In this document: in pieces, positions 1 to 64,000 of the stretch
How positions within the stretch are numbered: the stretch's first letter is position 1
How the letters are laid out: each line of letters opens with the position of its first letter
IMG/VR virus record: IMGVR_UViG_3300026488_000017
Location: 40,396 to 104,395 of that record
Source of the DNA: a virus
Lineage: Duplodnaviria > Heunggongvirae > Uroviricota > Caudoviricetes
Direction: 5' to 3' (one strand)
Length of the DNA stretch: 64,000 bases
The notes under the pieces: model-generated
Seen by the model: the letters and a program-made list of their open reading frames with translations, nothing else
Databases searched by the model: none
What the model was told of the DNA's origin: nothing
Made by a program: the position numbers and the translations under genes

Positions 1-89
1 CTCTAAGTGTTCTAAATTTAAAACCATTCTTTCTTTCCTTTCTTTTGAATTCAGTATTATAACATATAAAGTCTTAAAGCCTTCTTAAT

Positions 90-1127
90 CTATCTCTTTA
101 ATGGAATCTTTCCACTCTTTATTGTATCTCTCCAATATTGTAGTAAGTCCTCGAACATCTTTTGGACTGGTATCTCTGGTTCCCAATCGATGTATTCTTT
201 GACCTTAGAACAGCTAAACATTTGATAATCGGCATCACATTGTCTTAACCGTGATGTATCCACAGTCGTTTGAATATCTTTAACGGTACTCATACCACAT
301 AATAAATCTCTCACTTCTGTAAGATGAAATGCTTCTACACCTGCTATATTGAAATAGTCGCCATTCTTAATTTCTTCTTTTTCTGAAGCTAACATTAATA
401 GGTAATATGCTCTAACAGCATCCCTTGCATCTTGAAATGTCCTAGTACTGTCAAGATTACCTAATTCTAAGATAGGTTCTTGTAAACCTGCTTCAATCAT
501 AGCAATCTGTTTAGCTAATGTACTTTCAAAGAAAATATCACTTCTTCTAGGACCTGAGTGAGTACCCATTCTAGTAATAAATGTTTTCATATTGTAAGCT
601 TCACCATAAAACTGACCTAAATAATCTGTACCAATTTTAGAAATGCTATAAGGAGAAGCACCGTGAAATTTTGTATCTTCATTTAGTGTAACGCCTTTTT
701 CTGCTTTACCATATACTTCTGAGCTTGAACAAATATGAACGACTGGATTATAACCATCACGCTCTTTAAGCTGTCGTACAGACTCAACAATATTTGCTGT
801 ACCCATTATGTTTGTTTGTAATGTTTCTAATGGAGCCTCGAAGCTAACCTTAGGAAAAGACTGTGCTGCTAAATGGCTAATGAAATCAGGTCTATGCACT
901 TCAATCATTCTGCTTATACTAGAATAATCAATTAAATCGGCATTGTGTATAGTGATACGGTCATTTTTGTTGATTCTATCTGTTAAGTGATAGATATTGT
1001 CGAGAGGTTCTTGCCACCTCATCATACCGATAATATCCCAATCAGTATTTTCTAAGATGAAATCAGCCATAGTACTACCTACTTGACCAGTGATTCCTGT
1101 AATTAATATTTTTTTATTTATTTTCAT
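90..1127 (-). CDS. NAD-dependent GDP-sugar 4,6-dehydratase (Gmd / GDP-manno-heptose 4,6-dehydratase-like, SDR family)
   Basis: N-terminal Rossmann motif ILITGITGQVGS; length (345 aa) and overall resemblance to GDP-mannose 4,6-dehydratases; sits at the end of the GDP-heptose gene cluster. Confidence 0.65.
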   Translation of the reverse strand: MKINKKILITGITGQVGSTMADFILENTDWDIIGMMRWQEPLDNIYHLTDRINKNDRITIHNADLIDYSSISRMIEVHRPDFISHLAAQSFPKVSFEAPLETLQTNIMGTANIVESVRQLKERDGYNPVVHICSSSEVYGKAEKGVTLNEDTKFHGASPYSISKIGTDYLGQFYGEAYNMKTFITRMGTHSGPRRSDIFFESTLAKQIAMIEAGLQEPILELGNLDSTRTFQDARDAVRAYYLLMLASEKEEIKNGDYFNIAGVEAFHLTEVRDLLCGMSTVKDIQTTVDTSRLRQCDADYQMFSCSKVKEYIDWEPEIPVQKMFEDLLQYWRDTIKSGKIPLKR

Positions 1128-1135
1128 TTGATTCC

Positions 1136-1166
1136 TTATATAGTATTATAACTAAATGTTGCTTAA
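1136..1166 (-). promoter_or_regulatory. promoter-like element (minus strand TATAAT, plus-strand attata 1145-1150) upstream of the dehydratase gene
   Basis: tagtattataact; 15-20 nt before the RBS and ATG at 1127. Confidence 0.4.
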
Positions 1167-1885
1167 AATTCTTCCGTAAATCTGTGAGTGGGGTTGTACC
1201 AATTTGGTTTCATTTCGATTCTAGTATCTTTATCTTCAAAGAATTTCTCTTTAGCTTCTTTATCTGTGATGCTATCCCAATATTTACCCATTGATTCAAC
1301 TAATTCCCATTTACCTATCGTGTCGTGACCAGAAAGATTCACAACTGAAGGTGAATTAGCCCATCTGCGTACCATTTGTACAAGACCATCTTTAACATCT
1401 TCTAAATGTATTATATTTCTTTCATAATCTAAAAATACATCGACTCTTTCCTGGGATTGCACATATTTACAAAATCCATCTTCAAAACCTTCAATATCCG
1501 AAAAAACATAAGATAATCTAGCTATATGAACATTGTCGTTGGTCTCACAATAAGCCTCGATGTGCTTCTTGCTTATACTGTAAGGTGTGTCTTTACCTAG
1601 AACTACATCTGAGCTCAAGAAAATAACACGATTGTTTTCTGTTATATCTTGTATGGCTCTAATAGTACCATCTGCTACTCTAGCAGTCTTCTTAGGATGT
1701 TTTAAGCATTCAGCAGGTTTTGCCATTCCAGCAGTGAAAATGTATGTCCAACCTTGACCGAAATCCATACTCTCATAGTTTTCTAAATCAAATCTCTTTA
1801 CTACCGGCATACCTTGTGAAAATAAATAACTCCCCACAAAACCATTACCTATTACTCTAACTTTATTTTTGTCTGTATAGCTCAT
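1163..1885 (-). CDS. NAD(P)-dependent sugar-nucleotide reductase/epimerase (RmlD-like; candidate GDP-4-keto-6-deoxyheptose reductase)
   Basis: GxGxxG motif VIGNGFVGS near the N-terminus; start moved to the internal Met (ATG at 1885, preceded by AAGGAAAA) to reduce overlap with gmhB; adjacent to the dehydratase. Confidence 0.45.
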   Translation of the reverse strand: MSYTDKNKVRVIGNGFVGSYLFSQGMPVVKRFDLENYESMDFGQGWTYIFTAGMAKPAECLKHPKKTARVADGTIRAIQDITENNRVIFLSSDVVLGKDTPYSISKKHIEAYCETNDNVHIARLSYVFSDIEGFEDGFCKYVQSQERVDVFLDYERNIIHLEDVKDGLVQMVRRWANSPSVVNLSGHDTIGKWELVESMGKYWDSITDKEAKEKFFEDKDTRIEMKPNWYNPTHRFTEEF

Positions 1886-2333
1886 CGAATTTTCCTTCTT
1901 TATATAATATAAAATTTTTGACTCCAGCTGATACTGAAGCTTGATAATCACTATCTTTATCGCCTATCATCGTAGATTGACTCATATCGATACTGTATTT
2001 CTTTTGTGCATCTAATAACATACCTGGATTTGGTTTTCTTGACCAATGATTCCCTTCAGGTGTAAATGGCGAATGATACACATCTGTTATATTTATGCCG
2101 TACTCTTTTAAATCTCTTATCATTAATTTCATTAGCACTTGGAAGTCTTCTACTGTGTAGTAGCCTCTACCAATACCAGATTGATTCGTAACAATAATAA
2201 TAGTGTGTTCGGGGAATTTTTCTATAATATAACCAAGGACATCATAATTATACTCTAATTTTTCGTACTGATAGAAATAGCCATCAGGGTCTTTGTTGAT
2301 AACGCCGTCCCTATCTAAAAATAATGTTTTCAC
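1863..2333 (-). CDS. gmhB: D-glycero-D-manno-heptose 1,7-bisphosphate phosphatase (HAD family)
   Basis: N-terminal LFLDRDGVIN, the classic GmhB/HAD DxDGV motif; about 156 aa. Confidence 0.75.
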   Translation of the reverse strand: MKTLFLDRDGVINKDPDGYFYQYEKLEYNYDVLGYIIEKFPEHTIIIVTNQSGIGRGYYTVEDFQVLMKLMIRDLKEYGINITDVYHSPFTPEGNHWSRKPNPGMLLDAQKKYSIDMSQSTMIGDKDSDYQASVSAGVKNFILYKEGKFDELYRQK

Positions 2334-2344
2334 TTAGACTCCTC

Positions 2345-2384
2345 ATTTAGAGTATTATAACATAAGCAACCTTAAAGGCTTATA
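2345..2384 (-). promoter_or_regulatory. conserved phage promoter motif (extended -10 TGTTATAATA plus CCTTAAAGG)
   Basis: agtattataacataagcaaccttaaaggctt upstream of gmhB. Confidence 0.45.
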
Positions 2385-3015
2385 AAAAAGTCTTAGCTTT
2401 CTCATAATCCTCAGGAACACCAATATCTATAAATTGGCTGTCATTTCTGATTACGGTAACAAAATCTTTATATCTCTCTAAGAATTCTTCGAATGAGAAT
2501 TGCTCAGGTAAATCTTTGAATACTGCTTTGTGTAGAATATAAACACCTGAATTGATATAACCAGCTTCAGTATGCCCTTTTTCTTTGAATCGGATTTTAC
2601 CTTCTTCTATTTCCTCTACATAGCCGTAACGAGAGCAGTCGTCCTGATAAATTAAATTCATATTGATTAATGATGTAGGGTCTTGAAGCTTTACATCAGC
2701 AAATGTATCGCCGTTAAGGACGATGAGATATTCTGTACCTATTTCTTGAAATGCTAATTTGATAGCACCACCAGTACCTAAGGCATACCCTTCTTCTACA
2801 TAACGGACTGAATCTTTATAATAATCTTTGATGTAGTCTTTCATATAACCTACACCCAACCATATAGCGTGTTTTTTATATCTGTTAATAAGAATGTCTA
2901 GGAATGGTTTACCATTGATGTCAGCCATCGGCTTTGGTCTGTCAGCTACGACGCTCTGAAGCCTTGTACCCTTACCACCGGCCAGAATGAGTACTGGTAT
3001 ATTCTCTAATTTCAT
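2380..3015 (-). CDS. hddC: D-glycero-alpha-D-manno-heptose 1-phosphate guanylyltransferase (sugar-1-P nucleotidyltransferase)
   Basis: VLILAGGKGTRLQSVVADRPKPMADINGKPFLD nucleotidyltransferase signature; about 211 aa, typical HddC size; lies in the gmhA/hddA/gmhB context. Confidence 0.65.
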   Translation of the reverse strand: MKLENIPVLILAGGKGTRLQSVVADRPKPMADINGKPFLDILINRYKKHAIWLGVGYMKDYIKDYYKDSVRYVEEGYALGTGGAIKLAFQEIGTEYLIVLNGDTFADVKLQDPTSLINMNLIYQDDCSRYGYVEEIEEGKIRFKEKGHTEAGYINSGVYILHKAVFKDLPEQFSFEEFLERYKDFVTVIRNDSQFIDIGVPEDYEKAKTFL

Positions 3016-3581
3016 ACAGATTTCTTAGCATCAAATTCATCGACTGCATATGCTAATTCGTGCATTATCAAATCGTGTACAACCTGAATAACTGGTGTCG
3101 AATCAGAAGCCACCTTGATAAAATTAATGCCATCAAGATATTGCATTGTACCACCCGTTGAACCCGTTATGATAATGGTTCTCATACCCTTTTTCTTAGC
3201 TACTTTGATAGCCTCGATAATATTTTCTGAATTTCCAGATGTAGTGAACCCGATGAATAAATCGCCTGATTCTCCCATAGCTTCTAGCTGTCGTGAAAAT
3301 ATTTCTTTGAAACCAAAATCGTTTCCTATAGCAGTAATGACGGTGTTATTTGCTGTTAAATCTACTGAAGGGTAACCTCTTCGTGTTGTCATAAATTTTC
3401 CCACTATTTCGCCTACCAAATGTGACGCCGTAGCACAAGAACCACCGTTACCAGCTACATAAATTGTATTTTCTGATTTTAATGTTTCTTTGATTAAACT
3501 TTTACCTACACTCAAAGGAATTAAGTCGTGTTGTAAAGATTCTAAAGCCTTAATATGTTCTTCTATATTTTTGTTCATCAT
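3012..3581 (-). CDS. gmhA: phosphoheptose isomerase (SIS domain)
   Basis: SIS-domain motifs VAGNGGSCATASHLVGE and TTSGNSENI; 189 aa. Confidence 0.75.
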   Translation of the reverse strand: MMNKNIEEHIKALESLQHDLIPLSVGKSLIKETLKSENTIYVAGNGGSCATASHLVGEIVGKFMTTRRGYPSVDLTANNTVITAIGNDFGFKEIFSRQLEAMGESGDLFIGFTTSGNSENIIEAIKVAKKKGMRTIIITGSTGGTMQYLDGINFIKVASDSTPVIQVVHDLIMHELAYAVDEFDAKKSV

Positions 3582-3597
3582 AGTGTTTCCTTGTTTT

Positions 3598-3618
3598 GAT
3601 TATGTATTATACTGTAAA
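3598..3618 (-). promoter_or_regulatory. promoter-like -10 (gtattatac) upstream of gmhA
   Basis: motif variant; followed by the 20-nt palindrome 3619-3638. Confidence 0.35.
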
Positions 3619-3638
3619 GAAGCTTAATATTAAGCTTC
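3619..3638. other. perfect 20-nt palindrome GAAGCTTAATATTAAGCTTC (possible hairpin or protein-binding site) at the hddA stop / gmhA promoter junction
   Basis: read directly; contains two HindIII-type AAGCTT sites. Confidence 0.4.
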
Positions 3639-4643
3639 TACGACCCACGATTCAGCACCATATTCAGAAAATTGCACATCTTCTGCTTTACCACCGAATT
3701 TTTCTAAGGCTTCTTTCACCTTAAGCTTGGATTCAGGTGTCACCAAAAACATCATAAATCCAGATGCACCAGCTCCTGATAGCTTTCCAGCAAAGGCACC
3801 AGCAGTGATAGCTACACTAAAAAGATTATCCACATAAGCATTACTAATACTGTTAGATGTTTTCTTTTTTTCTTCCCAGGATTGATTCAGAATATTTCCT
3901 AATGAATGGCAATCAGATTTCAGAAGAGCTTCTTTCATCAGTAAAGCGGAATTCTTAAGCTCGTGTAATGCCTCTAATGATTTTTCGTTCTTTTGTGATT
4001 TTATTTGTTCTTCAATAACATCACCTGATGAACGCTGTTTACCCGTGAAATAAATCAGTAAGCTTGAAGAAAGCTCATTCATAAAAGACCGTTTGATTCT
4101 TAATGGATTTACAATCGTTTTATCTTTGTAAAATTCCATAAAATTCCAACCACCGTGAGTAGCACAGAATTGGTCTTGTTTTCCACCTTTTAGATTCAAA
4201 TCCTGGCGTTCAATTTCCCAAGCTAGTCCGGCTATGTCGTATTCACCTAAAGGTAGATTGTAGTATTCCACAAACGCTTGAATGATAGCTACGACCATTG
4301 TACTACTAGAGCCTAGACCTGAACCACCTGGTGCATCAGAATATGTTGTGATATTTAAAGAATCTCTATCGATGTATTTTCTGCCTATTAGACCTTCCCA
4401 AACACCTCTCATCAGTAAACAATTTTCATTCTCATATTCATTATCAAAAACATTTGCTTCTTTAATGTCGGTTGCTTTGAAATGCGTACCCATTGTGTTT
4501 GCTGATATTGTGCAGTAAGCATATTTATTGATAGTCACATTAAGAACATAACCACCAAAATCATCTGAATAAGGAGAAACATCTGTTCCACCTCCACCAA
4601 AACCTAATCTTAAAGGTGCTTTACTTCTTACTTTTCTTTTCAT
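3630..4643 (-). CDS. hddA: D-glycero-alpha-D-manno-heptose 7-phosphate kinase (GHMP kinase)
   Basis: GHMP motifs SKAPLRLGFGGGGTD and PGGSGLGSSS; start moved to the internal Met (4643) to remove the 56-nt overlap with the upstream gene. Confidence 0.7.
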   Translation of the reverse strand: MKRKVRSKAPLRLGFGGGGTDVSPYSDDFGGYVLNVTINKYAYCTISANTMGTHFKATDIKEANVFDNEYENENCLLMRGVWEGLIGRKYIDRDSLNITTYSDAPGGSGLGSSSTMVVAIIQAFVEYYNLPLGEYDIAGLAWEIERQDLNLKGGKQDQFCATHGGWNFMEFYKDKTIVNPLRIKRSFMNELSSSLLIYFTGKQRSSGDVIEEQIKSQKNEKSLEALHELKNSALLMKEALLKSDCHSLGNILNQSWEEKKKTSNSISNAYVDNLFSVAITAGAFAGKLSGAGASGFMMFLVTPESKLKVKEALEKFGGKAEDVQFSEYGAESWVVEA

Positions 4644-4650
4644 TAAATTT

Positions 4651-6156
4651 CTACCACTCATCTTCGTTAATCCCCTCTTCATCTTTTTCTTTACAGATTC
4701 TTTCAAAATCAGCTACTGTAGCAACTTTTGTCATTGTGCTCTTTCGTTTATTCTTTAAACGAATCTTAAATGTTTCTCTCTGTTCCATATATTCTTCATA
4801 AGTTTTTATCTTACTAAGTTTTGTCATAGCCCATCGATAATCTTTATCGGGAATACTGTGAAAGTCGCCTTTTCTAAAAAGTTCTACTTGGTCAAAATAT
4901 GTTCTAAGTTCCATCGCAAAGTGTAAATAAGTCTGTAATGAAATAGCATTAAGATGATTTCTAATACCTTCAATCTCTCCAAATTTCTCTTGAAAAGGTT
5001 TAATACCAGTCATACCATCTTCTCTCCAAGGTGAATATTTCTCTTGGAATTCTTTCCTAGAAAGTTTATTTCCACCTATCGTGTTCATAAGCAAATCTTC
5101 GTAAGCATCTTGTGTTTTCTGCATAAATTCTGCTACATCGGGTGCATCTTTATCTCTACCTAAACAACCCGATACGAGTTTTAATGAATGAGTTTCCTCT
5201 CCATCACGAATAAAAGATTCATCTACAAGTTTTGTATATTTACCGAATGTACTAGCACCAGTGTGTGAAGTTGAATCAAAAGTATAATGAACATCTTTAC
5301 CAAAGAAATCATTATTTAATGCAAATAAGACACCTGATTTAGATGGTCCACCTAATCCTAGAATATGTATAAGTTTTCTATGTTCTTCGGGTACCTCTGT
5401 TAAATCTCTAGGTGCTCTACAATATAAATCGAACATCTGAAAGTAAGGGATAATACCTGATGTAGCTAATGAAAGACCACCAATGTACTCAAAATATTCT
5501 GCTTTCTGTGCATCAGGCATTTCATTGAATACTGAATAAACACCACGAGCATATTCGTTATAGTCTTCGATTTCCCAACCTTGTACAATAACCATTACTT
5601 TAGTATCAGATTTTTCTTTCATAAAAACTTCAATTTGTTCTTTTATGTTAAATCCTGATTCTCGACCTGCATCAAATCTTAATTCTTCAACAAAATATTT
5701 AAGACTGTGGTCCATCTTCATACCTTGTCCAGCATTATTACTACCGGCTATAGTGTGTCGTTTTGCTTCATCCACTAGAATAGGCATCTTATCAAAACTC
5801 ATAGCGTGAGAACTAAATGTTGCTTGACATTTGTAGATTCCTAATTTGATTTCAGGTGTCATAGTTTTACCTAATGTGATAACCTGAAGTCCACCTGAAT
5901 CTGATTGTACCATTAATGTTTTCTCGGGAGTATTTAAACCTATGAGAATATCTTCTGTAGCCTGTTCTGTGAAAGCATTGTAAAGACTTCCTACACCACA
6001 ATGTTCTGTATAATCATCCAATCCAAATAGAACACCTTGAATAAATTCATCGTATTCTTTTGTCATATTTAATTTAACAGCGTGTCGTTGTATTAAGTGT
6101 AATCTTGTGAATGTGGTCATCGCTGATGCGATGTATGTTTTTTTGATATTTGCCAT
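4651..6156 (-). CDS. tRNA-guanine-transglycosylase-family protein, probable DNA 7-deazaguanine transglycosylase (DpdA-like)
   Basis: Three TGT-family motifs in the correct order: SDSGGLQV (compare DSGGFQ), IGGLSLATSG (compare GGLAVGE) and HILGLGGPS (compare YLMGVGxP); no CxCxxC zinc site; directly upstream of queE. Confidence 0.55.
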   Translation of the reverse strand: MANIKKTYIASAMTTFTRLHLIQRHAVKLNMTKEYDEFIQGVLFGLDDYTEHCGVGSLYNAFTEQATEDILIGLNTPEKTLMVQSDSGGLQVITLGKTMTPEIKLGIYKCQATFSSHAMSFDKMPILVDEAKRHTIAGSNNAGQGMKMDHSLKYFVEELRFDAGRESGFNIKEQIEVFMKEKSDTKVMVIVQGWEIEDYNEYARGVYSVFNEMPDAQKAEYFEYIGGLSLATSGIIPYFQMFDLYCRAPRDLTEVPEEHRKLIHILGLGGPSKSGVLFALNNDFFGKDVHYTFDSTSHTGASTFGKYTKLVDESFIRDGEETHSLKLVSGCLGRDKDAPDVAEFMQKTQDAYEDLLMNTIGGNKLSRKEFQEKYSPWREDGMTGIKPFQEKFGEIEGIRNHLNAISLQTYLHFAMELRTYFDQVELFRKGDFHSIPDKDYRWAMTKLSKIKTYEEYMEQRETFKIRLKNKRKSTMTKVATVADFERICKEKDEEGINEDEW

Positions 6157-6167
6157 TTATGTCCTTG

Positions 6168-6212
6168 TTGAGCGTATTATAACATTAATTTGCTTAATAT
6201 TACACGCCTGCC
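6168..6212 (-). promoter_or_regulatory. conserved promoter motif upstream of the TGT-family gene
   Basis: gcgtattataacattaatttgcttaatat. Confidence 0.4.
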
Positions 6213-6973
6213 TGATTGTTCCAGATGCGAATGTGGATTCTATCCGAATACTTGAAACCATTATCGATACATTTCTCCATAACAAATTTAGCATTTTCTT
6301 GAAGTGTTTCATTTGTATCACCAAGTGGCATTAAATAAACATCCATATATACTGGAATTGCTTTAAGAATCTCTTGAATCTCTTTGAAATCTTGCTCCCA
6401 AGATGCTTTAGAACATACAAATTTAAGGTACGATTTAGGTGACATTTCTACGATATTCGTTAAATTGTCGATATTGATTCTTTTGTGCTCTAACTCGCCA
6501 CTATTTGATAGTTTTACTGAAGTCGAAAACATTATCTCTTTTTGGTACTCGCGTGTAAAATTAATATCTAATGCACCATTAGTTTCGATTGTAATCTTAT
6601 GACCACGAGAAACATAGTGAGAAATAGTTCTTTGAAAAACTTCATCTTTCCAATAGATTAAAGGCTCTCCACCAGTGAATACAATATCAGGTTTCGTTAA
6701 AGAGTTCTTACCAAAATCGGGGATTGTAGCATCGATTCTCTCGACTAATTCTTCATATTCTGTGATAACATCCCATTCTTTTTTAAATGATTTATCGACT
6801 GAATAATACGAGTCACAACCAAATTTCTTTTCGCCTGTTATAGGGTCTTCATAAGGTACTTTAAACCCTGCACAAGTAAAATTACATAACGCACTTCTTA
6901 CAAATACAGAAGGGACTCCCATACGAGAACCCTCACCTTGTACTGAATAAAAACATTCCATTAATGAATACAT
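6200..6973 (-). CDS. queE: 7-carboxy-7-deazaguanine synthase (radical SAM)
   Basis: ECFYSVQGEGSRMGVPSVFVRSALCNFTC, plus TGGEP and ETNG motifs typical of QueE. Confidence 0.8.
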   Translation of the reverse strand: MYSLMECFYSVQGEGSRMGVPSVFVRSALCNFTCAGFKVPYEDPITGEKKFGCDSYYSVDKSFKKEWDVITEYEELVERIDATIPDFGKNSLTKPDIVFTGGEPLIYWKDEVFQRTISHYVSRGHKITIETNGALDINFTREYQKEIMFSTSVKLSNSGELEHKRINIDNLTNIVEMSPKSYLKFVCSKASWEQDFKEIQEILKAIPVYMDVYLMPLGDTNETLQENAKFVMEKCIDNGFKYSDRIHIRIWNNQAGV

Positions 6974-6982
6974 ATTTGCTCC

Positions 6983-7492
6983 TTAAGCTAGTCTTAGGTT
7001 ACCTAGTTCGTTGATTAAGATAATATCTGCTTCAGTATAATCTCCATAAGCTGTTAATTGCTCATTAAGTTTTGCTAATGATTCTTCATCTGCTTCAAGT
7101 TTTTCTGAAGGAGTGATACGATACATTGTTGGACCTTCTGAACCTTCTTCATTCTCTGTTGGTGTACTAACGATGAAACCTTGTTTAGCATAATCACCAA
7201 GAACATAAAATCTCTCTGGAACAACAACACCAACTACTGTTAAGGCACCATCTAATGCTTCTTCTGATTCGTTAAATGCTACACCATCAAGTGTACTTTC
7301 TGAAACCAAGTTAGCCATTCTCTTTAAGTTAGAAGTATAACCACCATTTAATACGATAATAGTTTTGCCTTTTTCAGCCCACTCTCCGTATAACGCATTG
7401 TCTGTTAATGAACATTCAGCTACAGCGTGTGCAGTTTGAATACCTTTTTGAATATCTGATAGATACATATTTGTAATTGAGTAAAATCTCAT
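6983..7492 (-). CDS. hypothetical protein (acidic C-terminal half)
   Basis: ORF with an upstream promoter-like motif; no recognisable motifs. Confidence 0.4.
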   Translation of the reverse strand: MRFYSITNMYLSDIQKGIQTAHAVAECSLTDNALYGEWAEKGKTIIVLNGGYTSNLKRMANLVSESTLDGVAFNESEEALDGALTVVGVVVPERFYVLGDYAKQGFIVSTPTENEEGSEGPTMYRITPSEKLEADEESLAKLNEQLTAYGDYTEADIILINELGNLRLA

Positions 7493-7509
7493 TTTAGTCC
7501 TTTGTGTTT

Positions 7510-7545
7510 GTTTGAGTAATTATACAATATCTTTACTTAATAAAA
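7510..7545 (-). promoter_or_regulatory. promoter motif variant (TGTATAAT)
   Basis: gagtaattatacaatatctttacttaat. Confidence 0.35.
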
Positions 7546-7897
7546 TTACTTTTTCTTTGTAAGCTTCTAATGTTTCATTCACATTATCTGCTAGTACATC
7601 TGGTTCATATTTTTTGTACGGCATAATATCATCGTGAGAATCGAAAATACTAGAATCCTGGGGTACAACCATACCAACCAGCGTCTTCTTGTCTTCTAAC
7701 CACTCAAAAAATAAACCATTTTCTATGAGAACGGCTTCTAACGAATGCAGTTCTGCTGTGTTCATCACCTCGAGAATTTCAATGCCTTTAACATCTTTCT
7801 TGAATTCGTTAATGATACCACCAGCTTGTGAGATAATAGAGGCTAAACGATTGAATGAAATTTTCAAATCTTTTCTTATGAGTATTTTGCTTTTCAT
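7520..7897 (-). CDS. hypothetical protein
   Basis: ORF in a co-directional gene train; no motif recognised. Confidence 0.4.
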   Translation of the reverse strand: MKSKILIRKDLKISFNRLASIISQAGGIINEFKKDVKGIEILEVMNTAELHSLEAVLIENGLFFEWLEDKKTLVGMVVPQDSSIFDSHDDIMPYKKYEPDVLADNVNETLEAYKEKVILLSKDIV

Positions 7898-8127
7898 TTA
7901 CCCAGCCTCTGTATAAAATAATTGCTTTGTTGGTATTGAACGATATACATTTCTGCCTGAGCAAGATTCTCGTAAATAAAGGCATAGATTTCAGCTACAC
8001 CTTCACCTTCTTTTAAATCTATATCAAAGCTCATAAATGTTTTCGTTCTCTTTATTGATACTGCATCCATATTTATGAGCACTATCTGTAAATCGGGGAA
8101 CCTTTGTACTTTATTTGTTAAATTCAT
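7894..8127 (-). CDS. hypothetical small protein
   Basis: short ORF overlapping its neighbours by 4 nt in the operon arrangement. Confidence 0.3.
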   Translation of the reverse strand: MNLTNKVQRFPDLQIVLINMDAVSIKRTKTFMSFDIDLKEGEGVAEIYAFIYENLAQAEMYIVQYQQSNYFIQRLGK

Positions 8128-8464
8128 CTATAATCCTATATAAAAACATATTAAGGATGAAAATTTTCATTTCTTTTGAAGAGTATTTTATGAGAGCTTC
8201 CATCTGATATGAAAATTCAAGAGCACCTAGCTCCTTGAAGCTATCAGAATCGTTCCCATAGATAGTACCTAACATCGGTAGGACCAATGCATTGTAGCCA
8301 TCGTATGCTCCTACGAGGTGAACGATACTAAATTCCAAATCATCCTGACTAGTTTTTTCGCCTCTTCTAATTTTATGAAAAACTTCCATAATCTTTTGTT
8401 CATAATCGTGTTTTTCTGTGAACCCAACGATACCGTATAGCGTGTCTGCTTCGTGATTAATCAA
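8111..8464 (-). CDS. hypothetical protein (TTG start)
   Basis: ORF; the first codon is TTG according to the sequence. Confidence 0.35.
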   Translation of the reverse strand: MINHEADTLYGIVGFTEKHDYEQKIMEVFHKIRRGEKTSQDDLEFSIVHLVGAYDGYNALVLPMLGTIYGNDSDSFKELGALEFSYQMEALIKYSSKEMKIFILNMFLYRIIDEFNK

Positions 8465-8618
8465 TGTATTGTCCTACCACATATTCAGATAATTCCATAT
8501 GGACCTTAAATTTCTGGTTTGTCGTTTTGTGTTGCCAAATATCTTTCGAGCAATCTATGCACTCGAAATGCCTATTAAAGTCTTGTACTGGAATGTTTGT
8601 GTTGTTTGCTGGGCTCAT
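8457..8618 (-). CDS. small hypothetical protein (53 aa, C-x2-C)
   Basis: not in the ORF track; ATG at 8618 is preceded by AAAGGAAAAAGA and by promoter motif copy 8626-8672; read by hand as MSPANNTNIPVQDFNRHFECIDCSKDIW... Confidence 0.35.
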   Translation of the reverse strand: MSPANNTNIPVQDFNRHFECIDCSKDIWQHKTTNQKFKVHMELSEYVVGQYID

Positions 8619-8625
8619 CTTTTTC

Positions 8626-8672
8626 CTTTATTTTGTATTATATCTAAGTTTTACTTAATTTGACCACTCACC
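8626..8672 (-). promoter_or_regulatory. promoter motif variant
   Basis: ttttgtattatatctaagttttacttaat, upstream of the small ORF 8457-8618. Confidence 0.35.
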
Positions 8673-9524
8673 TGTCCCATTAGTAATAGGAATCAGAATT
8701 GCTCTTTCATCTGTGATAGTAGCAAGAGTCTGCTCCATTAGCATTACTCGTACTTCACTACGCAGACCGTATTTATTAAATAAGAAAGGTATAGAATTAA
8801 TAACTGGTCTTTTGTAAATTGTATTATGTACAGCACTATCATAAGATGCTTGTACTGAAACAAGTTCTTTGCTAATATGTTCAGGGTTCGCAGATGTATA
8901 ATTCTCTAAATAAGCTTCAGTAACAGCAAGTTTCTCGACATCAGCTAAATCACCATCTGTTTGATATTTACTCACTAAGTCATCAAGATATTCTTTTCTG
9001 GTATCTATGAATTTGGTTTGTATTTTTGTTAGACTATTCTTAATCTTAATATTAAAACGAGATTTATTGATTGTTTCTAGTTTTTGTTCTTGTATTAAAT
9101 CAGAAGCAAGAACTTTTGTTAATTCGTTATCTAAATCTTTACTAGCTTCACTAGGAGATACATCTTCTTCGGTACTTAATATTTCTGCTCTAGGTCCAAT
9201 TAATGAAATGTCTGCGTGTATTTTACTCATCACTTCATCTGGTATTTCTACACCAATAGGTATATTTCTTGAGCTAATTTTAGTGCTAGTATCAAAAAAT
9301 CTACTCATACCCAGACCATACATATCTCTATCTTCTTTGATGGCTTTTATCTGAGCATTCAGCATCTGAATCAAAGGGTCTTTTTCTTCTTTTGTTAAAT
9401 CAACCTCGTAAATTTCTTCGAGTTTCGCTTTTACTCTATCAATGTCAATACTAAAGGCCTTGTAAGCAGTATCAGCAATTAAAAAATCTTTTTGTTCTTT
9501 TTTGTTGTTGTACCAGTTAAACAT
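8655..9524 (-). CDS. hypothetical protein
   Basis: 289-aa ORF, no motif recognised. Confidence 0.45.
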   Translation of the reverse strand: MFNWYNNKKEQKDFLIADTAYKAFSIDIDRVKAKLEEIYEVDLTKEEKDPLIQMLNAQIKAIKEDRDMYGLGMSRFFDTSTKISSRNIPIGVEIPDEVMSKIHADISLIGPRAEILSTEEDVSPSEASKDLDNELTKVLASDLIQEQKLETINKSRFNIKIKNSLTKIQTKFIDTRKEYLDDLVSKYQTDGDLADVEKLAVTEAYLENYTSANPEHISKELVSVQASYDSAVHNTIYKRPVINSIPFLFNKYGLRSEVRVMLMEQTLATITDERAILIPITNGTGEWSN

Positions 9525-9533
9525 ATTGTCTCC

Positions 9534-10109
9534 CTATTCTTGCATCAATGATTTTAGTGTATCAGTAACCTCATTCAGGTCTTTTTTCAATGAAGCAATA
9601 TTCCTAGTAACACCAGAGATATTTTTTACCTCTTTAGAAATATCAGTAAATGCTCCACCGATGCTAGAAATCGCTTCAGTCATATCACTAAGTACATCAT
9701 TCATACCGCTTATCGTTGCTGAGTACTCAGCTCTTACGCTCTCAACCCGTGTATCGATACTTGTTTGTGTTTCGATTAACTGATTGGTATTTTTTGTGAC
9801 AATCTGTGCAAGTTCGATGTTGAATTTTTCTTGGACGGCATCTAAGTTTTTTGTAACCATTTCTTTGATGTAGTTTTCAATATCGTAAGCTTTCATATGC
9901 TGTGAATGCAATTCATTCTTGTTTTCTACGAGAATATCCCAAGACTCTCTAACGGCTTCATTACTTAAATCTAAATGGAAATTGATATTATCCCATATAA
10001 TAGTTGCTGTATCTCCAGAAAATGATAACACTGCATCTAAAAGAGGCACTAGATAAGTTACATTCTCGCCGTTTTGGTTTCTAGTTAATTTTACTGTACT
10101 TTTTAACAT
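9534..10109 (-). CDS. hypothetical coiled-coil protein
   Basis: ORF with promoter motif copy immediately upstream (10128-10175). Confidence 0.45.
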   Translation of the reverse strand: MLKSTVKLTRNQNGENVTYLVPLLDAVLSFSGDTATIIWDNINFHLDLSNEAVRESWDILVENKNELHSQHMKAYDIENYIKEMVTKNLDAVQEKFNIELAQIVTKNTNQLIETQTSIDTRVESVRAEYSATISGMNDVLSDMTEAISSIGGAFTDISKEVKNISGVTRNIASLKKDLNEVTDTLKSLMQE

Positions 10110-10127
10110 TTCTTTCCTTTTTGTGTT

Positions 10128-10175
10128 CTTTCTTTATATGTAATATTATAACATAAGCAACCTTAAAGGCTACTT
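10128..10175 (-). promoter_or_regulatory. conserved promoter motif (full copy)
   Basis: ctttatatgtaatattataacataagcaaccttaaaggct. Confidence 0.5.
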
Positions 10176-11358
10176 AGTTGGCACCAGTTGAACTTGAAGT
10201 CGATTCTTCAGTTTTAGTTGAAAGAAGTGCTGCTGTTTGACGGTCACCTAATTGCTTCATATCGTGTTGAACACCTGAGAGTTCCTTGATACTCTTAGTT
10301 TGAAGAGCAATTTGATTTTTTGTCTTCTCGATAAGCTTGTCGTGAGCATCTAAACGGCCTTTTGACATTCTAGTTAAACGGTCAGTTTGTGAAGTGGTAA
10401 TGTTTAAATCAACCACATCAATCATTGCCTTGTTAATTTTAGCAAAGTTATGCTCTTCGATGTCATTAACGAGTTGCAAAGTACTATCAAACATTTCTTT
10501 ATATTGTAGTAAGTGGTTAAGACCAGTTGCAATAGTTAAATCATCTAAGAAGTTGTTCTTAATCTTAGGAAGTAACGATGTAATAGCAAAAGTCGAACTT
10601 TGTGCACTTTCGATAATGATACCAACTTGGTCAATCTTCGATGTACTTTGAATAAGAGCTTCTTTAACTTGAATAATCATATTTCTTGCTTGAAAGTTCT
10701 CTTTTGGAGAAGTATCAGGATTAGCTAGTATATCAGTAAGTTCAGTTTCTAAGTCCTCAAGTACACTTAAATCGGCATCACGGCGAGTTTTGATTTCCAT
10801 TACAGAAAAGGTTGTTTTCTCTAAAGTCTTTTGTTTATTCTCTAAAGTAGCAAATAATCTCTCTGCTGCTTCCTTAATGTTACCTGAAGCTAGTTGTTGC
10901 TTATCGGCTTCAGTCTTTACATCTGTCACTAAACCAGCAATTGTCTTAGCACCTGGTAACGAGAGTAAACCTGAACCGATTTTTGACATAAAACCAATTG
11001 ATACAGCTTCGTTAGCTCCAGCAAATGCTTCTAGTTCAGCGATAGCTTGTGTAATCATTTCTTTTGTTTCATCTAATTCCAACATCGAAATGTCTTCAGC
11101 AAGTCTTTGAGAAACTATATAAGCTTCATCTTGTAAAGTCGTGAACTGATTTTTCAATGCATCAACCGTACGAACTTCTTTTTCTTGTGCTTCAACCATT
11201 TCTACTTCTACTAATTCTGTTTGAACTTCTTCCACTTTAATTCCTTTAATTTTTGATTCTTGAGCTCTTGCTTCAGCCATTTGTGCTTTCGTTCTACGAG
11301 TTCTTTTTGGTTTTGTTTCTACAATTTCTACTTCGATTGGGTTTGAGTCGTCTGACAT
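10174..11358 (-). CDS. hypothetical coiled-coil protein (basic N-terminus)
   Basis: 394-aa ORF, lysine/arginine-rich N-terminus, long predicted coiled coils; promoter motif at 11378-11412. Confidence 0.45.
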   Translation of the reverse strand: MSDDSNPIEVEIVETKPKRTRRTKAQMAEARAQESKIKGIKVEEVQTELVEVEMVEAQEKEVRTVDALKNQFTTLQDEAYIVSQRLAEDISMLELDETKEMITQAIAELEAFAGANEAVSIGFMSKIGSGLLSLPGAKTIAGLVTDVKTEADKQQLASGNIKEAAERLFATLENKQKTLEKTTFSVMEIKTRRDADLSVLEDLETELTDILANPDTSPKENFQARNMIIQVKEALIQSTSKIDQVGIIIESAQSSTFAITSLLPKIKNNFLDDLTIATGLNHLLQYKEMFDSTLQLVNDIEEHNFAKINKAMIDVVDLNITTSQTDRLTRMSKGRLDAHDKLIEKTKNQIALQTKSIKELSGVQHDMKQLGDRQTAALLSTKTEESTSSSTGAN

Positions 11359-11377
11359 TTTCTTTCCTTCTTGTTTA

Positions 11378-11412
11378 TATGTTGTATTATAACATACTTT
11401 GACTTAAAATCT
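11378..11412 (-). promoter_or_regulatory. promoter motif variant
   Basis: gttgtattataacatactttgacttaaa. Confidence 0.4.
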
Positions 11413-11458
11413 CCTTAAAGATTCTAAATATCTCTTAATCTCTTTTGAGACTAACAAC

Positions 11459-11530
11459 TTTCTTTATATGTAATATTATAACATAATCAACCTTAAGGCT
11501 TTATAAATATCAATAAAATATAGGTGAAAA
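11459..11530. promoter_or_regulatory. full promoter motif copy fused to a plus-strand promoter (TTTATAAATA) at a strand-switch; drives the ankyrin gene 11532
   Basis: ctttatatgtaatattataacataatcaaccttaaggctttataaatatcaataaaatataggtgaaaatATG; near-identical to the copy at 33296-33374. Confidence 0.45.
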
Positions 11531-11531
11531 T

Positions 11532-11939
11532 ATGAAAAGTTCATACGCTGATGATATTTGGTACACTGCTGCAACACTAAGCGATAATGCATTACTAAAA
11601 GATTTACACAAAGAAAAGATTCCAGGTATGGATATTTACTATGAGTTACATTCGTGTACACCATTTCAAGCAAGTTGCTATGAAAATAATGAAGAGGCAG
11701 CAAAACTGTTTATTAAATGGGGAGTAGATTTAGATAGAAAAGATGGTGATGGCGATACAATGCTTTCATATTGTTTCGATACCGAAAAGTGGTCAATAGT
11801 GTTAGAGATACTGAAACACAAACCGTCATTAGAAGGTATCAATGATTTCTTAATTACTCAAGCACCTAAAAGAATTCAGAAAGCATTCCAAAAAGTATCT
11901 GGTCTCAAAAAACTAGGTAAGTACGCAGATTTATTATAA
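11532..11939 (+). CDS. ankyrin-repeat protein with conserved C-terminal KKLGKYADLL tail
   Basis: ankyrin-like GDGDTMLSY repeat; C-terminus ...GLKKLGKYADLL is shared with four other ORFs in the window. Confidence 0.6.
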   Translation: MKSSYADDIWYTAATLSDNALLKDLHKEKIPGMDIYYELHSCTPFQASCYENNEEAAKLFIKWGVDLDRKDGDGDTMLSYCFDTEKWSIVLEILKHKPSLEGINDFLITQAPKRIQKAFQKVSGLKKLGKYADLL

Positions 11940-12161
11940 TAGCAAGTGAGGATGGTTCTCTTTGATTGTTTCTAGTAACTTCAAAGTTTTTGAATCTTCT
12001 ATCAGTTTACTAAATAGCATTTGAGCCTCTCGTTCTGTACCCTTTCTATAAACCCATTCATAGCTACCAGGTGACTCTCCAGTTTTTCGGTCTAAGACCA
12101 TTAAGACCATTCCACTCATAGTTTTCTTAAAATAAAATTTATCTCTTAGTGGTTTATCCAT
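11934..12161 (-). CDS. small hypothetical protein, PHLxL C-terminal family
   Basis: convergent with and overlapping the ankyrin gene stop; C-terminus LKLLETIKENHPHLLL is paralogous to 15014..15361. Confidence 0.4.
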   Translation of the reverse strand: MDKPLRDKFYFKKTMSGMVLMVLDRKTGESPGSYEWVYRKGTEREAQMLFSKLIEDSKTLKLLETIKENHPHLLL

Positions 12162-12241
12162 TCTGTGCCTCGTATATTATTTTTATGGCATAGTACACCT
12201 GAAGATGTGTACCACCATCGAATAAAATTTTAACAGCTTCT

Positions 12242-13537
12242 TCAAGCGTAAATATCATTGTACGAGAATTGCCCTAATTCCACTTCATTCCCCATTGGCA
12301 TAATAAGACCTTTCATCATATTATGAATAACTGCTTCAGGAATGAATTTCCCTTCAGTCTCGTTTCGTGTTACATTTCGTTCAAAAATAGTATCGTAATC
12401 AGTACAGAAAAAACGGCTTCTTGTATCATATTTTTTGAGACGCTCATTGAATTTTTGACGGTAACCTTTGTCTTTATTTTCTATCTGAAACGAGAACCAT
12501 TTTCTTCGTGCTTTAGGCCCAACATTTGTCATATCGATAATAATATCATCACCTCTTAGTACAGCACACTCGAACTGCGAACGAATCATACGGTCGATTT
12601 CTGATTGGTCGTCCGATGTAAGAAGCGTCCAAATCTCCCCATATTTAAGAGATTTCCCATATTTGAAGCGACCTAGCTCTAATAGTGTAGCGTCTCTGCT
12701 AATCACTGTGGTATCCTCATCGACATTCTCTTTAATATAAGTGCTCTTACCTGATAGCGGTACGCCTACGAGTGCTGTGATACTACGGTCACTAATGATT
12801 CTAGTGCCTTCATCCATATCTCTATCAGGCCAGAATTTGTCCATAAAAGGCTTACCATAAAGAACGGTACCTAGCAATGAACCTTCATCAGACCTAGCAT
12901 CAGCAGATGGTGAGAAACGACCAGTGGAATCATAACGAACCTGATTAACAAATAACGGAAATAAACTTTTGTGGTTTTTCCATCGTTCTGCTACTTTCTC
13001 AGGTTTGTGCTCTTTACCATCCTTGATGCTGTCAAAAAGTGTACCGTGTAATGAGATAATCGTAAGCACATCTTGCATTTCTGAAGGAAAAATCACACCC
13101 ATTTTCACAAGCTCTTGTAACGGCTTTACAGCTTTATATACTGAAATCCCTTCGTGGCCTCTGAAATGCGTTTTCCATTCTCTAGCTAAAGCCTTTGTCT
13201 TAGAGTGCTCTTTATCCGCCTCACGAAGCTCGTTAGATTCTGTGTGGGTAGGTTTAGGCTTATTGAATGGAATAACCTCTCTCGATGCTGGCTTACCAGT
13301 GTCGTGTAGTAATGCTGCTAAAAGATTTACTGTCTCAGCTCTATCATTCTGTGCTTGTAAACATACCATCATCGTGTGAGTCCATACAGAATCTTCCAAA
13401 TGATATGGATTAGGTTCTGAATCTACAGCGGCGTGATTACTAGCTTTCATTTCGTTAGCTAAATCTGTGAATTCCATTTGGAACCAATTCACTAGTTCTG
13501 CCATTGATGGTTTTTGTTTTTCTTTAAAATAATTCAT
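12242..13537 (-). CDS. HD-domain phosphohydrolase fused to P-loop kinase domain (polynucleotide kinase/phosphatase-like)
   Basis: N-terminal HD motif H...LLHDTGKP; C-terminal Walker A GVPLSGKSTYIKE. Confidence 0.5.
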   Translation of the reverse strand: MNYFKEKQKPSMAELVNWFQMEFTDLANEMKASNHAAVDSEPNPYHLEDSVWTHTMMVCLQAQNDRAETVNLLAALLHDTGKPASREVIPFNKPKPTHTESNELREADKEHSKTKALAREWKTHFRGHEGISVYKAVKPLQELVKMGVIFPSEMQDVLTIISLHGTLFDSIKDGKEHKPEKVAERWKNHKSLFPLFVNQVRYDSTGRFSPSADARSDEGSLLGTVLYGKPFMDKFWPDRDMDEGTRIISDRSITALVGVPLSGKSTYIKENVDEDTTVISRDATLLELGRFKYGKSLKYGEIWTLLTSDDQSEIDRMIRSQFECAVLRGDDIIIDMTNVGPKARRKWFSFQIENKDKGYRQKFNERLKKYDTRSRFFCTDYDTIFERNVTRNETEGKFIPEAVIHNMMKGLIMPMGNEVELGQFSYNDIYA

Positions 13538-13548
13538 TTTTATTCCTT

Positions 13549-13632
13549 CTTATTATATGTATTATAACATACCGTTACTTAAAGGCTCATTAAGGCTCAT
13601 TGAATTTATAAATACTTTCAAAAGGTGACAAT
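13549..13632. promoter_or_regulatory. divergent promoter region (minus: HD/kinase gene; plus: ankyrin array)
   Basis: atatgtattataacataccgttacttaaaggctc ... ttgaatttataaatactttcaaaaggtgacaatATG. Confidence 0.45.
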
Positions 13633-14244
13633 ATGGATTTTGATTCTGAAACTCTTCAGTACTACATAATGAAAGGTAAAGTAATGGAACTAAAGGCAGA
13701 AGAGAAAAAAGGTACGCTTAAGAAATTAGTGAATGTGGATTTTGATAATGGTAAGTCACCACTTAATACAGCCATTTACAAAAAAACATCTACTATCGTG
13801 ACTATATTAATCGATAATGGTGCTGATGTAAATTACATAGATGGTAATGGTGGTCTCCCATTAGTGAATTCTGCCAACACAAACACTTTCATTATAGCTC
13901 CTTTACTCAAAGCTGGTGCTGAAGTAAACAAAGAGAGTACTTATGGTTCAACTGCTTTCACAAAAGTATTAGGTGATAGAGATAGAAAAGGTGAAGGTCT
14001 TGCTGTAGCACTTATATCTGATAAACATTTTGATATTACTAAAGAAGAATTTAAACCTGATATGCTTCTACAGCAATCGATTAAAAATAAATGGGATAGA
14101 GTAACGGCACTCATTCTCAAAACGGGATTTGATTTCGATTACGAGGACCTCAGAAATGTAGGTGATGGTACAAAAAAGATTATAGATAAACATCTAGGTC
14201 TAAAAAAATTAGGTAAGTACGCAGACTTACTAGGAGACATATAA
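13633..14244 (+). CDS. ankyrin-repeat protein with KKLGKYADLLGDI C-terminus
   Basis: ankyrin repeats (SPLNTAIY...NGADVN...GNGGLPLV...AGAEVN); conserved tail. Confidence 0.6.
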   Translation: MDFDSETLQYYIMKGKVMELKAEEKKGTLKKLVNVDFDNGKSPLNTAIYKKTSTIVTILIDNGADVNYIDGNGGLPLVNSANTNTFIIAPLLKAGAEVNKESTYGSTAFTKVLGDRDRKGEGLAVALISDKHFDITKEEFKPDMLLQQSIKNKWDRVTALILKTGFDFDYEDLRNVGDGTKKIIDKHLGLKKLGKYADLLGDI

Positions 14245-14723
14245 TGACTGTAAAACAATTTGAAGAAGAATTAGAAATGTATTCGGTAGACTTTGCTAAA
14301 GATGGAAGAACATTTTTAATGCAGTATGCAGAACTAGGTAATAATAAAATAGTTGATTACTTAATAAAGAAGAAAGCCAAATTAAATAAACAAGATGATA
14401 ATGGTATAACTGCTTTATATACTGCTGCCGTTAGGGATAGAAAATACATAGTAAATGCACTCATCAAAGCTGGTGCTGATGTAGATGTTCAAGATACTGA
14501 AGGAGATACGGCTCTTCATCGTGTAATGTACAATAGAGGTTCTAAGAAAATCGTAGAAATTCTTATACTAGCTGGTGCTGATTTAAGTATCAAAAATGAA
14601 GATGGTCATACAGCAGAAGATTTAATGATTGGTGAATACAAGAAAGTATTTTTATCATCAGTTAAAAAAGTGAAAGGTATGAAAAAATTAGGTAAGTACG
14701 CTGACTTGCTAGGAGATATATAA
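14244..14723 (+). CDS. ankyrin-repeat protein with KKLGKYADLLGDI C-terminus
   Basis: ankyrin repeats (NGITALYTAA, EGDTALHRV); conserved tail; ATG overlaps the upstream stop (ATAATG). Confidence 0.6.
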   Translation: MTVKQFEEELEMYSVDFAKDGRTFLMQYAELGNNKIVDYLIKKKAKLNKQDDNGITALYTAAVRDRKYIVNALIKAGADVDVQDTEGDTALHRVMYNRGSKKIVEILILAGADLSIKNEDGHTAEDLMIGEYKKVFLSSVKKVKGMKKLGKYADLLGDI

Positions 14724-15019
14724 TGAGTAGAGTTAGAATAACAGCTGTCATAGATGGTACATTCTATTACACTAGGTCGTATGAGGATAATGAATCACTA
14801 AAAGCTAGTGTAGATAGTATAGCAAATAGCGAAGTGAAGACACAGCTATTACGCTCAGATGCCAAAGAGTTATCGTATGAAAAATTTCTGAATGATTACA
14901 AAGATGGTAAGAATATTGTTTATTTTTGGATGGATGGTAAATGGATTAAAGATACAACGAAGAATATTATTAAAAATATTGCTCGTAAAAAAATAGGTAA
15001 ATACGCAGACCTATTATAG
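14723..15019 (+). CDS. hypothetical protein with KKIGKYADLL C-terminus (no ankyrin)
   Basis: shares only the C-terminal peptide with the ankyrin family. Confidence 0.45.
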   Translation: MSRVRITAVIDGTFYYTRSYEDNESLKASVDSIANSEVKTQLLRSDAKELSYEKFLNDYKDGKNIVYFWMDGKWIKDTTKNIIKNIARKKIGKYADLL

Positions 15020-15361
15020 AAATAAGTGAGGTTCATTTTCTTTGAGCTTCAGAATATCTACCCCAAAACCTTCTAACAAAAAATCATAATAATCAATAAG
15101 ATTTTCTACACGATTTAGATTTTCCATTACATTCCAAAATAAAGATGTTATTCTATTCATATCAGAAGCTTGTACTGATACAGAACCAAACGCACAACGA
15201 CCAAAATCCCCAACAATAGCATTGTACTCAAAATATAACATACCCAAAGAAATTTTATCTTTCTCGATGATTCGTTTCTCCTTGTGTTTCAGGACCCAAT
15301 TCTTGATATATTCTTTACCATAGAGAGTAGGGTTGTCAAAAGAGTTGATGTGTACTATCAT
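15014..15361 (-). CDS. hypothetical protein, PHLxL C-terminal family
   Basis: C-terminus LKLKENEPHLFL is paralogous to 11934..12161; convergent with and overlapping the end of the array. Confidence 0.4.
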   Translation of the reverse strand: MIVHINSFDNPTLYGKEYIKNWVLKHKEKRIIEKDKISLGMLYFEYNAIVGDFGRCAFGSVSVQASDMNRITSLFWNVMENLNRVENLIDYYDFLLEGFGVDILKLKENEPHLFL

Positions 15362-15362
15362 A

Positions 15363-15908
15363 TTATTTTACTAATTCAACATCACAAGTAACTTCATCTT
15401 GGTAGAACCAGTTCGTGTAGCACTTAGTGCTTATATTCAGGTAACCATTCTTTTCATAGAATAAACCATATTCGAAATACCCTTCTTTATTATCTCTGTT
15501 ATTATAGCTTACAATAAGCTCAGAAGAATTTCTATCAACGATGCTATAATTACCTCTCACAAACATTAATCCACTTTTTTGAACTACATTCGTTTCTGAA
15601 GTACCTTGGAACTGCGCTACTACTGAAAACCAAACGATAATAAACATTATTATTGCACTTACATAAATCTTGAATGTGCTATCCCACAATATGTCTATAT
15701 CTATAAAGAATATAGATACAGCATAAAAAACAAAAACGCCAATAAATAATCCGTATGAATCAGGGTTAATGAACACCAATATAGGGAATAACGGTATAAA
15801 CAGTACAGCCAAAACTTTCGATAATTTTTCTGTGTTTAATTCTCTTTTAGTCATTACAGTCCTTCTACTTTTAGATATCCACTTGGAGTCACTTTTGAAT
15901 CTGACCAA
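15363..15908 (-). CDS. membrane protein
   Basis: three predicted TM helices (LAVLFIPLFPILVFI, LFIGVFVFYAVSIFFI, IIMFIIVWFSVVA). Confidence 0.4.
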   Translation of the reverse strand: MVRFKSDSKWISKSRRTVMTKRELNTEKLSKVLAVLFIPLFPILVFINPDSYGLFIGVFVFYAVSIFFIDIDILWDSTFKIYVSAIIMFIIVWFSVVAQFQGTSETNVVQKSGLMFVRGNYSIVDRNSSELIVSYNNRDNKEGYFEYGLFYEKNGYLNISTKCYTNWFYQDEVTCDVELVK

Positions 15909-16345
15909 CTATTACTATATATTTCAATCGCCGTAATGTTTTTATCTCTTAGGTACATTGATTTATATTTGTAATATGTGCTTTCATCTAATTTACGGAA
16001 TAAGCCTATTGAAGTGTCTAAATCTACAATTATCTGCTTATTATCTACAAATAATAGGTTTTGATATACTAGTTTTTCTGTATTAGAAGTTTCATCAAAC
16101 ACGATAGATAAGTATATACCAGCTACTATTAGACCGATAAGCGTATATAATACTGGACCAACTGTATCATCTGTTACCTGAGTCAAAAACCAAGTAAATG
16201 TCCAAATACCTACAAGCAATGCTATAGATATTAACCCAAAACTCACGAAATCAAAATACATCATTACGAATGGTATTGGTAATGCCACTAACCAAGTCAC
16301 AAATATCTTGATTTTATATGTGTTAAATACTCTTTTCGTTTCCAT
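15854..16345 (-). CDS. membrane protein
   Basis: three TM helices at the N-terminus; overlaps the downstream ORF, so either start may be shorter than listed. Confidence 0.4.
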   Translation of the reverse strand: METKRVFNTYKIKIFVTWLVALPIPFVMMYFDFVSFGLISIALLVGIWTFTWFLTQVTDDTVGPVLYTLIGLIVAGIYLSIVFDETSNTEKLVYQNLLFVDNKQIIVDLDTSIGLFRKLDESTYYKYKSMYLRDKNITAIEIYSNSWSDSKVTPSGYLKVEGL

Positions 16346-16614
16346 TATTTTCCTTCCTTCTCTAATCTTAATTGGTATCTTGATTTTGAGTTCTCACAAC
16401 CACATTCTGAATGTTCATCATTTTCATCATCGTAGAAATCATCACCACAATGTTCACATATCGAAGCTTTGAAATGCTTTAAATCTACCCACTCAACATC
16501 TTCTGACTTACCTATTGATTCGAATGCTAACTTAGCAGAAACACCGTCACTAAAATTTAATGTCATATCTTCACCTGAGTTCGGTCTAACGAATAATTCA
16601 AAAATATCTTTCAT
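16345..16614 (-). CDS. small Cys-rich (zinc-ribbon-like) protein
   Basis: CEHCGDDFYDDENDEHSECGCE; promoter motif copy upstream (16628-16675). Confidence 0.4.
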   Translation of the reverse strand: MKDIFELFVRPNSGEDMTLNFSDGVSAKLAFESIGKSEDVEWVDLKHFKASICEHCGDDFYDDENDEHSECGCENSKSRYQLRLEKEGK

Positions 16615-16627
16615 AATCTATCCTTTG

Positions 16628-16675
16628 TGTCTTTATATGTAATATTATAACATAAAGAACCTTAAGGTGTACTGA
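16628..16675 (-). promoter_or_regulatory. conserved promoter motif (full copy)
   Basis: ctttatatgtaatattataacataaagaaccttaaggtgt. Confidence 0.5.
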
Positions 16676-16679
16676 ATCG

Positions 16680-17489
16680 CTAGAATTCGTACTGTTTTAC
16701 TCTAGCTAGTTCATTTTCTTTCGGGTATCCAAGTGCATTACATAACATTGTCGTACTGTACACTTCTTTTTCTAATGTAAAGTGTTGATGGCCAAATACC
16801 CAAAATTTAGCAGGTGTATCATCAACCATTTGTTCACCATCAAAATTATAGAAACCAGTACCTTCATCTTGGACAAATTCTTCTGGTGTGAAAGATGCGT
16901 GAGGCATAGGGTTGATATGAGAAACGATAATATCACAACCCTTATGGATATTCTGGAGTTTTGGTCGTTCGACCATTAGAACATCGTAGAAATCTGTATA
17001 ACCTTTGATTAAAACGCTGTCATTACTGTAACGCTTCCATAATGTCAAAGGGTTACAGAATGCATTTACTTTGTTACAGTACGAACCATCATACCATCCC
17101 ATAGCTCCACCAATCTTAATACCTTTGTACTCAACGATATCGCCATCTAGCATATGAATTTTGTCATTATCCTTAAACATTTCTTTGAGCTCTATTAAAC
17201 GAGCATCACTATTTCCGTATTTCTTTTCTTGATTCATATTGATTAAATACATATCGTGATTACCAGTAACGAAAAATAATTCTTTATAGAAATATTTAAC
17301 AAGAAATTCAAAGAATGCTTTTGTTTGGCTGTTGTAGTGAGATAAATCCCCAGCTACGATAAGAATCTCACCGTGCTTATGGCCTTCATCAAACATTTTA
17401 TTCTTACAGAATGTAAACATCTTATTTTCATTAGCGTTTGGTTTAATATGGAAATCAAGGTGTAAATCTGATATAATGTCGAATTTCAT
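16680..17489 (-). CDS. calcineurin-like metallophosphoesterase
   Basis: DLHLD ... GDLSH ... GNHD metallophosphatase motifs. Confidence 0.55.
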   Translation of the reverse strand: MKFDIISDLHLDFHIKPNANENKMFTFCKNKMFDEGHKHGEILIVAGDLSHYNSQTKAFFEFLVKYFYKELFFVTGNHDMYLINMNQEKKYGNSDARLIELKEMFKDNDKIHMLDGDIVEYKGIKIGGAMGWYDGSYCNKVNAFCNPLTLWKRYSNDSVLIKGYTDFYDVLMVERPKLQNIHKGCDIIVSHINPMPHASFTPEEFVQDEGTGFYNFDGEQMVDDTPAKFWVFGHQHFTLEKEVYSTTMLCNALGYPKENELARVKQYEF

Positions 17490-17504
17490 CTATTTTCCTT
17501 TTAA

Positions 17505-17545
17505 TTTACTGTATTATAACATAAAAATACTTAAAAGGAGATTAA
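17505..17545 (-). promoter_or_regulatory. promoter motif variant
   Basis: actgtattataacataaaaatacttaaaagg. Confidence 0.4.
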
Positions 17546-19272
17546 ATCTTCATCACAAGTTTTATGTAAATATGGCGCTCTTCAAAATCTGTACCTGAAC
17601 CCAAAACTCTCCCCGTGTCATTCGTGATATTCTTTACGCTAACTTTAATATAATCTTTTGAAAACTTGTACTTATAATAAACATCAAATTGATTGTAACC
17701 ATAGTTATGCTCTTTGATTCTAATATCTGCTTTGTCTGCTTCTGATAATGTCGTACTTTCTTTAGCAAATTTATGAGTTACTCCAGCACCGTAGTATTCT
17801 ATTCTCGTATCAGTTCTGAATGGTGTAATCTTTGAGATATAATCGATATTAGTTCTACCATAAACATACTCAGCAAAGAAATCTATGATGAATTTATTGC
17901 TCTCATAGACTAAGTTCGTGTTAGCACCATAAGTGTATCCATTCTCTGCATTTGTCACTTGAAACATATCTGAGCCATCAGGAGCAACAATATATGTCTT
18001 CTCTCTCGTTATCATATCTTCTAGTATATTATAGAACATAGTCCCTTTGTACTTGAAGTTTTGGTATCTAGCTGTGTAACCTATTTCAGTCTTAATGCTC
18101 GTTTCTTTCTTCAAATCGGGGTTAGGTATCTCATAAAGGCTATCAGAAACTGCTTCGTTTAGATTATAGATTGTCGGGTATTTGTAACCTTGTGCTATAC
18201 TTAAATATATTCCTTTGTACTCACCTTTAACACCTACACCTACATTCCAAAAGTTTTTATCTGCTATAGTTGCATAATCAGCAATTACACTAGCACTGTA
18301 TTTGAAATCTTTATAATTCTCAAAATAGTTTAGAGCTATACTGTTATCTATAACATCGTAGTTCTTCTTATCTTTGTTGTACTTCTGGTATTCTATATCT
18401 TCAAATTTGTGTTTCGTTGTCATAATCAGTTCATCACTAAAATAATACTCATTCCTAATCTGATAGATATTATTATTTGATTTATCGATTTTTTCTACAC
18501 CATTTCTAGGATTGTTTACATTCTCGTAGAAGTTCTGATAAGAAATCTTTAATATATAATCCTGATTAACCATAAAATCCTTAAAGAAACCTAAATAATA
18601 TTGTTTATCATAGATTCTCGGTTCTCCTTTAAGGAATTTATCAGTTCTATCTATTTCATCGCTTCGTGTGTAAATCAGTTTGTATCTGTTTTTCTCTAAA
18701 TAGATGCCCTTTTGATTATAATTTGTGTGTGCTTGTTCACCATCTGGAGTTACTACACTTCTTTTGTCCTCATATATAGCACCTAGTTTCAAATCTTCAT
18801 CTTGAAAAGAAGTAAAGACTTTTCCACCATTGATATAATTCTGAATTTGTATTGTGTTTGAGTTCGATTCTAAGAACCCTAAATGTCTATTGATTGAACC
18901 ACCAAAAGAATTATTACTAATATCATCAACACCTTTATTAAGTGAAATATCTTGTACGAATTCATTAGGGATATAAGAATAATATTGATTAGGCCCACTT
19001 CTAAAAAGTGAGTTCGTAAAATCCATTTCATCAACTGTAAGATTAATCTGGTCGCCTTGTAAACCTCTATATATGGGCTGTCTGAAACCTGGGGTGGTTT
19101 CTTGGATTTGAACAGCTCTCTCTGCGTGTTCGTTATTGTCTGTGTTTTCTAGTTGATTCACAAATAGAACTTCTCGTTGAAAGGGTGCTGAAGTAATAGT
19201 AATTTCTTTTAGTACGATTGTTTCTTGTGCAAATACAATCGTACTAGCTAGAATTAATGTTAATAGTTTCAT
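17542..19272 (-). CDS. TonB-dependent-receptor-like outer-membrane beta-barrel protein
   Basis: signal peptide MKLLTLILASTIVFAQE; plug-domain-like YRGLQGDQINLTVDEM and FGGSIN; Tyr/Asn-rich beta-strand-like C-terminal two-thirds. Confidence 0.45.
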   Translation of the reverse strand: MKLLTLILASTIVFAQETIVLKEITITSAPFQREVLFVNQLENTDNNEHAERAVQIQETTPGFRQPIYRGLQGDQINLTVDEMDFTNSLFRSGPNQYYSYIPNEFVQDISLNKGVDDISNNSFGGSINRHLGFLESNSNTIQIQNYINGGKVFTSFQDEDLKLGAIYEDKRSVVTPDGEQAHTNYNQKGIYLEKNRYKLIYTRSDEIDRTDKFLKGEPRIYDKQYYLGFFKDFMVNQDYILKISYQNFYENVNNPRNGVEKIDKSNNNIYQIRNEYYFSDELIMTTKHKFEDIEYQKYNKDKKNYDVIDNSIALNYFENYKDFKYSASVIADYATIADKNFWNVGVGVKGEYKGIYLSIAQGYKYPTIYNLNEAVSDSLYEIPNPDLKKETSIKTEIGYTARYQNFKYKGTMFYNILEDMITREKTYIVAPDGSDMFQVTNAENGYTYGANTNLVYESNKFIIDFFAEYVYGRTNIDYISKITPFRTDTRIEYYGAGVTHKFAKESTTLSEADKADIRIKEHNYGYNQFDVYYKYKFSKDYIKVSVKNITNDTGRVLGSGTDFEERHIYIKLVMKI

Positions 19273-19281
19273 AATGTTCCT

Positions 19282-20343
19282 TTATGTTTGTAGAATACCG
19301 AAAGATACTAATAATACAGCCCAAACGATTAAGACTGTGTAATATCTTACGATAGGTGTACCGAAATAAGTTTTGCTTATAACAACACATTTATGGACAG
19401 GTGATAACAAATAACCTGCAAAGTCAATAGCAAATAACACGACAAAATATGCTGGGCCAAATATTAATGTCAAGTACGATACTATCCCCGAAAATCTTGA
19501 AGATGAACCTAAACTAAACGATACAAAGAACGATAGCATAGCAACCATTATGAAAGAACTTTCTGCTGAGGCATAAGAGTGAAACCACTCTAGTACACCT
19601 GATTCTCTAATAAAATTACCCAAGATGATGCTTACAGCAACATAACCGAGTACCCAATAGTTCAGCGTCTTGTGGATTTGTTTCAGTAAATCAAGATTCA
19701 ATTCTGTCCCATAGAAATACATTTTTAACCCTATAACAGAAAGAAACAATACACCGAACACTATTGCTGGATTAAAGAAAAATATACCTATTAGACTCAT
19801 TATAAAGAACAATCCTGCTAGTTTATCAAATAGTGAAAATTTGATATTCTTTAGTTCTTCCTCTGAAAAATTGTACTTCAATACTGTATCTTTAGGTAGA
19901 ATAAAATAAATTGTTACTCCTATATATAGAAAAGTAATAATCAATAATGGATAAATTAATGTTATGATACTATAATATGTTAGACCAAGAACTGCCATTG
20001 GGATAATGATTGTCTTCTCTAATGGGTTCCATAAGTAGTAATGGTGAGAACTTAGATAATCTATAATACCTAAATTTTCTCTTACTTCTTTGTCGTTGTC
20101 TTTTGCTATGATATTATCTAAGACTCCTGCCGTTAAAGACACTCTTCCTGGAACTGGTAGCATACCCGCAAACAGACTGAAAACAAAAAGTGTTAATCTG
20201 GTATCTTTGAGTCTGTTATGTAGTTTGTAGAACAAGCCAGTAAAGAGTGGAGAATCATACAATAATCCTGCAATAGACATAATAAATGCCAAGAACAAGA
20301 TATAATGTAGATTAGATAATAGAGTTAAGAACTCTAGTTCCAC
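19282..20343 (-). CDS. polytopic integral membrane protein (about 9-10 TM)
   Basis: hydrophobic segments throughout; immediately upstream of the OMP-like gene. Confidence 0.45.
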   Translation of the reverse strand: MELEFLTLLSNLHYILFLAFIMSIAGLLYDSPLFTGLFYKLHNRLKDTRLTLFVFSLFAGMLPVPGRVSLTAGVLDNIIAKDNDKEVRENLGIIDYLSSHHYYLWNPLEKTIIIPMAVLGLTYYSIITLIYPLLIITFLYIGVTIYFILPKDTVLKYNFSEEELKNIKFSLFDKLAGLFFIMSLIGIFFFNPAIVFGVLFLSVIGLKMYFYGTELNLDLLKQIHKTLNYWVLGYVAVSIILGNFIRESGVLEWFHSYASAESSFIMVAMLSFFVSFSLGSSSRFSGIVSYLTLIFGPAYFVVLFAIDFAGYLLSPVHKCVVISKTYFGTPIVRYYTVLIVWAVLLVSFGILQT

Positions 20344-21008
20344 TATTTCTTCTTTATTAGTTCGTTAAGTTGTAAAGCTGGAATCAACCCATTATCTTGC
20401 GAAATCTGTTTGATGTATGCATTCTCTGATGCACTCAAATATAGATTAGAAGCAGTTGCTTGTGAAATTGCACTATCAACTATAAGTTTTTGTGTCGAAT
20501 CATCTAACATTAAAATAGCATCTAAGATACCTTTACCAATTCTACCACCAGTCATAATATCAATCTGAGCTTCTTTAATGAATTTATTAATCCAGTAAAG
20601 TTCTTCACCTTTTTCATCAGCAAGAATAGTCTTTGGGTCGCCTTGTTCTTTAAGTCTATCAAAGTTTGCTTCAAATACATTGATTTCATATTTGTAATTT
20701 GATAGAGTCTTTTTGAGTGTCTTTAGTTTTATCTTTTGTTTTTTGATTTCTACTAATTTCATCTTGAACGATATAGAACCATCTTCTAAGTCGCATAAAT
20801 CTTCATTTAGACCTTCGAACACAAGGTCTTCCATTTCTAAATCAAGTTCTAAATCTTCTAAGCCACCGTATCGTGTACCTAGTTCTAGTAAAACTTGTTT
20901 AAGCATTCTATAATTGGTCATCTTATCATTGATAACAAATTTATCAATTTGGTATTCTGACATCGTAGTACTTTGAGCTTCTATAAGCTCTTCTATTTCA
21001 TTTCTCAT
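20343..21008 (-). CDS. hypothetical protein
   Basis: ORF with 1-nt overlap to the downstream gene. Confidence 0.4.
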   Translation of the reverse strand: MRNEIEELIEAQSTTMSEYQIDKFVINDKMTNYRMLKQVLLELGTRYGGLEDLELDLEMEDLVFEGLNEDLCDLEDGSISFKMKLVEIKKQKIKLKTLKKTLSNYKYEINVFEANFDRLKEQGDPKTILADEKGEELYWINKFIKEAQIDIMTGGRIGKGILDAILMLDDSTQKLIVDSAISQATASNLYLSASENAYIKQISQDNGLIPALQLNELIKKK

Positions 21009-21017
21009 TATTTCCCT

Positions 21018-21713
21018 TTAGAGTAAGTTTAGTTCTTCTGTAATATTTATAAGTGCACTGTTAGAAGTACAAGAGTTTATTCTATCTTTGAAAGTATATT
21101 TCTCTGCTAGTGTTGTACCTATATTAGCTTTGTATTCATCACTATTCGCAATGACTTTCTCTGCTACTTCAAGAAGAGTTAAGTTTCTAGCTGTACTGAT
21201 GCTATTAAGAATTACATAATCTTCAGGTACTAAAGTTCCTGCTGTTGCAATAGAATTTGCTTCTTCAAGTTGTAAAGACCAAGTTGTGCTTTCTGCACCG
21301 TATGTTCTTGAAATATCTTCTATTTTAGTACTGAAAATTAATTCTAATTCTCTTAGTAATAGAAACTGCTTAGAAGCTAGTTGTTGTGCAAGTTCTAAAT
21401 CTGTTAAAATGATTTCTAGTTTCTCGAAATCTGCATTTGGTCTAAAATACTTATCGTATCGTTTGTTAGCACCATTTACAGAATTGAAAAATTGTAAACC
21501 TACTGCTATCTCATCTGTAATCTCGAACATATTGAAATCTGCCATAATCGAATCAGCATACCCAATATACCAATTAAGATTAACTGGAATTGAACTAGGT
21601 ATGATACTCTTATTGAATGAGTAAGGTAATTGACCTTTGTTGTTTGGTGTGTAGATAATCACCTTTTTGTTTTGAACTATGTCTGCTATACCTTCATCTA
21701 TTAATGCTATCAT
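21018..21713 (-). CDS. hypothetical protein
   Basis: ORF. Confidence 0.4.
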   Translation of the reverse strand: MIALIDEGIADIVQNKKVIIYTPNNKGQLPYSFNKSIIPSSIPVNLNWYIGYADSIMADFNMFEITDEIAVGLQFFNSVNGANKRYDKYFRPNADFEKLEIILTDLELAQQLASKQFLLLRELELIFSTKIEDISRTYGAESTTWSLQLEEANSIATAGTLVPEDYVILNSISTARNLTLLEVAEKVIANSDEYKANIGTTLAEKYTFKDRINSCTSNSALINITEELNLL

Positions 21714-21733
21714 TTGTTTTCTCCTTTTTTGTT

Positions 21734-22630
21734 TTATAGAACAACATAACTAACTGTACCTAATGTACTTGCCGTTATGCCGTTACCTGATTTATCTGCT
21801 AGTGGTGTTATACCCTCAAAGTCGTAGTATAATACTAATCCCGCAACTGCTGGTAGTTTACCTTCTTGTGCTGAAAGAACTTTTTTGACATCTTCTTTCG
21901 CTAAGAAACGATTGTAACATAGTATTGTATCGAATTTTCCATTAAGAAGTGATTGCCCGTTATTACCTCTTAACCCGAATCTTAATGGGTCTGATACTTG
22001 TAGTAATGATGATGGTATTACATTTACTGTGGTACTAGGTGTTTCTGCTGTACCACTAAAAGTCCCGTGAACAGCAGAATCGTATGCTAATCCACCATCT
22101 AAGTAGATATGTATCCTTGCGCCAGGACCATCATAACACATTGTTACTTTATGTCTTTCATTTGGTGGTACTTGTATACCTGTCCAAATCCAAGCCCAAG
22201 ATGATACACCAGTCCCAGCTGTAGCATACGATAACCACCCATCAGGTGATACTTGTATTTCGTATGAATTTTCTTTATTGAAGAAAATAGTAGGGACTAG
22301 ACTTGTTTGGTACACTACACCAAAAGATATTGTATAGCCTGTTGTGAACGATGTGTTGGCTGAAGGAGCAAATACTGTAGCATCACTACTACTAAGTAAT
22401 ATACCAGTAGTTTCGTTTAGTAAATCAACTTTTTCTATCAAGTCATCGATTGCATCAGTAGCAGAAGAAATTCTCGATAATACTTCAGCAATAGTATAGT
22501 ACCTATCTCCGTGAGTGTGGTTATTGTCTGTGTTGTTTACTACTGGAACATTATAGACTTTATCCCAATCTATTGTTCCATCAGCTCTTACTACTGCAAC
22601 ACCATTAATCTCGAATGTTTTAACTGTCAT
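21734..22630 (-). CDS. putative tail fibre/baseplate structural protein
   Basis: NNHTHGDRYYT motif, also present in the giant fibre (SHTHDGRYYT); Ser/Thr/Gly/Asn-rich beta-type composition. Confidence 0.45.
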   Translation of the reverse strand: MTVKTFEINGVAVVRADGTIDWDKVYNVPVVNNTDNNHTHGDRYYTIAEVLSRISSATDAIDDLIEKVDLLNETTGILLSSSDATVFAPSANTSFTTGYTISFGVVYQTSLVPTIFFNKENSYEIQVSPDGWLSYATAGTGVSSWAWIWTGIQVPPNERHKVTMCYDGPGARIHIYLDGGLAYDSAVHGTFSGTAETPSTTVNVIPSSLLQVSDPLRFGLRGNNGQSLLNGKFDTILCYNRFLAKEDVKKVLSAQEGKLPAVAGLVLYYDFEGITPLADKSGNGITASTLGTVSYVVL

Positions 22631-22639
22631 TTTTAACTC

Positions 22640-23638
22640 CTAGCTCTCTATGAAGCTTGATTGTGTAGTATCTGTCGAATTTGCTGTCATTACACTAAAA
22701 GTATCAGTACTAAAACCAAGTTTTGTCGTTGTAGTAGAATTACTACCAGAAACAAGAACACCAAAAATATCATTTGCTGTATTGTTTGAATTAACTTGTG
22801 TGGCACCTGAAATTTGAGATATAGAATCTGTTGTATAACTATGTTTAAAGTTATTTGAACCCAACCAATACCCTACTTTGCTATTTTTTTGTAACGCACT
22901 TACTTCACTATTTATATTAAATTCGACAACTTCTGATATTGTACTAGCTGAGTATGAGTATCTTTTTAACATATCAGCTAATGAATTCGTTTGTCCTTTA
23001 AGAAAACCATATGTGAATGAGCTTAATCCTATACCAAAGTTCCCCTTATGTGCTATATCAGGTTTAGTTATATAAGTATTAAGTAGAATATTTACTTCTG
23101 TTGCTTTTGTAGCACCATCAAAGATATAACCTTTCGATTGTACAGCAAAATCTATTAGTGTATTTTTTACAATAAAAGCAGAGTCTGAAACTGTTGTCGC
23201 TGTAAGAGTAAAGTGGTCAAATTTATTGATTTTCTTGGCATCATTCATAAAATAACCGAATCGTTGAAAACTCATACCAGAACCTTTAACAGTCGAAAAA
23301 CCTACAGAAGGAGTCAATAAACTAGAAACTTCAGTACCTATATTGTAATTTCTTAGTCTAGCATCATCATTTGAACCACCACCATTCATAATGATATTAG
23401 TTTTATACCCGAGAACTTCAATTCTACTCGATAAAACATCAATCTTATCTTTTTCTGCTTGAAATAAGAATGTTACTTCATCGGCAGGCATATAAAGAGT
23501 ATCGTGTATGTGTCCTGTCCCAGCAACTAATGATGATGGTATATTAATAAAATCTGTAAATTTCACTTTAGCTGTTGTGTTGTATATTGTTTTGTTACCT
23601 GAATCTAATTCTACTATTAGTGTGTTCGACTTTGCCAT
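22640..23638 (-). CDS. putative tail/baseplate structural protein
   Basis: compositional similarity to fibre proteins; in the structural gene train. Confidence 0.35.
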   Translation of the reverse strand: MAKSNTLIVELDSGNKTIYNTTAKVKFTDFINIPSSLVAGTGHIHDTLYMPADEVTFLFQAEKDKIDVLSSRIEVLGYKTNIIMNGGGSNDDARLRNYNIGTEVSSLLTPSVGFSTVKGSGMSFQRFGYFMNDAKKINKFDHFTLTATTVSDSAFIVKNTLIDFAVQSKGYIFDGATKATEVNILLNTYITKPDIAHKGNFGIGLSSFTYGFLKGQTNSLADMLKRYSYSASTISEVVEFNINSEVSALQKNSKVGYWLGSNNFKHSYTTDSISQISGATQVNSNNTANDIFGVLVSGSNSTTTTKLGFSTDTFSVMTANSTDTTQSSFIES

Positions 23639-23647
23639 ATCCTTCTC

Positions 23648-24715
23648 CTAAGACTCTGCCATACCAGCAGATGATTGTGGTAGTGCTAGTGAACCACCAA
23701 GTACATTACTTGCTGCCTCTGTTGCCCATACCATTTTTTGAACCTTTCCGTGTTGAGCACCATCGTACCCACCCATCATAAATCCTACTTTTTCTGAACC
23801 TAGTGTGTTTGACTCCGAGAAACCTTCACTAAAACATATAACATTTGATACTGTATTAGTAACCATATTGACACGCCAATTATTAGCTGTACCAGTACCA
23901 TCGATGATATAACCTTTATCTGCATCCTTAGAAAGACCTGAAGGATAATGTGTAATTGCTTGAGTCGTCCCAGCACTGGATGTATTTGTAAGATATGTGT
24001 ATTTTGTTGTTGCTTTTGTTGCAGCACCTTCTTTTACTACATAACCGAAATTTTCTGAAGAAAGACCTTGTCTTGTGCTGCTCTGTGATGCTGCTACTGG
24101 TAGAAGAGTCGTTGAGGCACTTACGATTGATACAGAACTCCAGTGATTCGCTGAATCACAAACATAAAGCTGTGATTGTGAGTAGATATTATATAAAGTA
24201 GCTCTAACATCGTGAGGCATCAAGTTACCTAAATATGTTTCTACTTCTGTAGCATAAACAATGGTATCTACTTCTCTACCAGTCGAACGGAAGTTCCCCG
24301 TAGCTCCATTTCTCGAAGTTCCAAAATAAAAACCTTTGAATTCAGAACTACCACCTGGGGAATATTGGCAAGTTACTGTCCCTATTTGCCCAACTTCTGT
24401 TCCTGTTTCTGTTACTGTATTGAATCTTTGTACTCGCTCTGCATACACAAAACTACTCTTATACCCACCATTAAGAAAACCTTTAGTTTTAAGAGGACGA
24501 ACTGTAAGTGCTTTTGATAGTGCAGCAACTGTATCCATTATCTCACCGAATTCGGCTTCAATAGTGTTCTTACTTGTGTAAATATCATCGTGATTGTGAT
24601 TCGATGGGTCTATCAGTGCTGATGGAATACCTGCGATGTGGTCGTAGTTTACTTTCCCGTTTGTACCTATGATAGTCTCTCCGGCTGTATTGGTTAAACT
24701 CTTAAAATCTGCCAT
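23648..24715 (-). CDS. putative tail fibre/baseplate structural protein
   Basis: N-terminal NHNHDDIY motif; Ser/Thr/Gly-rich. Confidence 0.4.
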   Translation of the reverse strand: MADFKSLTNTAGETIIGTNGKVNYDHIAGIPSALIDPSNHNHDDIYTSKNTIEAEFGEIMDTVAALSKALTVRPLKTKGFLNGGYKSSFVYAERVQRFNTVTETGTEVGQIGTVTCQYSPGGSSEFKGFYFGTSRNGATGNFRSTGREVDTIVYATEVETYLGNLMPHDVRATLYNIYSQSQLYVCDSANHWSSVSIVSASTTLLPVAASQSSTRQGLSSENFGYVVKEGAATKATTKYTYLTNTSSAGTTQAITHYPSGLSKDADKGYIIDGTGTANNWRVNMVTNTVSNVICFSEGFSESNTLGSEKVGFMMGGYDGAQHGKVQKMVWATEAASNVLGGSLALPQSSAGMAES

Positions 24716-24723
24716 TTTATCTC

Positions 24724-25335
24724 CTATTTCAGTATAAAGACACCTAATCCGTTCCAGTAATCATTTTTTGATTCTGATTCAGTAAATATCTCTTTTTTGT
24801 ACACAATTTTCTTGTTTAATGTATTTATAAAATAATCGATAGCAGTTTGTACGCTCTCAAAATTATAATCATCCAAGATTAATATAGCATTATTAAGTAT
24901 TTTTTCGTATAGGACTAGGAATTTAAAAATATCTTCTACCTCGTGTGAAGCATCATAGAAAATAACATCGAATTTTTGACTCCGTAGAGCACCATAAACC
25001 TCAGGACTAAAAATATCAGCGTTGATTATTTTTGTGTTAGTGATTTTGTATTTTTTGAGATTATTTTCTAGCGTTTGTGTCGTATCACCTATATCAATAT
25101 CTAGGACTGGTATCGTTTCAGTAAATATTAAGGAATCTATTGCCGTTACACTTTTAGCGGACAAGGCAATGGGAATCGTACTAGCACCTTTGAAATAACC
25201 TATTTCCAAAACATTTTTACCTTTAGAAACCTCGTGTAGAAAATATTGAGATTTTGGCGATGTCAATCCACATAGATTATATTCTGTGTATTTCTGTGAA
25301 TCGATTTTATCGAAAATTTCATCTAGGTATTTCAT
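24724..25335 (-). CDS. class I SAM-dependent O-methyltransferase (TylF/MycE-like, Methyltransf_24)
   Basis: VLEIGYFKGAST (SAM-binding motif I) and FDVIFYDASHE. Confidence 0.5.
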   Translation of the reverse strand: MKYLDEIFDKIDSQKYTEYNLCGLTSPKSQYFLHEVSKGKNVLEIGYFKGASTIPIALSAKSVTAIDSLIFTETIPVLDIDIGDTTQTLENNLKKYKITNTKIINADIFSPEVYGALRSQKFDVIFYDASHEVEDIFKFLVLYEKILNNAILILDDYNFESVQTAIDYFINTLNKKIVYKKEIFTESESKNDYWNGLGVFILK

Positions 25336-26348
25336 AGAATATCCTCACATTTTGTGCATTTCCAGCAGTCAAAATTACAATTTTTTGTCCAATCCACCCA
25401 TTCATCAAAAACCTCATCTGAAATATTATTCTTGCTTTTGATTTTGTAAAATTCATTCGTGCTTTGTAATGCTAAGATACCTAGCTCTGTTACCTTCTCT
25501 ATAATGAATAACGAGTTCAGGAAAACATTTTTAGACTCTCTCCCGTGAAGCTTGAAGACATCGATTCCATCTAAGCCTTCCATAAAAGATTCGGTAGGGA
25601 TGATGCTAGATTTTTTGAGACCGTATGATGGGTCTTCTTTCTCCCATTTGTAACACGAAACATTATACATTGAGCTCTTGAAAAAAACTTCTTTCTGTGT
25701 ATTGATATTATTATTCACATTGTAGGTGTAATGCTCTGATTGAATAGGGCAGTTACCAATACAGTTCTCGTTCCATAATATGCTCAAGCTTAGTTTTTTC
25801 TTAAGGATTTCTTGTGCTTTATCTCTTGCTTCGTATATCTCTTTGAGAGTATTTTGTGACCTCATAAGATTCCTATCTACATTGACATAATCAAAACCAG
25901 CTAAGAAAGCATCATACACTTCTCTAGGTTTGTCTAACGAGTGCAAAACAGTATTCTTAATATACAAATCAGGAAATTCTTTCTGAATCTTCCCAAAATA
26001 TAACCAAGAGGTAAAAGGAATAGTAACAGTTCTTATGCCAATATTATATAGATTTCTGAAATTGGCTATGAAAATATCAAGATTTTTTTCGGAAGGAGAG
26101 ATATGAATATTATTGAATACTGGAGATACTTTGATACCAGTTAATTGCTGTATTATTACGGCATTTGAAATATTTGTTGTAATATCTTCTTTTGTGAATA
26201 TAGTCCCCATAGCATCTTGGTTGAATGGTGCCATTCGTACTGTAAAATAAATATCGTTTATGTGATTTTTGTATTTAAGCAAGAAAGGAACTAAATGCTC
26301 GTGAATGTACTCCGGGGTTAAATCCGGGTATAGAGGTAATGAAAACAT
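25332..26348 (-). CDS. hypothetical Cys-rich protein
   Basis: CIGNC and C-terminal CNFDCWKCTKC clusters; no confident family. Confidence 0.35.
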   Translation of the reverse strand: MFSLPLYPDLTPEYIHEHLVPFLLKYKNHINDIYFTVRMAPFNQDAMGTIFTKEDITTNISNAVIIQQLTGIKVSPVFNNIHISPSEKNLDIFIANFRNLYNIGIRTVTIPFTSWLYFGKIQKEFPDLYIKNTVLHSLDKPREVYDAFLAGFDYVNVDRNLMRSQNTLKEIYEARDKAQEILKKKLSLSILWNENCIGNCPIQSEHYTYNVNNNINTQKEVFFKSSMYNVSCYKWEKEDPSYGLKKSSIIPTESFMEGLDGIDVFKLHGRESKNVFLNSLFIIEKVTELGILALQSTNEFYKIKSKNNISDEVFDEWVDWTKNCNFDCWKCTKCEDIL

Positions 26349-26371
26349 ATATTTCCTTTCTTATATTATAA

Positions 26372-29300
26372 CTACTTTTTAGTTAATAATTCTCTTAGTT
26401 CATCTATTTGTTTTTGTTGGTCTTTAACAATATTTACAAGAACAGCAGTTATTTTACTGTAATTCATACCCTGGACTTCACCATCTTCAACAGCAACTAA
26501 TTCAGGAAGAACTTTTTGTACTTCTTCTGCGATGAAACCTACATCAGGTTTACCTGATTCTTTCCAATCGTATCTAACTGCTTCTAAACCATCTAATATT
26601 TCAAAGTGGTTAGTTAAAGGTTCTACATTTTCTTTATATCTGATTGAAGATGTTTCAACTATTGTACCAGCTCTAAAGTTTTGATTAACAGTTAATGACC
26701 CAGCTATTGTTTGTAAAACAGTAGAATCAGTTCTAACTAATTCGGCACTATTTCTTGAAGTCCAAATCTTAGACCAGGGTCTCCAAGTACCATTATAATA
26801 ATTTCTTTTGAATATTGCACCATTATTATTATCTCCGCCCGTTGCTTCTTGTGTACCGTATTGAGTCGTACCTTGATATGTAATATATATTTCACCTGAT
26901 ACTTCTGTAGGTTTATGAACTAATGTGGCTACAAGAGATGTGCTAGCACAAACCCATATTTTACCTGGAGTTTTTAGTGTATCTAAATCAGTATTGCTCC
27001 CTATATTAATAGTTTGGTCTGCTACTTTTACGAAAGCTGTACTATCGTTTCCATCTAGTTTATCTGAATCATTAACTTTACCCAAATACGATAATAAACC
27101 AGTTCTATCTGTAAATCTCATATAGTTGTCTGAATCTGTCGCCGTATTTCTAAAACAGAAATCTGCTGAAGCACTTGGTGTACCTTGAGTAGCATAAGTA
27201 CTCTTAAATAGTCTAGCATTAATATCACCTGATGATGTTCTTGCCGGAATCGTATTAACCGTAGGTGCTGTCGCAGAATTAAGATTGTCTAGTTTATCTG
27301 AATCTGCTGCTTTCGCAGTAAGACCTAAATATTTACTTGATAACTTTGTACCTGCTTCAAACACATTGTCTTCTGCTGCTACTACATTTGCTGTTATAGC
27401 AACCTTATCTTCTACTGTAGCCGTATAGTGTCTAAAATTTAGAGTACCTTGTACACCAAAAGTACTATTATCAGGATGCATATAAGATAGTGCTATGTGT
27501 TGGTCTGTACTAGAACTTCTTAGTGATATAAAATCGGTATTATCATCACTGGCTTTAGTAATTTGTAATGTACCAGTCATTGTATCACCAGAACGAGACA
27601 CAAAATTCGTGTTACATTCTGTTTCTGTATAATATCTACCATCGTGTGTATGCGAATCATTTACGACTGTTACTGTTAAAACTTCATTCGATGTACCATC
27701 AAAAGCGAATGAACCAGTAGCATCACCTGCTAATGAAATTGTTCTATTAGAAGAAAGTTTTGTAGCAGTCGCAGCATTTCCAGTAATATCAGAACTGATT
27801 GTAGTAGGTAATCTTGCATCAGATATAGTACCTGCATTTAGATTAGTAGCATCCCTATAAAATCCAATTGATTGACCATCAAGTAAATCAGCATCTAAAC
27901 CTGAACCTGAACCATCAACATTTTTAAGACCATTAAGAATATCAATATCAGCCATTGTAGCACCTGCAACAGCAGTATCTACTTCAGTTTTAGTATAAGT
28001 AGTTGATTGGTCAGCTTTAAAGCCCAAAAATTCAGAAACAGCTTCTACATCTGCTTTATAATCTAACAAAACATCGGTTTCAATTTTACTATATTTTAAT
28101 GCTAATTTATTATCTACGCTCGTAGTGTCAGCTTTAAGTGCTAATCTAGCGTCTGATTCGCTTTTTGTGTAAGTATATGTTTTATCTGCTTTAAGAGCTA
28201 ATTTACTATCCGATTCTAACGATGTATCTATTAGTGATAAAGAAGCATCTACTTCGATTTTAGTGTATGTGCTCGATTGGTCAGCTTTTTGTAGTAGTAA
28301 CCCTGCTACTTCTGTTTGTGAGTACGATTCGTTTTTCGAATAAGTTGTTGCTATGTCTGCTTTAAGAGCTAAACTAGTACCCAAGTCACTTGTGCTCACT
28401 TTAAGTGCTAATTTAGTATCTACGGAAGTAACATCATCTTTAAGTGATAATTTAGCATCAACATTAGCTATATCATCTTTAAGTGCTAAAGCGGAATCTA
28501 TATCAGATTTACTATAAGAATCAGCTATATCTAATTTAACATCAAGAAGATTGTCTACTTGTGCTGTAGTATAACCACCGCTTGCATCACCTTTAAGTGC
28601 TAAAGCGGCATCCATTTCATCTTTTGTATAAGTAGTTGATTGGTCAGCTTTGAGTGCATCTTGTGAATCCACATAAGTTTTATCAGATTTGAATCCTAAT
28701 GCTACATTAACTTCATCTTTTGTGTGAGTATCTGTTTTATCTGCTTTAAGAGCCAATTTTGTATCTACTACTGTTATATTTTCTTTGAGATTAAGGCTTG
28801 CTGCCATATCAACTGAATTGGCTTTGATAGCTAAGCTATTATCTACTTCAGTTTTACTATAAGTAGTAGCTGTATCTGCTTTACCATTTACTGTAGCTGT
28901 ATCTGCTTTAAGAGCTAATTTTGTATCTACTACTGTTGTAGTGTATGTTGTAGCTGTATCTGCTTTAAGAGAAAGTGCATCAATAGTTGTACTAGCATTT
29001 GCTTTAGTATTAAAAGTGTCATCTACTTCAGATTTAAGGTAAGTAGTAGATTGGTCAGCTTTAAGATTTACTTTATTATCAACCTCTACTTTATCGTATG
29101 TATCTGCTTTATCTGATTTATCATCCATCTGCGAGTCAATTTCTGTCTTAGAATAAGATGTAACTGCTGATGTAGCATTCTCGATTGCAGTGTTTGTTTG
29201 TGCTATAGTGTAAGTATCTGTTTTATCGGCTTTAAGAGTTAAATCAGCTTGTGCTGCTGCTTCAGAATATGTATCAGAAATATTTGCCTTAACAGATAAT

Positions 29301-29716
29301 GCTGCATCCACTTCATTTTTATCATAAGTAGTAACTTTATCTGCTTTTAAATCGTTTGTTGTGTCTGATTGTGATTTAGTATATACTTGCGTTTTATCTG
29401 CTTTAACAGATAATTTAAAAAGTACTTCTTGTTTATCATAAGTAGTGTAATCATCTGCTTTTGTAGCTAATTCTGCATCTACTTCTGCTTTTGTGTAAGA
29501 AAGAACTGCATCAAGCTTAAGAGCTAATTCTGCATCTACTTCGCTTTTATCATAGAAATTAGAACTCCCTGAATCTAGTTTTTTCCAAACTAGAACGCCA
29601 TCTGCATTTAACCAACCGTGTTCACCCGTATCTAAAGCAAACACCATTTCGCCAATAACTGGTGGTTCATTGACTAAGTTTATTTTAGGTTCTCTTCTAA
29701 ATATAATTCCTGACAT
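26372..29716 (-). CDS. large tail fibre protein with tandem fibre repeats and C-terminal intramolecular chaperone (peptidase S74-like) domain
   Basis: about 30 repeats of the type TxYTKxEVDxxLALKAD (phage tail-fibre repeat); C-terminus DVGFIAEEVQKVLPELV...MNYSKITAVLVNIVKDQQKQIDEL typical of the auto-cleaving chaperone domain; HTHDGRYYTETE motif. Confidence 0.7.
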   Translation of the reverse strand: MSGIIFRREPKINLVNEPPVIGEMVFALDTGEHGWLNADGVLVWKKLDSGSSNFYDKSEVDAELALKLDAVLSYTKAEVDAELATKADDYTTYDKQEVLFKLSVKADKTQVYTKSQSDTTNDLKADKVTTYDKNEVDAALSVKANISDTYSEAAAQADLTLKADKTDTYTIAQTNTAIENATSAVTSYSKTEIDSQMDDKSDKADTYDKVEVDNKVNLKADQSTTYLKSEVDDTFNTKANASTTIDALSLKADTATTYTTTVVDTKLALKADTATVNGKADTATTYSKTEVDNSLAIKANSVDMAASLNLKENITVVDTKLALKADKTDTHTKDEVNVALGFKSDKTYVDSQDALKADQSTTYTKDEMDAALALKGDASGGYTTAQVDNLLDVKLDIADSYSKSDIDSALALKDDIANVDAKLSLKDDVTSVDTKLALKVSTSDLGTSLALKADIATTYSKNESYSQTEVAGLLLQKADQSSTYTKIEVDASLSLIDTSLESDSKLALKADKTYTYTKSESDARLALKADTTSVDNKLALKYSKIETDVLLDYKADVEAVSEFLGFKADQSTTYTKTEVDTAVAGATMADIDILNGLKNVDGSGSGLDADLLDGQSIGFYRDATNLNAGTISDARLPTTISSDITGNAATATKLSSNRTISLAGDATGSFAFDGTSNEVLTVTVVNDSHTHDGRYYTETECNTNFVSRSGDTMTGTLQITKASDDNTDFISLRSSSTDQHIALSYMHPDNSTFGVQGTLNFRHYTATVEDKVAITANVVAAEDNVFEAGTKLSSKYLGLTAKAADSDKLDNLNSATAPTVNTIPARTSSGDINARLFKSTYATQGTPSASADFCFRNTATDSDNYMRFTDRTGLLSYLGKVNDSDKLDGNDSTAFVKVADQTINIGSNTDLDTLKTPGKIWVCASTSLVATLVHKPTEVSGEIYITYQGTTQYGTQEATGGDNNNGAIFKRNYYNGTWRPWSKIWTSRNSAELVRTDSTVLQTIAGSLTVNQNFRAGTIVETSSIRYKENVEPLTNHFEILDGLEAVRYDWKESGKPDVGFIAEEVQKVLPELVAVEDGEVQGMNYSKITAVLVNIVKDQQKQIDELRELLTKK
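28036..29554 (-). repeat. internal degenerate tandem repeats (coding, roughly 54-66 nt units) within the tail fibre gene
   Basis: recurring ...gctttaagagctaatttagtatctac... units on the plus strand. Confidence 0.55.
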
Positions 29717-29765
29717 ATCTTATACCTCGTATTTTATAGGTATTTATACGGGAATAAAGAAGAGG

Positions 29766-30236
29766 TTAAGGATTAGAGTTTGGTGGTGTACTATCTGCTT
29801 CACAAGTATAAGGCGTAGCCGTGATGTCGTTACCGTCACGAAGCACGAGATTCCCATCGTTATCATTTCTACAGCCGTTATCAATAATTTCTATACCTGA
29901 CTTAAAATAAATCGAGTGTCGTGTAATATCCTCTTTCCATTGCTCATCCCAAAGGACTTCGAAAGAATTCTCAAATATTGATTCCAGCTGAGCATTAGTT
30001 AGTGTACTTGATAAAATATTTGTGTAGAAACCTTGTAAGAAACATTTTGGTGGTGTTGTGAGAGTTGCTGTTGCTTTCCCATCTGTGATTCTCGAAACAG
30101 CCGTGTGGAAGGCAGGTACAAATTCATCTGAATAAGTGTACCTTTCTTCTGTTGGGAAGTAGCTTATGTGCGGGACCTCATCGAATTCGGTTTTAGTCGA
30201 ATCACCTCTAACTAAATATACTGTAATCTCAGCCAT
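29766..30236 (-). CDS. hypothetical protein
   Basis: ORF. Confidence 0.4.
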   Translation of the reverse strand: MAEITVYLVRGDSTKTEFDEVPHISYFPTEERYTYSDEFVPAFHTAVSRITDGKATATLTTPPKCFLQGFYTNILSSTLTNAQLESIFENSFEVLWDEQWKEDITRHSIYFKSGIEIIDNGCRNDNDGNLVLRDGNDITATPYTCEADSTPPNSNP

Positions 30237-30262
30237 AGAATACCTCTTTTAGAGTTATTTAT

Positions 30263-30508
30263 CTATTTTATTCTCTGTGAGGTCAAAGAAATCTTACCAG
30301 TATCTTTAAAATATACGAATTCTACCTGGAACCCGTCTTGTATATAAACATCGTGAACCACTTCAGACAAAAATTCTACATCTGCATCCATTAAAGCACA
30401 GACTTTTTCTGATAACGAATATTCTCTTTCGAGAACAGCTAACATATCTGTTAATGCTTGAAAAGTTGCTCTGTGGTCTTCGTTGGGTAGCTTAAATTCT
30501 ATTTTCAT
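30263..30508 (-). CDS. hypothetical small protein
   Basis: ORF; 4-nt overlap with the upstream gene. Confidence 0.35.
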   Translation of the reverse strand: MKIEFKLPNEDHRATFQALTDMLAVLEREYSLSEKVCALMDADVEFLSEVVHDVYIQDGFQVEFVYFKDTGKISLTSQRIK

Positions 30509-31059
30509 TTAATAATCTTATCTAAGAATGCTTTAAATTCTTCATCATCATTGTATTCTAATACTATTTCTTGAAGACGGTCGAAGGCATTATCATAATC
30601 ATCAACACCATCACGAGAGCTCATATAATCGAATGAGATTTTATCATCCAAATAAAACTGAAAGGATTTTTCATCACGGACACCAAGAACATTTTTAATA
30701 GATTTGAGAGCTTCATCGTATAGCTCTCTCGCTTTGTCACGATGTGGTGAGTATGATAGTTTCTCTTCGGTAATGTATCCAAACACTTTCTTGGTACCTC
30801 TATGTGTCAATGCTCGTACACTCACATAACCTCCATAGGCAATATCTACTTCGCCTGGTTGTGTAGTAGAACCATTCACTACACTTGGTTCATTTTTGAA
30901 TCGTTCATAACCTGGTCTATCATTCCCGTATTTCTCACACATTTCTGTATTGAGGGTCATAGAGGTTTCATCGCCATCGTAATACAAATATTTGTAGTTA
31001 TAAATCGTTTCTTTTCGTAGATTTTTCATTTCTGTTTTAATATCTAAAAAGTTTCTCAC
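30505..31059 (-). CDS. hypothetical protein
   Basis: ORF. Confidence 0.4.
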   Translation of the reverse strand: MRNFLDIKTEMKNLRKETIYNYKYLYYDGDETSMTLNTEMCEKYGNDRPGYERFKNEPSVVNGSTTQPGEVDIAYGGYVSVRALTHRGTKKVFGYITEEKLSYSPHRDKARELYDEALKSIKNVLGVRDEKSFQFYLDDKISFDYMSSRDGVDDYDNAFDRLQEIVLEYNDDEEFKAFLDKIIK

Positions 31060-31229
31060 GAATTATCCTTTTCAACATATTCTTTAAGGATGTAAATAGT
31101 TTCATTAGCAAATTTCACTTTGTATTCTTGTTCTGCTACCTCTACAATAACACCTTTGATGTCTGAATTAATCAACATTTCGGGTGTCTGTACATATAAT
31201 GTTTTTACTTTATCTCCAAGATATAACAT

Positions 31230-31481
31230 TTAATCTCCTTTGATGTTTTTACTGAATTTGCTTCTCAGTAAATCTATTTTATTTGCTTGAGAGAATTTTT
31301 GATTATCTCTATTTAATTCTTGTTTCCAATACATTTCCAAACCCGTATAGATAAATCTTTTTTCATCGTGGTTTAAAGTGATTGTATTATCATACTTTTC
31401 CTGAAGGTCTTCTAAGTCCATTTTCAGGTCTTCGATTTGTTGTTTGTATTTTCTGCATTTTTCTTGATGTGATTGTTTCAT
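31230..31481 (-). CDS. hypothetical coiled-coil protein
   Basis: ORF. Confidence 0.35.
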   Translation of the reverse strand: MKQSHQEKCRKYKQQIEDLKMDLEDLQEKYDNTITLNHDEKRFIYTGLEMYWKQELNRDNQKFSQANKIDLLRSKFSKNIKGD

Positions 31482-31528
31482 AAGTATCCTTTAGAGTGCC
31501 ACTAAAAGAAGTGACACTAAAAGAACAG

Positions 31529-32461
31529 TTATTTACTAACTTGTCCTAAGTCGATAATCAGGCCTGAATTTCCAGCCTGAACCTTTGATTTAACACCATC
31601 CCATTTTGTAATAGCATTGTTTCTAAGAATTTTCTCTGTCAATGAAGCAGATACTAATCTATTTGCCTTTGCTTGAGCAGTCGCTTTAACAAGAATCGCA
31701 TTTGCTTGTCCCTCTGCCGCAATCTTCACTGCATTAGCAACACCTCTAGCCTTTTCTTCAACTGATTTAGCCTCATTTTGAGCCTTAACAATAAGTTCTG
31801 CTGATTTAAGAGCATCTTGTTTTGCGACTTGAACTTCTTCTTGTTTGTCACGAATCTTTTGTGGTACGATAATATCTTTCAGATTAATCTTAACCAATTT
31901 GAAATACGGATTCTCTGCATAAGATTCATTTAAGTAACCAGTAAGTGTTTTTTCAACCTCTCCACGCTTGTCCATAATCGAATCGACTTGAAATTTTGAA
32001 ATAGTACTCTGTACTGCATCACGATTTGCTTGTAAAACTTTCTTATAGAAAGCATTATCAAAGTCGCCATCTGATTTATACATTTCGGCTAGTTGGTCAG
32101 CAACTGGTTTAACTTCGATACTAAGAGCTAACTTAATCGGGATACCTTTTCTGTCAAGACCTTGTAATACTGGTTCAAATAGTAACAATTCTGAATCTTT
32201 TTTCTCTGCTTCTGTACGAGAATAGTTAATCAACTTAGGTCTAATTGTATTAATATCTACACTCTGATAGATAGGAATAAAAAAGTGATAACCGGGTGTT
32301 AATTCTGTCATATCATATTTTGTACCTGTTTTAAGTACTGCTCTTTCTCCATCATTAACGATAGCGAAACCTGTTTTTGTAAGTGCCATTGTACCTAGTA
32401 CAAATAATGCTATAACTAATGCTACTGCACTACCCATAACTGTTTTGATAATTTTCTGCAT
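31529..32461 (-). CDS. SPFH/band-7 (prohibitin/HflC-like) domain membrane protein
   Basis: N-terminal TM anchor followed by AIVNDGERAVLKTGTKY...YHFFIPIYQSVDINTIRP and a C-terminal Ala/Lys-rich coiled coil, the typical SPFH architecture. Confidence 0.55.
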   Translation of the reverse strand: MQKIIKTVMGSAVALVIALFVLGTMALTKTGFAIVNDGERAVLKTGTKYDMTELTPGYHFFIPIYQSVDINTIRPKLINYSRTEAEKKDSELLLFEPVLQGLDRKGIPIKLALSIEVKPVADQLAEMYKSDGDFDNAFYKKVLQANRDAVQSTISKFQVDSIMDKRGEVEKTLTGYLNESYAENPYFKLVKINLKDIIVPQKIRDKQEEVQVAKQDALKSAELIVKAQNEAKSVEEKARGVANAVKIAAEGQANAILVKATAQAKANRLVSASLTEKILRNNAITKWDGVKSKVQAGNSGLIIDLGQVSK

Positions 32462-32470
32462 TTCTTTCCT

Positions 32471-32905
32471 TTATAAAAGAATATGAGGACAGCTATCTAA
32501 TATGTGCCCTCGGTATGTTTGAAAGAATAAATCTTTACCTTCATCGCCTTTTTTATCGATGTTTTTGATTTGTTGTACTATTATATCAAAGATATACTTA
32601 AAATCACCTTCAAAATAAATTTTAAAGTTTTCTACATCTTCGTACTCATCTGTGCTTGTACTATGCACCATTACTATTTCATACTCTATACCATCTTTAA
32701 CATAGGTATTATCAAACGGTGATGGAATTATACTTGTTTTGAAAGTAACAAGATACCACTGGTTTGAATTTTTATCAGCTTGTACGAAACCCAATACTGG
32801 TTTGTGGAGCTCAACGACTGTACCTGCGAAATCTTCTGAATGGTCAAAATAAGTCCTTGTGTACCAGAGATTTCCTGGTGCATCATTAAAGTTGAATTTC
32901 ATCAA
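32471..32905 (-). CDS. hypothetical protein
   Basis: ORF. Confidence 0.4.
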   Translation of the reverse strand: MMKFNFNDAPGNLWYTRTYFDHSEDFAGTVVELHKPVLGFVQADKNSNQWYLVTFKTSIIPSPFDNTYVKDGIEYEIVMVHSTSTDEYEDVENFKIYFEGDFKYIFDIIVQQIKNIDKKGDEGKDLFFQTYRGHILDSCPHILL

Positions 32906-33290
32906 AAACTCTTTTCCCTAAAATGTGTTCTGTATAATATTTACAAATACTCAAATCAGGATAGAATTCCATAGCAAAACTAAATACTATGTCATTACTA
33001 AATAGTAAGTCAGCTAGAGTTACATATTCTTTAGACATTCTGATTTTGCTGTATAAAGTATCGTAAAGCATTACACCGTGAGATACTTTATGTTTCATAA
33101 GAGATTCTATTCTTACCATTTCGACCGAAACATCTCCTTCGAGCTGTAAGTGGAGAATATCATTAGTACCAGTGTATTCAAATTCTACTATTTTTAAGTA
33201 CTTACTAGCTTCTTCTTTACCTTCATATATTTTTGGAACGATTATATCAGTTAAATTTTCTCTTACTTCTGGTTCTTCATTTTTAGACAT
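32886..33290 (-). CDS. hypothetical protein
   Basis: ORF; divergent promoter region upstream. Confidence 0.4.
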   Translation of the reverse strand: MSKNEEPEVRENLTDIIVPKIYEGKEEASKYLKIVEFEYTGTNDILHLQLEGDVSVEMVRIESLMKHKVSHGVMLYDTLYSKIRMSKEYVTLADLLFSNDIVFSFAMEFYPDLSICKYYTEHILGKRVFDEIQL

Positions 33291-33295
33291 ATTAT

Positions 33296-33374
33296 AACCT
33301 TTTCTCTTTATATGTAATATTATAACATATCTAACCTTAGAGCTTTATAAATACCAATAAAATACGAGGCTATT
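33296..33374. promoter_or_regulatory. divergent promoter region, full motif copy plus plus-strand TTTATAAATA promoter
   Basis: ctctttatatgtaatattataacatatctaaccttagagctttataaataccaataaaatacgaggctattATG. Confidence 0.45.
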
Positions 33375-33761
33375 ATGCTATTTACTGAAAAACATATTAA
33401 AAACGAGATAGAAGATATAATTCTTACGCTTGAGAGTACTAAGAACTTAAACGAAGCCGACGCAGAGAATGTATTTGCTCATACTGCATCACAACTAAAG
33501 AACTTGATGCCTTTTTATAAGAAAATGCTAACCAAAGTTAAAATGTACACGAATATTAAGAATTCAGGCAAAGATGCTGAAAGCAATAAAATTATTAGAA
33601 TATACACAAAGAAAAAAGAAGAACTAGCAAATGACTTTGAGCGACTACAAAAAGTCGTTATGGATTTAACTGTGATTATGGATTTAGATGAATTAACAAA
33701 ATTTGCTAAAACAGTCGATAATTTAGAAGCAACAGTAAATAACCATCATTGGGCTAAATAG
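33375..33761 (+). CDS. hypothetical coiled-coil protein
   Basis: first gene of the plus-strand island; promoter-like TTTATAAATA upstream. Confidence 0.4.
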   Translation: MLFTEKHIKNEIEDIILTLESTKNLNEADAENVFAHTASQLKNLMPFYKKMLTKVKMYTNIKNSGKDAESNKIIRIYTKKKEELANDFERLQKVVMDLTVIMDLDELTKFAKTVDNLEATVNNHHWAK

Positions 33762-33802
33762 ATAAATACTGATAAAGAAAATACTAAAGAGAGGAGAATA
33801 CA

Positions 33803-35650
33803 ATGGGTTTAATTTTTGATGATGTCCACAGAATTGCCAATATACCGATTCAGATTGCTATTGCTGGAGAAGATTTATATGTAGGTGATGTAGTAGAATA
33901 CCAAGATTTCGATGAGGCTAATGAACTTGCAATAATGCGTCGTAGAACTGGTAACGATAAAATTGTTGCTGGTGTTGTTGGTAAAAATACAGTAGCGGGT
34001 GATGAGTTCGCTCTAATCAAAGAAGGTAGAATTACTGAATTTGATACTAGTGCTTGGGTACTAGGTGACCTTTTATATCCTAATGCTACGGGTGGAATTG
34101 TAAACTACAAAGTAGTACAAGCTGGTATTATTAATCAGAATATTGGTGCTGTTATTAAGGTTGGTACGACTGACGGTGCAATGGATATTCTTGTTAAGAA
34201 TCCAACCGAGAAAGCTGTTGAAATTCCTTATACGAATACGAATAGTGGTCTTGCTGCAGATAATGTTAAAGATGCAATCGATGAAGTAGAAGCTAGAAGC
34301 GATGTTTCAGAAGACCGTTTACAGACTTTAGAAAATAAGATGGCTGGTATAGAATCAGGTGCAACTCGTGACCAAACTCCAGTAGAAATTAAAACACTTT
34401 ATGAGTCAATGTTAAATACAAACGAATATGATGATGCTGAACAATTCAAAGTAGCTCAAATAGCAGTTACTCAACCAGTAGATTTAGATTTCATTGAGAA
34501 AAAAGATGAAGACCGTAGAAACATTGTTGGTACATTAAGCTTACCTCTAAGTCACATTCCTTTACTAGTTTCTTTAGACTATGCAATAGGTTCAGGTAAT
34601 ATCAAATTCTTTAGAGCACAAAACACTACTCAAGGTACAACTTATGTAGATAGAAACGGTACAGTTCGCTATGCAGACAATGATGAACCTAGATTCGAAC
34701 AAGAAGGTCTTCTTTTGGAAGGGTCTAGCACAAATCTATTTGCTAATTTCATCAAATATGATGATTGGAGTGGTAAAACTATAAATGTTGATTCTAGTAT
34801 AGCTCCTGATGAGAATACAACTGCTGGTACTGTAACTTTTAGTACAGCAAATAATGGTAGAGTTTTCAAAGATGTTTTATCACCTAACTTAAATGGCCAA
34901 GATTGTACTTTCAGTATATGGTTAAGAGGCGTAACGGGTTCAGAAACTTGTACACTAAAATTATCTGATGCTGTTACTGATACAAATAATGCTTCAGAAA
35001 CTTTTACTCTAACGAAATATTGGAAGAGATATAATGTTACTGGAAAGATTAATAATATTGGTGGATATGATGGATACAGATTACAAGTAATAGGTACAAC
35101 GGGAGAGACTGTTAATATATGGGGTACTCAACTTGAAACTGGTGTTCTTATGACATCTTTAATACCTACTTTTGGTGCTACAAAGCAGAGAAATGAAGAT
35201 ATTTGTGAGGTTGATTTCTTAGATAATCTTATGAATGCAGAGAAAGATTATACAATAATGATAGATGTTCATATGCCTAAGCTTAGAACAGCAAACAAAA
35301 TGAGAACTGTTTTTGGAGTTCAAGGTGAAGAACATAGATACTTTAGAGTTTCTAGTACTGGAGATATAGAGACTGCAGGTTTAGGTACAGCTACATCTGA
35401 CAAATATGTTTCTGATACATTCCGTTATATGAATATTTCAAAAGATGGTGTACATACTGGTTATGTTAATGCTGGTGGTTTACTTATTACAGATAAAGGT
35501 ACAAATAACGATGAAGTGACTATAACAGGCACAAGAAAGATAGTTTTAGGTAATGCAGGACACGGTTCTAGTACACCAATGTTTGGACACCTTAGAAATT
35601 ATAAAGTGTACGATTTCGCTTTACTAGATGAAATGTTGAGGTTAGCATAA
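33803..35650 (+). CDS. tail fibre/receptor-binding protein, paralog 1 (lectin-like C-terminal domain)
   Basis: shares the EPRF...G.L.E...TNL...S.D.S.W...SPDGT.N..KI and W/IWG.QLE.G...TSLIPT blocks with the two downstream ORFs. Confidence 0.5.
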   Translation: MGLIFDDVHRIANIPIQIAIAGEDLYVGDVVEYQDFDEANELAIMRRRTGNDKIVAGVVGKNTVAGDEFALIKEGRITEFDTSAWVLGDLLYPNATGGIVNYKVVQAGIINQNIGAVIKVGTTDGAMDILVKNPTEKAVEIPYTNTNSGLAADNVKDAIDEVEARSDVSEDRLQTLENKMAGIESGATRDQTPVEIKTLYESMLNTNEYDDAEQFKVAQIAVTQPVDLDFIEKKDEDRRNIVGTLSLPLSHIPLLVSLDYAIGSGNIKFFRAQNTTQGTTYVDRNGTVRYADNDEPRFEQEGLLLEGSSTNLFANFIKYDDWSGKTINVDSSIAPDENTTAGTVTFSTANNGRVFKDVLSPNLNGQDCTFSIWLRGVTGSETCTLKLSDAVTDTNNASETFTLTKYWKRYNVTGKINNIGGYDGYRLQVIGTTGETVNIWGTQLETGVLMTSLIPTFGATKQRNEDICEVDFLDNLMNAEKDYTIMIDVHMPKLRTANKMRTVFGVQGEEHRYFRVSSTGDIETAGLGTATSDKYVSDTFRYMNISKDGVHTGYVNAGGLLITDKGTNNDEVTITGTRKIVLGNAGHGSSTPMFGHLRNYKVYDFALLDEMLRLA

Positions 35651-36921
35651 TGGCAGATAACAGAAATCCTATAAAGAGTACCGGTTGGTCACTCAAAGAA
35701 ATAGCAAAGAAATTCAAAGATGGTATTACTACTCACTCTGAATCAAAAGGTGAAATGGGAGAGGTTTCTACGCCTCTCGTTAATCTACCACTTAATCGTG
35801 ATTTATATTTCTCGTATGGTGTAGGTGAAGTAGAATTTTTTAGGAATTCTGTTGGTACTTATTTCGATTTACAAAACATAATGAGAACAGCACAAATGAA
35901 TGTGCCTCGTTTTGGTCCTAATGGTTTATTGGTAGAATACCAAACGACAAATCTAATTGCTTACAGCACTGATAGTGCATCTAGTAGATGGACAGCACCT
36001 AACAGTGGTTGGGCTGGGTCTATAAACGCTTATTTTTCTCCAGATGGTACTAAGAATGCAGATAAGATTTTGACATCTAAAACAGCAAGTACTCTTCGTT
36101 TTGTTCTTAGTAATACTCCTACTGATACACAAGGTACACTAGCTAATATGTCTGCTGGTACATATACATTCAGTTTTTATATTAAAGATGTCGATGGTGG
36201 TGTACAATCACTAAATATTTTAGTGGGTTCAGAAAATATCGATTTAGAATACAATACATCAGATAAATGGACAAGACAAATAGCTACTTTTACAGTAACA
36301 GCCTTTACTAACATTGATTTAATTATAGGTTCAGATGGTACATTAAATAATAGTAGTATTTGGGGTGTCCAACTAGAAAAGGAAGAAGGTGTTTCGAGTC
36401 TTATTCAAACTGTTGGCACTGGATTAACTAGAAAGGCAGATTTTGTTGAAGTTCAAGGACTAAACAACTTCCCCGATTGTACTAAAGTTTCAGCCACTAT
36501 ACAGTTCACACCAGTTAATACTTCAGGTGGATATGATATTATGGGTGGATACGATGGTACAACAAAAGTAACATCTTTTTCATTAGATGATTCACTTAGT
36601 CTTAAAGCACTCGTGATAGATGAAAATGATGTCGGGTCAAGTTTAGCTACACCACCTGACTATATAGAACTTGAAGATGCACAAACTTACACATTTGGTT
36701 ATGCTTTAAATAACCAAAATGATACTTGTGATTTATTCTTAGGTTCAGTAATATTACCGAGTACAGCATCGATTGTGAACGACTTCATACCAAAAGGAAT
36801 AGTAGATACTATTGTATTGGGCGGAGAGAGAGGAAACAGTACAGCTAGAATGGCTGGGTACATTAAAAATCTAAAGATATTTGATAAAACTTTAATAAAA
36901 GCATCATTTAGTCTTATATAA
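35650..36921 (+). CDS. tail fibre/receptor-binding protein, paralog 2
   Basis: homologous blocks (NVPRFGPNGLLVEY..TNLIAYS, IWGVQLEKEEG); ATG overlaps the upstream stop (TAATG). Confidence 0.5.
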   Translation: MADNRNPIKSTGWSLKEIAKKFKDGITTHSESKGEMGEVSTPLVNLPLNRDLYFSYGVGEVEFFRNSVGTYFDLQNIMRTAQMNVPRFGPNGLLVEYQTTNLIAYSTDSASSRWTAPNSGWAGSINAYFSPDGTKNADKILTSKTASTLRFVLSNTPTDTQGTLANMSAGTYTFSFYIKDVDGGVQSLNILVGSENIDLEYNTSDKWTRQIATFTVTAFTNIDLIIGSDGTLNNSSIWGVQLEKEEGVSSLIQTVGTGLTRKADFVEVQGLNNFPDCTKVSATIQFTPVNTSGGYDIMGGYDGTTKVTSFSLDDSLSLKALVIDENDVGSSLATPPDYIELEDAQTYTFGYALNNQNDTCDLFLGSVILPSTASIVNDFIPKGIVDTIVLGGERGNSTARMAGYIKNLKIFDKTLIKASFSLI

Positions 36922-36930
36922 GGAGATATT

Positions 36931-38052
36931 ATGAAATCAGTAAGTTTTGAAAACATCGTTGAATTATTTAACGATGGTATTAGACAAACAGAAGACAATA
37001 ATGGTTTAATGTCCGATTTACAGAATACTATTCTTGAAATGCCCTTAAAGAATTCATTAGTAATGACAAAAGGTCCAGATTCAGGTGAATATACAAGGAC
37101 TGGACAAGCTACTATTATTGATAGATATGGTATCGTTCGTTATTTTAACGCTAATGAGCCTCGTTTCAATGAGAAAGGAATGCTATTTGAGGATTCTCGG
37201 ACAAATCTTATACCATATAGTAATGATTTTAGTCATTGGGGTGGAGCCACAAAAACATCAGGTTTTGGAATATCTCCCGATGGTACACGGAATTCAACAA
37301 AAATAAACTATTCTGGCGGAAATCAATCGGTGTCGATAGCTAATATCACAACGGTTGGACAAAAATATTCAGGTCAAATCTGGATTAAAGGTATCAAAAA
37401 TCAAACGATTCTGTACCAATTCGGAGGTGGTGATAGAATGCACACCTTAACGGGGAAATGGGACCTTATTAAATGGGAAAATTTCACATCGAATAGAACA
37501 GATTTTAACATAAGCACATACGGTGGAGCTACAGCTAGAGAGGTTGAGGTTTTTGGTGCTCAATGTGAATCAGGTGAGATAGCTTCATCATATATTCCTA
37601 CGAATGGTTCTACTGAAACGAGAGGTAAAGATATTCTCAAAATTTATTCTGAAAATATTTTACAATTTAATTCAACAAGAACGATAGCTTTAGATTACAC
37701 GCCTCTTAAAAAAGACTGGTCTGAAACGAGAGAAATTTTAAATTTTAGTAATGCTACGCAGATGAGAATCAATACAGATAATGATTATCAATTTTTCAAT
37801 AACGGGACCAGTATGCTCATCGATGAGGTACAAGGTACTGATACAGAAAGGTTGGTGTACGCATTGAGCGATAATGATTTCAAAGGTTATTTCCAAGGTG
37901 ATTTAGTGAATACAAAACCTATCACGATTACGACAGCTAAGGTAACGAGTATTGATATTGGTTCTGATACCAACCGTTCAGCTTGGGGATATATAAGCAA
38001 TATAAGATTCTACGATAATACGCTTGGTGATATGGCCCTTATTGTGATATAA
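36931..38052 (+). CDS. tail fibre/receptor-binding protein, paralog 3
   Basis: homologous blocks (EPRFNEKGMLFED..TNLIPYSNDFSHWGG..SPDGTRNSTKINY; FGAQCESGEIASSYIPT). Confidence 0.5.
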   Translation: MKSVSFENIVELFNDGIRQTEDNNGLMSDLQNTILEMPLKNSLVMTKGPDSGEYTRTGQATIIDRYGIVRYFNANEPRFNEKGMLFEDSRTNLIPYSNDFSHWGGATKTSGFGISPDGTRNSTKINYSGGNQSVSIANITTVGQKYSGQIWIKGIKNQTILYQFGGGDRMHTLTGKWDLIKWENFTSNRTDFNISTYGGATAREVEVFGAQCESGEIASSYIPTNGSTETRGKDILKIYSENILQFNSTRTIALDYTPLKKDWSETREILNFSNATQMRINTDNDYQFFNNGTSMLIDEVQGTDTERLVYALSDNDFKGYFQGDLVNTKPITITTAKVTSIDIGSDTNRSAWGYISNIRFYDNTLGDMALIVI

Positions 38053-38079
38053 ATATAATAAAAGAATAAGGAGAATATT

Positions 38080-38457
38080 ATGGCATTCAATAGATTAATA
38101 ATAACATACAGCGAAAATACGAAAAAATTAGAAAAAGAAATGAAAGAGGCTTTTCCTGAGCGTGTAAAGGTCGATGACAATGGAGATATTTATTTCGATA
38201 TTATCAAGACACAAACCGTACGAAAGAATAACCTTACCTTATCAGCTATATTAGTGCAGTCTCCATCGGATTATGAAATGCTTGATAGTTTACAGTATCT
38301 AACAGTGCTTGGTTCGTACGAAAAAATATTCAAAACACCTAGCTTATTAAAAATATACAAAAAGGTATATGATTTCACTAAAGCTGTTAAAGCTGTTGAT
38401 GAAAATGGAATTAAATATGAGTGGTTTCCACCTGAAAAGTTCTGTGACATAGCATAG
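38080..38457 (+). CDS. hypothetical protein
   Basis: ORF in the plus-strand island. Confidence 0.4.
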   Translation: MAFNRLIITYSENTKKLEKEMKEAFPERVKVDDNGDIYFDIIKTQTVRKNNLTLSAILVQSPSDYEMLDSLQYLTVLGSYEKIFKTPSLLKIYKKVYDFTKAVKAVDENGIKYEWFPPEKFCDIA

Positions 38458-38467
38458 GTGATAGCTT

Positions 38468-38941
38468 ATGATTTGTACATTAGAGGTTACAAAAAATCTC
38501 GATAGCATTTCTAAGGATTTAAGCTTACAGCTTAATGCTTTAGATGAGGATATGAACTCACTACACAAGCATATAATACAGCTTGGAGTGAAATATCCAG
38601 AACAGCAGGAGCTTATTGAGTTCATCGTATTCATTAACGATAGATTGGGTACAAGACACAGCCAAGTTGAGGACATTATGAGCCAAACTATCTCTGATTT
38701 AATTAGTTGCGAGAAACAAATGGTAGTCATAAATGAGAAACTAATGACAAAAATAGATTCAATATCAAGCAAAAAAGGTTTTTGGAGTACTGTCGGGAGT
38801 AAGATTTCTTCAGTAAATGATATTAAAGTATTATTTGGTTTAGGTTTTGTTGTTTCATTGGTCATTGCTAGAATATTCTTTCCAGAATCTAGTAGCGAAT
38901 TCTTAGCTGATATGATAAATATTACAATAGGTAAAAAATAA
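38468..38941 (+). CDS. hypothetical protein with C-terminal TM helix
   Basis: VLFGLGFVVSLVIARIFF hydrophobic C-terminus. Confidence 0.4.
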   Translation: MICTLEVTKNLDSISKDLSLQLNALDEDMNSLHKHIIQLGVKYPEQQELIEFIVFINDRLGTRHSQVEDIMSQTISDLISCEKQMVVINEKLMTKIDSISSKKGFWSTVGSKISSVNDIKVLFGLGFVVSLVIARIFFPESSSEFLADMINITIGKK

Positions 38942-38951
38942 GGAGAATATT

Positions 38952-39632
38952 ATGTTTGAAAAATTTATGAGTCTTTTCAGACCCAAAGAAGAGGTTGAAA
39001 AGGGTATTGTTAGTGCAGACCTTTTCAGCGTTGAAGAAGTAGATAAAACAGACCAACATCAAAAATGTTTAGATAGATATGGTGAGTGTAGGTTATGCGA
39101 ATTAGAGAATGACTACCTTCACGAAATATTAGATGAGTGTGAGTTAAAAATAGACCCAAATAAAGAATCTATTCTGTTACTAGATGATAATAGTGGTGTG
39201 ATTTCTTTCTTAATGGACGATTTCAATAGTATTAAGAAGAATGGTGGATTTGACCACACAAAATATAATGTTTTGAAACTAGATACAAAACTTGCAGCAT
39301 TTAAGTTGAGAGCTCTTCTATACAGTAACAAAAAATTAAGAATAAAATATGCTATATTAGATATTACTCTAGGTGGTACACTATACAGTAATGAAGGTAG
39401 AAATATTACATTAGATGGTGTAGATAGCCTTTTAGATATTTTAGAAGTACATCCTGATGTAAAATATTTCTTCTATACTGGAAATAAACTAAATCCTTAT
39501 ATTAAAAAGAATGAGGAAATTATTTCAAAATTTAGTAAGAAATTAGATGGTAATATAAACGATAAGATTTTATTCAAAACAAGTTTAACGAGAGAAGGTA
39601 GGCAAGAATATATTAGTAAGTTTTTTGAGTAA
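38952..39632 (+). CDS. response-regulator receiver (REC) domain protein with N-terminal Cys cluster
   Basis: LLLDDNSGV (acidic pair), AILDITLGG (phospho-acceptor Asp), FFYTGNK (conserved Thr) and PYIKK (conserved Lys) at REC-like spacing; N-terminal C-x6-C-x2-C...C. Confidence 0.5.
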   Translation: MFEKFMSLFRPKEEVEKGIVSADLFSVEEVDKTDQHQKCLDRYGECRLCELENDYLHEILDECELKIDPNKESILLLDDNSGVISFLMDDFNSIKKNGGFDHTKYNVLKLDTKLAAFKLRALLYSNKKLRIKYAILDITLGGTLYSNEGRNITLDGVDSLLDILEVHPDVKYFFYTGNKLNPYIKKNEEIISKFSKKLDGNINDKILFKTSLTREGRQEYISKFFE

Positions 39633-39634
39633 AT

Positions 39635-40825
39635 ATGAAGAATATAACGCTATACAAAAAACAAATAATAATATTCTTCTTAGCTATTTCAATAATGATG
39701 GTTTCATTAACTGCTATGATTGTGGAAACTCGTTCACATTTACTACAAGCAAAAGCAAATGTATATATGTCGAGAGTAATCGAAGACCGTTCTCCGTTAG
39801 AAAACTCGTTTAGAATACTAAAAGATGGGTGCACCTGGTATGTGGATAATAACCTGAATATTACAGGCAAAAGAGACAACAATATGGTCCCTCTAATCCA
39901 GATTGGTGATGTAATCCTTGATACTGATTATGAAATTTTTGTAGAATATGACGGTTATCTGCTGGTTGATGATAATATAGGGAATGTGTTATTTAAGCTT
40001 CTATGGTATGGTGCATTATTCTCATTCATACTCATTGTTATTATGTTGCTACTACTAGATACTTCGGTATCCAAAGAAAGAGACCACACTCTCAAAATAT
40101 TATTAAGCAATGAAGCTTTGTCATCGAGTAAAACTACGATTATGATTACAGAAAATGTGCACCACGAACTCAACACACCAATGGAAGTAATAGAAAACAA
40201 GATTGCTAAAATCCAAGATTTCTTGCTACCGGTGCTTTTAAATGAAGATTTATTTGTTAAAGAATATGCTTTAGAAATCAACGATGACTTTGAATTGATT
40301 GCAGAATCAGCAGAATTAGTACATAATGTTCTTAATAGTATGAAAGAATATAAGCACCTTAGATATAGTAATGGCAATAAAACTCTGTATGACATCATCA
40401 ATGGTGCATTTAGTATATTAAATTATACTACTGGTAACTTCAACTATGAAGTAGATGTTAGATTGAAATTGTATAAGCTAGATGATTCTACATTCAGGAA
40501 TGCTACTCTAGTGAATATAATTTTAAATCACTTGAAGAACTCGCTATCTGCTAATAGCACAAAGATAATAGTGCTATTCGATAAAATAGAAAAGGGTATA
40601 TGTACTTTTAGAATCATTGATAATGGTAATGGGATAGCGAAGAAGAACATCGCAGAGATTTTTAAACCAAATTTCAGCACAAAAGATGTTCCAGGGGAGA
40701 TTTCAGGTAACGGGTTATTTCTCAATAAGACTATACTAACAGAACATAGTGGAGGCCTAAAACTAATCGACACATCAACTCTAGGTACTACATTCGGTAT
40801 TGGTGTTCCAGCAATTCTACGCTAG
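39635..40825 (+). CDS. membrane-bound sensor histidine kinase
   Basis: two TM helices flanking an extracytoplasmic loop of about 90 aa; H-box HHELNTPMEVIEN; N-box IILNHLKNSL; G1 DNGNGI; F IFKPNF; G2 GNGLFL. Confidence 0.7.
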   Translation: MKNITLYKKQIIIFFLAISIMMVSLTAMIVETRSHLLQAKANVYMSRVIEDRSPLENSFRILKDGCTWYVDNNLNITGKRDNNMVPLIQIGDVILDTDYEIFVEYDGYLLVDDNIGNVLFKLLWYGALFSFILIVIMLLLLDTSVSKERDHTLKILLSNEALSSSKTTIMITENVHHELNTPMEVIENKIAKIQDFLLPVLLNEDLFVKEYALEINDDFELIAESAELVHNVLNSMKEYKHLRYSNGNKTLYDIINGAFSILNYTTGNFNYEVDVRLKLYKLDDSTFRNATLVNIILNHLKNSLSANSTKIIVLFDKIEKGICTFRIIDNGNGIAKKNIAEIFKPNFSTKDVPGEISGNGLFLNKTILTEHSGGLKLIDTSTLGTTFGIGVPAILR

Positions 40826-41143
40826 AATATCTAATTCATTTTTCGTTACTGGTTCGAGATTACAATCTAACATTAGCATTGTAGTTTCATATTTTGTGGA
40901 AGTTTCGTGAAGTTTTTCTAAGACTGCAGACATCGTTGTGTTGGAGATTTTAAGCTGTTTATTAGCATACTCTAGCTTCGATGCTAAGTCTTCATTGGCA
41001 TCTTGTAAAGACTTACATTTATTTAATAGAAAATCACGACTACGGTCTGCTTTCAAATCAACAATCTCTTGCTTCAATCCTGCATACAATGCATTCATTT
41101 CATCTACTTGGTCTTGTGTGAGTTTATATTTTTTAGTGAACAT
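40817..41143 (-). CDS. hypothetical coiled-coil protein
   Basis: ORF; promoter motif upstream (41150-41192). Confidence 0.4.
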   Translation of the reverse strand: MFTKKYKLTQDQVDEMNALYAGLKQEIVDLKADRSRDFLLNKCKSLQDANEDLASKLEYANKQLKISNTTMSAVLEKLHETSTKYETTMLMLDCNLEPVTKNELDILA

Positions 41144-41147
41144 AGTT

Positions 41148-41196
41148 ATCCTTTATATACAATATTATAACATAAAGGACCTTAAAGCTTTATTAA
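41148..41196 (-). promoter_or_regulatory. conserved promoter motif
   Basis: ctttatatacaatattataacataaaggaccttaaagcttt. Confidence 0.45.
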
Positions 41197-41417
41197 ACTA
41201 AGTAATATCCTAAAGCTCCTAATTCTTTCTCTCCGAAAAATTTAGTGTTCTTCCCATCAGAAAGACCTACTTCGAATTGTGATTTATCAACGACCTCGAA
41301 AGCCGTGTTTGGTCTGTAAGATTTCTTACCAATAACCACATAATCTTCAAACGCTACAGTTTCGCCTAAATCAGGTAAGTTCACTTTCTCGTTTAGTGCA
41401 AATTTCTTAAATGTCAT
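41193..41417 (-). CDS. hypothetical small protein
   Basis: ORF. Confidence 0.35.
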   Translation of the reverse strand: MTFKKFALNEKVNLPDLGETVAFEDYVVIGKKSYRPNTAFEVVDKSQFEVGLSDGKNTKFFGEKELGALGYYLV

Positions 41418-41418
41418 A

Positions 41419-42972
41419 TTATTCTCCTAAGTATAATTCTTTAATCTCATCATACATTTTATGTATTGATTTATGAGTGTGTTTCTTGAAATATTTTTCA
41501 TCTTCTATATTAGCTATCACTTTAGTTGCACTCGTGTCATCATCAGTTCTTAGTGTCTCTACGACACTTAAATCAGGATTACGAGATAATGAGTGTTTGT
41601 AGTCTGAAACCCTATCAGACCCCGCTAATACAATATTTATATTCTTATCAGCCTTACCCATAATACCAAATAGATTTCCAGTCGAGTGATTAACAATTTC
41701 TACTTTAGGGAATGCTGTCTTAACCATCTTGTTTCTTAAATCTTTTGAGAATTTAGTTTCTTTTCCAGTAACAACACAAACTACACCACCATCATAGTCT
41801 TGTAGTCCTTTTTGAATGATTTTGTAATGAGCTTCAGTAAGAATCCTAAATTTACCTAAGAATAAAAAGTTATTATTTTCTTTTAATCTCTTTCTAAGAA
41901 TCATTTTGATATTACCTTGAATATCATCTTTTATCATTGTGTTATCTCTTTTAGTGTGTTTAAAACGAATCGTAGTACCTTTCAGTTCTTTCGCTGCTTT
42001 CTTAAGGAAATTAGGAAATTCCTTTTCTGTGACTGGTTTTACTGTGATTCTCATAATGATTTCAAGAGCATACATCCTTACTTGTTTCCAATATAAGTCG
42101 TTCTTATCATCCTCATCTTCATTGTATCTTGCTTTAATAGCCCTTCTTGCTTCGGGGTCTATTTGGTACTCTTGCTGAAATTTAAGAATAGTTCCATTTT
42201 TAAAGTCAATTACTACACCTTCTTCAACACCACCATATACTGACTCAACCTCTAAGAACATTTCTCTTAGGTCATCGATAAGTAATTCTTTGTTAGTCCA
42301 ATTCATTGAAGATTTTCTCTGAGCATAAATACTCTTTAATTCTTTCATTTTGATTGATTTCTCAAAAGTAGCAGGATTACCTAAAATACCTTCGAATAAT
42401 AGAGCAGGTACATCAAGACCTATGATTTTAGCATATTTGTCACGACCTTCAGTATTGAAAGCAGTAGGCGAAGATTTTAGTTTCCCCATTTTGTTTGTGT
42501 ACGATGTAGGTGAATATGCAATAAGCACCATACCGTGAGTCTGCTTGTAAGAAGATGATAATGTAGGTTTTCTCATTAAGAACTCAACAAAAAATTCCGT
42601 TGAATCAGCAATACCAGATATTTTTCCTTGTTTTTCTAAGTGATTAAATATTATTTGGAATTGAGCATTAGCAATACTAGATTTCTTGATACTTGAATCA
42701 GCAGCGAAATCAAATTCACCTGGATACTGAACCTCACCTTTGTATGCAACAATCCAATCAGTAGTCCAGTCGCCTGTGTCACCGACATATATTAAAGTAA
42801 TCTTAATACCATCCGTTTTATGTTCTACAACACAGCTGTCGCTTAAGAAATTATCTCTTTTTTTGTCGTTTGTCACAAACTTACCAACTGACTTGATACT
42901 TATGTCTAGTTGGTCTTTGGCTTCTGTTAAGAAACCACTGAAACTCTTTAAATTTATCATTCTATTCTCCAT
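41419..42972 (-). CDS. ATP-dependent RNA-ligase-like nucleotidyltransferase with C-terminal cytidylyltransferase-like domain
   Basis: motif I EHKTDGIKI (KxDG), motif IV EGVVID, motif V ILKF; C-terminal GKFRILTEAH resembles the (H/T)xGH nucleotidyltransferase motif. Confidence 0.45.
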   Translation of the reverse strand: MENRMINLKSFSGFLTEAKDQLDISIKSVGKFVTNDKKRDNFLSDSCVVEHKTDGIKITLIYVGDTGDWTTDWIVAYKGEVQYPGEFDFAADSSIKKSSIANAQFQIIFNHLEKQGKISGIADSTEFFVEFLMRKPTLSSSYKQTHGMVLIAYSPTSYTNKMGKLKSSPTAFNTEGRDKYAKIIGLDVPALLFEGILGNPATFEKSIKMKELKSIYAQRKSSMNWTNKELLIDDLREMFLEVESVYGGVEEGVVIDFKNGTILKFQQEYQIDPEARRAIKARYNEDEDDKNDLYWKQVRMYALEIIMRITVKPVTEKEFPNFLKKAAKELKGTTIRFKHTKRDNTMIKDDIQGNIKMILRKRLKENNNFLFLGKFRILTEAHYKIIQKGLQDYDGGVVCVVTGKETKFSKDLRNKMVKTAFPKVEIVNHSTGNLFGIMGKADKNINIVLAGSDRVSDYKHSLSRNPDLSVVETLRTDDDTSATKVIANIEDEKYFKKHTHKSIHKMYDEIKELYLGE

Positions 42973-42974
42973 TT

Positions 42975-44339
42975 TTAATATAATTTTGCGAAAGGGCCAA
43001 ATACATCACCTTTCTTCATAGCTAAGTAAACTAATGATACTGAAACTTCTTCTATTTTTTTGGTGTGATAGAATTCGTATAAGAACGATAGTTGCATTAA
43101 TTTTGTTTTAGCTATCTTAGGTTTACTTTTAAAGACTTTTCTCATATTATCCACAAAAACTTTTTCTTTCACTATACCCATTTCAGTTTTACCAACCAAA
43201 TAATTGAATATTTCTGTAAATTCATCTACTCGTTTATCAAAAGATTTAACATCTTTTGGGAATGTATTATGGTCATTGTTGAATTTTCTGCTATATTTCT
43301 TCATTAGCATTTTAACCATTTCTACTGGTGCTTTACCGAGTCTCGCTGCTGTAGATTTATTGGATGTGCCTTCAAGTTTTAAGTTTCCACCGTTGTCTTT
43401 TACTTGTATTTTTACTAATTCAGCAGATGACTTAACATAAATATAAGAATCTTGAGATTCGAAACCAGGACTTTTAAGTTTTAGTTTACAAATACTACCA
43501 TAGAACTTGTAATCGTAATCGTTCATTAGATTACCACTAATATTAACATTTTCCCATAGAGCTGTCTTACCACTAATTTTCTTAAGCGAAATACCCACTA
43601 CTTCTTTTGTATCATACATATCTCTAAGTACTCTATTAAATTCTTCTATGTTTGTTACAGTATCATCTATTTTCTTAAATAATCTTCTCTTTACAGTTGA
43701 GAGTTTATTAACCAACCAAATATCAGCTGGGTTCCAAGTATCTTTTTGGCTTATACCGTATTGGTCTTTAACATATTTGCTAATGTCTTCCATAAAATCA
43801 CCACTCTGTGAGTAGTGAGTAAATTTAGTATTACCTACTTCTTTATATACTGTTATTTGTTGTTGATAGAAAGTTTCTTCCCATTCTGTATCCATATCAG
43901 GATACAGTGCTCTAAGGCCTTTACCACAAACCTTAAGGAATTCTTGTTTATTTTTGAAACCATTCTTCTTAATTGACATTTCTATAGCATATAGTGATGC
44001 TCTCTCTTGCTTGATAGTTTCTATTGTAGCGTTAGTTCCACCACCTTGGTTGGAGTACGGTTGTTTGTCTATCTCACTCCACTTGAATTCTTTATCACTT
44101 GATGCCAAGAAAAAGTTTAAATGGCTACCAGTTTTTATTATCTTATTAATCTTTAATATGTCACCAGTGTTTACTGCTTCTATAAATGATTCAGTAATAG
44201 GTGTTAATGTTACAACACCTTCAAATTTTGTTTTGTCTGCAGCAATAAATTTTAATTTCTTTTTATTGATAATATCGTCCCTTATCATACATAGATAAGG
44301 TTTTTCAAAAGTTATATCGCTATTACTAAAAGTAGCCAT
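42975..44339 (-). CDS. hypothetical protein
   Basis: 454-aa ORF, no motif recognised. Confidence 0.45.
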   Translation of the reverse strand: MATFSNSDITFEKPYLCMIRDDIINKKKLKFIAADKTKFEGVVTLTPITESFIEAVNTGDILKINKIIKTGSHLNFFLASSDKEFKWSEIDKQPYSNQGGGTNATIETIKQERASLYAIEMSIKKNGFKNKQEFLKVCGKGLRALYPDMDTEWEETFYQQQITVYKEVGNTKFTHYSQSGDFMEDISKYVKDQYGISQKDTWNPADIWLVNKLSTVKRRLFKKIDDTVTNIEEFNRVLRDMYDTKEVVGISLKKISGKTALWENVNISGNLMNDYDYKFYGSICKLKLKSPGFESQDSYIYVKSSAELVKIQVKDNGGNLKLEGTSNKSTAARLGKAPVEMVKMLMKKYSRKFNNDHNTFPKDVKSFDKRVDEFTEIFNYLVGKTEMGIVKEKVFVDNMRKVFKSKPKIAKTKLMQLSFLYEFYHTKKIEEVSVSLVYLAMKKGDVFGPFAKLY

Positions 44340-44340
44340 A

Positions 44341-45531
44341 TTAAGCCCCTAAGAATGAACTGAATGGTTTGATTCTAGCACCTTCGTTGATTTTGATACC
44401 GTGCCTTTTCTCAACATAAGCTTCAACTTTTTGTTTAAAATCTTTATGTTCTCTAAGTTTAAGAAGTTCTACTGCTTTGAAATACATACCAGATTTAAGA
44501 GAAACATCCTCTTCTGCATCTTTCTCGATTTCTTGGCATTGACCACCATCAGTACAAAATAAGATTGCATAGAATCTATTAAGAGCTTTCTGCTTAACAT
44601 CTTTTGATAAATGTTTATTAGCTAATTCAAGAACTTTTATGAATGAGTGTAAATCTGTTGTTTTGAGGTTTGTTACATTAAATACTGTTTTCATTAGTGA
44701 AAGAAGATTAGTATCGTAAGTTTTTTCAGCAGGCTTCTTCTCTCTATAAACAGTCTTACCATCAATTTTAGTGTCGAGGACTTCGTAACCAGCAGTAACA
44801 CCTTTATCGACACTAAAATTTAGTAGTCTGATTTGACCTGGTTGTTTTGCTTTTACTTTCGGTTTTGCTTCTGTGTGAGTAGGAGAAACTACTATGAAAT
44901 CTTTATCTAATTCGTGTAGTGCACCTACTAATGCTCTCCAAAAGTGTTTACTAGCTACACCTTTCATCTGTGCTTTAGCATCTTCAAACGATGATGAGTG
45001 AGCGAATTTTGACCAATCAGATTGTACACCGTCTGTCATTTCAGAAAGCTCTAAGTCTAACTGTGCTTGTACTACTAAATCACCAAACTTAGCTTGAGCA
45101 ATACAAATAATAGTATTACCTAGTTTATCTTCGGTATTAGCATAGTTTCCAATATATGTCACATCTTTAGCGAATTCAGCAAGTGGAGTACCTTCAACAC
45201 CTTCTAAGAAATTAAAAATATCTTTCCCGTATTCTCTAGGAACAGCAACATCTAAATCCCCAGCAGATTGCTTATGTAATACTACTTCATCATCTTTATA
45301 ATCGGGTGACATAATAAAAGAAGTCGAACCGTTGAATACCCCACCGTTCATAATTTCTTTCTCGTTTGACCAAATCGGGTAACCAAAACTGTTTTTGAAA
45401 GATTTATTCATCCCGAGTAAAAAGTCTTGGAATTTTTTAACGAACTCTTTACGACCTATATCTTTTAGAGGTATTCTTTCTGCAGATACTTCTTTACCTG
45501 ACTTTGTTTTTATCGTTGTATTTCCACCCAT
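44341..45531 (-). CDS. hypothetical protein
   Basis: 396-aa ORF. Confidence 0.45.
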   Translation of the reverse strand: MGGNTTIKTKSGKEVSAERIPLKDIGRKEFVKKFQDFLLGMNKSFKNSFGYPIWSNEKEIMNGGVFNGSTSFIMSPDYKDDEVVLHKQSAGDLDVAVPREYGKDIFNFLEGVEGTPLAEFAKDVTYIGNYANTEDKLGNTIICIAQAKFGDLVVQAQLDLELSEMTDGVQSDWSKFAHSSSFEDAKAQMKGVASKHFWRALVGALHELDKDFIVVSPTHTEAKPKVKAKQPGQIRLLNFSVDKGVTAGYEVLDTKIDGKTVYREKKPAEKTYDTNLLSLMKTVFNVTNLKTTDLHSFIKVLELANKHLSKDVKQKALNRFYAILFCTDGGQCQEIEKDAEEDVSLKSGMYFKAVELLKLREHKDFKQKVEAYVEKRHGIKINEGARIKPFSSFLGA

Positions 45532-45532
45532 A

Positions 45533-45796
45533 TTATTTCACCTTTAAACCAAAAGAATCTGCTAAATCAAAGAATTTCTTTTGTAAGGATTGTTTTACTG
45601 TAAATGTTAATTCTTCAGTTGAACCGTATTTACTAAACGACCAATTCTTCTTTCCTATAAGTTTCTCGATATTATTCAGTAAATCCTCAAATGCCGATAT
45701 TTCATCATTATTTTCTATATCTTCACTAAAGTCTTTTATGTTTGTGCTCATATACACAAAATCTTGTTTCTCTGATATTAAATCTTTAAATGTCAT
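45533..45796 (-). CDS. hypothetical small acidic protein
   Basis: ORF. Confidence 0.35.
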   Translation of the reverse strand: MTFKDLISEKQDFVYMSTNIKDFSEDIENNDEISAFEDLLNNIEKLIGKKNWSFSKYGSTEELTFTVKQSLQKKFFDLADSFGLKVK

Positions 45797-45821
45797 ATTA
45801 TTCTCCGTCTTTTTCTTATAT

Positions 45822-46064
45822 TTATACTGATAATTGGTCTTTGGGAATCATTGATAAATCTTCATCGAAAGCTGAGATGAATTCGTTCATAGTCTTGTAT
45901 TCACCTGATTGGATGTCATCTTCATATTTGAATACTAGATTGCTCAGGTTATTTGTCGTAGCTAACCCGTGTGTGATTTTTATTGCTTGTAGCATTACTC
46001 TGTTGTACATATCGATACTGATAGTCCAAACTAATTCTGCTTTTTGTTCTTTAGATAATTTCAT
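45822..46064 (-). CDS. hypothetical small protein
   Basis: ORF with promoter motif upstream (46078-46114). Confidence 0.35.
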   Translation of the reverse strand: MKLSKEQKAELVWTISIDMYNRVMLQAIKITHGLATTNNLSNLVFKYEDDIQSGEYKTMNEFISAFDEDLSMIPKDQLSV

Positions 46065-46075
46065 TAAAATCCTTC

Positions 46076-46116
46076 TTTATACTGGTATTATAACATAAAA
46101 GACCTTAAGGCTTGAT
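46076..46116 (-). promoter_or_regulatory. conserved promoter motif
   Basis: ggtattataacataaaagaccttaaggctt. Confidence 0.45.
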
Positions 46117-46637
46117 TAAACAAGCACAGGAGTGTAATTATTTAGCTCGACAGCAAAATTTCTGTGAGGTATTTTTGTACTGGTGTAGTGTTTTGTGTGA
46201 GAGTGTCCGTGCCAGACCTCTTCGATAGCATTCTCTTCTGCAATTTTCTGTAACTGCTCTATTTCTTTTTGATATTCATTATCATATTGACCGATTTCTA
46301 AGGGATAGTGACAAAGCAGTACCTTATCAACGATTATGTAGTCTTGAACTGACTCAAAACCTAAGTCTATATAGTATTGATTTGGCTTATAATCGTGATT
46401 ACCTTTGATGAGAATTTTAGTTCCATTCAAAGATGATATAATTTTCTCTATAAGTTCTTGGCCGTTTTCATACAGCTTTAAACCACAAGAAACATCACCT
46501 AAATGGATAACTGTATCATCTGGTTTTACAATATTATTCCAATTTTCTATCATTAATTGATTGTGATTCTGTGGTCTGTTTGTGAATTTGATTATGTTTT
46601 TGTGTAGAAAATGCGTATCTGAAATTATATATGTCAT
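46116..46637 (-). CDS. metallophosphoesterase (calcineurin-like phosphatase)
   Basis: IISDTHFLH ... HLGDVS ... GNHD motifs. Confidence 0.6.
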   Translation of the reverse strand: MTYIISDTHFLHKNIIKFTNRPQNHNQLMIENWNNIVKPDDTVIHLGDVSCGLKLYENGQELIEKIISSLNGTKILIKGNHDYKPNQYYIDLGFESVQDYIIVDKVLLCHYPLEIGQYDNEYQKEIEQLQKIAEENAIEEVWHGHSHTKHYTSTKIPHRNFAVELNNYTPVLV

Positions 46638-46692
46638 ACTGTTCCTTTAGATTCTTTAGAGAGAGGACTTTAAAAATCCTCTCGAAAATAAC

Positions 46693-47112
46693 CTATTTCT
46701 TTGAAGAAGAAACACGACCAGTAAATGGTAATATCAAGACAACGACAAAGGCAATCACTTGTGAAGTACTAAGACCATCTAAGTCAGCCATCGTAGGGTC
46801 GATTGAACCCGCAAGATAATCTGTTAGCATAATCATAATGACAATTTTGGCGAATGCTACTATCATTAGCAATACTGAAGCACTGGCACCAAGAACTGAA
46901 CCTAAGACAGCACCGAGTTTACCTCCGACATCTGCTCCACCTGCTCCACCACCGACTGTACCCATAAAGATGATAACTAAACCAAAAATACTCAAAATAC
47001 CAGCAAAAATCCAATATAAAATATTGATTGACTCAACAGCATTGATTAAACTCGCACCGAACATTTCTGGACCCATCCAGTAACCTAATAAACCTACAAT
47101 TAAACTTAACAT
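46693..47112 (-). CDS. Gly-rich membrane protein
   Basis: hydrophobic, GGGAGGADVGGKLGAVLGSVLG segment. Confidence 0.4.
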   Translation of the reverse strand: MLSLIVGLLGYWMGPEMFGASLINAVESINILYWIFAGILSIFGLVIIFMGTVGGGAGGADVGGKLGAVLGSVLGASASVLLMIVAFAKIVIMIMLTDYLAGSIDPTMADLDGLSTSQVIAFVVVLILPFTGRVSSSKK

Positions 47113-47145
47113 ATCTTTCCTTTGTGTTTTTGTTCTATCTCTCTT

Positions 47146-47190
47146 GATATACTATATTATAACATACCTTTACTTAAAGCTTTATTAACT
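47146..47190 (-). promoter_or_regulatory. conserved promoter motif
   Basis: tatattataacatacctttacttaaagcttt; followed by the 16-nt palindrome aatcgtatatacgatt (47192-47207). Confidence 0.4.
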
Positions 47191-47376
47191 AAATCGTATA
47201 TACGATTTTATGCCTTGTTCATTCGTTAAAACTGTGAGTTCTTTGTCTATAACGCATTCACTAAGTAGTGCTACAAGTTCATCATACTCCATAAAGTTTG
47301 TTTTGGCTAAAACAATTACATCGTGTTCTTTAATTATTTCGTGTTTGTCTATGTATTTTCCTATAATGTATCTCAT
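47185..47376 (-). CDS. hypothetical small protein
   Basis: ORF with promoter motif upstream. Confidence 0.35.
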   Translation of the reverse strand: MRYIIGKYIDKHEIIKEHDVIVLAKTNFMEYDELVALLSECVIDKELTVLTNEQGIKSYIRFS

Positions 47377-47392
47377 AATAAATCCTTTAACT

Positions 47393-47438
47393 TTAGTATG
47401 TAATAGTATAACATACTAGACCTTAAGAAGAGATTAAA
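47393..47438 (-). promoter_or_regulatory. promoter motif variant
   Basis: gtaatagtataacatactagaccttaagaag. Confidence 0.4.
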
Positions 47439-47447
47439 GGGTGTAGT

Positions 47448-47831
47448 CTATTTAATCCCGTAGCGAGAATTAGCTCTATCTCTTAATTTTTGGTCTTTTG
47501 CTTTTCTAGCATCTGGTTTTTTTCTAAGAGTCTTAGTTCTTCTTTTTGAACCTTTCTTTTTGTTCATTTTTTCAGAACCCGAAATGTGAACACATTTACC
47601 TTTACTTGAGCTATATTTCTCATTGTCGCCAGAACAAGTGTAAGTAATTTTTTTCTTAAATTTACCTTTACTGTCTTTTACAACTTTCTTTACTTTCTTT
47701 TTACCTTCATCTAGTATAGCATCCGTTTCGATAGCAGTTACAGAACATTCTGTTAATAAATCTTTAAAGTCTTTCATAATTCCACCCATTTGTTTATTGG
47801 TATTTATACGGGTGGAAAATGAGCCTACCAC
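47448..47831 (-). CDS. highly basic protein (possible nucleic-acid-binding)
   Basis: Lys/Arg-rich throughout (KKKGSKRRTKTLRKKPDARKAKDQKLRDR). Confidence 0.4.
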   Translation of the reverse strand: MVGSFSTRINTNKQMGGIMKDFKDLLTECSVTAIETDAILDEGKKKVKKVVKDSKGKFKKKITYTCSGDNEKYSSSKGKCVHISGSEKMNKKKGSKRRTKTLRKKPDARKAKDQKLRDRANSRYGIK

Positions 47832-50749
47832 TCATCTTCATCTATTTGTGCATCTTTGTGCGTTAAGTCCCATTTAAGCGGGTCTGTAATAAGTTTTATG
47901 GGTTTCATAAAACCTTTCTCAAACATCGTATCGTAATCGATATATTCTTTCAAATCTTTATCAAAAATTCTATTCTCTTTGAAAGCAAAAGCATTACTGT
48001 TACCACAAGTGTTTGGTATCTTCATATAAAGAAACGAGATTTTGTCTCCAGCTTCAATATCTTTTATTTTCAAATCAGCGTTTTTCTTAATGTACTGATT
48101 ATGTACAAGACTTGCTCTCGAATTCACTGGTGCACCTAACCATTTCTCACCAGTCCATTTCTTGAATTTCTTTTCAGATTCGTCCCAATCATAATCTAAT
48201 GAAGTAACACCTTGGTTAATTGAAATATCTTTAGGGTCTTGATTAATCGTATCTTCTTGTACTTTAGCTATGTAATCGATAACTTTTGGAATATCACCAT
48301 CGATAAGAATTTCCATTGCTTCTTGTAGTTCTTGTCGATAAAATTTAGGTGTCGTTGAACGAACCATACTTAATCCCGTTACTTTTAGTTTCGGTTTAGC
48401 AAGTGTAACACCTTCATCCCAATACTTTCTCGCAAAATACATTTTAGGTTTGATACTAATAAAATTATCACAAATAACCTCAGGGTCTTCTTGTAATTTC
48501 TCTGGTAAGAAAGCATTAAGAGTAAAAGCATAAACATTATCTAATTTATCTCTTACAAGTGGAAGAGCTACTTTGTTGATGTAGTTCAAAGTAAAATCGA
48601 TAAGTTCTTGTTTCTCGATTTTATCTTCATAATCTTTACCATATTTTCTCTCAACAACTTTTTCTAATGTTAAATAACAACTATCTGTATCAGCTTGTAC
48701 AACATTATCAAGATAAGTTTTTGAACCATATCTCATTTCGATGTCTTCTTGTGCACCTAATTGATTAGCTCTGATACTCTGCTCTTGACTGATAAGAATG
48801 TTAGCTATTCTTGATGTACTCGTTACCGCCGCACTAAAGTACTCAGGCTGTCCAGCAAATACATTAGCTCTCATACTTAATGAACCGTACATACTGTTAA
48901 GAAGAATTTTTACACCCATTTGGTATGTATCATCTTTATCTCTTAACATTGAAATTTCTATTTTCTTAGCATTAAGCTCATCTACATTTGTAGCACCATT
49001 AGCAATTTCAACCTTAATATCTTCAATCTCTTGTTCTTTTGTTTTCATTGCTCTTTTATATGCTTTTCTATCTTTGATAAGATTCTCAATAATAGTACTC
49101 GTAATACTTCTGTGTGCCTTCGTAAAGAACATTCCATTTGGTGTAGCACAAACATTATGCTTATTCAATACAGTATTAATTTCTTTCATTACTGTTTCAT
49201 TTCGTAACACATTATCAATAAAGTAAAAGTCGAATTTCTCTAACTCTTTAGGGTCAGCATCTTTAGGGTAGTAAATGAAATATTTAGCTCTTAGGTCTAA
49301 TAAATCAGGATGTAGATTCTTAGGTTCAATAAGAGTATCAATACCAATATTCGCCCACATAATAGCACTAGGATATAATGATGTAAAATCTAGTGAGAAT
49401 ACCCATTTTCTAAAAGAACCAGTACCTCTAGTCCACCCACCTGGGAATCGTTGTCCGTGTAATTCCGGGTCAGCCATAAGTGCTTCGAAAAAATCTTTCT
49501 TTTCTTCACCATAATCGTTACTCAAAATATGTTTAGGTAAGACTAAATCATTTTCAGGAAAAGCATTCTCTAACGGAAGTACATAACCTGAATTTAGTGA
49601 TTCATTGTAAATAAATGAATTCCACTGTTTTAAGGTACCACTAACATCAGATAACGAAACACCACAGTTATATGAAATATATTTAGCAAGGTCAATAAGT
49701 TTTAGTTTATTGTCGAGTTCGAATAACAGCGCGACATCTTGGATGCCATACAAAATAAAATTATCATAATCATTATGATAGAAATCACCGAAATCTGTGA
49801 ACTCATCGTGTTCTACTTTAGCTGTACCAAGTTCGTGACCAACAACTGAATCCAAAGAATAACTTGTAAGAGTCGTATATGTGTATTTGTGATAAAAATC
49901 TTTGTAATCTAAAGTGAAGTAACCTTTCCACTGAAATGTATCTTCTTTACCGAAATTTGTTTGTACTTCTCTGTGAGTTACTTTACCTACTGGAGATAGT
50001 TGAGATACATAACCTCCACTTAAACAATCTGTGTTAAAAGTGAATTCTTTACCTTTTTGTGAGTATAAATCGCTTCTTTTGTCTAGGACTCTGATAATTC
50101 TGTTTGTAATGTAAGGGTAATCATAGAATTCTGAATTCCAACCAGCCATTACTGTTGGGTTTCTTCTTTTAAGAATTTCTAAGAAAGTTTTAAGCAATTT
50201 TTCTTCTGATTCCATCTTGATGTAACGAATCTTACCGTGAGGTGACTCAAAATTAGTTTTGTTTTCCCAATCCTTTTCAAGACCAAGTATATAGAACTCT
50301 TTTGATTTTGTGTCATAAATTTGTATAGATGAAATCGCTGCCATCGCTGCTCTAGCGTGTTTTGTAGGTTTCCAATCGTTCTTCTCACCATCAGGAAGTA
50401 CTAGCGTTTCTATATCGATGTACCAGGTGTGAAATTGATGGTCATTATCATTAGGTTTACCAAAGTTTTCTCTAATATAACCTTGTTCTAATGATTTATT
50501 ACCATATGTAGCGATACCCGAACCTGAATATAATGCCGTAGCATCTTTGTACTCTTTGAGTGTTTTGTATCTGAATTCTTGGATGTTATCTTTTGTTGTG
50601 ATTGATTTAAAATCTGAAGGTTCATCACTCTTTAGGTAAAGAGGTGGTACATATCGAACTGCTTTCAGTTCTGAATCTCCAGTTTCTGTGTCGAATGTTC
50701 TAGCATATAAATTGCTACCACTTTTAAATATGTTTTCGTATAATGTCAT
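47825..50749 (-). CDS. family-B DNA polymerase (T4 gp43-like)
   Basis: exo I YIDIET; motif A LDFTSLYPSAI; motif B KILLNSMYGSL; motif C VQADTDSCY; 974 aa. Confidence 0.85.
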   Translation of the reverse strand: MTLYENIFKSGSNLYARTFDTETGDSELKAVRYVPPLYLKSDEPSDFKSITTKDNIQEFRYKTLKEYKDATALYSGSGIATYGNKSLEQGYIRENFGKPNDNDHQFHTWYIDIETLVLPDGEKNDWKPTKHARAAMAAISSIQIYDTKSKEFYILGLEKDWENKTNFESPHGKIRYIKMESEEKLLKTFLEILKRRNPTVMAGWNSEFYDYPYITNRIIRVLDKRSDLYSQKGKEFTFNTDCLSGGYVSQLSPVGKVTHREVQTNFGKEDTFQWKGYFTLDYKDFYHKYTYTTLTSYSLDSVVGHELGTAKVEHDEFTDFGDFYHNDYDNFILYGIQDVALLFELDNKLKLIDLAKYISYNCGVSLSDVSGTLKQWNSFIYNESLNSGYVLPLENAFPENDLVLPKHILSNDYGEEKKDFFEALMADPELHGQRFPGGWTRGTGSFRKWVFSLDFTSLYPSAIMWANIGIDTLIEPKNLHPDLLDLRAKYFIYYPKDADPKELEKFDFYFIDNVLRNETVMKEINTVLNKHNVCATPNGMFFTKAHRSITSTIIENLIKDRKAYKRAMKTKEQEIEDIKVEIANGATNVDELNAKKIEISMLRDKDDTYQMGVKILLNSMYGSLSMRANVFAGQPEYFSAAVTSTSRIANILISQEQSIRANQLGAQEDIEMRYGSKTYLDNVVQADTDSCYLTLEKVVERKYGKDYEDKIEKQELIDFTLNYINKVALPLVRDKLDNVYAFTLNAFLPEKLQEDPEVICDNFISIKPKMYFARKYWDEGVTLAKPKLKVTGLSMVRSTTPKFYRQELQEAMEILIDGDIPKVIDYIAKVQEDTINQDPKDISINQGVTSLDYDWDESEKKFKKWTGEKWLGAPVNSRASLVHNQYIKKNADLKIKDIEAGDKISFLYMKIPNTCGNSNAFAFKENRIFDKDLKEYIDYDTMFEKGFMKPIKLITDPLKWDLTHKDAQIDEDEW

Positions 50750-50796
50750 TAATATCCTTTTATGTACTGTAATACCCGATTGGTACAGTTTTTCTA

Positions 50797-50830
50797 TGAG
50801 TATATTATAACATAAAAGGACTTAATTTCT
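50797..50830 (-). promoter_or_regulatory. promoter motif upstream of the DNA polymerase gene
   Basis: gagtatattataacataaaaggacttaat. Confidence 0.45.
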
Positions 50831-51115
50831 TGCTCGTCCTCTCATATAATCTTCTATCATTTCTGCTTCTGATTTTGTTTGTACGACTTTCGTTTGAGTG
50901 ACTTTTCTTTTTCTCTTAACTGTTTTCATCCCTGGTACAGTGCATCTTGTTGCTGGTTTACCCGGTTTACCTTTTACATTTCTTTTGTATTTTGTTACAG
51001 ATTGTAATGTTATCGGTGATTCAACATCTACAGCAAACGAAGTATCTTCTGCGATACCAAACTCTCTCATTAATGAATCTATTTCTTCATTCTCGTATTC
51101 ATAAGTATAACTCAT
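50822..51115 (-). CDS. hypothetical protein
   Basis: ORF between pol and helicase with its own promoter motif. Confidence 0.4.
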   Translation of the reverse strand: MSYTYEYENEEIDSLMREFGIAEDTSFAVDVESPITLQSVTKYKRNVKGKPGKPATRCTVPGMKTVKRKRKVTQTKVVQTKSEAEMIEDYMRGRARN

Positions 51116-51132
51116 AATCTTATCCTTTGTTA

Positions 51133-51178
51133 CTTTATATGTAATATTATAACATAGGTTTCCTTAGAGCCTTCTTAA
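51133..51178 (-). promoter_or_regulatory. conserved promoter motif (full copy)
   Basis: ctttatatgtaatattataacataggtttccttagagcctt. Confidence 0.5.
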
Positions 51179-52596
51179 TCGAAATTTAATTGCCCTACAT
51201 CCATCTGAGCTACCATTCCTGTCGGGTTCTGAAGACCTAAATCAGGCATTGAAGAAGCAATTTTATTGATTCCTTGTGCCATAACAGCATTACTATCATT
51301 CGATACCATATCTTCCCCATCCCAATCAGAAAATCTCATCTTAGGGAAGTCTGCCTTAACCATAACAGAATCTAACGAACCAGTATTTCTATTCTTAGCA
51401 AATTTCCATATCATTTGATTCATTTCTTTCATTTGGTCATTCTGAATAAAGAGAACAGCTGTATCTGCTGTCTGAATAATACCTAGTGAATCTGCTACTG
51501 ATTCTAAACCAGCATCAATATTCCCGTAAGCACCACGATTTAACTGAGCGAATGTAAGAAGAGGTAAACCAATTCCGTCTTTGTTATTTGGGCAAGTCTT
51601 AGCGAAACCGTGGAGTTCTTCTGCTATTAGCTTGTAATATGAATATGTCCCTCCAGATTTATCTAATGTCGTTCTTGAAGAAGCCATTAAGGTTAGGTAA
51701 TCGATTACAATCATATCGAAAGAAATATCGTGCTCATTTTTTAGGTCATTCACGAGTGATTCTAGCATTAGCGTATTGAAAATACCTGCAGCGAATTCCT
51801 TGATGACCATTTTACCAAGAACGGGTTTAACAGCATTAAACTGTTTTGCTATATCCTCTCTAGGCATTGTCTTAAATTCGTGAGTAGCTATATCCAAAAT
51901 ATTAGCATCCACTCTTAGACCGATTTGTTCTTCAGGCATTTCTAGTGTCACAAATAATACATTTTTACCTTGAAGCACATTGTGTGCAGCAATACTGATA
52001 CCACCAACCGTTTTACCACCGTGAGATACAGCCATTAAAAGATTTAGCGTCTTATCAAATAGACCTCCGCCTAGTGCTGAGTCGATTGCTGGAATACCAG
52101 TCGTTAGACCGTGTTGTACTTGCTTGTAATAGTCGATTCGGTCTTCAATGCTATCATTATATTTCATACCTATATCAGTATCAAAATTAATTTTTAGTGC
52201 ATCTGTAATCATTCCTACGATAGGGTCGAATGCACTATCTTTTTGTATGATGTCAGCTGAAGCAAAGATTGCCTTCGTAAGCTCTTGTTTTTGAACCCAT
52301 TGCTGAGTACTTTTTAGAAAGGGTTTGATGTTGGTGACCCGTTCTTCGAGTGCCAATTCTTTGAATCTAGCTAGTACTGGAGCCTTGAGCTGATTACTGA
52401 TTGTACCTGAGTTTTTTATTTGTAACCCGATGTCTTTGATTGTTGGTCTTACGGAGTGGTCTGTCATATATTTTTGAATCTCTCCAAAAATCGTACTGTT
52501 TTCTACGGATTCAAAATGCTCTGTCTTGATGAAAGAATAACTTTTCCCAAAGTATTCCTCCGATTTCATTAGTGTTTGAAGTACTGCATTTTCCAT
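51175..52596 (-). CDS. replicative DNA helicase, DnaB family (T4 gp41-like)
   Basis: DnaB-type core (HGGKT..., VLFVTLEM H1a-like); about 473 aa, as for gp41. Confidence 0.65.
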   Translation of the reverse strand: MENAVLQTLMKSEEYFGKSYSFIKTEHFESVENSTIFGEIQKYMTDHSVRPTIKDIGLQIKNSGTISNQLKAPVLARFKELALEERVTNIKPFLKSTQQWVQKQELTKAIFASADIIQKDSAFDPIVGMITDALKINFDTDIGMKYNDSIEDRIDYYKQVQHGLTTGIPAIDSALGGGLFDKTLNLLMAVSHGGKTVGGISIAAHNVLQGKNVLFVTLEMPEEQIGLRVDANILDIATHEFKTMPREDIAKQFNAVKPVLGKMVIKEFAAGIFNTLMLESLVNDLKNEHDISFDMIVIDYLTLMASSRTTLDKSGGTYSYYKLIAEELHGFAKTCPNNKDGIGLPLLTFAQLNRGAYGNIDAGLESVADSLGIIQTADTAVLFIQNDQMKEMNQMIWKFAKNRNTGSLDSVMVKADFPKMRFSDWDGEDMVSNDSNAVMAQGINKIASSMPDLGLQNPTGMVAQMDVGQLNFD

Positions 52597-52611
52597 TCTT
52601 ATCCTTTATTC

Positions 52612-52652
52612 GTTTATATAGTACATTATACTATTTTTCTACTTAACTATTT
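52612..52652 (-). promoter_or_regulatory. promoter motif variant upstream of the helicase gene
   Basis: tatagtacattatactatttttctacttaac. Confidence 0.35.
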
Positions 52653-52656
52653 TTAA

Positions 52657-52926
52657 CTATTTTGTGAACTGCGATTTAGCTCCATATACTCTCTGTTTTG
52701 TACCAGTGACGCATCTATGATTCTGCTCATAAAGGTTATCTGCTATATCTCTGTATTGAACAGCTTGTTCGTGAGAATTTGCTGTCATAGCTTTCTTAGC
52801 ATTTTTGATACTAGCCTCTTTTAAATAATAGCATTCTTTCGTTGTATTCTGGTCTTCGTATTTGTCTAAAGACACAAAACCTTGTAACGATAGAGCTAAT
52901 AATAATGATAATATTATCTTATACAT
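52657..52926 (-). CDS. small secreted/membrane-anchored protein
   Basis: N-terminal signal-like MYKIILSLLLALSLQGFVS. Confidence 0.35.
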   Translation of the reverse strand: MYKIILSLLLALSLQGFVSLDKYEDQNTTKECYYLKEASIKNAKKAMTANSHEQAVQYRDIADNLYEQNHRCVTGTKQRVYGAKSQFTK

Positions 52927-53255
52927 TCTGGTTTGTCCTCCTCTAATCTTTTCTGCATATTATATGATTCTTTTGGAAATTTGTCATATTTTACCTTTAA
53001 AGAGAATAGAGTATTATAATTCAATTCATAATCTTCCCACTCTGAATTGCTAGGAGCACAAGGATTTTTCTCGGCATAACGAACCATCGGTGAAAGCATT
53101 TGTTTTTGAAATATTTCGTGTTGTTTTGTGTTAGTAGCTATGTCACTCTTTATTTCGCGGTAACCACCGATTGTACCACCGGCTAATGTGATGAGTGCTG
53201 TGATTGTGCTAATAAGTAGCTTAGTGTTTTTCAGGTATTCGAATATTTTATCCAT
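52914..53255 (-). CDS. hypothetical protein with N-terminal TM
   Basis: LISTITALITLAGGTIGG hydrophobic segment. Confidence 0.35.
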   Translation of the reverse strand: MDKIFEYLKNTKLLISTITALITLAGGTIGGYREIKSDIATNTKQHEIFQKQMLSPMVRYAEKNPCAPSNSEWEDYELNYNTLFSLKVKYDKFPKESYNMQKRLEEDKPECIR

Positions 53256-53277
53256 AAAGATTCCCCTTTATGAATAT

Positions 53278-54273
53278 TTATCTCTGAATCGGGCCTTGAC
53301 CTGAATATAACCTTAAGGTATGCTCCATTATCTCATCTGCCTTTACAGATAATAAACGGCCTAGATTCACGATGGCTTCATTGTCACCTTGTAATGTCGA
53401 ACCCATACCCATAGCGTGTGTATGCCCACCGGCTGTAGTCACGCCAGGTATTGTCATAGCGTAATCTATGAGTAAATCTTTAAATATCTTAGCTTCAGGC
53501 TCTGTGATTTTATTTGAGAGCCGAATACTAGCTGAACCATATAGTGTCACATTTACATAACACAAAAAGTCTGGAAAATCTATTGTAATATGAGAACGAT
53601 AATCATCTAGGTAACAAAGCAATAGAGATTTATTCTCTGCTCTGAATAATCTACCTGACTCTTGGAGTTTCTTGAATACTTTGTCTTTCTTTTTGAAAAG
53701 AGTGTCGATTTTCTCATTATCAGCCAGTCTAACCTTCGTAACATCTTTGAATCTTAAAAAGAATCTTCTTGGAAGTAAATCCCAAAATAATTCATTCATT
53801 CTTAGCCCTTCAGTAAATAAAGGGTCCTTTAACTGCCATAAATCGTAAGCATCCACTACATCGATAAAATGTTTTAATTCTTTATCTGTTTCTAGTCCTT
53901 TATGTTTTAGTAAGAACAAATATGTAAGCTTAGTAGCACAAAATTTCTTCGACACCATAATCTTAAGGTTGTCTGTTTTATATGTAGTTGGGTCGTAAGT
54001 GTAATCGTGGTGGTCAATATAGTTAAATTCTATATGCGAGTGTAAGTTTGCTAAATCTTGAACAAATCTCATTTCTTTTTCTGTAATATTTAAGTCTGTT
54101 ATATAAACTTCTCTTATGTTTGACCTAGTATGGAGCATATCTTCCATTATCTCTAGTTGTTCTTGAACCCTAGAATAAGCAGCATTTAGAGGTAATATAT
54201 TACCATAACATTTTGATAGTGCTATTTGTGCACCGACACCGTCCAAATCGTTATGAGATAAACTTATAATCAT
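53278..54273 (-). CDS. DHH/DHHA1-family phosphoesterase (NrnA/RecJ-like)
   Basis: N-terminal SHNDLDGVGAQIAL (DHH motifs I/II) and C-terminal TTAGGHTHAMGMG (DHHA1 GGGH motif). Confidence 0.55.
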   Translation of the reverse strand: MIISLSHNDLDGVGAQIALSKCYGNILPLNAAYSRVQEQLEIMEDMLHTRSNIREVYITDLNITEKEMRFVQDLANLHSHIEFNYIDHHDYTYDPTTYKTDNLKIMVSKKFCATKLTYLFLLKHKGLETDKELKHFIDVVDAYDLWQLKDPLFTEGLRMNELFWDLLPRRFFLRFKDVTKVRLADNEKIDTLFKKKDKVFKKLQESGRLFRAENKSLLLCYLDDYRSHITIDFPDFLCYVNVTLYGSASIRLSNKITEPEAKIFKDLLIDYAMTIPGVTTAGGHTHAMGMGSTLQGDNEAIVNLGRLLSVKADEIMEHTLRLYSGQGPIQR

Positions 54274-54758
54274 TTCTTTCCTTTTTTGACTTTCCCTATC
54301 ACACCGTGAGCTGTGTATAAGGTAACTAATTCATCTATTTTTGTTTGTGGTAAAATCGTTAAATACCTTATACCCAATCGTTCGTTTACTTTGTAGAACT
54401 TCATAATAATATCGAGTTCTTCTTGGTTGTCTACTCTCTCTTTTTTGGGAAATTTGATATAGCTAATCTTATCTGATAAACTATGTCTAAGAAATCTGTA
54501 TTGAGCAGTAAGTGGTATTTTGTTGTAGAAGTCTAACCAAACACCCATTTGTATACCGTGTACATCGTTAGCTATATAGCGTATCATCATAAAAGAATTT
54601 AATTTGTTGATTTCTTCTTCACTTGGCCAATATTTCTTATTAACAATAGTTGCCATAGTTTGAAACATAGATGGCCCTTTCGCTTTCTCATCTATATCTT
54701 CTATATCTTCTTTGATTACCTCTTTAGGTAAATAACCATCTTCAAAAAAATCATCCAT
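54270..54758 (-). CDS. hypothetical protein
   Basis: ORF. Confidence 0.4.
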   Translation of the reverse strand: MDDFFEDGYLPKEVIKEDIEDIDEKAKGPSMFQTMATIVNKKYWPSEEEINKLNSFMMIRYIANDVHGIQMGVWLDFYNKIPLTAQYRFLRHSLSDKISYIKFPKKERVDNQEELDIIMKFYKVNERLGIRYLTILPQTKIDELVTLYTAHGVIGKVKKGKK

Positions 54759-54819
54759 TGTACTCCTTTAATATGCATGTTCTAGGCCGAAGCCTAGTAA
54801 GAACTATACTAGCTCTTTG

Positions 54820-55107
54820 TTATTCACAAAGAGTTTTACCTTCTTTTGAAAGGCGTAACTTAACAGTTGAACCTGCTGGTTTGTCTTTTGTAGTGTACTT
54901 TGTACCATTTGGTGCTGTACGCTCAACTCCACCAGTCTTTGCTGCTGTTGCTGTTTTAACAAGTTTACCAAGACCTGGTACAACACACTCTCCACCAACA
55001 ACACCTTCAAGAATCGTTCCAATTACTGTATCGATTGTACGACCTGCATCTGCTTTAGATACTTCTAACTTTGTTGCTACTGCTTCAATTAATTCTGCTT
55101 TGTTCAT
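54820..55107 (-). CDS. HU/IHF-family histone-like DNA-binding protein
   Basis: MNKAELIEAVATKLEVSKADAGRTIDTV...GLGKL.K...R....TG start and arm region; local GC is noticeably higher than the background. Confidence 0.6.
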   Translation of the reverse strand: MNKAELIEAVATKLEVSKADAGRTIDTVIGTILEGVVGGECVVPGLGKLVKTATAAKTGGVERTAPNGTKYTTKDKPAGSTVKLRLSKEGKTLCE

Positions 55108-55217
55108 TCTATTTCCTTTGCCTCGTGGGTCTTTTTAATTTTAGGACTTACATCAAATAATGGCTTTCACTTATGTTACTCACTATCAATATATTCTAAA
55201 TGCCTTTCTCGTTTGTT

Positions 55218-55252
55218 ATGTTGTATTATAACTAATGTTTACTTAATTTAAG
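55218..55252 (-). promoter_or_regulatory. promoter motif variant roughly 110 nt upstream of the HU gene (long 5' leader)
   Basis: gttgtattataactaatgtttacttaat. Confidence 0.35.
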
Positions 55253-55836
55253 TCATATTCCACGATAAACTCATCAAGCCTTTTACTTAAATAAGGGGAG
55301 TGACCAGTGTTATCTACAACTGCATCAAAAACATAATCATCTAGCTCTCGCTCTGAAGCGTGACCATCTGTTGTGTCAATATCATCGTTTCTGATTTTTA
55401 GTGTAATTACTCTATAATTTGAAGATTTTATTACAGCACTCTCTATATTGAATCTAAAATCTGGCACTAATATAATCTCGGGTTCATCAGAATCTAAAAT
55501 CTTTGATAATAATAAATCAGCCCATACAGATACACCGAATTGAGGTTTCATTCCCTCTGTACCGAAATTCTGTAAAATCTCTCTGTAATCTGTCACTTTC
55601 TCATAATCGTATCCATCAAGCTTAGGAATCTCTCTGTATAAAGGTTCTTTATCGTTTTTGAATTTATCTAATTCTTCAGAAGTGATTCCGAATGTATCTG
55701 CTATAATCTTTTTGAGAGGATAAGCGAAGCTTAAGATTCTCGTTCTGATTTTCTCATTTAATTTCTCTATAAGAAGATTAGCACTAAAATCCTTACCACC
55801 TCGTTTTGGGCCGTTGATTAGAATTATTGTTTTCAT
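55243..55836 (-). CDS. deoxynucleoside monophosphate kinase (T4 gp1-like)
   Basis: MKTIILINGPKRGGKDFSANLL resembles the T4 gp1 N-terminus (GVKRSGKD). Confidence 0.6.
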   Translation of the reverse strand: MKTIILINGPKRGGKDFSANLLIEKLNEKIRTRILSFAYPLKKIIADTFGITSEELDKFKNDKEPLYREIPKLDGYDYEKVTDYREILQNFGTEGMKPQFGVSVWADLLLSKILDSDEPEIILVPDFRFNIESAVIKSSNYRVITLKIRNDDIDTTDGHASERELDDYVFDAVVDNTGHSPYLSKRLDEFIVEYDLN

Positions 55837-55879
55837 TTATATTCTCCTTGTACATTTTAGTTCTTCATTTATAAATTCA

Positions 55880-56089
55880 CTAAAGATTTTCATACTTGCC
55901 ATCTTTTATAACATCGATTATATTGTCTATGGAATCATTAAATCTTCTCTCGTTTATAATCTTTAGTTTGCTTCTGCTCTTTTCACTTAATTTTTTAGTG
56001 TATTTCCAAATTAGTTCAGGAGTCACTTGTTCCAATATCAGTTCATCAGAACTTTCATCGATGAATTTTTCTATTTCATTTAAGGTCAT
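55880..56089 (-). CDS. hypothetical small protein
   Basis: ORF. Confidence 0.35.
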   Translation of the reverse strand: MTLNEIEKFIDESSDELILEQVTPELIWKYTKKLSEKSRSKLKIINERRFNDSIDNIIDVIKDGKYENL

Positions 56090-56625
56090 TTTCTCTCCTC
56101 AATTAATTCTAAAAGATGCACGATTAAACCAGGTCCTACTGTTGCCGTTACATAAGGGATATCATTATCATCTAACAATGCTCTGATTTCTTTATCTTTT
56201 TCTTCAGCTTCGTGTAGTTTCTGATTTCTACCATATTCTTGATATGGATGTGCATCATTATCTCTTACTAAGAAAACATTAAGTGTATTAAATGTTTCAT
56301 ACATAGCTAATGCTAATGCTTTGAATTCTTTTTGAGGTATATGAGGGTCATCTGCTAAATATGTCAATCCCATAACGAAAGGTGAATCAGTAATAGTGTA
56401 ATCCACTTTACCTTGTAAGACACGATTTCTATTTTTCTGTTCCGCAAGTAAAGATAATTGATTACCTAATTGAAGATAATCTTCTTTATATACTAAATCT
56501 TTAGCGAACTCTGTAATAAGTTCTACTCTTTCTCCATCTGTTTTCATTTGATGAAATAATCCTGCGGCAGTTGTTGATTTACCAGTACCTGGTCCACCGA
56601 ATAAACTAATGTGCAATGTTTCCAT
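56086..56625 (-). CDS. P-loop NTPase (possible nucleotide kinase)
   Basis: Walker A LFGGPGTGKST. Confidence 0.45.
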   Translation of the reverse strand: METLHISLFGGPGTGKSTTAAGLFHQMKTDGERVELITEFAKDLVYKEDYLQLGNQLSLLAEQKNRNRVLQGKVDYTITDSPFVMGLTYLADDPHIPQKEFKALALAMYETFNTLNVFLVRDNDAHPYQEYGRNQKLHEAEEKDKEIRALLDDNDIPYVTATVGPGLIVHLLELIEERK

Positions 56626-56634
56626 TATAATCCT

Positions 56635-56901
56635 TTAATATGTTATGACTAACGGTCTATTTTTCTTGAATTGTAGCCTAAAACCATTAAATACCCATTC
56701 ACCATCGACAAATCTTCTGTATTTCATTCCAAATCCAATACTAGTGAATGGGTTAGTAAAGAAAAATAATGTATCTGTTTTTGTAAATGGTTCAGTTTCT
56801 ATTAAGAAACCGTCGCTCTTAAAACTAGGTCGTTTTATTACTTTATGCATTTCTCTCATTATAATCCTTTTCTTACTAAATAATCTTCTATCTCCAACCA
56901 T
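56635..56901 (-). CDS. hypothetical small protein
   Basis: ORF. Confidence 0.3.
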   Translation of the reverse strand: MVGDRRLFSKKRIIMREMHKVIKRPSFKSDGFLIETEPFTKTDTLFFFTNPFTSIGFGMKYRRFVDGEWVFNGFRLQFKKNRPLVITY

Positions 56902-57389
56902 TCTAATAAAGGGAACTCATCGCTCTCATTGCTTAAAAAAGTCTTGATATGAATACATTCACACTCTGGTTGATACTCTTTAACAGCTCTTAAATATGTT
57001 TTGTAGTCATCTATAAAAACTGCTGCCTTAATAAATCGTTTCTCTACGGTTGCTATATAACCACTATGAAAAGGAAAATGTTTCTTTAAGAACATTTCTT
57101 TAGAATGTGAGTGTTCTGGCATACTGTTAGAAACAAAAACAATATCGTATCTAGCAGATAATCTACCTAATACTTCTACTGAATTTCTGCGAGGTTTCAT
57201 ACCGTGATATAATTCTGAATCTCTCCAGAATTCTAACGGATTATTATGATTATGCATTAGCTCTAATAAATCATTAGCACGACCATCAGTTCTTAGTAAA
57301 GGTTTTAAATCTCCACCTACAAGATTCTCATACCATTTAATCCATTTCTTTACGGCAGGTGCTACGGTTTCATCTACATCGCACATCAA
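56859..57389 (-). CDS. HAD-superfamily phosphatase (5'(3')-deoxyribonucleotidase-like)
   Basis: N-terminal MMCDVDETVA (DxDxT/V motif). Confidence 0.45.
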   Translation of the reverse strand: MMCDVDETVAPAVKKWIKWYENLVGGDLKPLLRTDGRANDLLELMHNHNNPLEFWRDSELYHGMKPRRNSVEVLGRLSARYDIVFVSNSMPEHSHSKEMFLKKHFPFHSGYIATVEKRFIKAAVFIDDYKTYLRAVKEYQPECECIHIKTFLSNESDEFPLLEWLEIEDYLVRKGL

Positions 57390-57400
57390 AATTTTCTTAT

Positions 57401-57613
57401 TTAGAATGTGAACTCCTTCTCTTTTTCTTTAAGATTATCAGAAATAATTTCAATCTCTTCAAAAACAAGCTTAAATGGTACTACATCATCTTTACTAAGA
57501 ATATTCATTTTTCGTGTCATTCTGATAAATTTTGTTAAATCGTACTCGACATCGTAACGAGCATTCATATCTTCGATTTTATATGTGAGGTTTCTTATTT
57601 CTTGTTCAGTCAT
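57401..57613 (-). CDS. hypothetical small protein
   Basis: ORF. Confidence 0.3.
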   Translation of the reverse strand: MTEQEIRNLTYKIEDMNARYDVEYDLTKFIRMTRKMNILSKDDVVPFKLVFEEIEIISDNLKEKEKEFTF

Positions 57614-57825
57614 TATGCTACCTCATACCATCTGTAAAATTCTAAAGCACTTTCTAACATTTTAACTATTGATGCTCTGTCATCTTCGAAATTATCTGCA
57701 AAGACACCATCAAACTCTCCAGTTTCATCCATATTAGAAATCATTTCTCTGAAGTCTGTTATATTTTGTTTTATTCTTTCGGCCATAATCGTATCTATCG
57801 TATCTTCATCTATTTCTACTAACAT
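57613..57825 (-). CDS. hypothetical small acidic protein
   Basis: ORF with promoter motif upstream. Confidence 0.3.
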   Translation of the reverse strand: MLVEIDEDTIDTIMAERIKQNITDFREMISNMDETGEFDGVFADNFEDDRASIVKMLESALEFYRWYEVA

Positions 57826-57835
57826 ATCAATCCTT

Positions 57836-57870
57836 TATGTAGTATTATACTATACTTTTACTTAATTCTT
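57836..57870 (-). promoter_or_regulatory. promoter motif variant
   Basis: gtagtattatactatacttttacttaat. Confidence 0.35.
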
Positions 57871-57883
57871 ACTGAATAAGCAT

Positions 57884-58141
57884 CTAATTGTCGGTTATTG
57901 TGCCTCTGAATACTACAAATCCACTTCCACCTACATCCACTTTCTCTGCAGAATAGAGTATATATTTTTCAATGCCTTCATCAGCAATATAGTTACTGAT
58001 TGACTCTTGGTAATCTAAAGAACAGCGTTGAGTCTTAACCTCATACGATTCTCCTAATACAGTACCTTGAGGTTTATCGACTAATACAACCTCAACATCG
58101 TTTGCTTCAAATAAACTTCGAACTTCTTGTAATAATTCCAT
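57884..58141 (-). CDS. hypothetical small protein
   Basis: ORF. Confidence 0.3.
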   Translation of the reverse strand: MELLQEVRSLFEANDVEVVLVDKPQGTVLGESYEVKTQRCSLDYQESISNYIADEGIEKYILYSAEKVDVGGSGFVVFRGTITDN

Positions 58142-58142
58142 A

Positions 58143-59504
58143 CTATTTTCCTTTAATAAAATTGATAAGTGTTCTCACACCAAATCCAGTAGCGAAACCT
58201 TTTACAAATGCAGGCCCAGCAATATCGTGATGCACATATCTTTTCTTGCCTTTTTTTGTCATAGCATTTGTAAGAAATAACCCTGCTTTCTGACAACCCA
58301 TATTCGGAGTACCAGTATTACTCAAATCAGCAAGTTTATCATCAACACCATCCATCATATCTGTATGAAATGCTGCATCCATATAAATCTCACCAGTTTT
58401 TCTACCACATTTCTGAATCTTTTTCTTTAGTTCATCATTGAATCCAACAAGACCACAAGCACCATCAAATTGATATACAGCAGCACCCGTTAATGTAGCA
58501 AGACTGTGATATGTCGTTGCTTTCGGATATTCTTCTTCAGCTAAACATAAGTTATCGAAAAGGACAATTCTTCCCTCAGCATCTGTATTCTTAATGTGTA
58601 CAGTCTTACCATTTTTCATTGTAAGAACATCATCTGATTTATATGCTGTACCATCAATCATATTTTCTGCTAATGCTAAATAACAAGTTACTCTCGTTGC
58701 GGCACCGTGTGTTTTGATATACTCCATAAAACCAAGTAATGTCATAGCACCTGCTTTATCAGATTTCATACCAGTCATATGCCCACCAGTCTTAATATCT
58801 AGTCCACCTGAATCGTATGTTAAACCTTTACCAACAAATACATTATGTTTTACATTAGCACCATTAGCGAATGGATTATAATCTAATTTGATTGTCATTG
58901 CTTTATGTCTTGAGGCACGATTTACTGCTAAATGACCATTCATACCTAATTGTTTAAGATATTTTTCATTATAAATTGTTACATCTACAAATGAACCTTT
59001 AAATTTCTTCTCAACATATTTTAAGATACTAGCACTATGAGCATCTTCAGGAGCAGTATTTACCCAATCTTTTGTAGTATTTTGTGCTTTTACTCTAGCT
59101 GTAATTTCTTTAAGTTTGTCTTTAACAGATTTACCTTGATTAGAATTCACAATCACTTGAAGAATTACTTCTTTCTCTATTTTCTTTTCAGATTTATACC
59201 GATTAAACGAATAATCACTTAATAAAACACCTTCTAAAAATTCATCTTCAACTTTTGTGAGAATTGTACAAGCACTCTTTGCTTTTGTTCTAAGAATTGT
59301 TTTACCAACAACTGTACCTAATTCTCTCCAATCTGAAGGTTTCTTCATATCAGTTGTGCTAAAATATAAGATGCCGTTTTGTACGATTGTTTGGAATTTC
59401 TTATTTTCAAAACCAGTATGTTTGAAGTCTAGTTGCTTGTATTGTTTCTTGTTTAAAGAGCGAACAGTTAGTTCATTCTTTAAACCTTTAGTAGTTATTT
59501 TCAT
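58143..59504 (-). CDS. leucyl aminopeptidase, peptidase family M17 (PepA-like)
   Basis: VGKGLTYDSGGLDIK and the M17 signature NTDAEGRIVL; start moved to the internal Met (MKITTKGL..., ATG 59504 preceded by AAAGGAAA) because the promoter motif copy at 59516-59548 lies inside the longer ORF. Confidence 0.7.
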   Translation of the reverse strand: MKITTKGLKNELTVRSLNKKQYKQLDFKHTGFENKKFQTIVQNGILYFSTTDMKKPSDWRELGTVVGKTILRTKAKSACTILTKVEDEFLEGVLLSDYSFNRYKSEKKIEKEVILQVIVNSNQGKSVKDKLKEITARVKAQNTTKDWVNTAPEDAHSASILKYVEKKFKGSFVDVTIYNEKYLKQLGMNGHLAVNRASRHKAMTIKLDYNPFANGANVKHNVFVGKGLTYDSGGLDIKTGGHMTGMKSDKAGAMTLLGFMEYIKTHGAATRVTCYLALAENMIDGTAYKSDDVLTMKNGKTVHIKNTDAEGRIVLFDNLCLAEEEYPKATTYHSLATLTGAAVYQFDGACGLVGFNDELKKKIQKCGRKTGEIYMDAAFHTDMMDGVDDKLADLSNTGTPNMGCQKAGLFLTNAMTKKGKKRYVHHDIAGPAFVKGFATGFGVRTLINFIKGK

Positions 59505-59515
59505 TAATTTCCTTT

Positions 59516-59550
59516 TGTTATGTATTATACTGTAATACAGCTTAACTTTC
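59516..59550 (-). promoter_or_regulatory. promoter motif variant upstream of the M17 aminopeptidase
   Basis: tgtattatactgtaatacagcttaac. Confidence 0.35.
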
Positions 59551-59739
59551 ATCAAATTTTGATAATACTTTATTATTGAATAAGCATTCTATTTCTGAAT
59601 GAGATAAGTTTAGTTCTAATGATTCGAGGGTAATTTCTGCGTAGATTGGTTGTAATATGTTTCTTATATCGTAAGTAGGCTTGAATAAATTTTTGTATTC
59701 AAGCCAGTCTAAATGAGTTTCAATATTTGTTTTGGTCAT
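59542..59739 (-). CDS. hypothetical small protein
   Basis: ORF. Confidence 0.3.
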   Translation of the reverse strand: MTKTNIETHLDWLEYKNLFKPTYDIRNILQPIYAEITLESLELNLSHSEIECLFNNKVLSKFDES

Positions 59740-59742
59740 AAC

Positions 59743-60813
59743 TTATTCGTTATCATCCTCATTAGGTTCAGCACCTTCATCTAAAAAGTCTGTATCATCT
59801 TGTCCAGGCATATCATAAGATATTTTGTATTTTGCTTTAAGATACTCTTTGAAGTCTGTCTTTTCAAGAACTGGTGCCCACCACTCTTCAGTCGATGTTA
59901 CTTTCTCTCTGACTTTTTTATCTTCAGGTATACAAGGTCTTGAATAATACCCTACTGTTGGTTTCTCAATATATCCACCTTCTAGTGCTACATCGATGAA
60001 TCCGTGCCATTTAACGATTCCACCTTCCCAATTTGCTCTTACTTGAAATTTAGATTTCTCTTTAACGAATCTCGATTTCTCAATGTTTATCGTAAAATTG
60101 TAACCAGTGATTTCTTTACCTGTTTTTTCTTGTGATTTACCAATAATGAAAATCGTGTCACTTGAATAGATACCACCCGTTCCACCTGATACTACTGCTT
60201 TACTAAACATTTCTTGTGTCTGATATGTGTGGTTGATTGCTACACAAGGAATATCAAATTTCTTGAAATATGGTGTTGCCATTCTCCATAAAGATTTCAT
60301 TTGTTTTGCACGAGTCATATCTGCTACAGATTTTTCATTCTGAGCATCATCAATTTCTTTCTTTGAAGCAAGATTTCCGACTGAATCAATAAGAATCATT
60401 ACTTTATCTTTTTTCTCGATACCATCTAATTGAGCGATTAAGTCAAATTTAAGTTCTTCAACATTCATAATAGGTGTGTGAACTACTCTCGCTGTATCAA
60501 CACCGAACTGCTCGAAATATGCTTGTGGAGACCCATACTCTGAATCGTAGAATAAGATAACACCATCTTTATTTTTCTTTAAGAAAGCTGATGCCATAAT
60601 AAGGGCGTATGAAGTTTTGAAGTGTTTTGAAGGGCCAGCAATCATCGTTAATCCTGATGTAAGACCACCATCGATTTCTCCTGAAAGTGCTAGATTTATC
60701 ATAGGATATTCTGTTGTGATGAAATCTTTTGCCTCGAATACAACACTTTTTTCGAGTGTCATAGTTTCTTTAATTTTACTGTTTTTCTTTAGTTTGTCCA
60801 TCAATGATGACAT
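59743..60813 (-). CDS. uvsX: RecA-family recombinase UvsX
   Basis: MSSLMDKLKK...INLALSG...GLTMIAGPSKHFKTSYAL closely parallels the T4 UvsX N-terminus and Walker A. Confidence 0.75.
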   Translation of the reverse strand: MSSLMDKLKKNSKIKETMTLEKSVVFEAKDFITTEYPMINLALSGEIDGGLTSGLTMIAGPSKHFKTSYALIMASAFLKKNKDGVILFYDSEYGSPQAYFEQFGVDTARVVHTPIMNVEELKFDLIAQLDGIEKKDKVMILIDSVGNLASKKEIDDAQNEKSVADMTRAKQMKSLWRMATPYFKKFDIPCVAINHTYQTQEMFSKAVVSGGTGGIYSSDTIFIIGKSQEKTGKEITGYNFTINIEKSRFVKEKSKFQVRANWEGGIVKWHGFIDVALEGGYIEKPTVGYYSRPCIPEDKKVREKVTSTEEWWAPVLEKTDFKEYLKAKYKISYDMPGQDDTDFLDEGAEPNEDDNE

Positions 60814-60833
60814 ATAGTACCTCTTTTATTTTT

Positions 60834-60868
60834 GATGTACTATTATATCAAAAAAATACTTAATAACG
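60834..60868 (-). promoter_or_regulatory. promoter motif variant upstream of uvsX
   Basis: ctattatatcaaaaaaatacttaataacg. Confidence 0.35.
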
Positions 60869-60870
60869 GA

Positions 60871-61281
60871 CTATAAGAGGTCTGCGTACTTACCTAATTT
60901 TTTCTTTGTATTAAGATATGTTTTTATTGTATCTTGAACCATAGATGGAGCATAGTCGTAATAATTTTTCCCTGCGTATTTAAGGTCTAATGAAGGTTTC
61001 TTTTCCAAAATCATCATCATTATTTTTTCGTTGTAAAAACCTGGTTTGACAGCCCAATGCATAGCACTTCTACCATCATCACTCTGTAGGTTAATATCTG
61101 CACCATTTTTCAATAACAGCTCTACTATTTTCTCGTAGCTTTTGAATATAGCAAGATGTAAAGCAGTCCAACCGAATGAACCTTTCTCATCGATATTGTC
61201 GTACTTTTTTATGATGGCTTTGATGCCTTTAATGTCATTATCTTTGACTAGGTCTGTTAGTGTATCTCTGGTCTTTGTCAT
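60871..61281 (-). CDS. ankyrin-repeat protein with KKLGKYADLL C-terminus
   Basis: GWTALHLAIF...NGADINLQSDDGRSAMHWAV ankyrin repeats; same conserved C-terminal peptide as the 11.5-15 kb array. Confidence 0.6.
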   Translation of the reverse strand: MTKTRDTLTDLVKDNDIKGIKAIIKKYDNIDEKGSFGWTALHLAIFKSYEKIVELLLKNGADINLQSDDGRSAMHWAVKPGFYNEKIMMMILEKKPSLDLKYAGKNYYDYAPSMVQDTIKTYLNTKKKLGKYADLL

Positions 61282-61302
61282 AATACCCTCTTTTATGGGT
61301 AT

Positions 61303-61671
61303 TTATAGCAAATCTTCAGGATGGTATAAATGGCTGTAATAGTTTAAATAGGTTTTGTGAATGTCTGATGCTATCTCTCTATCGACTAAGAAATTTTGTT
61401 CTATCATTCTTCTTATGGGGCCCACTATCATATTTACTTGACCCGTTTCTTGAATATTTTTCATCCATACAAGATGTTCTTTTGTTACACCATCAGGTAT
61501 AAGACCCTCTGATTTTAATGAATCATATCCTATGTAAAAATCTGGTTCGGGTTCGGGTTCGATTTCAGGAATGTTCCCGTATTCAATCTCATATAATTTT
61601 AATGCTTTTGAATCAGTAAGATAGCCACTATAAAAACTCATAACTTCATTTTTTACTTCATTCATTGTCAT
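61303..61671 (-). CDS. hypothetical protein
   Basis: ORF. Confidence 0.4.
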   Translation of the reverse strand: MTMNEVKNEVMSFYSGYLTDSKALKLYEIEYGNIPEIEPEPEPDFYIGYDSLKSEGLIPDGVTKEHLVWMKNIQETGQVNMIVGPIRRMIEQNFLVDREIASDIHKTYLNYYSHLYHPEDLL

Positions 61672-61675
61672 AATA

Positions 61676-61819
61676 TTATCTCTTATATATTTTATTTTTT
61701 AAGTCTTTCTGAATCATATTTGTTAGAGCAACAACTTTTTCTTTGTCACCTCTTTCATATACTTCTTTATTGATTAACTCACCAAGTAATCTATAATTCT
61801 TTTCGATTAAACTTTCCAT
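61676..61819 (-). CDS. small hypothetical protein (47 aa)
   Basis: not in the ORF track; ATG 61819 preceded by AAAGGATAATAA and a full promoter motif copy (61828-61870). Confidence 0.3.
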   Translation of the reverse strand: MESLIEKNYRLLGELINKEVYERGDKEKVVALTNMIQKDLKNKIYKR

Positions 61820-61825
61820 TTATTA

Positions 61826-61872
61826 TCCTTTATATGTAATATTATAACATAAAGAACCTTAGAGCTTTATTA
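61826..61872 (-). promoter_or_regulatory. conserved promoter motif (full copy)
   Basis: ctttatatgtaatattataacataaagaaccttagagcttt. Confidence 0.5.
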
Positions 61873-62205
61873 AAGTAGTATATCAGGTCTGTTTTCTAAT
61901 AATTTATTCATATCGTTTCTATGTTCTCTATAAATGTTATCACTTATTCTATCTAGCGAATGTAACTCATAAGCAATATAAAGACTTGCTTTAATGTATG
62001 TGAGAAATGTATCTGCTGAATCCGATGATATTGGTTCATATTGGTTTGCTTCAATATCATATAATAATTCAATATCGAAATTCTCTGACTCAACATTCAT
62101 ATTCATCATATTCATATTGAGGTTAAATTCCGTTACCTTTTCTCTCACTATTTTTAAACCCTCAAATCCATACAGATATTTAGGAACATTCATTACATTA
62201 GACAT
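61870..62205 (-). CDS. hypothetical protein
   Basis: ORF. Confidence 0.4.
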   Translation of the reverse strand: MSNVMNVPKYLYGFEGLKIVREKVTEFNLNMNMMNMNVESENFDIELLYDIEANQYEPISSDSADTFLTYIKASLYIAYELHSLDRISDNIYREHRNDMNKLLENRPDILL

Positions 62206-62668
62206 CTATACTTCTTACATCCAATCCCGTTATTTTATTGTACACAGCGAAATTTGGGTCATATCTCCAATGAATCTGTATTTCATTTTCTTCCCATTTG
62301 ATATTGTCTAATAATGTACCGACTGCACATCCGACTGCAGCGCTACGAGATACACCGGCGGCACAATGAATTAAAAATTGTTTCTCTTTGTTCTTTAATA
62401 TGAAATCTCTTATCTCTTTACCTTGTTCATCTGTTAGTGTTTTGTATGCACCGAAATCTGAATCTATATCCCAAAAATTCATTTGAAGAACATCATCAAA
62501 TCCTTGAATCTTACTATCTGGATGAATATTATGTGAAGGGTCAAACATACTAATCAATACAGTATTTTCCTTCTCTAATTCATCAGCATTATAAAGCCCT
62601 AAATATTCATCAACACCTATAATACCATTTATTCTATTTGATTCTATACTATTTTCAATCATTACCAC
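62198..62668 (-). CDS. dual-specificity / protein-tyrosine phosphatase (CX5R)
   Basis: signature IHCAAGVSRSAAVG (HCxxGxxRS P-loop). Confidence 0.65.
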   Translation of the reverse strand: MVMIENSIESNRINGIIGVDEYLGLYNADELEKENTVLISMFDPSHNIHPDSKIQGFDDVLQMNFWDIDSDFGAYKTLTDEQGKEIRDFILKNKEKQFLIHCAAGVSRSAAVGCAVGTLLDNIKWEENEIQIHWRYDPNFAVYNKITGLDVRSIDV

Positions 62669-63204
62669 TCCTCTACATCAAATTTTATTTTACAATCCAT
62701 CTTGCCATTTTTTCTCTCGTATATTTCTGTATCCACACCTATTTCAGGAATATCTATACTATATTTTTCTTCAATCGCTTCAGCAACTAAATGTCTATGA
62801 CAAAAAGTGTTTTCGGGTGATTCATAACATAATATAACATATTTTTTATCTTTACCGAATAAATCAGACCAAGATTTAAAAATATCATTCATATCTACCT
62901 CATCGATGACCAGTCGTTGGAATTCTTTCGTATAGACAAGCTCCCTCTTAGAACCTTGTGGTGAGTCTTTGTATTCAAGAAAGAATTGCTTCTTTGGAGC
63001 AAGACGCTTATCGTGTAAATCCACGACAGCCTCAATCTCATCGGTGATACCACCTGAAATACTGACCAGAATATAATCTTCAGGGATATTTTTTATATTT
63101 CCGTAATACGATGTGAAAAATTTCATAGCTCTATCACCGTGTTGCATTTTGGTGTCTTTGGTTTGGGCGTTAATCGAAGCTTTGAATAGAAATTTTTTGT
63201 CCAA
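62662..63204 (-). CDS. hypothetical protein (DUF488-like, CHR motif)
   Basis: YVILCYESPENTFCHRHLVAEAI resembles the conserved C-terminal block of DUF488 proteins. Confidence 0.35.
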   Translation of the reverse strand: MDKKFLFKASINAQTKDTKMQHGDRAMKFFTSYYGNIKNIPEDYILVSISGGITDEIEAVVDLHDKRLAPKKQFFLEYKDSPQGSKRELVYTKEFQRLVIDEVDMNDIFKSWSDLFGKDKKYVILCYESPENTFCHRHLVAEAIEEKYSIDIPEIGVDTEIYERKNGKMDCKIKFDVEEW

Positions 63205-63704
63205 TCTAATCGGTGACCTCTTCTAATACTTTTGTGTGTACCATCAGGAGAGTGCTCGTAGATAATCCATTTTTCTGGCTCTATGATAAATTTATTCTCA
63301 ATATCTTTTTTATAATCCTCAGGTATATAAGATTGGCTTATAGGAATCATTTCGCTTTTGTGTTTGATGCTGATATTACCATTTTCTGCATTAGCATTAC
63401 CAGTCATATTCTGAATCGAAATATTCCCGTTTTTATTTGTAATGGTTCCATTGAAATGTTTTGATACTGTGATATTACAATTTTTTGCTTCAATGGTTCT
63501 GATATTTCCTGAGAAATGGGCTTCTTTAACATTTTTGATATTTAATGCATCCGTATTGTCGCTAAAATCCATTCTATCTTCTAAACCCAATAAGCTATCC
63601 ACTGCATCATTAATCTCTTCGTGTGTTGTGTATTTTCTTTTCATTGGTACTCTGTATCCCATATTTAACCTTTGTTCACCTAGTGAGGCACTGAAGAATC
63701 CCAT
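63123..63704 (-). CDS. hypothetical protein
   Basis: ORF; overlaps the downstream ORF, so the start is uncertain. Confidence 0.35.
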   Translation of the reverse strand: MGFFSASLGEQRLNMGYRVPMKRKYTTHEEINDAVDSLLGLEDRMDFSDNTDALNIKNVKEAHFSGNIRTIEAKNCNITVSKHFNGTITNKNGNISIQNMTGNANAENGNISIKHKSEMIPISQSYIPEDYKKDIENKFIIEPEKWIIYEHSPDGTHKSIRRGHRLDWTKNFYSKLRLTPKPKTPKCNTVIEL

Positions 63705-63705
63705 T

Positions 63706-63957
63706 CTACCATCCCCATTTCTTTAGCTTGAAAAATACACGAGCATCAAGAAGATGCTTCATACCTTCAAGATTTTCTCTAATATCTCTAGCATTACTAT
63801 CGATTTTTATGTCATCACGCTTAACAAATTTGATAGGTTTAAGGTTGAATCCTTTTGTTTCAAATGCTTCTGTATAGAATGCATCTTTGTATTCTTTCCC
63901 ATCGAACTCGAATGATTGTCTATCTACGGACTTATTATGGAAGTATAGTGTAGCCAC
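63706..63957 (-). CDS. hypothetical small protein
   Basis: ORF. Confidence 0.3.
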   Translation of the reverse strand: MATLYFHNKSVDRQSFEFDGKEYKDAFYTEAFETKGFNLKPIKFVKRDDIKIDSNARDIRENLEGMKHLLDARVFFKLKKWGW

Positions 63958-64000
63958 ATCAGCAATACACGCTACATCAAGGTCGAACTCTCTGTATAGA

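Follow-up and report, generated by a model that had tools for sequence, protein, structure and literature searches.

A nine-residue C-terminal peptide shared by ankyrin-repeat and other predicted late proteins of a T4-like jumbo phage

The window analysed here, a stretch of 64,000 nucleotides, is a portion of a 331,651-bp contig of an uncultured T4-like jumbo phage. Five open reading frames in it end in KK[LI]GKYADLL, and two of them (g13633 and g14244) add GDI. Their coordinates were checked and agree with the first-pass annotation (Table 1). The back-translated pattern of this C-terminal tail had five matches in the window against 0.00 expected (100 shuffles). The genes had been described as a tandem array. 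This is correct for 13633-15019, where the genes are translationally coupled, but not for g11532, which is a separate unit with two minus-strand genes intervening. Within the array, codons 14233-14241 of g13633 (GGAGACATA) are a Shine-Dalgarno sequence and the stop codon TAA overlaps the ATG of the next gene; g14244 is in turn coupled to g14723. The stop codon of g11532 overlaps that of a convergent gene (11934-12161), and g61281 is located immediately upstream of a UvsX-like recombinase gene.

Table 1. Genes carrying the C-terminal tail in the window, and their predicted late promoter boxes
Feature	Position	Strand	Description
Late promoter box TATAAATA	11502..11509	+	T4-type; 22 nt upstream of g11532 ATG
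g11532	11532..11939	+	135 aa; weak ankyrin-like body and tail ...GLKKLGKYADLL; stand-alone unit
Tail-coding codons (KKLGKYADLL) of g11532	11907..11936	+	
Late promoter box TATAAATA	13607..13614	+	18 nt upstream of g13633 ATG; serves three-gene array
g13633	13633..14244	+	203 aa; ankyrin repeats, tail KKLGKYADLL and GDI
g14244	14244..14723	+	159 aa; strong ankyrin repeats (Ank_2 E 5e-28), tail and GDI
g14723	14723..15019	+	98 aa; non-ankyrin body and tail RKKIGKYADLL; closes the array
g61281	60871..61281	-	136 aa; ankyrin repeats and tail KKKLGKYADLL
Late promoter box TATAAATA	61300..61307	-	18 nt upstream of g61281 ATG

Ankyrin repeats had been assigned to four of the five genes. Three of these belong to the ankyrin superfamily by the Pfam cut-off of 27.3 bits (g13633, 31.6; g14244, 97.8; g61281, 48.1). 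The score of g11532 (21.5 bits) is below the cut-off, yet its product matches its paralogs in BLASTP (E 6e-5). No ankyrin repeat was matched in g14723 by the Pfam scan, and the AlphaFold2 (AF2) model of its product is an alpha/beta fold of low confidence, not a solenoid. In the model of g14244, tail residues 146-159 have pLDDT below 50 and are detached from the ankyrin domain, with a short helix at YADLL. AF2 models the tail as a flexible appendage. The helical hydrophobic moment of the tail is 0.58, that is, it is amphipathic.

The five genes are part of a multigene family that is specific to this lineage and has at least 26 paralogs in this one 331-kb genome; the first-pass count of five was too low. 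The number 26 is a lower bound because it covers roughly half of the genome. In all 26 copies the tail is at the extreme C-terminus; nine residues, K-[LI]-G-K-Y-A-D-L-L, make up its conserved core. Of these, K, G, K, Y, A and the first of the two last leucines are present in 26 of 26 copies, L or I at the second position also in 26, the final L in 25 and D in 22, with A or S instead of Asp in the other four. Of the double lysine in the earlier description, only the second K is part of this core; the residue preceding the core is K in only 19 copies. The bodies have only generic ankyrin similarity in common (23-45% identity in BLAST comparisons), and about seven of the 26 proteins have no detectable ankyrin match. 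This bears out the earlier view that one tag is shared by diversified and partly unrelated domains.

Sequence entropy is 0 in the motif and about 3 bits immediately upstream. The synonymous differences quoted in the first-pass annotation are present, and codons vary throughout the 26 tails (AAG 11 and AAA 15; TAC 15 and TAT 11; GCA, GCT and GCC 11, 7 and 8; six Leu codons), about as diversely as predicted from genome-wide codon usage, while the amino acids are invariant. Judging from the codons, the motif is maintained by purifying selection on the peptide, not on the DNA. Eighteen copies carry one to three residues beyond LL, the last of which is often D, R or S and frequently charged. Array junctions are stereotyped: the tail is followed by GGAGAT/C, then ATA or GAC, then TAATG, and two junctions share a nearly identical stretch of about 35 nt across the tail end, late box and ribosome-binding site. 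The optional GDI or GDD, read in this way, is simply the ribosome-binding site and the overlapping stop and start of the next cassette.

Upstream of the genes we found T4-type late promoter boxes. The box TATAAATA is located 18-22 nt before the ATG in all three units of the window and in three further units elsewhere in the genome, and one more unit elsewhere has a box with one mismatch. Nine of the 12 TATAAATA boxes in the window sit 11-35 nt before a start codon. The box of g11532 stands back-to-back with an early-type element on the minus strand (11462-11488), and for g61281 the stop context of gene 61303-61671 upstream, CTA-TAA-ATA, provides the box. A downstream consensus, ccaATAAAa...GAGG, is common to these boxes and to phage tail-fibre and tail genes at 29716, 33375, 38080 and 45796, and at the sequence level the box layout is the same in both groups. 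No sigma70-like signal above chance was found upstream of the units carrying the peptide. By the T4 promoter consensus, these genes are assigned to the late expression class, an assignment that leans on this consensus; a gp55 homologue was not found in the parts of the genome read. A 184-aa protein ending in SLLDLLF was considered as gp55 and is not detectably so. In T4, the products of late genes are mostly virion, assembly and lysis proteins.

Genes with the tail are scattered over many late operons of the genome. One lies between the genes for the large terminase and a gp15-like sheath stabilizer, and another directly follows a capsid-protein-like gene. The largest group is a 13-gene cluster, which is interrupted by a gene for a T4 neck protein and is translationally coupled to a MoxR / metallopeptidase-vWA-like pair. 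A role in virion assembly has been proposed for this pair (PMC7824862). PDB and Pfam searches with the late operon 41419-45796 gave no match.

Outside this genome, the only relative found was P0002, a protein from another sample that is an orthologue of g14723 with 65% identity and keeps the tail exactly while flanking residues differ. An exhaustive profile search of 1.84 billion representatives returned only the paralogs of this genome, P0002 and one repeat artefact, and a tail-only profile had no match at E <= 10 in a database of 5.8 billion proteins. When collections of viral, metagenome and genome sequences were scanned for the DNA pattern, only this genome was hit, apart from chance matches such as L016, and the 'phages' collection, with its 50,697 phage records, contained no DNA-level relative. 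Contigs Ga0256838_1000015 and _1000069 were considered as a second phage conserving the tail and rejected, because P0004 and P0008 place both of them on the 331,651-bp ENA contig that contains the window; their tail copies are therefore paralogs, not orthologues. The earlier statement that no described family has this tail is borne out, as no Pfam, PHROG, PDB or literature entry covers it and literature searches for the motif found nothing. The only PDB match of the tail profile, to the basic flank of the PIP-box peptide from RNASEH2B (E 0.39), was weak and judged to be chance. It had also been considered that the similarity might be confined to a recent duplication. It is indeed confined to one phage lineage, but not recent: the paralogs, judging from their divergence, are ancient, and the 65%-identical orthologue keeps the tail.

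Our best reading, held tentatively, is that the tail serves for docking: through it, diverse binding modules would reach a single late partner, probably the virion during its assembly. We favour it because selection acts on the peptide, the carriers are unrelated, the tail is flexible, the genes have late boxes and virion-gene neighbours, and the orthologue keeps the tail. Among the functions suggested by the first-pass annotation, a packaging or docking signal fits the late-promoter context best, as a candidate function only. The peptide would be an address read by one conserved protein receptor present late in infection, and would most likely recruit the repertoire of modules to the virion, either inside it or on it (head, neck or capsid surface). 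In the next infection the modules might then enter with the DNA or be on display. Growth of the arrays was probably by unequal crossing-over at the conserved tail and junction sequence.

Several known systems resemble this arrangement in part. The capsid targeting sequence (CTS) of T4 IPI-III and Alt is likewise a terminal peptide of about ten residues common to unrelated late proteins of a T4-type phage, and it addresses its carriers to the prohead for injection with the DNA. It is, however, an N-terminal leader with an (L/I)-x-E prohead-protease site at its end, whereas all 26 copies of the peptide here are C-terminal and lack both this site and any Glu. Other late proteins of the same genome carry CTS-like N-terminal leaders (M-K/T-x-F-K-D/E-L/F-I-x-E). 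From sequence, therefore, the tail counts as a second, distinct signal; these leaders also speak against the virion reading, because head packaging may already have another signal. Similarly, because the genes are scattered across late operons, adjacency to head and neck genes may merely mark cassette insertion sites. Encapsulin cargo-loading peptides and the coat-binding helices of P22 and 80alpha/CpmB scaffolding proteins are also short C-terminal peptides, often basic and amphipathic and with diverse cargo, which bind the inner face of an HK97-fold shell. The tail is a short C-terminal peptide common to unrelated proteins in the same way, but KLGKYADLL is unrelated to the Gly/Ser/Leu-rich, (L/I)xxGSL-type consensus of encapsulin peptides. 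Encapsulin cargo genes are neighbours of the shell gene, and only one of the 26 genes here follows a capsid-like gene. Poxvirus ankyrin/PRANC proteins are a viral multigene family in which the ankyrin domains, which bind targets, vary, and the C-terminal element, which plugs all of them into one machine, is constant. PRANC is a folded F-box-like element of about 50 residues that binds Skp1 in eukaryotes, while the constant part here is a nine-residue linear motif, in a phage with a bacterial host and with predicted late expression. No PRANC or F-box family was matched at E <= 1 in the Pfam scan of the window proteins, in which the conserved region spans only 9-10 residues.

It is unlikely, in our estimate, that the tail docks ankyrin modules on a late enzymatic hub outside the particle, with the ankyrins as interchangeable substrate or client adaptors. 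Precedents are SspB for ClpX and poxvirus ANK/F-box proteins for SCF, and hub candidates are the phage MoxR-type AAA+ / metallopeptidase-vWA pair, a Clp-type unfoldase and the gp45 sliding clamp. The largest array is predicted to be co-transcribed, and is coupled, with a 689-aa metallopeptidase/vWA-like gene that is itself directly preceded by a double AAA+ gene of 974 aa. The near-invariant Asp of the tail could suit a vWA MIDAS site, as such sites take an acidic residue as ligand; this Asp is nevertheless A or S in 4 of 26 copies, and in Ralstonia phage RsoM2USA the homologous AAA+/vWA pair is not followed by an ankyrin or tail array. For the clamp, the T4 tails were read directly: gp43 ends in ...SLDFLFG and gp55 in ...SLDFLYEAND, C-terminal hydrophobic and acidic motifs on unrelated proteins that give a common core x-(L/A)-D-(F/L)-L, and gp55 likewise tolerates a short extension. 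Only three positions agree (A/L-D-L/F-L), the invariant G-K-Y has no counterpart, and the DNA polymerase of this phage ends in IDEDEW and so does not share a (S/T)-L-D-F-L-(F/Y) or KYADLL-like motif. SspB-type adaptors have the same order of substrate-binding domain, flexible linker and short C-terminal docking peptide, but the tail shows no similarity to the LRVVK-type XB motif.

The amphipathicity noted above, lysines flanking a Leu/Tyr/Ala face and the extreme C-terminal position would also suit a MinD/FtsA-like membrane-targeting helix that would hold proteins at the inner membrane, the place where T4 proheads begin to assemble, in late infection; the tail of E. coli MinD gives a moment of 0.27 by the same measure. 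We regard this as improbable, because such helices need amphipathicity only and hence drift by conservative substitution, while the identity of residues is invariant here rather than merely periodic: G, K, Y and A are kept across 26 anciently diverged paralogs and no K/R, D/E or Y/F exchange occurs. A central Gly and an Asp are also uncommon in such helices.

Ankyrin grooves typically bind extended or helical peptides, and most members have both a potential receptor (the concave groove) and a ligand (the tail), with many paralogs predicted to be co-expressed. The members could therefore link up in series as a heteropolymer or condensate (an inner body or assembly factory, for instance) that recruits non-ankyrin members as clients. 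The ankyrin bodies are, however, very divergent, no conserved non-framework patch is evident in BLAST comparisons, and AF2 does not dock the tail in cis, so that we give self-association little credence. Equally little can be given to a C-terminal degron, by which a protease of phage or host (ClpXP, Lon or Prc type) would destroy the proteins at a set time. It would fit that the tail is flexible, has hydrophobic C-terminal residues and is common to unrelated proteins, but classical C-degrons need a free nonpolar C-terminus (in the ssrA-like ClpX C-motif 1, the last residues are nonpolar and the alpha-carboxylate is free) and LL is buried under extra residues in 18 of 26 copies, often charged at the end, which weakens this option of the first-pass annotation. 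Moreover, the invariance reaches nine residues inward, and making 26 proteins from strong late promoters merely for degradation is hard to rationalise.

Ankyrin repeats typically occur in effectors of symbionts and pathogens, the tail matches YxxPhi (YADL), and predicted late synthesis precedes lysis, which would suit release at lysis, or delivery to a eukaryotic host of the bacterium by an 'ankyphage', with the tail as a sorting motif. This is very improbable: the N-termini have no apparent signal peptides by inspection, YxxPhi is too degenerate for a nine-residue invariant motif, and neither the [DE]xxxL[LI] nor the DxxLL dileucine consensus is fitted. Finally, the stereotyped junctions, the two nearly identical ~35-nt stretches and the scatter of cassettes over the genome might point to a tail without peptide function (a DNA-level cassette boundary, a recombination joint as the first-pass annotation proposed, or a remnant of recent duplication), but synonymous sites vary as codon usage predicts, the bodies have diverged beyond recognition, entropy is confined to the flank and the orthologue retains the peptide in a different codon context, so that the codon analysis appears to have largely refuted this reading and leaves it next to no probability; unequal crossing-over at the conserved junction may explain array growth.

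A fuller version of the docking reading is possible but doubtful: a C-terminal address-tag system, unknown until now, in which the nine-residue peptide loads or displays at least 26 ankyrin binders and a few other domains in or on the virion, parallel to the N-terminal CTS of T4. If so, each particle would carry diversified pre-made effectors, for example host-defence inhibitors, takeover factors or adhesins. The tail would then be a second, C-terminal route for many proteins into or onto a T4-type virion, and would reveal a large phage-borne repertoire of ankyrin binders, for which defence, takeover or adhesion targets are conceivable. A portable nine-residue tag that binds one receptor would be of use for loading cargo into phage particles or displaying it on them. 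We also observed several terminal short linear motifs in this one genome, namely the KLGKYADLL tail, a P-x-x-hydrophobic-Leu tail on small ORFs, the acidic-Trp tail of the polymerase and the CTS-like leaders; their coexistence suggests extensive hub-and-peptide wiring in jumbo phages.

Five open reading frames (ORFs) of the window end in KK[LI]GKYADLL (see the table), confirming the first-pass annotation, and the back-translated pattern of this tail matched the window five times, against 0.00 times in 100 dinucleotide-preserving shuffles. Two of the five carry an additional GDI. Ankyrin repeats had been assigned to four of them; three exceeded the Pfam threshold, and the fourth, g11532, gave a sub-threshold match only. 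A proposed tandem array of four plus-strand genes was upheld in part: 13633-15019 is a trio of translationally coupled genes, but g11532 is a separate unit and two minus-strand genes intervene.

The window (33% G+C) encodes a family-B DNA polymerase (23% identity to T4 gp43, E 6e-54; at most 30% to any polymerase of the phage collection), a UvsX-like recombinase, a DnaB/gp41-like helicase, and long-tail-fibre, baseplate-wedge and tail genes. No DNA-level relative was found in the phage collection. Exact-protein look-up placed the window on the 331,651-bp ENA contig ERZ27262635 k141_314747, and it is also present in one Logan assembly. The T4-like genes and this contig therefore indicate an uncultured jumbo phage of the T4 superfamily. 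Twenty-six distinct ORFs with the motif K-[LI]-G-K-Y-A-D-L-L were found in the roughly half of the genome that was read, so the count is a lower bound; the motif is at the extreme C-terminus in all 26 and internal in none. When IMG/VR and JGI metagenomes were scanned with DNA patterns, further tail ORFs appeared on two contigs of one metagenome; these contigs were rejected as a second tail-bearing phage because two of their proteins map to 294,887-319,835 of the ENA contig that holds the window. IMG/VR records UViG_3300026488_000015 and _000025 (146.5 and 79.6 kb; stretches L001-L004 and L019) are fragments of this genome, and counting them as independent phages would thus overstate conservation. 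Outside it, the motif search suggested earlier for phage and bacterial sequences returned only the protein P0002 (scans including 185,579 prokaryotic genomes, searches of word-indexed proteins, and a profile search run exhaustively over 1.84 billion representatives), at the limited sensitivity of a nine-residue motif; more divergent tails may exist elsewhere. P0002, which comes from another ENA sample, is orthologous to g14723 at 65% identity and keeps TKKLGKYADLL with changed flanking residues. The tail is thus carried by at least 26 old paralogs and one orthologue, and is not confined to five recently duplicated genes. No record in Pfam, PHROG, PDB or the literature covers it, in agreement with the statement that no such family has been described.

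K, G, K, Y, A and the first L of the core are each present in 26/26 copies, the last L in 25 and D in 22, being otherwise replaced by A or S. In the core, entropy per position is 0, versus 2.8-3.7 bits at each position farther upstream (26 copies). Codon variety at the invariant residues equals or exceeds that predicted by genome-wide codon usage (AAG 11, AAA 15; TAC 15, TAT 11; GCA/GCT/GCC 11/7/8; GAC 12, GAT 10), and six Leu codons are used at the Leu positions. Without the tail, the bodies share generic ankyrin-repeat similarity alone (23-45% identity), and several share none; about seven of the 26 members have no ankyrin match in Pfam or PHROGs, and PHROG matches are restricted to the ankyrin part. 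Diverged bodies with an invariant peptide in varied codons therefore indicate old paralogs or domain-shuffled genes. Purifying selection on the last nine residues is very strong and acts on the peptide. Both selection at the protein level and variable or unrelated bodies, as read from the window at first, are borne out. Conservative exchanges (K/R, Y/F, D/E) are nearly absent, which favours a specific protein pocket over a bulk physicochemical role.

The AlphaFold2 model of g14244 (single sequence) is an ankyrin solenoid followed by a C-terminal helix (131-144) and a low-confidence appendage (146-159, pLDDT <50), in which a short helix at YADLL is undocked from the domain. The g14723 model is low-confidence alpha/beta, not a solenoid, and its tail is low-confidence too. 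If helical, the tail would be strongly amphipathic (muH 0.58). One to three residues follow LL in 18/26 copies. The recurrent GD[ID] is encoded by GGAGA(T/C), one codon (mostly ATA or GAC) and TAA, whose stop overlaps the next ATG; these codons give the next cassette its Shine-Dalgarno sequence and stop/start overlap. The GD[ID] junction directly abutted a tail gene in 6/6 checked cases, and members ending exactly at LL were the last gene of their unit, again in 6/6 checked. The extension thus follows from translational coupling as a by-product; because it is tolerated, LL need not carry a free carboxylate.

The box TATAAATA, the T4 late-promoter consensus, precedes tail genes of the window (table) and, at the same spacing and with a similar ccaATAAAa...GAGG leader, other genes. 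Nine of the 12 window boxes lie 11-35 nt before a correctly oriented start codon, for which about 2% of strand positions qualify. The box also precedes the tail-gene units of stretches L003, L004 and L020 outside the window, a one-mismatch box precedes that of L001, and in the large tail-gene cluster each sub-operon has one ahead. A sigma70-type scan upstream of tail genes gave nothing above chance. By transfer of the T4 consensus, we infer that tail genes are probably late genes, co-expressed with virion components. At some sites the box arises from the upstream gene's stop context, (T/C)TA-TAA-ATA. Genes ahead of a late box tend to end in Leu for this reason, which accounts for some, not most, ...L-stop endings. 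A near-palindromic element, CTTTATGTTATAATATTACATATAAAG, with the extended -10 TGTTATAAT, has seven window copies versus 0 expected. It marks other genes on the minus strand, most checked copies being upstream of them, and it resembles the "promoter-early stem-loop" cassettes of T4. It is back-to-back with a late box at 11462/11502 and 33306/33346, giving two near-identical bidirectional cassettes.

Coordinates of features (window positions unless a stretch outside the window, L-number, or the ENA contig is named)
Feature	Position	Strand	Remarks
g11532	11532-11939	+	tail; Pfam ankyrin match below threshold; late box 22 nt upstream of ATG
g13633	13633-14244	+	tail; Pfam ankyrin repeats above threshold; late box 18 nt upstream of ATG
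g14244	14244-14723	+	tail; Pfam ankyrin repeats above threshold
g14723	14723-15019	+	tail; 98 aa; without Pfam ankyrin match
g61281	60871-61281	-	tail; Pfam ankyrin repeats above threshold; late box 18 nt upstream of ATG
Other genes behind TATAAATA	tail-fibre gene 26372-29716; tail-gene operons from 33375 and 38080; operon at 45796		similar leader
Late box in stop context	61300-61307; L026 11933, 13662; L003 2170		
CTTTATGTTATAATATTACATATAAAG element	10132-10158, 11462-11488, 16631-16657, 33306-33332, 41151-41177, 51133-51159, 61828-61854	-	
AAA+/vWA pair	L026 4967-10001; ENA contig about 309.8-314.9 kb		both behind late boxes; vWA-like gene coupled to five tail genes
Second-motif ORFs	11934-12161, 15014-15361, 32471-32902, 61303-61671, 61870-62205	-	also L003 2173-8218, L004, L021
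Acidic-Trp endings	47825-50749, 4651-6156, 62662-63147	-	also L023 5770-6933
CTS-like leader ORFs	45533-45796, 41193-41417, 47448-47789	-	also L001 5405-6097, 7030-7611; L026 13688-14416
Chemotaxis protein gene	L024 18913-20534; ENA contig about 295-296.5 kb		NIT, MCPsignal, CZB domains
TonB-receptor-like gene	17542-19272	-	N-terminal hydrophobic leader
DUF401 membrane protein	19282-20343	-	
Nucleotide-sugar genes	90-6973	-	epimerase, HAD, NTP-transferase, SIS, GHMP kinase; weak radical-SAM match
Genes just beyond window	L020 15151-17170		GTP cyclohydrolase I, PTPS, phosphoribosyltransferase

Outside the window, one tail gene is flanked by the large terminase and a gp15-like sheath stabilizer, and another comes after a capsid-protein-like gene whose product starts MENSMELITE, similar to the gp24 propeptide of T4. 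The run of tail genes in a 13-gene cluster is broken by a Pfam T4_neck-protein gene and by one with a leader like the T4 N-terminal capsid targeting sequence (CTS). At its start this cluster shows translational coupling to a 689-aa metallopeptidase/vWA-like gene, itself after a 974-aa double AAA+ (MoxR-type) gene. Such a pair, a putative chaperone, is known from group 2.2 jumbo phages, with a proposed role in virion assembly (PMC7824862). No ankyrin or tail array was found downstream of the homologous pair in Ralstonia phage RsoM2USA; the pair can therefore occur without the tail family. The scattered cassettes weaken any adjacency argument.

The family is large, old and lineage-specific, and its diverse domains carry a C-terminal motif that is flexible, amphipathic and selected as a peptide. 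The tail would act as a docking or address peptide that a single conserved, late-present receptor recognises, and the most economical destination would be the assembling virion, interior or surface. Of the targeting, docking or packaging reading offered at first, a functional docking peptide on late proteins is quite probable, given peptide-level selection and the late boxes; virion targeting specifically is tentative, at somewhat below an even chance, and CTS-like N-terminal leaders on other late proteins of the genome are a caveat for it. The T4 CTS is likewise a terminal address peptide, although it is N-terminal whereas the tail is C-terminal. Encapsulin cargo-loading peptides and scaffold C-terminal coat-binding helices are parallels, as are poxvirus ANK/PRANC adaptors in architecture. 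That variable binders or cargo can share a constant terminal element is already known. What is new is the peptide itself, along with its C-terminal site in a phage of T4 type, how large the ankyrin repertoire is, and the probable late expression.

The tail might instead be an adaptor for a non-virion hub, such as the MoxR/vWA-peptidase, an unfoldase or the clamp. As for the clamp, the T4 clamp tails SLDFLFG and SLDFLYEAND have only a D-hydrophobic-L core in common with the tail, and the polymerase of this phage ends IDEDEW. Self-association, in which the tail binds ankyrin grooves, is a further rival. A membrane-targeting helix is disfavoured by the residue invariance, and a degron, also considered at first, by the extra residues past LL. 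Nothing supports a eukaryote-directed sorting motif. The codon data all but rule out a purely DNA-level cassette joint, the recombination site once suggested; the arrays likely grew by unequal crossing-over at the stereotyped junction.

Other terminal motifs were also observed. In this genome, 18 or more small ORFs end roughly F..Y[IL].[ED]N.P[HDAG]..[FLM][LI] (e.g., KENHPHLLL, KENEPHLFL, LENRPDILL), seven of them in one array in L003. They have no PHROG matches and appear to be in early-type gene arrays, and this second motif may be another docking peptide. Two unrelated proteins end ...INEDEW and ...DVEEW, similar to the polymerase ending ...IDEDEW, and a 50%-identical polymerase relative (IMG/VR) likewise ends LIDEDEW; the acidic-Trp ending may be the clade's replisome docking tail, replacing the T4 SLDFLFG clamp motif. 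Small late ORFs starting M-(K/T)-x-F-K-(D/E)-(L/F)-I-x-E are candidate internal head proteins; their leader is similar to the T4 CTS, MKTYQEFIAE, which has an (L/I)-x-E protease site.

The genome also encodes a methyl-accepting chemotaxis protein, whose gene may be an unusual auxiliary one or may point to the host lineage. A protein with a TonB-dependent-receptor beta-barrel Pfam match adjoins a DUF401 membrane protein, both at the edge of the tail-fibre module. The nucleotide-sugar genes and those just beyond the window suggest 7-deazaguanine-type DNA modification plus glycan or DNA sugar modification.

Follow-up and report, generated by a model that had tools for sequence, protein, structure and literature searches.

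The analysed region is a 64,000-nt stretch (hereafter the window) of a 331,651-bp (331.7 kb) contig of an uncultivated, T4-like jumbo phage. The window carries phage genes for tail fibres, a DNA polymerase and a DnaB helicase, and the DNA polymerase of this phage is nearest to those of Campylobacter phages. At the end of the tail-fibre module, with other phage genes on its far side, lies a gene encoding a TonB-dependent transporter (TBDT), preceded after a gap of only 9 nt by a gene encoding a DUF401 membrane protein. Both ORFs were found on the minus strand at the coordinates given in the original prediction. The features of the region are as follows:

24724-26348, minus strand: a SAM-methyltransferase gene (203 aa; Methyltransf_24 match) and a gene for a Cys-rich 338-aa protein with invariant Cys clusters, assigned by phmmer to the same cassette as the DUF401 gene
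20343-21713, minus strand: two further genes travelling with DUF401, for proteins of 221 aa (phrog_1409) and 231 aa, whose homologues adjoin DUF401 genes elsewhere
19282-20343, minus strand: the gene of a DUF401 inner-membrane protein (353 aa), which belongs to the ion-transporter superfamily and is predicted to be an elevator-type anion carrier (Pfam, PHROG, fold)
19278-19282, minus strand: ribosome-binding site AAGGA, read from the sequence, 5 nt ahead of the TBDT ATG and overlapping the DUF401 stop codon
17542-19272, minus strand: the TBDT gene, 576 aa (ORF, Pfam PF00593, hhalign, Foldseek)
19228-19272, minus strand: predicted signal peptide, residues 1-15 (MKLLTLILASTIVFA), with cleavage before Q16 (sequence inspection)
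19189-19224, minus strand: TonB-box-like motif, residues 17-28 (ETIVLKEITITS) (motif resemblance, family conservation)
18868-19119, minus strand: plug core, residues 52-135, with the PGF box, YRGLQG (IRG box), LTVDE (LIDG box), FRSGPNQY and ISLNKG...FGGSIN (hhalign)
17545-18855, minus strand: beta-barrel, residues 140-576, about 22 strands (AlphaFold2 model; TM-scores 0.54-0.61 to solved 22-strand TBDTs)
16680-17489, minus strand: a metallophosphoesterase gene (269 aa, no signal peptide) directly downstream of the TBDT gene (Pfam Metallophos, E 8e-10; phrog_1649, E 4e-34)

The ORF 17542-19272 is a complete TBDT of minimal size, in which a predicted signal peptide and a TonB-box-like motif are followed by the plug and by a barrel with some 22 strands. 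By inspection, its N-terminus (MKLLTLILASTIVFA, followed by QE) combines a basic n-region with a hydrophobic core of 12 residues and a V-x-A motif for cleavage, as expected for the cleavable signal peptide that had been proposed from the sequence, and hydrophobic N-termini are kept in the homologues. The motif ETIVLKEITITS resembles the canonical TonB box (ETxVVTA) and is similar to the family-wide pattern L-x-x-I-x-[VI]-x-[SA] near the mature N-terminus (LEPITVES, LPPIIVDA, LEKISVTA). The two HMM searches suggested with the original prediction gave a divided result, since the score for PF00593 (TonB_dep_Rec_b-barrel), 36.2 bits, exceeded the gathering score of 27, whereas Plug, applied to the single sequence, stayed below its threshold (17.5 bits and E 0.006 versus 23.9 bits). 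The profile-profile comparison with cellular TBDTs carrying Pfam Plug gave a probability of 100% (hhalign, E 2e-55, 524 columns), and both segments earlier pointed out as plug motifs were aligned in it column by column, YRGLQGDQINLTVDEMDF with the IRGLTGxQTLLLIDGIRL boxes and FGGSIN with IGGTV of the cellular proteins. The plug of PhuR also aligns with that of the phage protein.

In the AlphaFold2 model, the barrel comprises 24 beta segments (residues 140-575) with pLDDT mostly of 80-88, and the plug is of low confidence (pLDDT <55). The top Foldseek matches of this model in PDB were all TBDTs, i.e., BtuB, ChuA, OprC, PhuR and HasR (E ~1e-13). The barrel contains 11.0% Tyr and 8.5% Asn, which agrees with its earlier description as Tyr/Asn-rich, and the whole protein lacks Cys. 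Its C-terminus (...KLVMKI) ends with Ile instead of the usual aromatic Phe/Tyr, while most homologues end with F or Y. The identification of a phage-encoded TBDT-like outer-membrane protein with a polytopic membrane protein directly upstream is thus supported by profile, profile-profile and fold evidence.

The phage TBDT is like BtuB of E. coli, ShuA, ChuA and PhuR in having a predicted signal peptide, a TonB box, as judged by motif resemblance, a plug of ~125 residues and a 22-strand barrel, and it is similar in size to BtuB (~560-600 residues). Those proteins provided the top fold matches (TMq 0.54-0.61) as well as the top sequence matches (PhuR, E 7e-14). However, the phage protein is only 11-14% identical to them, it is encoded by a phage, it lacks the haem-ligand His, and its close homologues sit by phosphatase genes and not by cobalamin or haem genes.

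Besides this family, only one viral TBDT is on record, namely the putative TonB-dependent receptor SusC of the marine megaphage Mar_Mega_1, which is known from annotation only and whose gene was taken to assist uptake as an auxiliary gene (Michniewski et al. 2021, PMC9723777; UniProt A0A8D9FQQ5). In the BFVD library of viral structures, no TBDT other than this one was matched convincingly (E 1.4e-9). Although both TBDTs are encoded on very large genomes of uncultivated phages, the Mar_Mega_1 protein is larger (805 aa), shows 12% identity and a TMq of 0.46, has a proposed carbohydrate substrate and represents another family and another host group. SusC-like TBDTs are recognized by an N-terminal CarboxypepD_reg domain, a ~1000-aa barrel and an adjacent SusD gene; the 576-aa phage protein has no CarboxypepD_reg domain (Pfam) and no SusD neighbour, and it was not assigned to this class.

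An identical 576-aa protein is encoded in three independent assemblies. The same gene arrangement is found in all three and also in a 68%-identical relative, and therefore misassembly or host contamination was rejected. Promoter and terminator scans of the region revealed nothing above chance, no minus-strand terminator-like site was found between the DUF401 and TBDT ORFs, and the T4 late-promoter motif TATAAATA was not enriched. Single copies of TATAAATA are present upstream of a tail-fibre gene and of the gene for the 221-aa protein.

The ORF upstream of the TBDT gene encodes, as predicted, an integral membrane protein. It is polytopic and matches PF04165 (DUF401) with 53.3 bits, above the gathering score (24), and phrog_14035 with E 2.5e-66; its score for TIGR00529 was 67.7, not reaching the cut-off of 378. 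The AlphaFold2 model (pLDDT 86.8, pTM 0.85) was matched by Foldseek with VcINDY (TMq 0.67, E 8e-6), then with TRAP SiaQM, NaS1, Pho90, ArsB and YdaH, and it superposes on VcINDY, TRAP DctM/SiaQM, Pho90 and ArsB at TMq 0.60-0.67. These matches came from the fold search alone, as the sequence profile gave no match in PDB. The protein is a DUF401 member of the ion-transporter superfamily, with a fold predicted to be that of elevator-type anion carriers. The phage versions (~340-350 aa) are shorter than canonical DUF401 (a 393-position profile) and DASS carriers (~445 aa); no substrate is on record for any DUF401 protein (PF04165, TIGR00529), and a literature search on "DUF401" yielded incidental mentions only. 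The suggestion that the protein could be a Wzy-type O-antigen polymerase or a glycan flippase was rejected. No match to Wzy_C, Polysacc_synt or MOP-family models of Pfam and NCBIfam was obtained at E up to 1, and MATE-type folds appeared in Foldseek only at E >0.3 and TM ~0.15.

The DUF401 gene belongs primarily to a separate conserved cassette, which is also present in cyanophages and in a Ralstonia jumbo phage. Homologues of the 221-aa and 231-aa proteins adjoin DUF401 in Synechococcus phage S-H25, Ralstonia phage RP12, a phage contig (L022) and a bacterial genome (L008). The cassette genes at 24724-26348 were matched by ORF139 of RP12 and by a 527-aa protein of S-H25 (phmmer, E 1e-84 to 1e-86); in S-H25 and L022 the methyltransferase and the 338-aa protein form a single fused protein. 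For the 338-aa protein, no Pfam or PDB match was found, also with a profile search. Since DUF401 has a cassette of its own and adjoins a TBDT gene in only three phage lineages, the view of the upstream protein as a dedicated TBDT partner was abandoned.

The TBDT family is rare: approximately 20 clusters at 50% identity were detected among 1.84 billion representatives, after which the scores dropped. It is common to at least six types of uncultivated phage genomes and to chromosomes of Campylobacterota, and the phage homologues come from no fewer than six distinct phage-type contigs, with lengths of 281-285 kb, 135 kb and 110 kb represented. Within 50,697 reference phage records, neither a blastn match to the 4.5-kb region nor a tblastn match to the TBDT was found, which indicates that the family is absent from reference phages. 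A scan of 185,579 species genomes revealed the nearest cellular relatives exclusively in Campylobacterota (29-33% identity, E 1e-63 to 1e-80), with the next matches dropping to E 1e-18, and the names given to these relatives by their sources were concordant (Campylobacterota, Campylobacterales, Sulfurimonas). In the neighbour-joining tree, phage and Campylobacterota TBDTs form one clade with other TBDTs outside it. The cellular members of this clade are small (562-570 aa), show 29-36% identity over the full length, share such motifs as FRSGPNQY, HxNYNQK and DIRI..HN.GY with the phage protein, and are named "hypothetical protein" or "outer membrane beta-barrel protein" by their sources.

Across eight family sequences with identity down to 30%, 84 columns are invariant, plug boxes included, which argues for selection on the transport function. 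From these sequence relationships we infer that the phage gene is a host-derived auxiliary gene, whose ancestor would have been taken by a phage from a Campylobacterota host lineage of the Sulfurimonas or Sulfuricurvum type. As the identity between phage and cellular proteins is only about 30%, this transfer would be old.

The genomic surroundings of the cellular homologues are informative with regard to function. Secreted phosphatases (PhoX, PhoD, PF04185 phosphoesterase, purple-acid-phosphatase-like enzyme, GDPD or phytase) directly flank the TBDT gene in six of the seven informative loci, and the gene is usually placed downstream of a DUF3450-ExbB-ExbB-ExbD-TonB-TPR cluster. The gene orders are:

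L026: TonB cluster, TBDT, purple-acid-phosphatase-like enzyme, GDPD, second TBDT, phytase
L027 and L185: TBDT, PF04185 phosphoesterase, PhoD
L113: TBDT, GDPD
L187: TonB cluster, PhoX, TBDT
L188: PF04185, TonB cluster, TBDT, PhoX, further TBDT, PhoD

In a Sulfurimonas locus (L186), no phosphatase gene was found near the TBDT homologue. In the next-closest cellular clade, a PF04185 phosphoesterase gene is located at most three genes away in 25 of 80 loci (immediately upstream in 23 of these), and genes for HD, HAD, DUF5690 and FAD-oxidoreductase proteins are also recurrent. A similar co-location with phosphatases or phytase, seen here for the cellular homologues of the phage TBDT, characterizes low-phosphate-induced TBDTs of Flavobacterium, which have been proposed to import organic phosphorus (PMC8115612). 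The cellular copies are embedded in phosphate-scavenging islands that include a TonB system, and neither feature accompanies the phage copy; no PhoH, PPase, NT5C, ExbB, ExbD or TonB homologues were found within the window.

Among the roles considered in the original prediction (nutrient uptake, superinfection exclusion, glycan export), nutrient uptake is the one backed by the context of the cellular homologues, and this context suggests that the nutrient is phosphorus-linked. Judging from the gene neighbourhoods of these 29-36%-identical proteins, the phage TBDT probably pulls a phosphorus source into the infected cell. For the reading as a whole, i.e., a Campylobacterota-derived TBDT serving as an outer-membrane auxiliary metabolic gene of phosphate acquisition, we estimate a probability of about one half. 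According to this model, the protein would be exported via Sec after infection, inserted by BAM into the host outer membrane and energised by the host TonB-ExbB-ExbD through its TonB box. It would then bring a phosphorus-linked substrate, most likely an organophosphate ester, into the periplasm, where PhoX, PhoD and further phosphatases of the host, together with its system for phosphate uptake, would do the rest, raising the phosphorus supply for replication of the 331-kb genome. The DUF401 inner-membrane carrier may or may not move the same substrate across the inner membrane. The logic would be that of cyanophage pstS and phoA, in which a single phage component is plugged into the phosphorus uptake chain of the host; PstS is a periplasmic binding protein, whereas the phage TBDT would act at the outer membrane on TonB energy.

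Against the phosphorus reading stands the fact that no phosphorus gene consistently adjoins the TBDT gene in phages. Its neighbours are a metallophosphoesterase gene in the window, radical-SAM genes in the related phage L004, and a ribosomal S21 gene, with PPase, NT5C and PhoH genes nearby, in L005. The functional tie between the metallophosphoesterase (16680-17489) and the TBDT is weak, since this adjacency is absent in L004. Furthermore, the TBDT gene is located at the end of the tail-fibre module and could thus be a late gene, in which case uptake would have little time to take effect. The absence of PhoH, PPase and NT5C homologues from the window, the phosphatase-free locus L186, the low-confidence plug model and the C-terminal Ile also speak against the reading as a whole. 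A C. jejuni pho-box pattern (GTTTCN6GTTTC) has no relevant site in the window, upstream of the TBDT gene included, or in the cellular loci, and this motif was uninformative. It seems rather improbable that the three adjacent genes constitute an import line across the whole envelope, in which the TBDT would import an anionic organophosphate, DUF401 would carry it across the inner membrane and the cytoplasmic metallophosphoesterase would free the phosphate. If this were true, the host route through periplasmic phosphatases and Pst would be bypassed, and DUF401 would gain its first substrate class.

What the TBDT imports might also be a metal, free or chelated (such as Fe(III), haem or some other cofactor), and not a phosphorus compound, though this is unlikely. 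PhoX and PhoD have an Fe-Ca cofactor, and Fe(III) is required by both as well as by purple acid phosphatases, so that the linkage seen in cells could mirror the supply of metal to these enzymes. In the phage, it would serve enzymes with a high demand for iron, such as radical-SAM proteins, which are numerous in related phages; in L004 and L009, 3-6 radical-SAM genes directly follow the position of the TBDT gene. The best sequence matches among solved structures are indeed haem receptors (PhuR, ShuA/ChuA, HasR), and the only NCBIfam match of the TBDT is the haemoglobin/transferrin/lactoferrin receptor family (TIGR01786). However, with 36.5 bits the protein does not reach the TIGR01786 cut-off (323.75), and the stretch YKYPTIYNLNEAVSDSLYEIPNPDL between the FRAP-like (YKYP) and NPNL-like (NPDL) motifs, the site of the ligand in haem receptors, contains no His; on these two grounds, membership in the haem-receptor subfamily was rejected. 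Iron-independent neighbours (GDPD, beta-propeller phytase, PF04185) recur as well, and siderophore, haem or Fur-type genes were not seen beside any homologue, including those in L026, L027, L185, L187 and L188.

TBDTs are common phage receptors and prophage-encoded porins swap receptors, and the gene adjoins the tail-fibre module, so that the protein might replace the homologous host receptor or compete with it (for TonB or BAM, or as the target at the surface) and block superinfection. We consider this very doubtful, as the TonB-box-like motif and all plug boxes, which a passive decoy would not need, are kept across the phage clade, there is no sign that any of these phages uses this receptor, and an extra receptor on the debris of lysed cells would trap the progeny. 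Similarly small credence is given to the TBDT as the outer-membrane leg for a substrate or product of the DUF401 cassette (DUF401, the methyltransferase and the 221-aa, 231-aa and Cys-rich 338-aa proteins). This is suggested by the anion-carrier fold predicted for DUF401 and by the TBDT gene directly following the DUF401 gene in the window, in L004/L017 and in L022 (where the two overlap), which represent three divergent lineages of phages. On the other hand, L009, L011, Synechococcus phages, Ralstonia phage RP12 and a bacterial genome have the cassette but no TBDT, and most of the phage lineages and every one of the cellular loci that carry the TBDT lack DUF401. The variable position of the gene and its absence from the relatives L009 and L011 would suit a passenger recently taken from the host and playing no role for the phage. 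Such a passenger status is extremely improbable, given the old transfer and given that six or more types of phage genomes, with identities as low as 25-30%, have kept the reading frames intact and the motifs strongly conserved.

Phosphorus auxiliary genes of phages are known at the periplasmic (pstS) and enzymatic (phoA) steps. If the phosphorus-acquisition reading is true, viruses would have a new point of control over nutrient uptake by the host, namely an energised gate in the outer membrane. The putative hosts of the phages with this gene are sulfur-oxidising Campylobacterota, which are dominant at vents and redox interfaces. The small TBDT family of Campylobacterota phosphatase islands was previously unrecognised and is mostly unannotated, Pfam missing most of its members, and the phage copies, with 576 aa, could serve as a compact model of it. 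DUF401 proteins, anion-carrier-like as judged from the model, ride in a widespread phage cassette.

Both ORFs of the original prediction were found on the minus strand, separated by 9 nt, and encode a 576-aa TonB-dependent transporter (TBDT) and, directly upstream of it, a 353-aa membrane protein (DUF401 protein). They lie among the following features:

15363-16345, minus strand: two overlapping ORFs of 181 and 163 aa, downstream of the metallophosphoesterase gene
16680-17489: metallophosphoesterase gene, downstream of the TBDT gene
17542-19272, minus strand: TBDT gene, 576 aa, ATG start
5 nt ahead of the TBDT ATG, minus strand: ribosome-binding site AAGGA, read from the sequence
19282-20343, minus strand: DUF401 gene, 353 aa, GTG start
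20343-21713, minus strand: genes of the 221-aa (phrog_1409) and 231-aa proteins, DUF401 cassette
21044-21051, minus strand: TATAAATA, T4-late-promoter-like, 36 nt upstream of the 221-aa gene
24724-26348, minus strand: genes of the 338-aa Cys-rich protein and a SAM-methyltransferase, DUF401 cassette
29741-29748, minus strand: TATAAATA, T4-late-promoter-like, 25 nt upstream of the 1114-aa tail-fibre gene

The terminator scan revealed no minus-strand terminator-like site between the DUF401 and TBDT genes, which, together with their close spacing and the AAGGA site, makes co-transcription plausible; promoter-like matches did not exceed their frequency in shuffled sequence. With a G+C content of about 33% all along, the window is phage DNA and codes for long tail-fibre proteins, a DnaB-type helicase, and a family-B DNA polymerase (phrog_262, E 6e-178) showing 30% identity with polymerases of Campylobacter T4-like phages. 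As the exact TBDT protein was present, with identical neighbours, in three data sets (a 331,651-bp ENA contig, ERZ27262635 k141_314747, a Logan contig, and JGI data), an assembly error or host contamination is an unlikely source of the gene. SRR7968109 belongs to one study of the source samples.

The 576-aa protein is a complete TBDT. Of the Pfam domains named in the original prediction, the TonB_dep_Rec b-barrel was recognized (36.2 bits; gathering score 27), whereas Plug, with 17.5 bits, stayed under its cut-off of 23.9. A profile of eight family members matched the haem transporter PhuR best in the PDB (E 7e-14, covering both plug and barrel), followed by ShuA/ChuA and HasR. Local profile-profile comparison of 19 family members with 60 ordinary cellular TBDTs (one of which, L045, was examined and has clear Pfam Plug and barrel domains) aligned 524 columns, corresponding to residues 52-576, with a probability of 100% and E 2e-55. 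In this alignment, the plug motifs noticed earlier coincide with the canonical boxes: TTPGF with the PGV box, YRGLQG with the IRG box, and LTVDE with the LIDG box; FRSGPNQY is identical in both profiles, and ISLNKG...FGGSIN stands opposite IEVVRG...IGGTV. At the N-terminus, MKLLTLILASTIVFA|QE resembles a Sec signal peptide, and the TonB-box-like ETIVLKEITITS (LEPITVES, LPPIIVDA, and LEKISVTA in homologues) comes next. The barrel portion is rich in Tyr (11%) and Asn (8.5%), and the whole protein lacks Cys. Its Arg, Lys, and His residues that are invariant in the family are R91, H181, R209, K212, K364, K481, R518, R555, and R566; some of them may line a binding pocket. The AlphaFold2 model built from an 8-sequence alignment (pLDDT 65.7, pTM 0.67) has a good barrel (blocks of 80-88; 24 beta segments over residues 140-575), and the top Foldseek matches in the PDB were exclusively TBDTs (BtuB, ChuA, OprC, PhuR, HasR, FrpB, and ZnuD; E ~1e-13, TMq 0.54-0.61), so that the predicted beta-barrel is upheld by both profile and fold. 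The weak points of the assignment are the low-confidence plug model (<55) and the C-terminal Ile, in place of the Phe or Tyr found in most homologues and most outer-membrane proteins.

The family is small. A word-indexed search of 5.8 billion proteins yielded eight close relatives, all metagenomic, before generic TBDTs appeared at E 1e-11, while among 1.84 billion representatives at 50% identity, searched exhaustively with a profile, 46 matched with E <=1e-30 and about 20 were full-length members of the family (552-595 aa, 245 bits or more), below which the scores fell off to ordinary TBDTs of 660-790 aa. Nucleotide and translated searches did not find the gene in reference phage genomes; its homologues are carried by several distinct types of phage contigs from IMG/VR and JGI metagenomes, namely L004/L017/L105 (syntenic with the window, 68% identical), L018/L114 (281-285 kb), L109/L115 (110 kb and 34 kb), L005/L013/L116 (53-135 kb, with ribosomal protein S21, PhoH, pyrophosphatase, and NT5C), L019-L024 (about 96 kb), and the divergent L022. 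Among 185,579 species, each represented by one genome, close matches were limited to three Campylobacterota MAG contigs, Sulfuricurvum among them (29-33% identity, E 1e-63 to 1e-80; next-best 3e-18), and a search seeded with the cellular proteins added members named in their sources as Campylobacterota, Campylobacterales, or Sulfurimonas. In the neighbour-joining tree, phage and Campylobacterota proteins form one clade, apart from TBDTs of Bacteroidota and Planctomycetota, with the cellular proteins as a single sub-clade amid several phage sub-clades. The tree, the restriction of close relatives to Campylobacterota, and the affinity of the polymerase point to a probable Campylobacterota host and to a putative old host-to-phage transfer of the gene.

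The main clue to the function of the family comes from the gene neighbours of its cellular relatives. Secreted phosphatases directly adjoin the TBDT homologue in six of the seven informative cellular loci (L025 was too short to be counted). In L026, the order is DUF3450, ExbB-like, ExbB, ExbD, TonB, TPR, and the small TBDT, then a secreted purple-acid-phosphatase-like metallophosphoesterase, a glycerophosphodiester phosphodiesterase (GDPD), a second TBDT, and a beta-propeller phytase. L027 has a TBDT, a PF04185 phosphoesterase (909 aa), and PhoD, an arrangement repeated in L185 (a 236-kb Campylobacterales contig) with a TonB cluster and a TBDT-phytase pair close by. A TBDT is followed by GDPD in L113; L187 (Sulfurimonas) has a TonB cluster, TPR, PhoX, and TBDT; L188 has PF04185, a TonB cluster, TPR, TBDT, PhoX, another TBDT, and PhoD. 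No phosphatase was found near the homologue in L186. L026, L185, L187, and L188 thus show a recurrent Campylobacterota phosphate-scavenging island, comprising the DUF3450-ExbB-ExbB-ExbD-TonB-TPR cluster, two kinds of TBDT, and PhoX, PhoD, PF04185, GDPD, and phytase genes. In the next-closest cellular clade, a PF04185 phosphoesterase lies at most three genes away in 25 of 80 loci (immediately upstream in 23 of these), and the neighbourhood repeatedly includes HD-domain, HAD, DUF5690, and FAD-oxidoreductase genes. In Bacteroidota, a related TBDT is paired with a beta-propeller-PF04185 phosphoesterase of about 900 aa and the same four kinds of genes, a set that looks like one for organophosphorus or phosphonate use. 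In Flavobacterium, low-phosphate-induced TBDTs beside periplasmic phosphatases or phytase were proposed to import organic phosphorus (PMC8115612). Given these phosphatase neighbours and the Flavobacterium proposal, TonB-powered outer-membrane uptake linked to phosphorus scavenging is the best-supported function of the family; the cargo may be either the phosphoester itself or a metal that PhoX, PhoD, or purple-acid-type enzymes need.

The phage gene has the full TBDT architecture, and its cellular kin reside in phosphatase and TonB islands. The phage TBDT would be exported into the host outer membrane, energised there by the host TonB-ExbBD, and would increase the import of a phosphorus source, to be handled by host periplasmic phosphatases and phosphate transporters; the benefit would be replication of the 331-kb genome when phosphate is scarce. 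To this whole proposal we assign a probability of about 0.5. Against it, no phosphorus gene is constantly adjacent to the TBDT gene among phages, no homologues of PhoH, PPase, NT5C, TonB, or ExbBD were found within the window, no informative pho box (C. jejuni pattern) was found there or in the cellular loci, and the position of the gene at the end of the tail-fibre block suggests late expression. The metallophosphoesterase downstream carries little weight, since it belongs to a common phage family (phrog_1649), has no signal peptide, and its position is not conserved. Import of a metal or haem by the phage protein, instead of a phosphorus source, is less likely. Surface remodelling or superinfection exclusion seems improbable, and a functionless passenger highly improbable.

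It is likewise improbable that the TBDT serves as the outer-membrane leg of the DUF401 cassette. The upstream protein matches DUF401 (53.3 bits; gathering score 24) and phrog_14035 (E 2.5e-66), and its confident AlphaFold2 model (pLDDT 86.8, pTM 0.85) can be overlaid on elevator-type anion carriers from the ion-transporter superfamily (VcINDY, TMq 0.67; also TRAP SiaQM, human NaS1, yeast phosphate carrier Pho90, ArsB, and YdaH). This gives no support to the Wzy-like or flippase role once entertained for it, MATE-type folds matching at noise level only. The DUF401 protein is not a dedicated TBDT partner: it closes a block (tail fibre, 338-aa Cys-rich protein, SAM-methyltransferase, fibre-like paralogues, 231-aa and 221-aa proteins, DUF401) shared with the related phages L004, L009, and L011, of which L009 and L011 have no TBDT, and it is missing next to the TBDT in most of the phages that carry one and in every cellular locus. 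DUF401 followed by TBDT was seen only in the window, L004/L017, and the distant L022, where the genes overlap; as the pairing recurs in L022, a functional link is possible.

In Synechococcus phage S-H25, Ralstonia jumbo phage RP12, L022, and a 6.4-Mb bacterial genome, DUF401 occurs together with homologues of the 221-aa and 338-aa proteins, and the 231-aa protein belongs to the cassette in L022 and L008 (bacterial); besides the window, cassette entries include L001, L003, L008, and L022, with the methyltransferase fused or not (in S-H25 and L022, it is fused to the 338-aa protein). The latter has invariant Cys clusters (C196, C200, C232 and C324, C328, C331, C334) and no match in Pfam or the PDB.

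The supposed rarity of barrels in phages holds in that they are uncommon, although BFVD contains other phage-encoded ones, named OmpC, OmpW, autotransporter beta-domain, and 'phosphate-selective porin O and P'. The only other convincing TBDT there, of SusC type, comes from the marine megaphage Mar_Mega_1 and was described as a putative auxiliary gene for carbohydrate uptake (PMC9723777); it is likewise coded by a large phage but represents a separate family (805 aa, 12% identity). Pfam missed most members of the family described here, and cellular ones are named 'hypothetical protein' or 'outer membrane beta-barrel protein' in their sources. Both the protein class and the viral strategy of phosphorus acquisition are known, but the cellular location would be new for that strategy, and the TBDT family is uncharacterised; the phosphorus-import hypothesis is directly testable.

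The region beside the tail-fibre module is a variable island: the DUF401/TBDT position is directly followed by three to six radical-SAM genes in related phages (L004, 9731-19613; L009, 8382-14253), but by the metallophosphoesterase, two small membrane proteins, and ankyrin genes in the window phage. The two small membrane proteins are the predicted products of the 181-aa and 163-aa ORFs, judging from strongly hydrophobic stretches (Kyte-Doolittle mean over 19 residues peaking at 2.4-2.5). TATAAATA shows no enrichment over the window as a whole (12 observed, 13.3 expected). An N-terminal HxH..D..Y motif (NHTHGDRYY, GHIHDTLY, NHNHDDIY) is common to three paralogous short fibre-like proteins of 298, 332, and 355 aa (21734-24715, minus strand), one of which contains a Laminin_G_3 domain. 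Three consecutive ORFs at 13633-15019 (plus strand), two of them encoding ankyrin-repeat proteins, share the C-terminal peptide (K)KLGKYADLL(GDI), which may be a targeting or interaction tail.

Follow-up and report, generated by a model that had tools for sequence, protein, structure and literature searches.

A predicted receiver protein and membrane sensor kinase encoded within a conserved three-gene module of a giant T4-like phage

Introduction

Two adjacent plus-strand open reading frames of a giant T4-like phage, 38952..39632 (226 aa) and 39635..40825 (396 aa), were read in a first-pass annotation as a receiver (REC) domain protein and a membrane sensor histidine kinase. This raises the questions whether the two proteins form a genuine phosphotransfer pair, whether such a pair belongs to phages, and what it would control. 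We analysed the stretch of 64,000 nucleotides in which the genes lie (the window), which is part of a contig of 331,651 bp. Both frames were recovered exactly as annotated, and the window contains genes for a T4-type DNA polymerase, a DnaB-like helicase and tail fibres. A virulent lifestyle of this phage is plausible. The sequence comparisons and fold models described below indicate that the frames encode a REC protein and membrane sensor kinase pair, and that this pair is part of a larger module with a tail-anchored coiled-coil protein as its third component.

Results

Sensor kinase

The downstream gene (39635..40825, plus strand) encodes a predicted 396-aa membrane sensor histidine kinase (HK) composed of a transmembrane helix (TM1), an extracytoplasmic loop, a second helix (TM2), a DHp helical hairpin and a catalytic CA domain; HAMP and PAS domains were not found in the protein. 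According to hydropathy the sensor part (39662..40069) includes TM1 at residues ~10-32, a loop at 33-118 and TM2 at ~119-145. The loop proposed earlier is thus present, with ~86 aa instead of about 90. The DHp hairpin (residues ~150-244; 40082..40366) carries the H-box HHELNTP at 176-182. In a phmmer alignment with HK853 (4jas) that spans residues 172-392, the predicted phospho-acceptor H177 (40163-40165) falls on the H-box histidine of HK853, and T181 occupies the position equivalent to T264. Alignments to the NCBIfam models of PhoR, KdpD and TtrS start at about residue 174.

Of the two Pfam kinase domains that were expected, only one was recognised: the HisKA HMM did not match the window kinase, whereas the CA domain (residues ~251-395; 40385..40819) was matched by PF02518 (HATPase_c) with E=2.7e-10 and 41.1 bits, against a cutoff of 26.4. 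The CA domain includes an N-box (N298/N302), the G1 box DNGNGI at 329-334 (D329, G331, G333), an F-box at 342-350 (F343, N346) and the G2 box GNG at 358-360 (G358, G360). No variation was seen in these boxes among 46 homologs, and conservation among 114 was still at least 95%; H176, H177, E178, N180 and P182 are likewise invariant in the 46. Judged from these alignments, conservation of the kinase motifs across 46-114 homologs is far beyond chance. An AlphaFold (AF2) model showed TM1, the loop, a TM2-DHp hairpin and the CA domain, and Foldseek matched it to HK853, CpxA, ZraS and YF1 with E-values of 1e-12 to 1e-9, those for HK853, CpxA and ZraS being 1e-11 to 1e-9. The assignment to class I sensor kinases with two TM helices and H, N, G1, F and G2 boxes is therefore well founded in the HATPase_c match, the HK853 alignment and the Foldseek results. 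The nearest cellular kinase models match the window kinase only at E ~1e-12.

The extracytoplasmic loop is predicted to be a small, all-beta domain: the model places seven short strands at residues 59-112, where the pLDDT is low (45-70). Most relatives of the kinase share the motif NIxEYxEIDxExLCxIxxC in this loop. Both motif cysteines have been lost in the window kinase and its closest relative (S53 and S58 in their place), so the input of the window kinase may differ or be degenerate.

Receiver protein

The upstream gene (38952..39632, plus strand) encodes a soluble 226-aa response-regulator-like protein (RR) with a variable N-terminal extension and a divergent REC domain. Searches with its sequence in Pfam, NCBIfam and PADLOC gave no match, no DNA-binding output domain was detected with Pfam or NCBIfam, and hydropathy revealed no TM segment. 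An AF2 model with a pLDDT of 85.7 overall and ~95 for residues 70-226 displayed the (beta-alpha)5 order. Its Foldseek neighbours in the PDB were receiver domains, namely Spo0F (E=5e-5), RcsB-REC, HupR-REC and CheY, with a probability of 1.00 and a target-normalised TM score of ~0.67. The REC domain (residues 72-226; 39165..39629) consists in this model of beta1 73-77, alpha1 81-96, beta2 106-110, alpha2 115-124, beta3 131-136, a hairpin at 143-153, alpha3 156-166, beta4 171-176, alpha4 185-198, beta5 206-208 and alpha5 214-225.

The receiver landmarks LLLDDN (75-80), AILDITLGG (134-142) and FFYTGNK (173-179) noticed in the first-pass annotation are present, and hold four of the five active-site residues. 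The acidic metal-binding pair D78-D79 (39183..39188) lies at the C-terminal end of beta1 and aligns with CheY D12/D13; of the 163 family members compared, 150 have D78 and 154 have D79. D137 (39360..39362, codon confirmed), the predicted phospho-acceptor at the C-terminal end of beta3, aligns with CheY D57 and is kept in 156/163. The switch residue T176 (39477..39479) at the end of beta4 is T or S in 154/163. The fifth residue had been placed in PYIKK, but K185 and K186 of that segment are conserved in only 60 and 29 of the 163 proteins. The true receiver lysine is instead K209 at the end of beta5 (ILFKTS; 39576..39578), which is invariant among close and 55 divergent homologs and is K in 138/163 members, gaps accounting for 23 of the other 25.

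None of D79, D137 and T176 varies among the 19 closest homologs, and each reaches at least 90% conservation among the 163. In close homologs T176, G177, N178, L180 and N181 are invariant and form a TGNxLN motif in the beta4-alpha4 segment. Among the 55 members with 20-45% identity, the sole invariant or nearly invariant columns are D78, D79, D137, T176, K209 and a G156/D158 motif. The complete DD/D/T/K quintet was found in 124 of 147 full-length members; ~16% lack one of its residues in the alignment used here.

Pfam Response_reg matched 14 of the 55 divergent relatives (best E=4.6e-6), a profile of the close family found no receiver among PDB sequences, and profile-profile comparison with canonical RECs was weak (E=0.005, probability 7.5%). 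In that alignment the canonical domains are gapped at a beta-hairpin insertion of ~11 residues (143-153; 39378..39410; model strands 143-145 and 151-153) in the beta3-alpha3 loop. The hairpin adjoins the phosphorylation site and, as modelled, could alter or block canonical docking beside D137. Although a Pfam check of the REC fold thus fails for the window protein, the (beta-alpha)5 fold, the receiver neighbours in the PDB and the family-wide quintet overrule this result and identify the RR as a receiver.

The blindness of sequence HMMs and the unusual hairpin next to the active site could also be taken to mean that the REC-like protein is not a kinase substrate at all but a structural pseudo-receiver, or an enzyme that acts on phosphoesters in the manner of cRec or a HAD-type phosphatase, and that the kinase-like protein acts alone, e.g. 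as a GHKL ATPase. Jumbo phages do have divergent Rec domains with roles outside two-component systems (PMC7824862). These cRec domains share a divergent receiver fold and conserved catalytic Asp residues with the phage RR, are tied to NAD+/ADP-ribose enzymes and by definition never occur in histidine-kinase two-component systems (Iyer, Anantharaman, Krishnan, Burroughs, Aravind 2021; PMC7824862). The RR family, by contrast, always adjoins a histidine kinase, which lies downstream on the same strand at 31 of 31 testable non-redundant loci. Furthermore, the nucleophile of the RR is at beta3 and not at beta1 as in HAD enzymes, and a plain ATPase would need neither the invariant H-box histidine nor T181. 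In pseudo-receivers the quintet is typically lost, while nothing in the RR family is better conserved. We therefore regard an enzyme or pseudo-receiver as very improbable.

The N-terminal extension (residues 1-71; 38952..39164) starts with a disordered part (1-21) followed by helices at 32-43 and 51-62. The reported N-terminal cluster of cysteines (C39, C46, C49 and C63) in place of a DNA-binding output domain is indeed present, but it is optional in the family. The extension, with a median length of 65 aa, is not conserved, and its cysteine count is distributed bimodally: of the 147 full-length members, 81 have 0-1 and 45 have 4. Metal binding by the cluster is a conjecture.

A three-gene module and its promoter

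The stop codon TAA of the RR gene and the ATG of the HK gene are separated by a gap of 2 nt, by which the kinase gene appears to be translationally coupled to that of the RR. Directly upstream of the RR gene, in 30 of 35 testable non-redundant loci, lies a gene for a small membrane protein that we call the anchor. In the window it covers 38468..38941 (plus strand; 157 aa), and hydropathy indicates an N-terminal part of ~118 aa resembling a coiled coil, followed towards the C-terminus by a single TM helix at ~119-139 and a tail of ~18 aa. Four distant loci encode conserved counterparts with 29-37% identity. The anchor family comprises 42 proteins of 140-195 aa, among which no Pfam domain was found; a search of PDB sequences gave no similar protein. 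Anchor, RR and HK, in this order, make up the module.

A T4-type late-promoter -10 element, TATAAATA, occurs at 38048..38055 on the plus strand, 25 nt upstream of a 125-aa frame (orf125, 38080..38457, plus strand) that lies between the box and the module. For 8 of the 12 copies of TATAAATA in the window, a start codon follows on the same strand within 60 nt, compared to 8.4% for permuted 8-mers (P ~1e-6). An exact copy is found at most 80 nt upstream of the anchor gene in 23 of 30 non-redundant loci, mostly at 16-30 nt; the background frequency is 0.022 per 80 nt. Transcription of the unit that holds the module probably starts at the 38048 box, and the promoter motif together with T4 biology suggests that the module is probably expressed late. 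Orf125 is probably transcribed together with the module but does not belong to its core: the only homolog found is in the syntenic locus L001 (42% identity), and searches in Pfam, PHROG and PADLOC gave no match. The 18-nt translation-initiation region AATAAGGAGAATATTATG is identical in orf125 and the RR gene.

Distribution

The gene order holds even for RR members at the edge of family detection, with identities down to 20-30%, which argues for a long residence in phages. In metagenomes the RR family forms 316 clusters at 50% identity, all of 190-290 aa. A search of 185,579 species genomes produced a single match, on a 5.8-kb contig of a Cloacimonadota MAG. This contig carries the same module and probably represents a piece of phage DNA binned in error. 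As far as these searches reach, the RR family appears essentially restricted to phages.

This distribution bears on the possibility that the phage recently captured an ordinary two-component system from its bacterial host (a 'moron'), or that bacterial DNA was misassigned, and that the pair has no phage-specific role. One homolog of the kinase carries the label 'MAG: sensor histidine kinase [Bacteroidales bacterium]', an RR homolog occurs in the Cloacimonadota MAG, and the module sits on a strand-switched island. The MAG contigs with kinase or RR homologs are only 5-6 kb, however, and the Cloacimonadota contig has all three genes, while larger module-bearing contigs (20-331 kb) contain phage replication, tail and endolysin genes. 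The single match in species genomes versus 316 metagenome clusters, the even GC content across the island, the phage late-promoter box and the retained gene order further count against such a capture, which we consider the least credible of the explanations discussed here.

The three plus-strand genes upstream (615, 423 and 373 aa), described before as receptor-binding tail-fibre paralogs, each matched tail-protein PHROGs 5939 and 1419 and can be accepted as paralogous tail proteins on the basis of these common matches. The suggested tie between the pair and this island did not hold up: the island is found beside the module only in the window, in L001 and loosely in L006. What is conserved around the pair is the third gene, the late promoter and often a clpX gene.

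Taken together, the HMM matches, predicted folds, family conservation, 31/31 linkage and surrounding phage genes bear out the idea of a cognate pair in a phage, and we consider it highly probable that the HK and RR are genuine phosphotransfer partners resident in phages.

clpX neighbourhood

A divergently oriented gene with zf-C4_ClpX and AAA_2 domains adjoins the module in 9 of 26 non-redundant long loci and in five further short contigs. In L002, L008, L010, L012 and L014 this immediate divergent neighbour has zf-C4_ClpX, AAA_2 and ClpB_D2-small domains. The association covers about 35-40% of loci, a count that shared ancestry may inflate, as many of the clpX-positive loci come from one related sample series (Ga02568xx). 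In L045 clpX is adjacent in a different, convergent arrangement, which argues that the association is more than frozen synteny.

CpdR of Caulobacter and RssB of E. coli are response regulators whose output is a protein-protein interaction with the ClpX machinery, and both are established receiver-based ClpXP adaptors. The phage RR might by analogy be a phosphorylation-gated adaptor or anti-adaptor of a phage ClpX, through which an envelope signal would cause regulated proteolysis or unfolding late in infection. As a specific version of the output step this seems rather unlikely. No clpX was found within the 64-kb window or in the flanks of L001, L004, L006, L011 and L015, the majority of the long loci lack the gene, and no clpP was seen near the module. 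Structural neighbours of the RR do not single out CpdR or RssB, with which it shares the general receiver fold and no further specific similarity. RssB differs in having a PP2C-like domain at its C-terminus, and CpdR in lacking the N-terminal extension of the phage RR.

Discussion

Comparison with known systems

Among the closest parallels are bacterial HisKA kinases paired with single-domain response regulators, such as Thermotoga HK853-RR468, KinA-Spo0F and CheA-CheY. The phage pair shares with these a DHp hairpin, an H-E-x-x-T-P H-box, a CA domain with N, G1, F and G2 boxes, a (beta-alpha)5 receiver with the DD/D/T/K quintet, adjacent and translationally coupled genes, and a response regulator without a DNA-binding domain. 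Unlike them it is phage-encoded and essentially missing from cellular genomes. Its receiver is beyond the reach of Pfam and has a variable N-extension of ~65 aa and, following the phospho-Asp, a hairpin of 11 residues, and its DHp domain is not recognised by Pfam HisKA. It also travels with a tail-anchored third protein (upstream in 30/35 loci) and a T4-type late-promoter box (23/30).

Small membrane proteins encoded with an HK and RR are known from the three-component systems LiaFSR, VraTSR and WalRK-YycHI, and the phage module resembles these in composition. A possible functional analogy is RI/T lysis inhibition of T4, where the time of lysis is set by an envelope sensor expressed late. Pfam, PHROG and PDB sequence searches detected no similarity of the anchor to LiaF, VraT, YycH/I or RI, and its predicted topology with a cytoplasmic coiled coil and a C-terminal TM helix differs from theirs. 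The best viral structural matches to the RR in BFVD are receiver domains of giant-virus hybrid histidine kinases. Such virus-encoded two-component proteins occur in Ectocarpus siliculosus virus 1, Feldmannia irregularis virus, Tupanvirus and klosneuviruses. They are single-chain proteins with a fused receiver from eukaryote-infecting Nucleocytoviricota, in contrast to the separate kinase and receiver and the accessory membrane protein of the phage module.

A membrane histidine kinase with HATPase_c has been described in another phage, the temperate Clostridioides difficile phage phiCDHM1 (PMC3901668). Its agr3 locus encodes AgrD, AgrB and AgrC but no response regulator, and its agr genes, ~55-61% identical to host agr, were judged to be a horizontally acquired quorum-sensing cassette (PMC3901668). 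The window phage differs in being T4-like, in possessing an RR, in the large distance of its proteins from cellular homologs and in having no signal-peptide or processing gene.

The proposal that the phiCDHM1 kinase acts via host AgrA (PMC3901668) shows how the present kinase might mainly phosphorylate or dephosphorylate host response regulators, or how the RR might serve host kinases or Hpt proteins as a phosphate sink or as a relay of the Spo0F type, so that host signalling is rewired and no closed phage circuit exists. That the RR has no output domain and that the relay protein Spo0F is its best structural neighbour would fit such cross-talk. The co-inheritance of HK and RR at 31/31 loci and their translational coupling suggest that they are each other's main partners, however, and because both families are far from cellular ones a specificity matched to the host is less likely. 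A late promoter moreover leaves little time to reprogram host transcription; for the same reason the earlier suggestion of rewired host regulons fits poorly if an early action is meant. We thus find a primary action on host partners improbable, and prefer signalling between the two phage proteins.

Proposed mechanism and implications

We propose that the phage lineage has its own complete two-component module of three co-transcribed genes, probably driven from a T4-type late promoter. According to sequence and fold, the kinase resides in the host inner membrane and exposes the small, extracytoplasmic ~86-aa loop between its two TM helices. By analogy to the kinase family, a cue in the envelope or periplasm would alter the TM2-DHp helix, upon which the CA domain would phosphorylate H177. 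The phosphoryl group would be passed to D137 of the RR, which retains T176, K209 and the D78/D79 pair for Mg binding. T181 matches HK853 T264 in position, which makes it probable that the kinase also dephosphorylates the RR. The output would be a phosphorylation-gated protein-protein interaction, as with CheY, Spo0F, DivK and CpdR. Such an output is suggested by the lack of a DNA-binding domain, the fixed architecture of 190-290 aa and the conserved TGNxLN switch surface; the missing output domain and TM segment and the unconserved N-extension argue against a transcriptional one. The likeliest partners of the RR would be the co-conserved membrane anchor and, where encoded next door, the phage ClpX unfoldase. 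We regard these four steps, from membrane kinase through autophosphorylation and transfer to a protein-protein output, as fairly likely when taken together. What the circuit controls is more speculative; it might be a choice made late in infection, for instance on the time of lysis, on proteolysis or on the response to superinfection.

On the sequence and model evidence the module is most likely a functional, phage-autonomous and late-expressed phosphotransfer circuit with a protein-protein output. Because the three genes have been kept together across an uncultured phage lineage and are nearly missing from bacterial genomes, these phages probably sense a signal themselves.

Genomic setting of the pair

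The window derives from a metagenomic contig of 331,651 bp. It encodes a T4-type family-B DNA polymerase, with ca. 30% identity to the polymerases of Campylobacter T4-like phages, as well as a DnaB-like helicase and a 1114-aa tail-fibre/baseplate protein. No close relative of the window phage was found among 50,697 GenBank phage records: megablast of the locus gave no match, nor did tblastn of the response-regulator-like protein (RR). With the kinase (HK) as tblastn query four weak matches were obtained, at the level of the HATPase_c domain only; one was in a Salmonella genome record and two others were identical to it in coordinates and identity.

The ORFs encoding RR (226 aa, 38952-39632) and HK (396 aa, 39635-40825) are present on the plus strand exactly as the first-pass annotation had reported. 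The RR stop codon lies two bases ahead of the HK ATG. The pair stands at the end of an island of eight plus-strand genes (33375-40825) within an otherwise minus-strand region. The GC content is uniform over the island. Both GC skew and AT skew change sign across it. The kinase gene, the last of the island, and a convergent 108-aa coiled-coil ORF (40817-41143, minus strand) overlap over 9 nt, with no sign of a terminator-like hairpin between them. Three paralogous tail proteins are encoded just upstream of the pair. The proposed linkage to a tail-fibre island holds for the window, for one related locus (L001) and loosely for another (L006); it does not recur elsewhere and is not a general feature.

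Some other genes of the window are of separate interest. A 517-aa protein encoded at 41419-42972 on the minus strand matches phrog_27149 (E = 3e-145); near its N-terminus it bears a nucleotidyltransferase/ligase-like motif of the KxDG type, EHKTDGIK, and its C-terminal part weakly matches cytidylyltransferases (NMNAT-like). In L001 a shorter counterpart of 455 aa, which shares this weak match, is encoded in syntenic position downstream of the module. The 517-aa protein may be a fusion of NAD+ or RNA-repair enzymes. The matches of a 431-aa protein (12242-13537, minus strand) to polynucleotide-kinase and RNA-ligase-like PHROGs (phrog_6931, 505 and 8238) suggest a function in RNA repair. No tRNA or tmRNA genes were detected by ARAGORN in this 64-kb window of the 331-kb phage genome.

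The receiver protein

Profile searches with RR gave no match in Pfam, NCBIfam or PADLOC (for Response_reg, PF00072, none at E ≤ 1) and a single insignificant match in PHROGs. A profile of 19 close homologs gave only chance-level matches against all PDB sequences. Alignment of the RR family by hhalign with six canonical receivers had an E-value of 0.005 and a probability of 7.5%, and was used for alignment register only; the register agrees with D12/D13, D57 and T87 of CheY.

The structure of RR was modeled with AlphaFold on the basis of 19 homologs, giving a pLDDT of 85.7, with values of ca. 95 over residues 70-226. Residues 73-225 form five alternating β/α units in the order β1-α1-β2-α2-β3-(hairpin)-α3-β4-α4-β5-α5. 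A Foldseek search of the PDB retrieved almost only receiver domains (Spo0F, RcsB, HupR, CheY, DrrB, PorX), with a probability of 1.0 and a TM score of ca. 0.67 normalised to the target. Readings of the fold as a HAD phosphatase or a TIR domain were rejected on the position of the nucleophile and the predominance of receiver matches.

An exhaustive HMMER search enlarged the RR family to 316 clusters at 50% identity. Among 55 members with 20-45% identity to the query, invariance or near-invariance is confined to D78, D79, D137, T176, K209 and a G156/D158 motif where α3 begins. The residues D78/D79, D137, T176 and K209 constitute the receiver quintet and are located at the ends of β1, β3, β4 and β5, respectively. 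Each of them is found in 138-156 of 163 family members, and the complete quintet is kept by 124 of the 147 full-length members. The receiver lysine had been assigned to the sequence PYIKK, which is incorrect; the conserved lysine is K209 in ILFKTS.

The Response_reg model of Pfam matches 14 of the 55 divergent relatives (best E = 4.6e-6) and, weakly, the RR proteins of the distant loci L017 and L018, and the family is thereby bridged to canonical receivers. HMM recognition of a receiver domain (REC) succeeds with a minority of relatives and fails with RR itself, and the first-pass annotation had named such a failure for 38952-39632 as a ground for refutation. This failure is overruled by three independent lines of evidence, namely the fold, the active site and the sequence bridge. 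With sequence methods alone the receiver would have been wrongly refuted.

Two features set RR apart from an ordinary receiver. An 11-residue β-hairpin is inserted between the phospho-acceptor aspartate and α3, and the N-terminus is extended by some 65-70 residues that form two helices and are not conserved. The N-terminal cysteine cluster noted earlier is indeed present in the window protein; four cysteines occur in only about a third of the family members. As was also noted, a classical DNA-binding output domain is lacking, and no Pfam or NCBIfam domain was found outside the receiver. Since there is no output domain, RR belongs to no known class of transcription factor (OmpR/PhoB, NarL/FixJ, LytTR or NtrC).

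The sensor kinase

Residues 291-392 of the kinase match the HATPase_c domain of Pfam (PF02518) with an E-value of 2.7e-10 and 41.1 bits, against a cutoff of 26.4. The residues of the N, G1, F and G2 boxes (N298, N302, D329, G331, G333, F343, N346, G358 and G360) do not vary among 46 homologs, nor does the H-box HHELNTP at residues 176-182. In a larger set of 114 homologs the H-box, a family-specific HLRYSNGNK motif and the N/G1/F/G2 boxes are at least 95% conserved, with poor conservation of the extracytoplasmic loop. H177 aligns with the H-box histidine of HK853 (4jas), and the NCBIfam models PhoR, KdpD and TtrS as well as HK853 align with the kinase over residues ca. 172-392, the H-box included, the start for the NCBIfam models being at ca. 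174.

Hydropathy analysis indicated transmembrane helices at residues ca. 10-32 and 119-145. In the AlphaFold (AF2) model, which has a pLDDT of 77, helices 8-48 and 115 onward flank a small, low-confidence β-rich loop. A single long helix (115-203) continues from the second transmembrane segment into the first helix of the DHp domain and is followed by the second DHp helix (209-244) and an α/β CA domain. The closest PDB neighbours of the model are YF1, HK853, CpxA and ZraS, with E-values of 1e-12 to 1e-9. Neither a HAMP nor a PAS domain was found in the kinase.

The description as a class I (HisKA-type) sensor kinase is borne out by the CA boxes, the H-box in a DHp hairpin and the two-TM sensor topology. 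The Pfam check that the first-pass annotation had suggested gave a mixed outcome for the window proteins: HATPase_c was found, and HisKA and Response_reg were not. HisKA (PF00512) does not match the window kinase at E ≤ 1 and matches 2 of 46 relatives, weakly (best E = 0.0027). Because the model fails on the kinase and on nearly all of its relatives, we consider the DHp domain a divergent variant. The failure lessens the formal Pfam membership of the kinase, not its mechanistic assignment. T181 is located at the position of T264 in HK853, which, from what is known of HisKA kinases, suggests by analogy that the window kinase would be phosphatase-competent.

The extracytoplasmic loop comprises kinase residues 33-118 (39731-39988, plus strand). 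In most kinases of the family this region carries the motif NIxEYxEIDxExLCxIxxC, which includes a pair of cysteines. The window kinase and its closest relative (P0021) have serine or other residues at both cysteine positions and, in addition, a short deletion. Having lost the cysteine pair, the two appear to have diverged in sensor input. The most divergent kinases of the family are those of L017 (5784-7166) and L018 (5945-7303). Between F-box and G2 box, in the ATP-lid region, these kinases have an insertion of ca. 30 residues, their DHp loop contains extra cysteine-rich segments, and their HATPase_c scores in Pfam are below threshold.

Conservation of a three-gene module

The gene preceding RR (38468-38941, plus strand) encodes a 157-aa protein with a coiled-coil-like N-terminal part and one C-terminal transmembrane helix, here called the anchor. 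It belongs to a family of at least 42 unannotated proteins and showed no informative similarity to PDB or Pfam entries. A search of all six frames revealed no second kinase, RR, anchor or canonical receiver in the window.

In total 54 locus records were gathered from assemblies, IMG/VR, GTDB genomes and JGI metagenomes. Of these, 43 fall into 40 clusters at ≥90% RR identity, and the synteny counts are based on these clusters. The linkage of the receiver to a cognate kinase, which had been read from the window, where the gap is 2 nt, is general: a kinase gene lies downstream of RR on the same strand, within 1.8 kb, in 31/31 non-redundant loci with enough DNA. The RR and HK genes are inseparable. 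The anchor gene is immediately upstream of RR in 30 of 35 non-redundant loci. Even in L017 and L018, where RR is near the detection limit, the order is kept, with a C-terminal-TM protein of ca. 170 aa followed by RR and the kinase. Outside the module the neighbourhoods of the loci differ.

The constancy of the kinase bears on the possibility that RR is a pseudo-receiver or an enzyme of cRec or HAD-like type. The cRec domain is defined as never being linked to histidine kinases and is tied to NAD+/ADP-ribose processing genes (PMC7824862), whereas RR always occurs beside a histidine kinase, and NAD+/ADP-ribose enzymes are not among its recurrent neighbours (top 25 families by Pfam or PHROG). Such a role, which we regard as very unlikely, is contradicted by the constancy of the kinase and likewise by the conservation of the quintet and the invariance of the H-box. 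For a receiver that pairs with its adjacent kinase, cross-talk with kinases or regulators of the host could still be envisaged. A closed pair is favoured by the strict co-inheritance of HK and RR and by the great distance of both from their cellular counterparts, and we hold this cross-talk to be rather unlikely.

In 185,579 species-representative genomes of bacteria and archaea the RR family was matched only once, on a 5.8-kb contig of a Cloacimonadota MAG that carries the same module; this contig is most simply explained as a mis-binned phage fragment. The synteny and the near-absence from species genomes therefore indicate that the module is old and has long resided in phages, and that it was not captured recently from a host.

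Several loci have particular neighbours. In L006 (contig Ga0256837_1000006, 193.7 kb) the region between RR and the kinase (7022-7979) contains two inserts, an opposite-strand ABM (antibiotic-biosynthesis-monooxygenase-like) gene and a 198-aa ORF. The latter, directly upstream of the kinase, was considered as a possible RR and discarded as it is not homologous to RR, the true RR being two genes further up. In the same locus a 767-aa Laminin_G_3/PA14 tail-fibre-like gene occurs 1.7 kb downstream of the kinase. An endolysin gene is near the module in L004/L005 and one other locus only and is not a general feature. One subclade has a conserved same-strand gene pair (ca. 77-98 aa and ca. 415 aa) downstream of the kinase (L004 9234-10705, L010 6127-7673, L012 5934-7474, L014 ca. 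5837-7146, and weakly L011), which is absent from the window; the L004 copy has no match in Pfam or PHROGs.

Late-promoter boxes and probable late expression

The sequence TATAAATA, the -10 element of T4 late promoters, occurs 12 times in the window against 13 copies expected and is thus not over-represented. Of the 12 copies, however, 8 are followed within 60 nt by a start codon on the same strand, compared to 8.4% for permuted 8-mers (P ~1e-6). These eight copies (at 11502, 13607, 21044, 29741, 33346, 38048, 47801 and 61300) precede same-strand starts by 12-36 nt, and the genes concerned include that of the 1114-aa tail-fibre/baseplate protein and the tail-protein island. Judged by these sites the window phage seems to use T4-type late promoters, in which case the boxes provide a partial map of late transcription units. 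A scan for generic sigma-70 promoters and terminators gave sites no more frequent than in shuffled sequence.

The copy at 38048 is located 25 nt before orf125 (38080-38457, plus strand), a 125-aa ORF preceding the anchor gene. In 23 of 30 non-redundant loci of related phages an exact TATAAATA precedes the anchor gene by no more than 80 nt, in most cases by 16-30 nt; the background is 0.022 per 80 nt. From these promoter boxes we infer that the anchor, RR and kinase genes form a late operon.

An identical stretch of 18 nt, AATAAGGAGAATATTATG, is present at 38063-38082 and 38935-38954 and ends at the start codons of orf125 and RR. It contains a strong Shine-Dalgarno sequence; the ribosome-binding sites of the anchor and kinase genes are weaker. 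The kinase start only 2 nt past the RR stop suggests translational coupling, with an output of kinase lower than that of RR.

The late-promoter box, together with the distribution of the module, also contradicts the view that the pair was captured from a host in recent times or that the DNA is bacterial and was mis-assigned, an explanation that we find extremely improbable.

ClpX genes beside the module

In 9 of 26 long loci and in five further short contigs a ClpX gene (zf-C4_ClpX, AAA_2, ClpB_D2-small) is adjacent to the phage-resident module and divergent from it. Minus-strand homologs are located at 8204-9394 in L002, 2149-3300 in L008, 2269-3444 in L010, 2147-3385 in L012 and 2190-3368 in L014. 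Further cases of clpX next to the module occur among L023-L042, and in L045 the gene is adjacent on the other side of the module. The ClpX homologs of the related phages are full-length, with a C4 zinc finger, an AAA+ module and a D2-small domain. No ClpP gene was seen near the module-linked clpX genes.

Receiver proteins such as CpdR and RssB act as adaptors of ClpXP. A ClpX partnership of RR remains a lead, since clpX is absent from the 64-kb window. As a specific version of the output step, an adaptor function of RR for ClpX appears fairly improbable.

Proposed working of the module

The residues required for ATP binding, histidine phosphorylation and aspartate phospho-acceptance are all present in the pair and under strong purifying selection. 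In the working that we propose, an envelope or periplasmic cue would modulate the kinase, after which the phosphoryl group would be transferred from H177 to D137. Because RR has no DNA-binding domain, its output is expected to act through a protein partner. Either phosphorylated or unphosphorylated RR would bind this partner via the highly conserved β4-α4 segment (TGNxLN) and the α4-β5-α5 surface. One candidate partner is the co-conserved anchor, which might either help to regulate the kinase as an accessory protein or be the target of RR; another is the phage ClpX unfoldase. In view of the late expression suggested by the promoter box, a late role in lysis timing, proteolysis or a superinfection response is more plausible than early reprogramming of host transcription.

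Taken together, these steps would describe a closed late circuit in large T4-like phages. The viral kinase would read an envelope or periplasmic cue and RR would control a viral effector post-translationally, this effector being the anchor, phage ClpX or both, so as to set a late decision on lysis timing, proteolysis or superinfection. We put this circuit forward tentatively, as a possibility and not as the expected outcome.

Relation to known systems and significance

Two-component systems, on which bacteria chiefly rely for sensing, are considered part of the equipment of cells. Mechanistically the window pair resembles HK853-RR468 and KinA-Spo0F in combining a HisKA kinase with a single-domain regulator. 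It differs from these systems in that the module is phage-resident, includes an obligatory third membrane protein and has a late-promoter box at its head. Furthermore, Pfam recognises its receiver and DHp families hardly or not at all, and RR carries the N-terminal extension and the hairpin insertion.

The nearest phage precedent in the literature searched is the temperate phage phiCDHM1, in which a single agrC kinase of host origin has no response regulator at its side (PMC3901668), whereas the window kinase is accompanied by one. Most of the viral receivers in BFVD occur as fused domains of hybrid kinases from giant viruses of eukaryotes; the database also holds a few annotated phage 'CheY-like' proteins. 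In the literature searched no report of a complete phage-encoded kinase/regulator pair was found, which is absence of evidence within that set.

Hundreds of phage sequence clusters, deeply diverged from one another, have kept the set of kinase, receiver and third partner. Three unannotated families are hereby defined, i.e. Pfam-invisible receivers, kinases with a divergent DHp domain and tail-anchored partners. As a compact and orthogonal kinase/regulator pair the system may be of use in synthetic biology. If the module is functional, lytic phages would themselves read the environment or the envelope during infection and act on it without transcription, and the timing of late events in large phages would become open to experimental test by this route. 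Should the closed late circuit be true, it would provide the first demonstration of an autonomous two-component system that serves a bacteriophage and not a cell.
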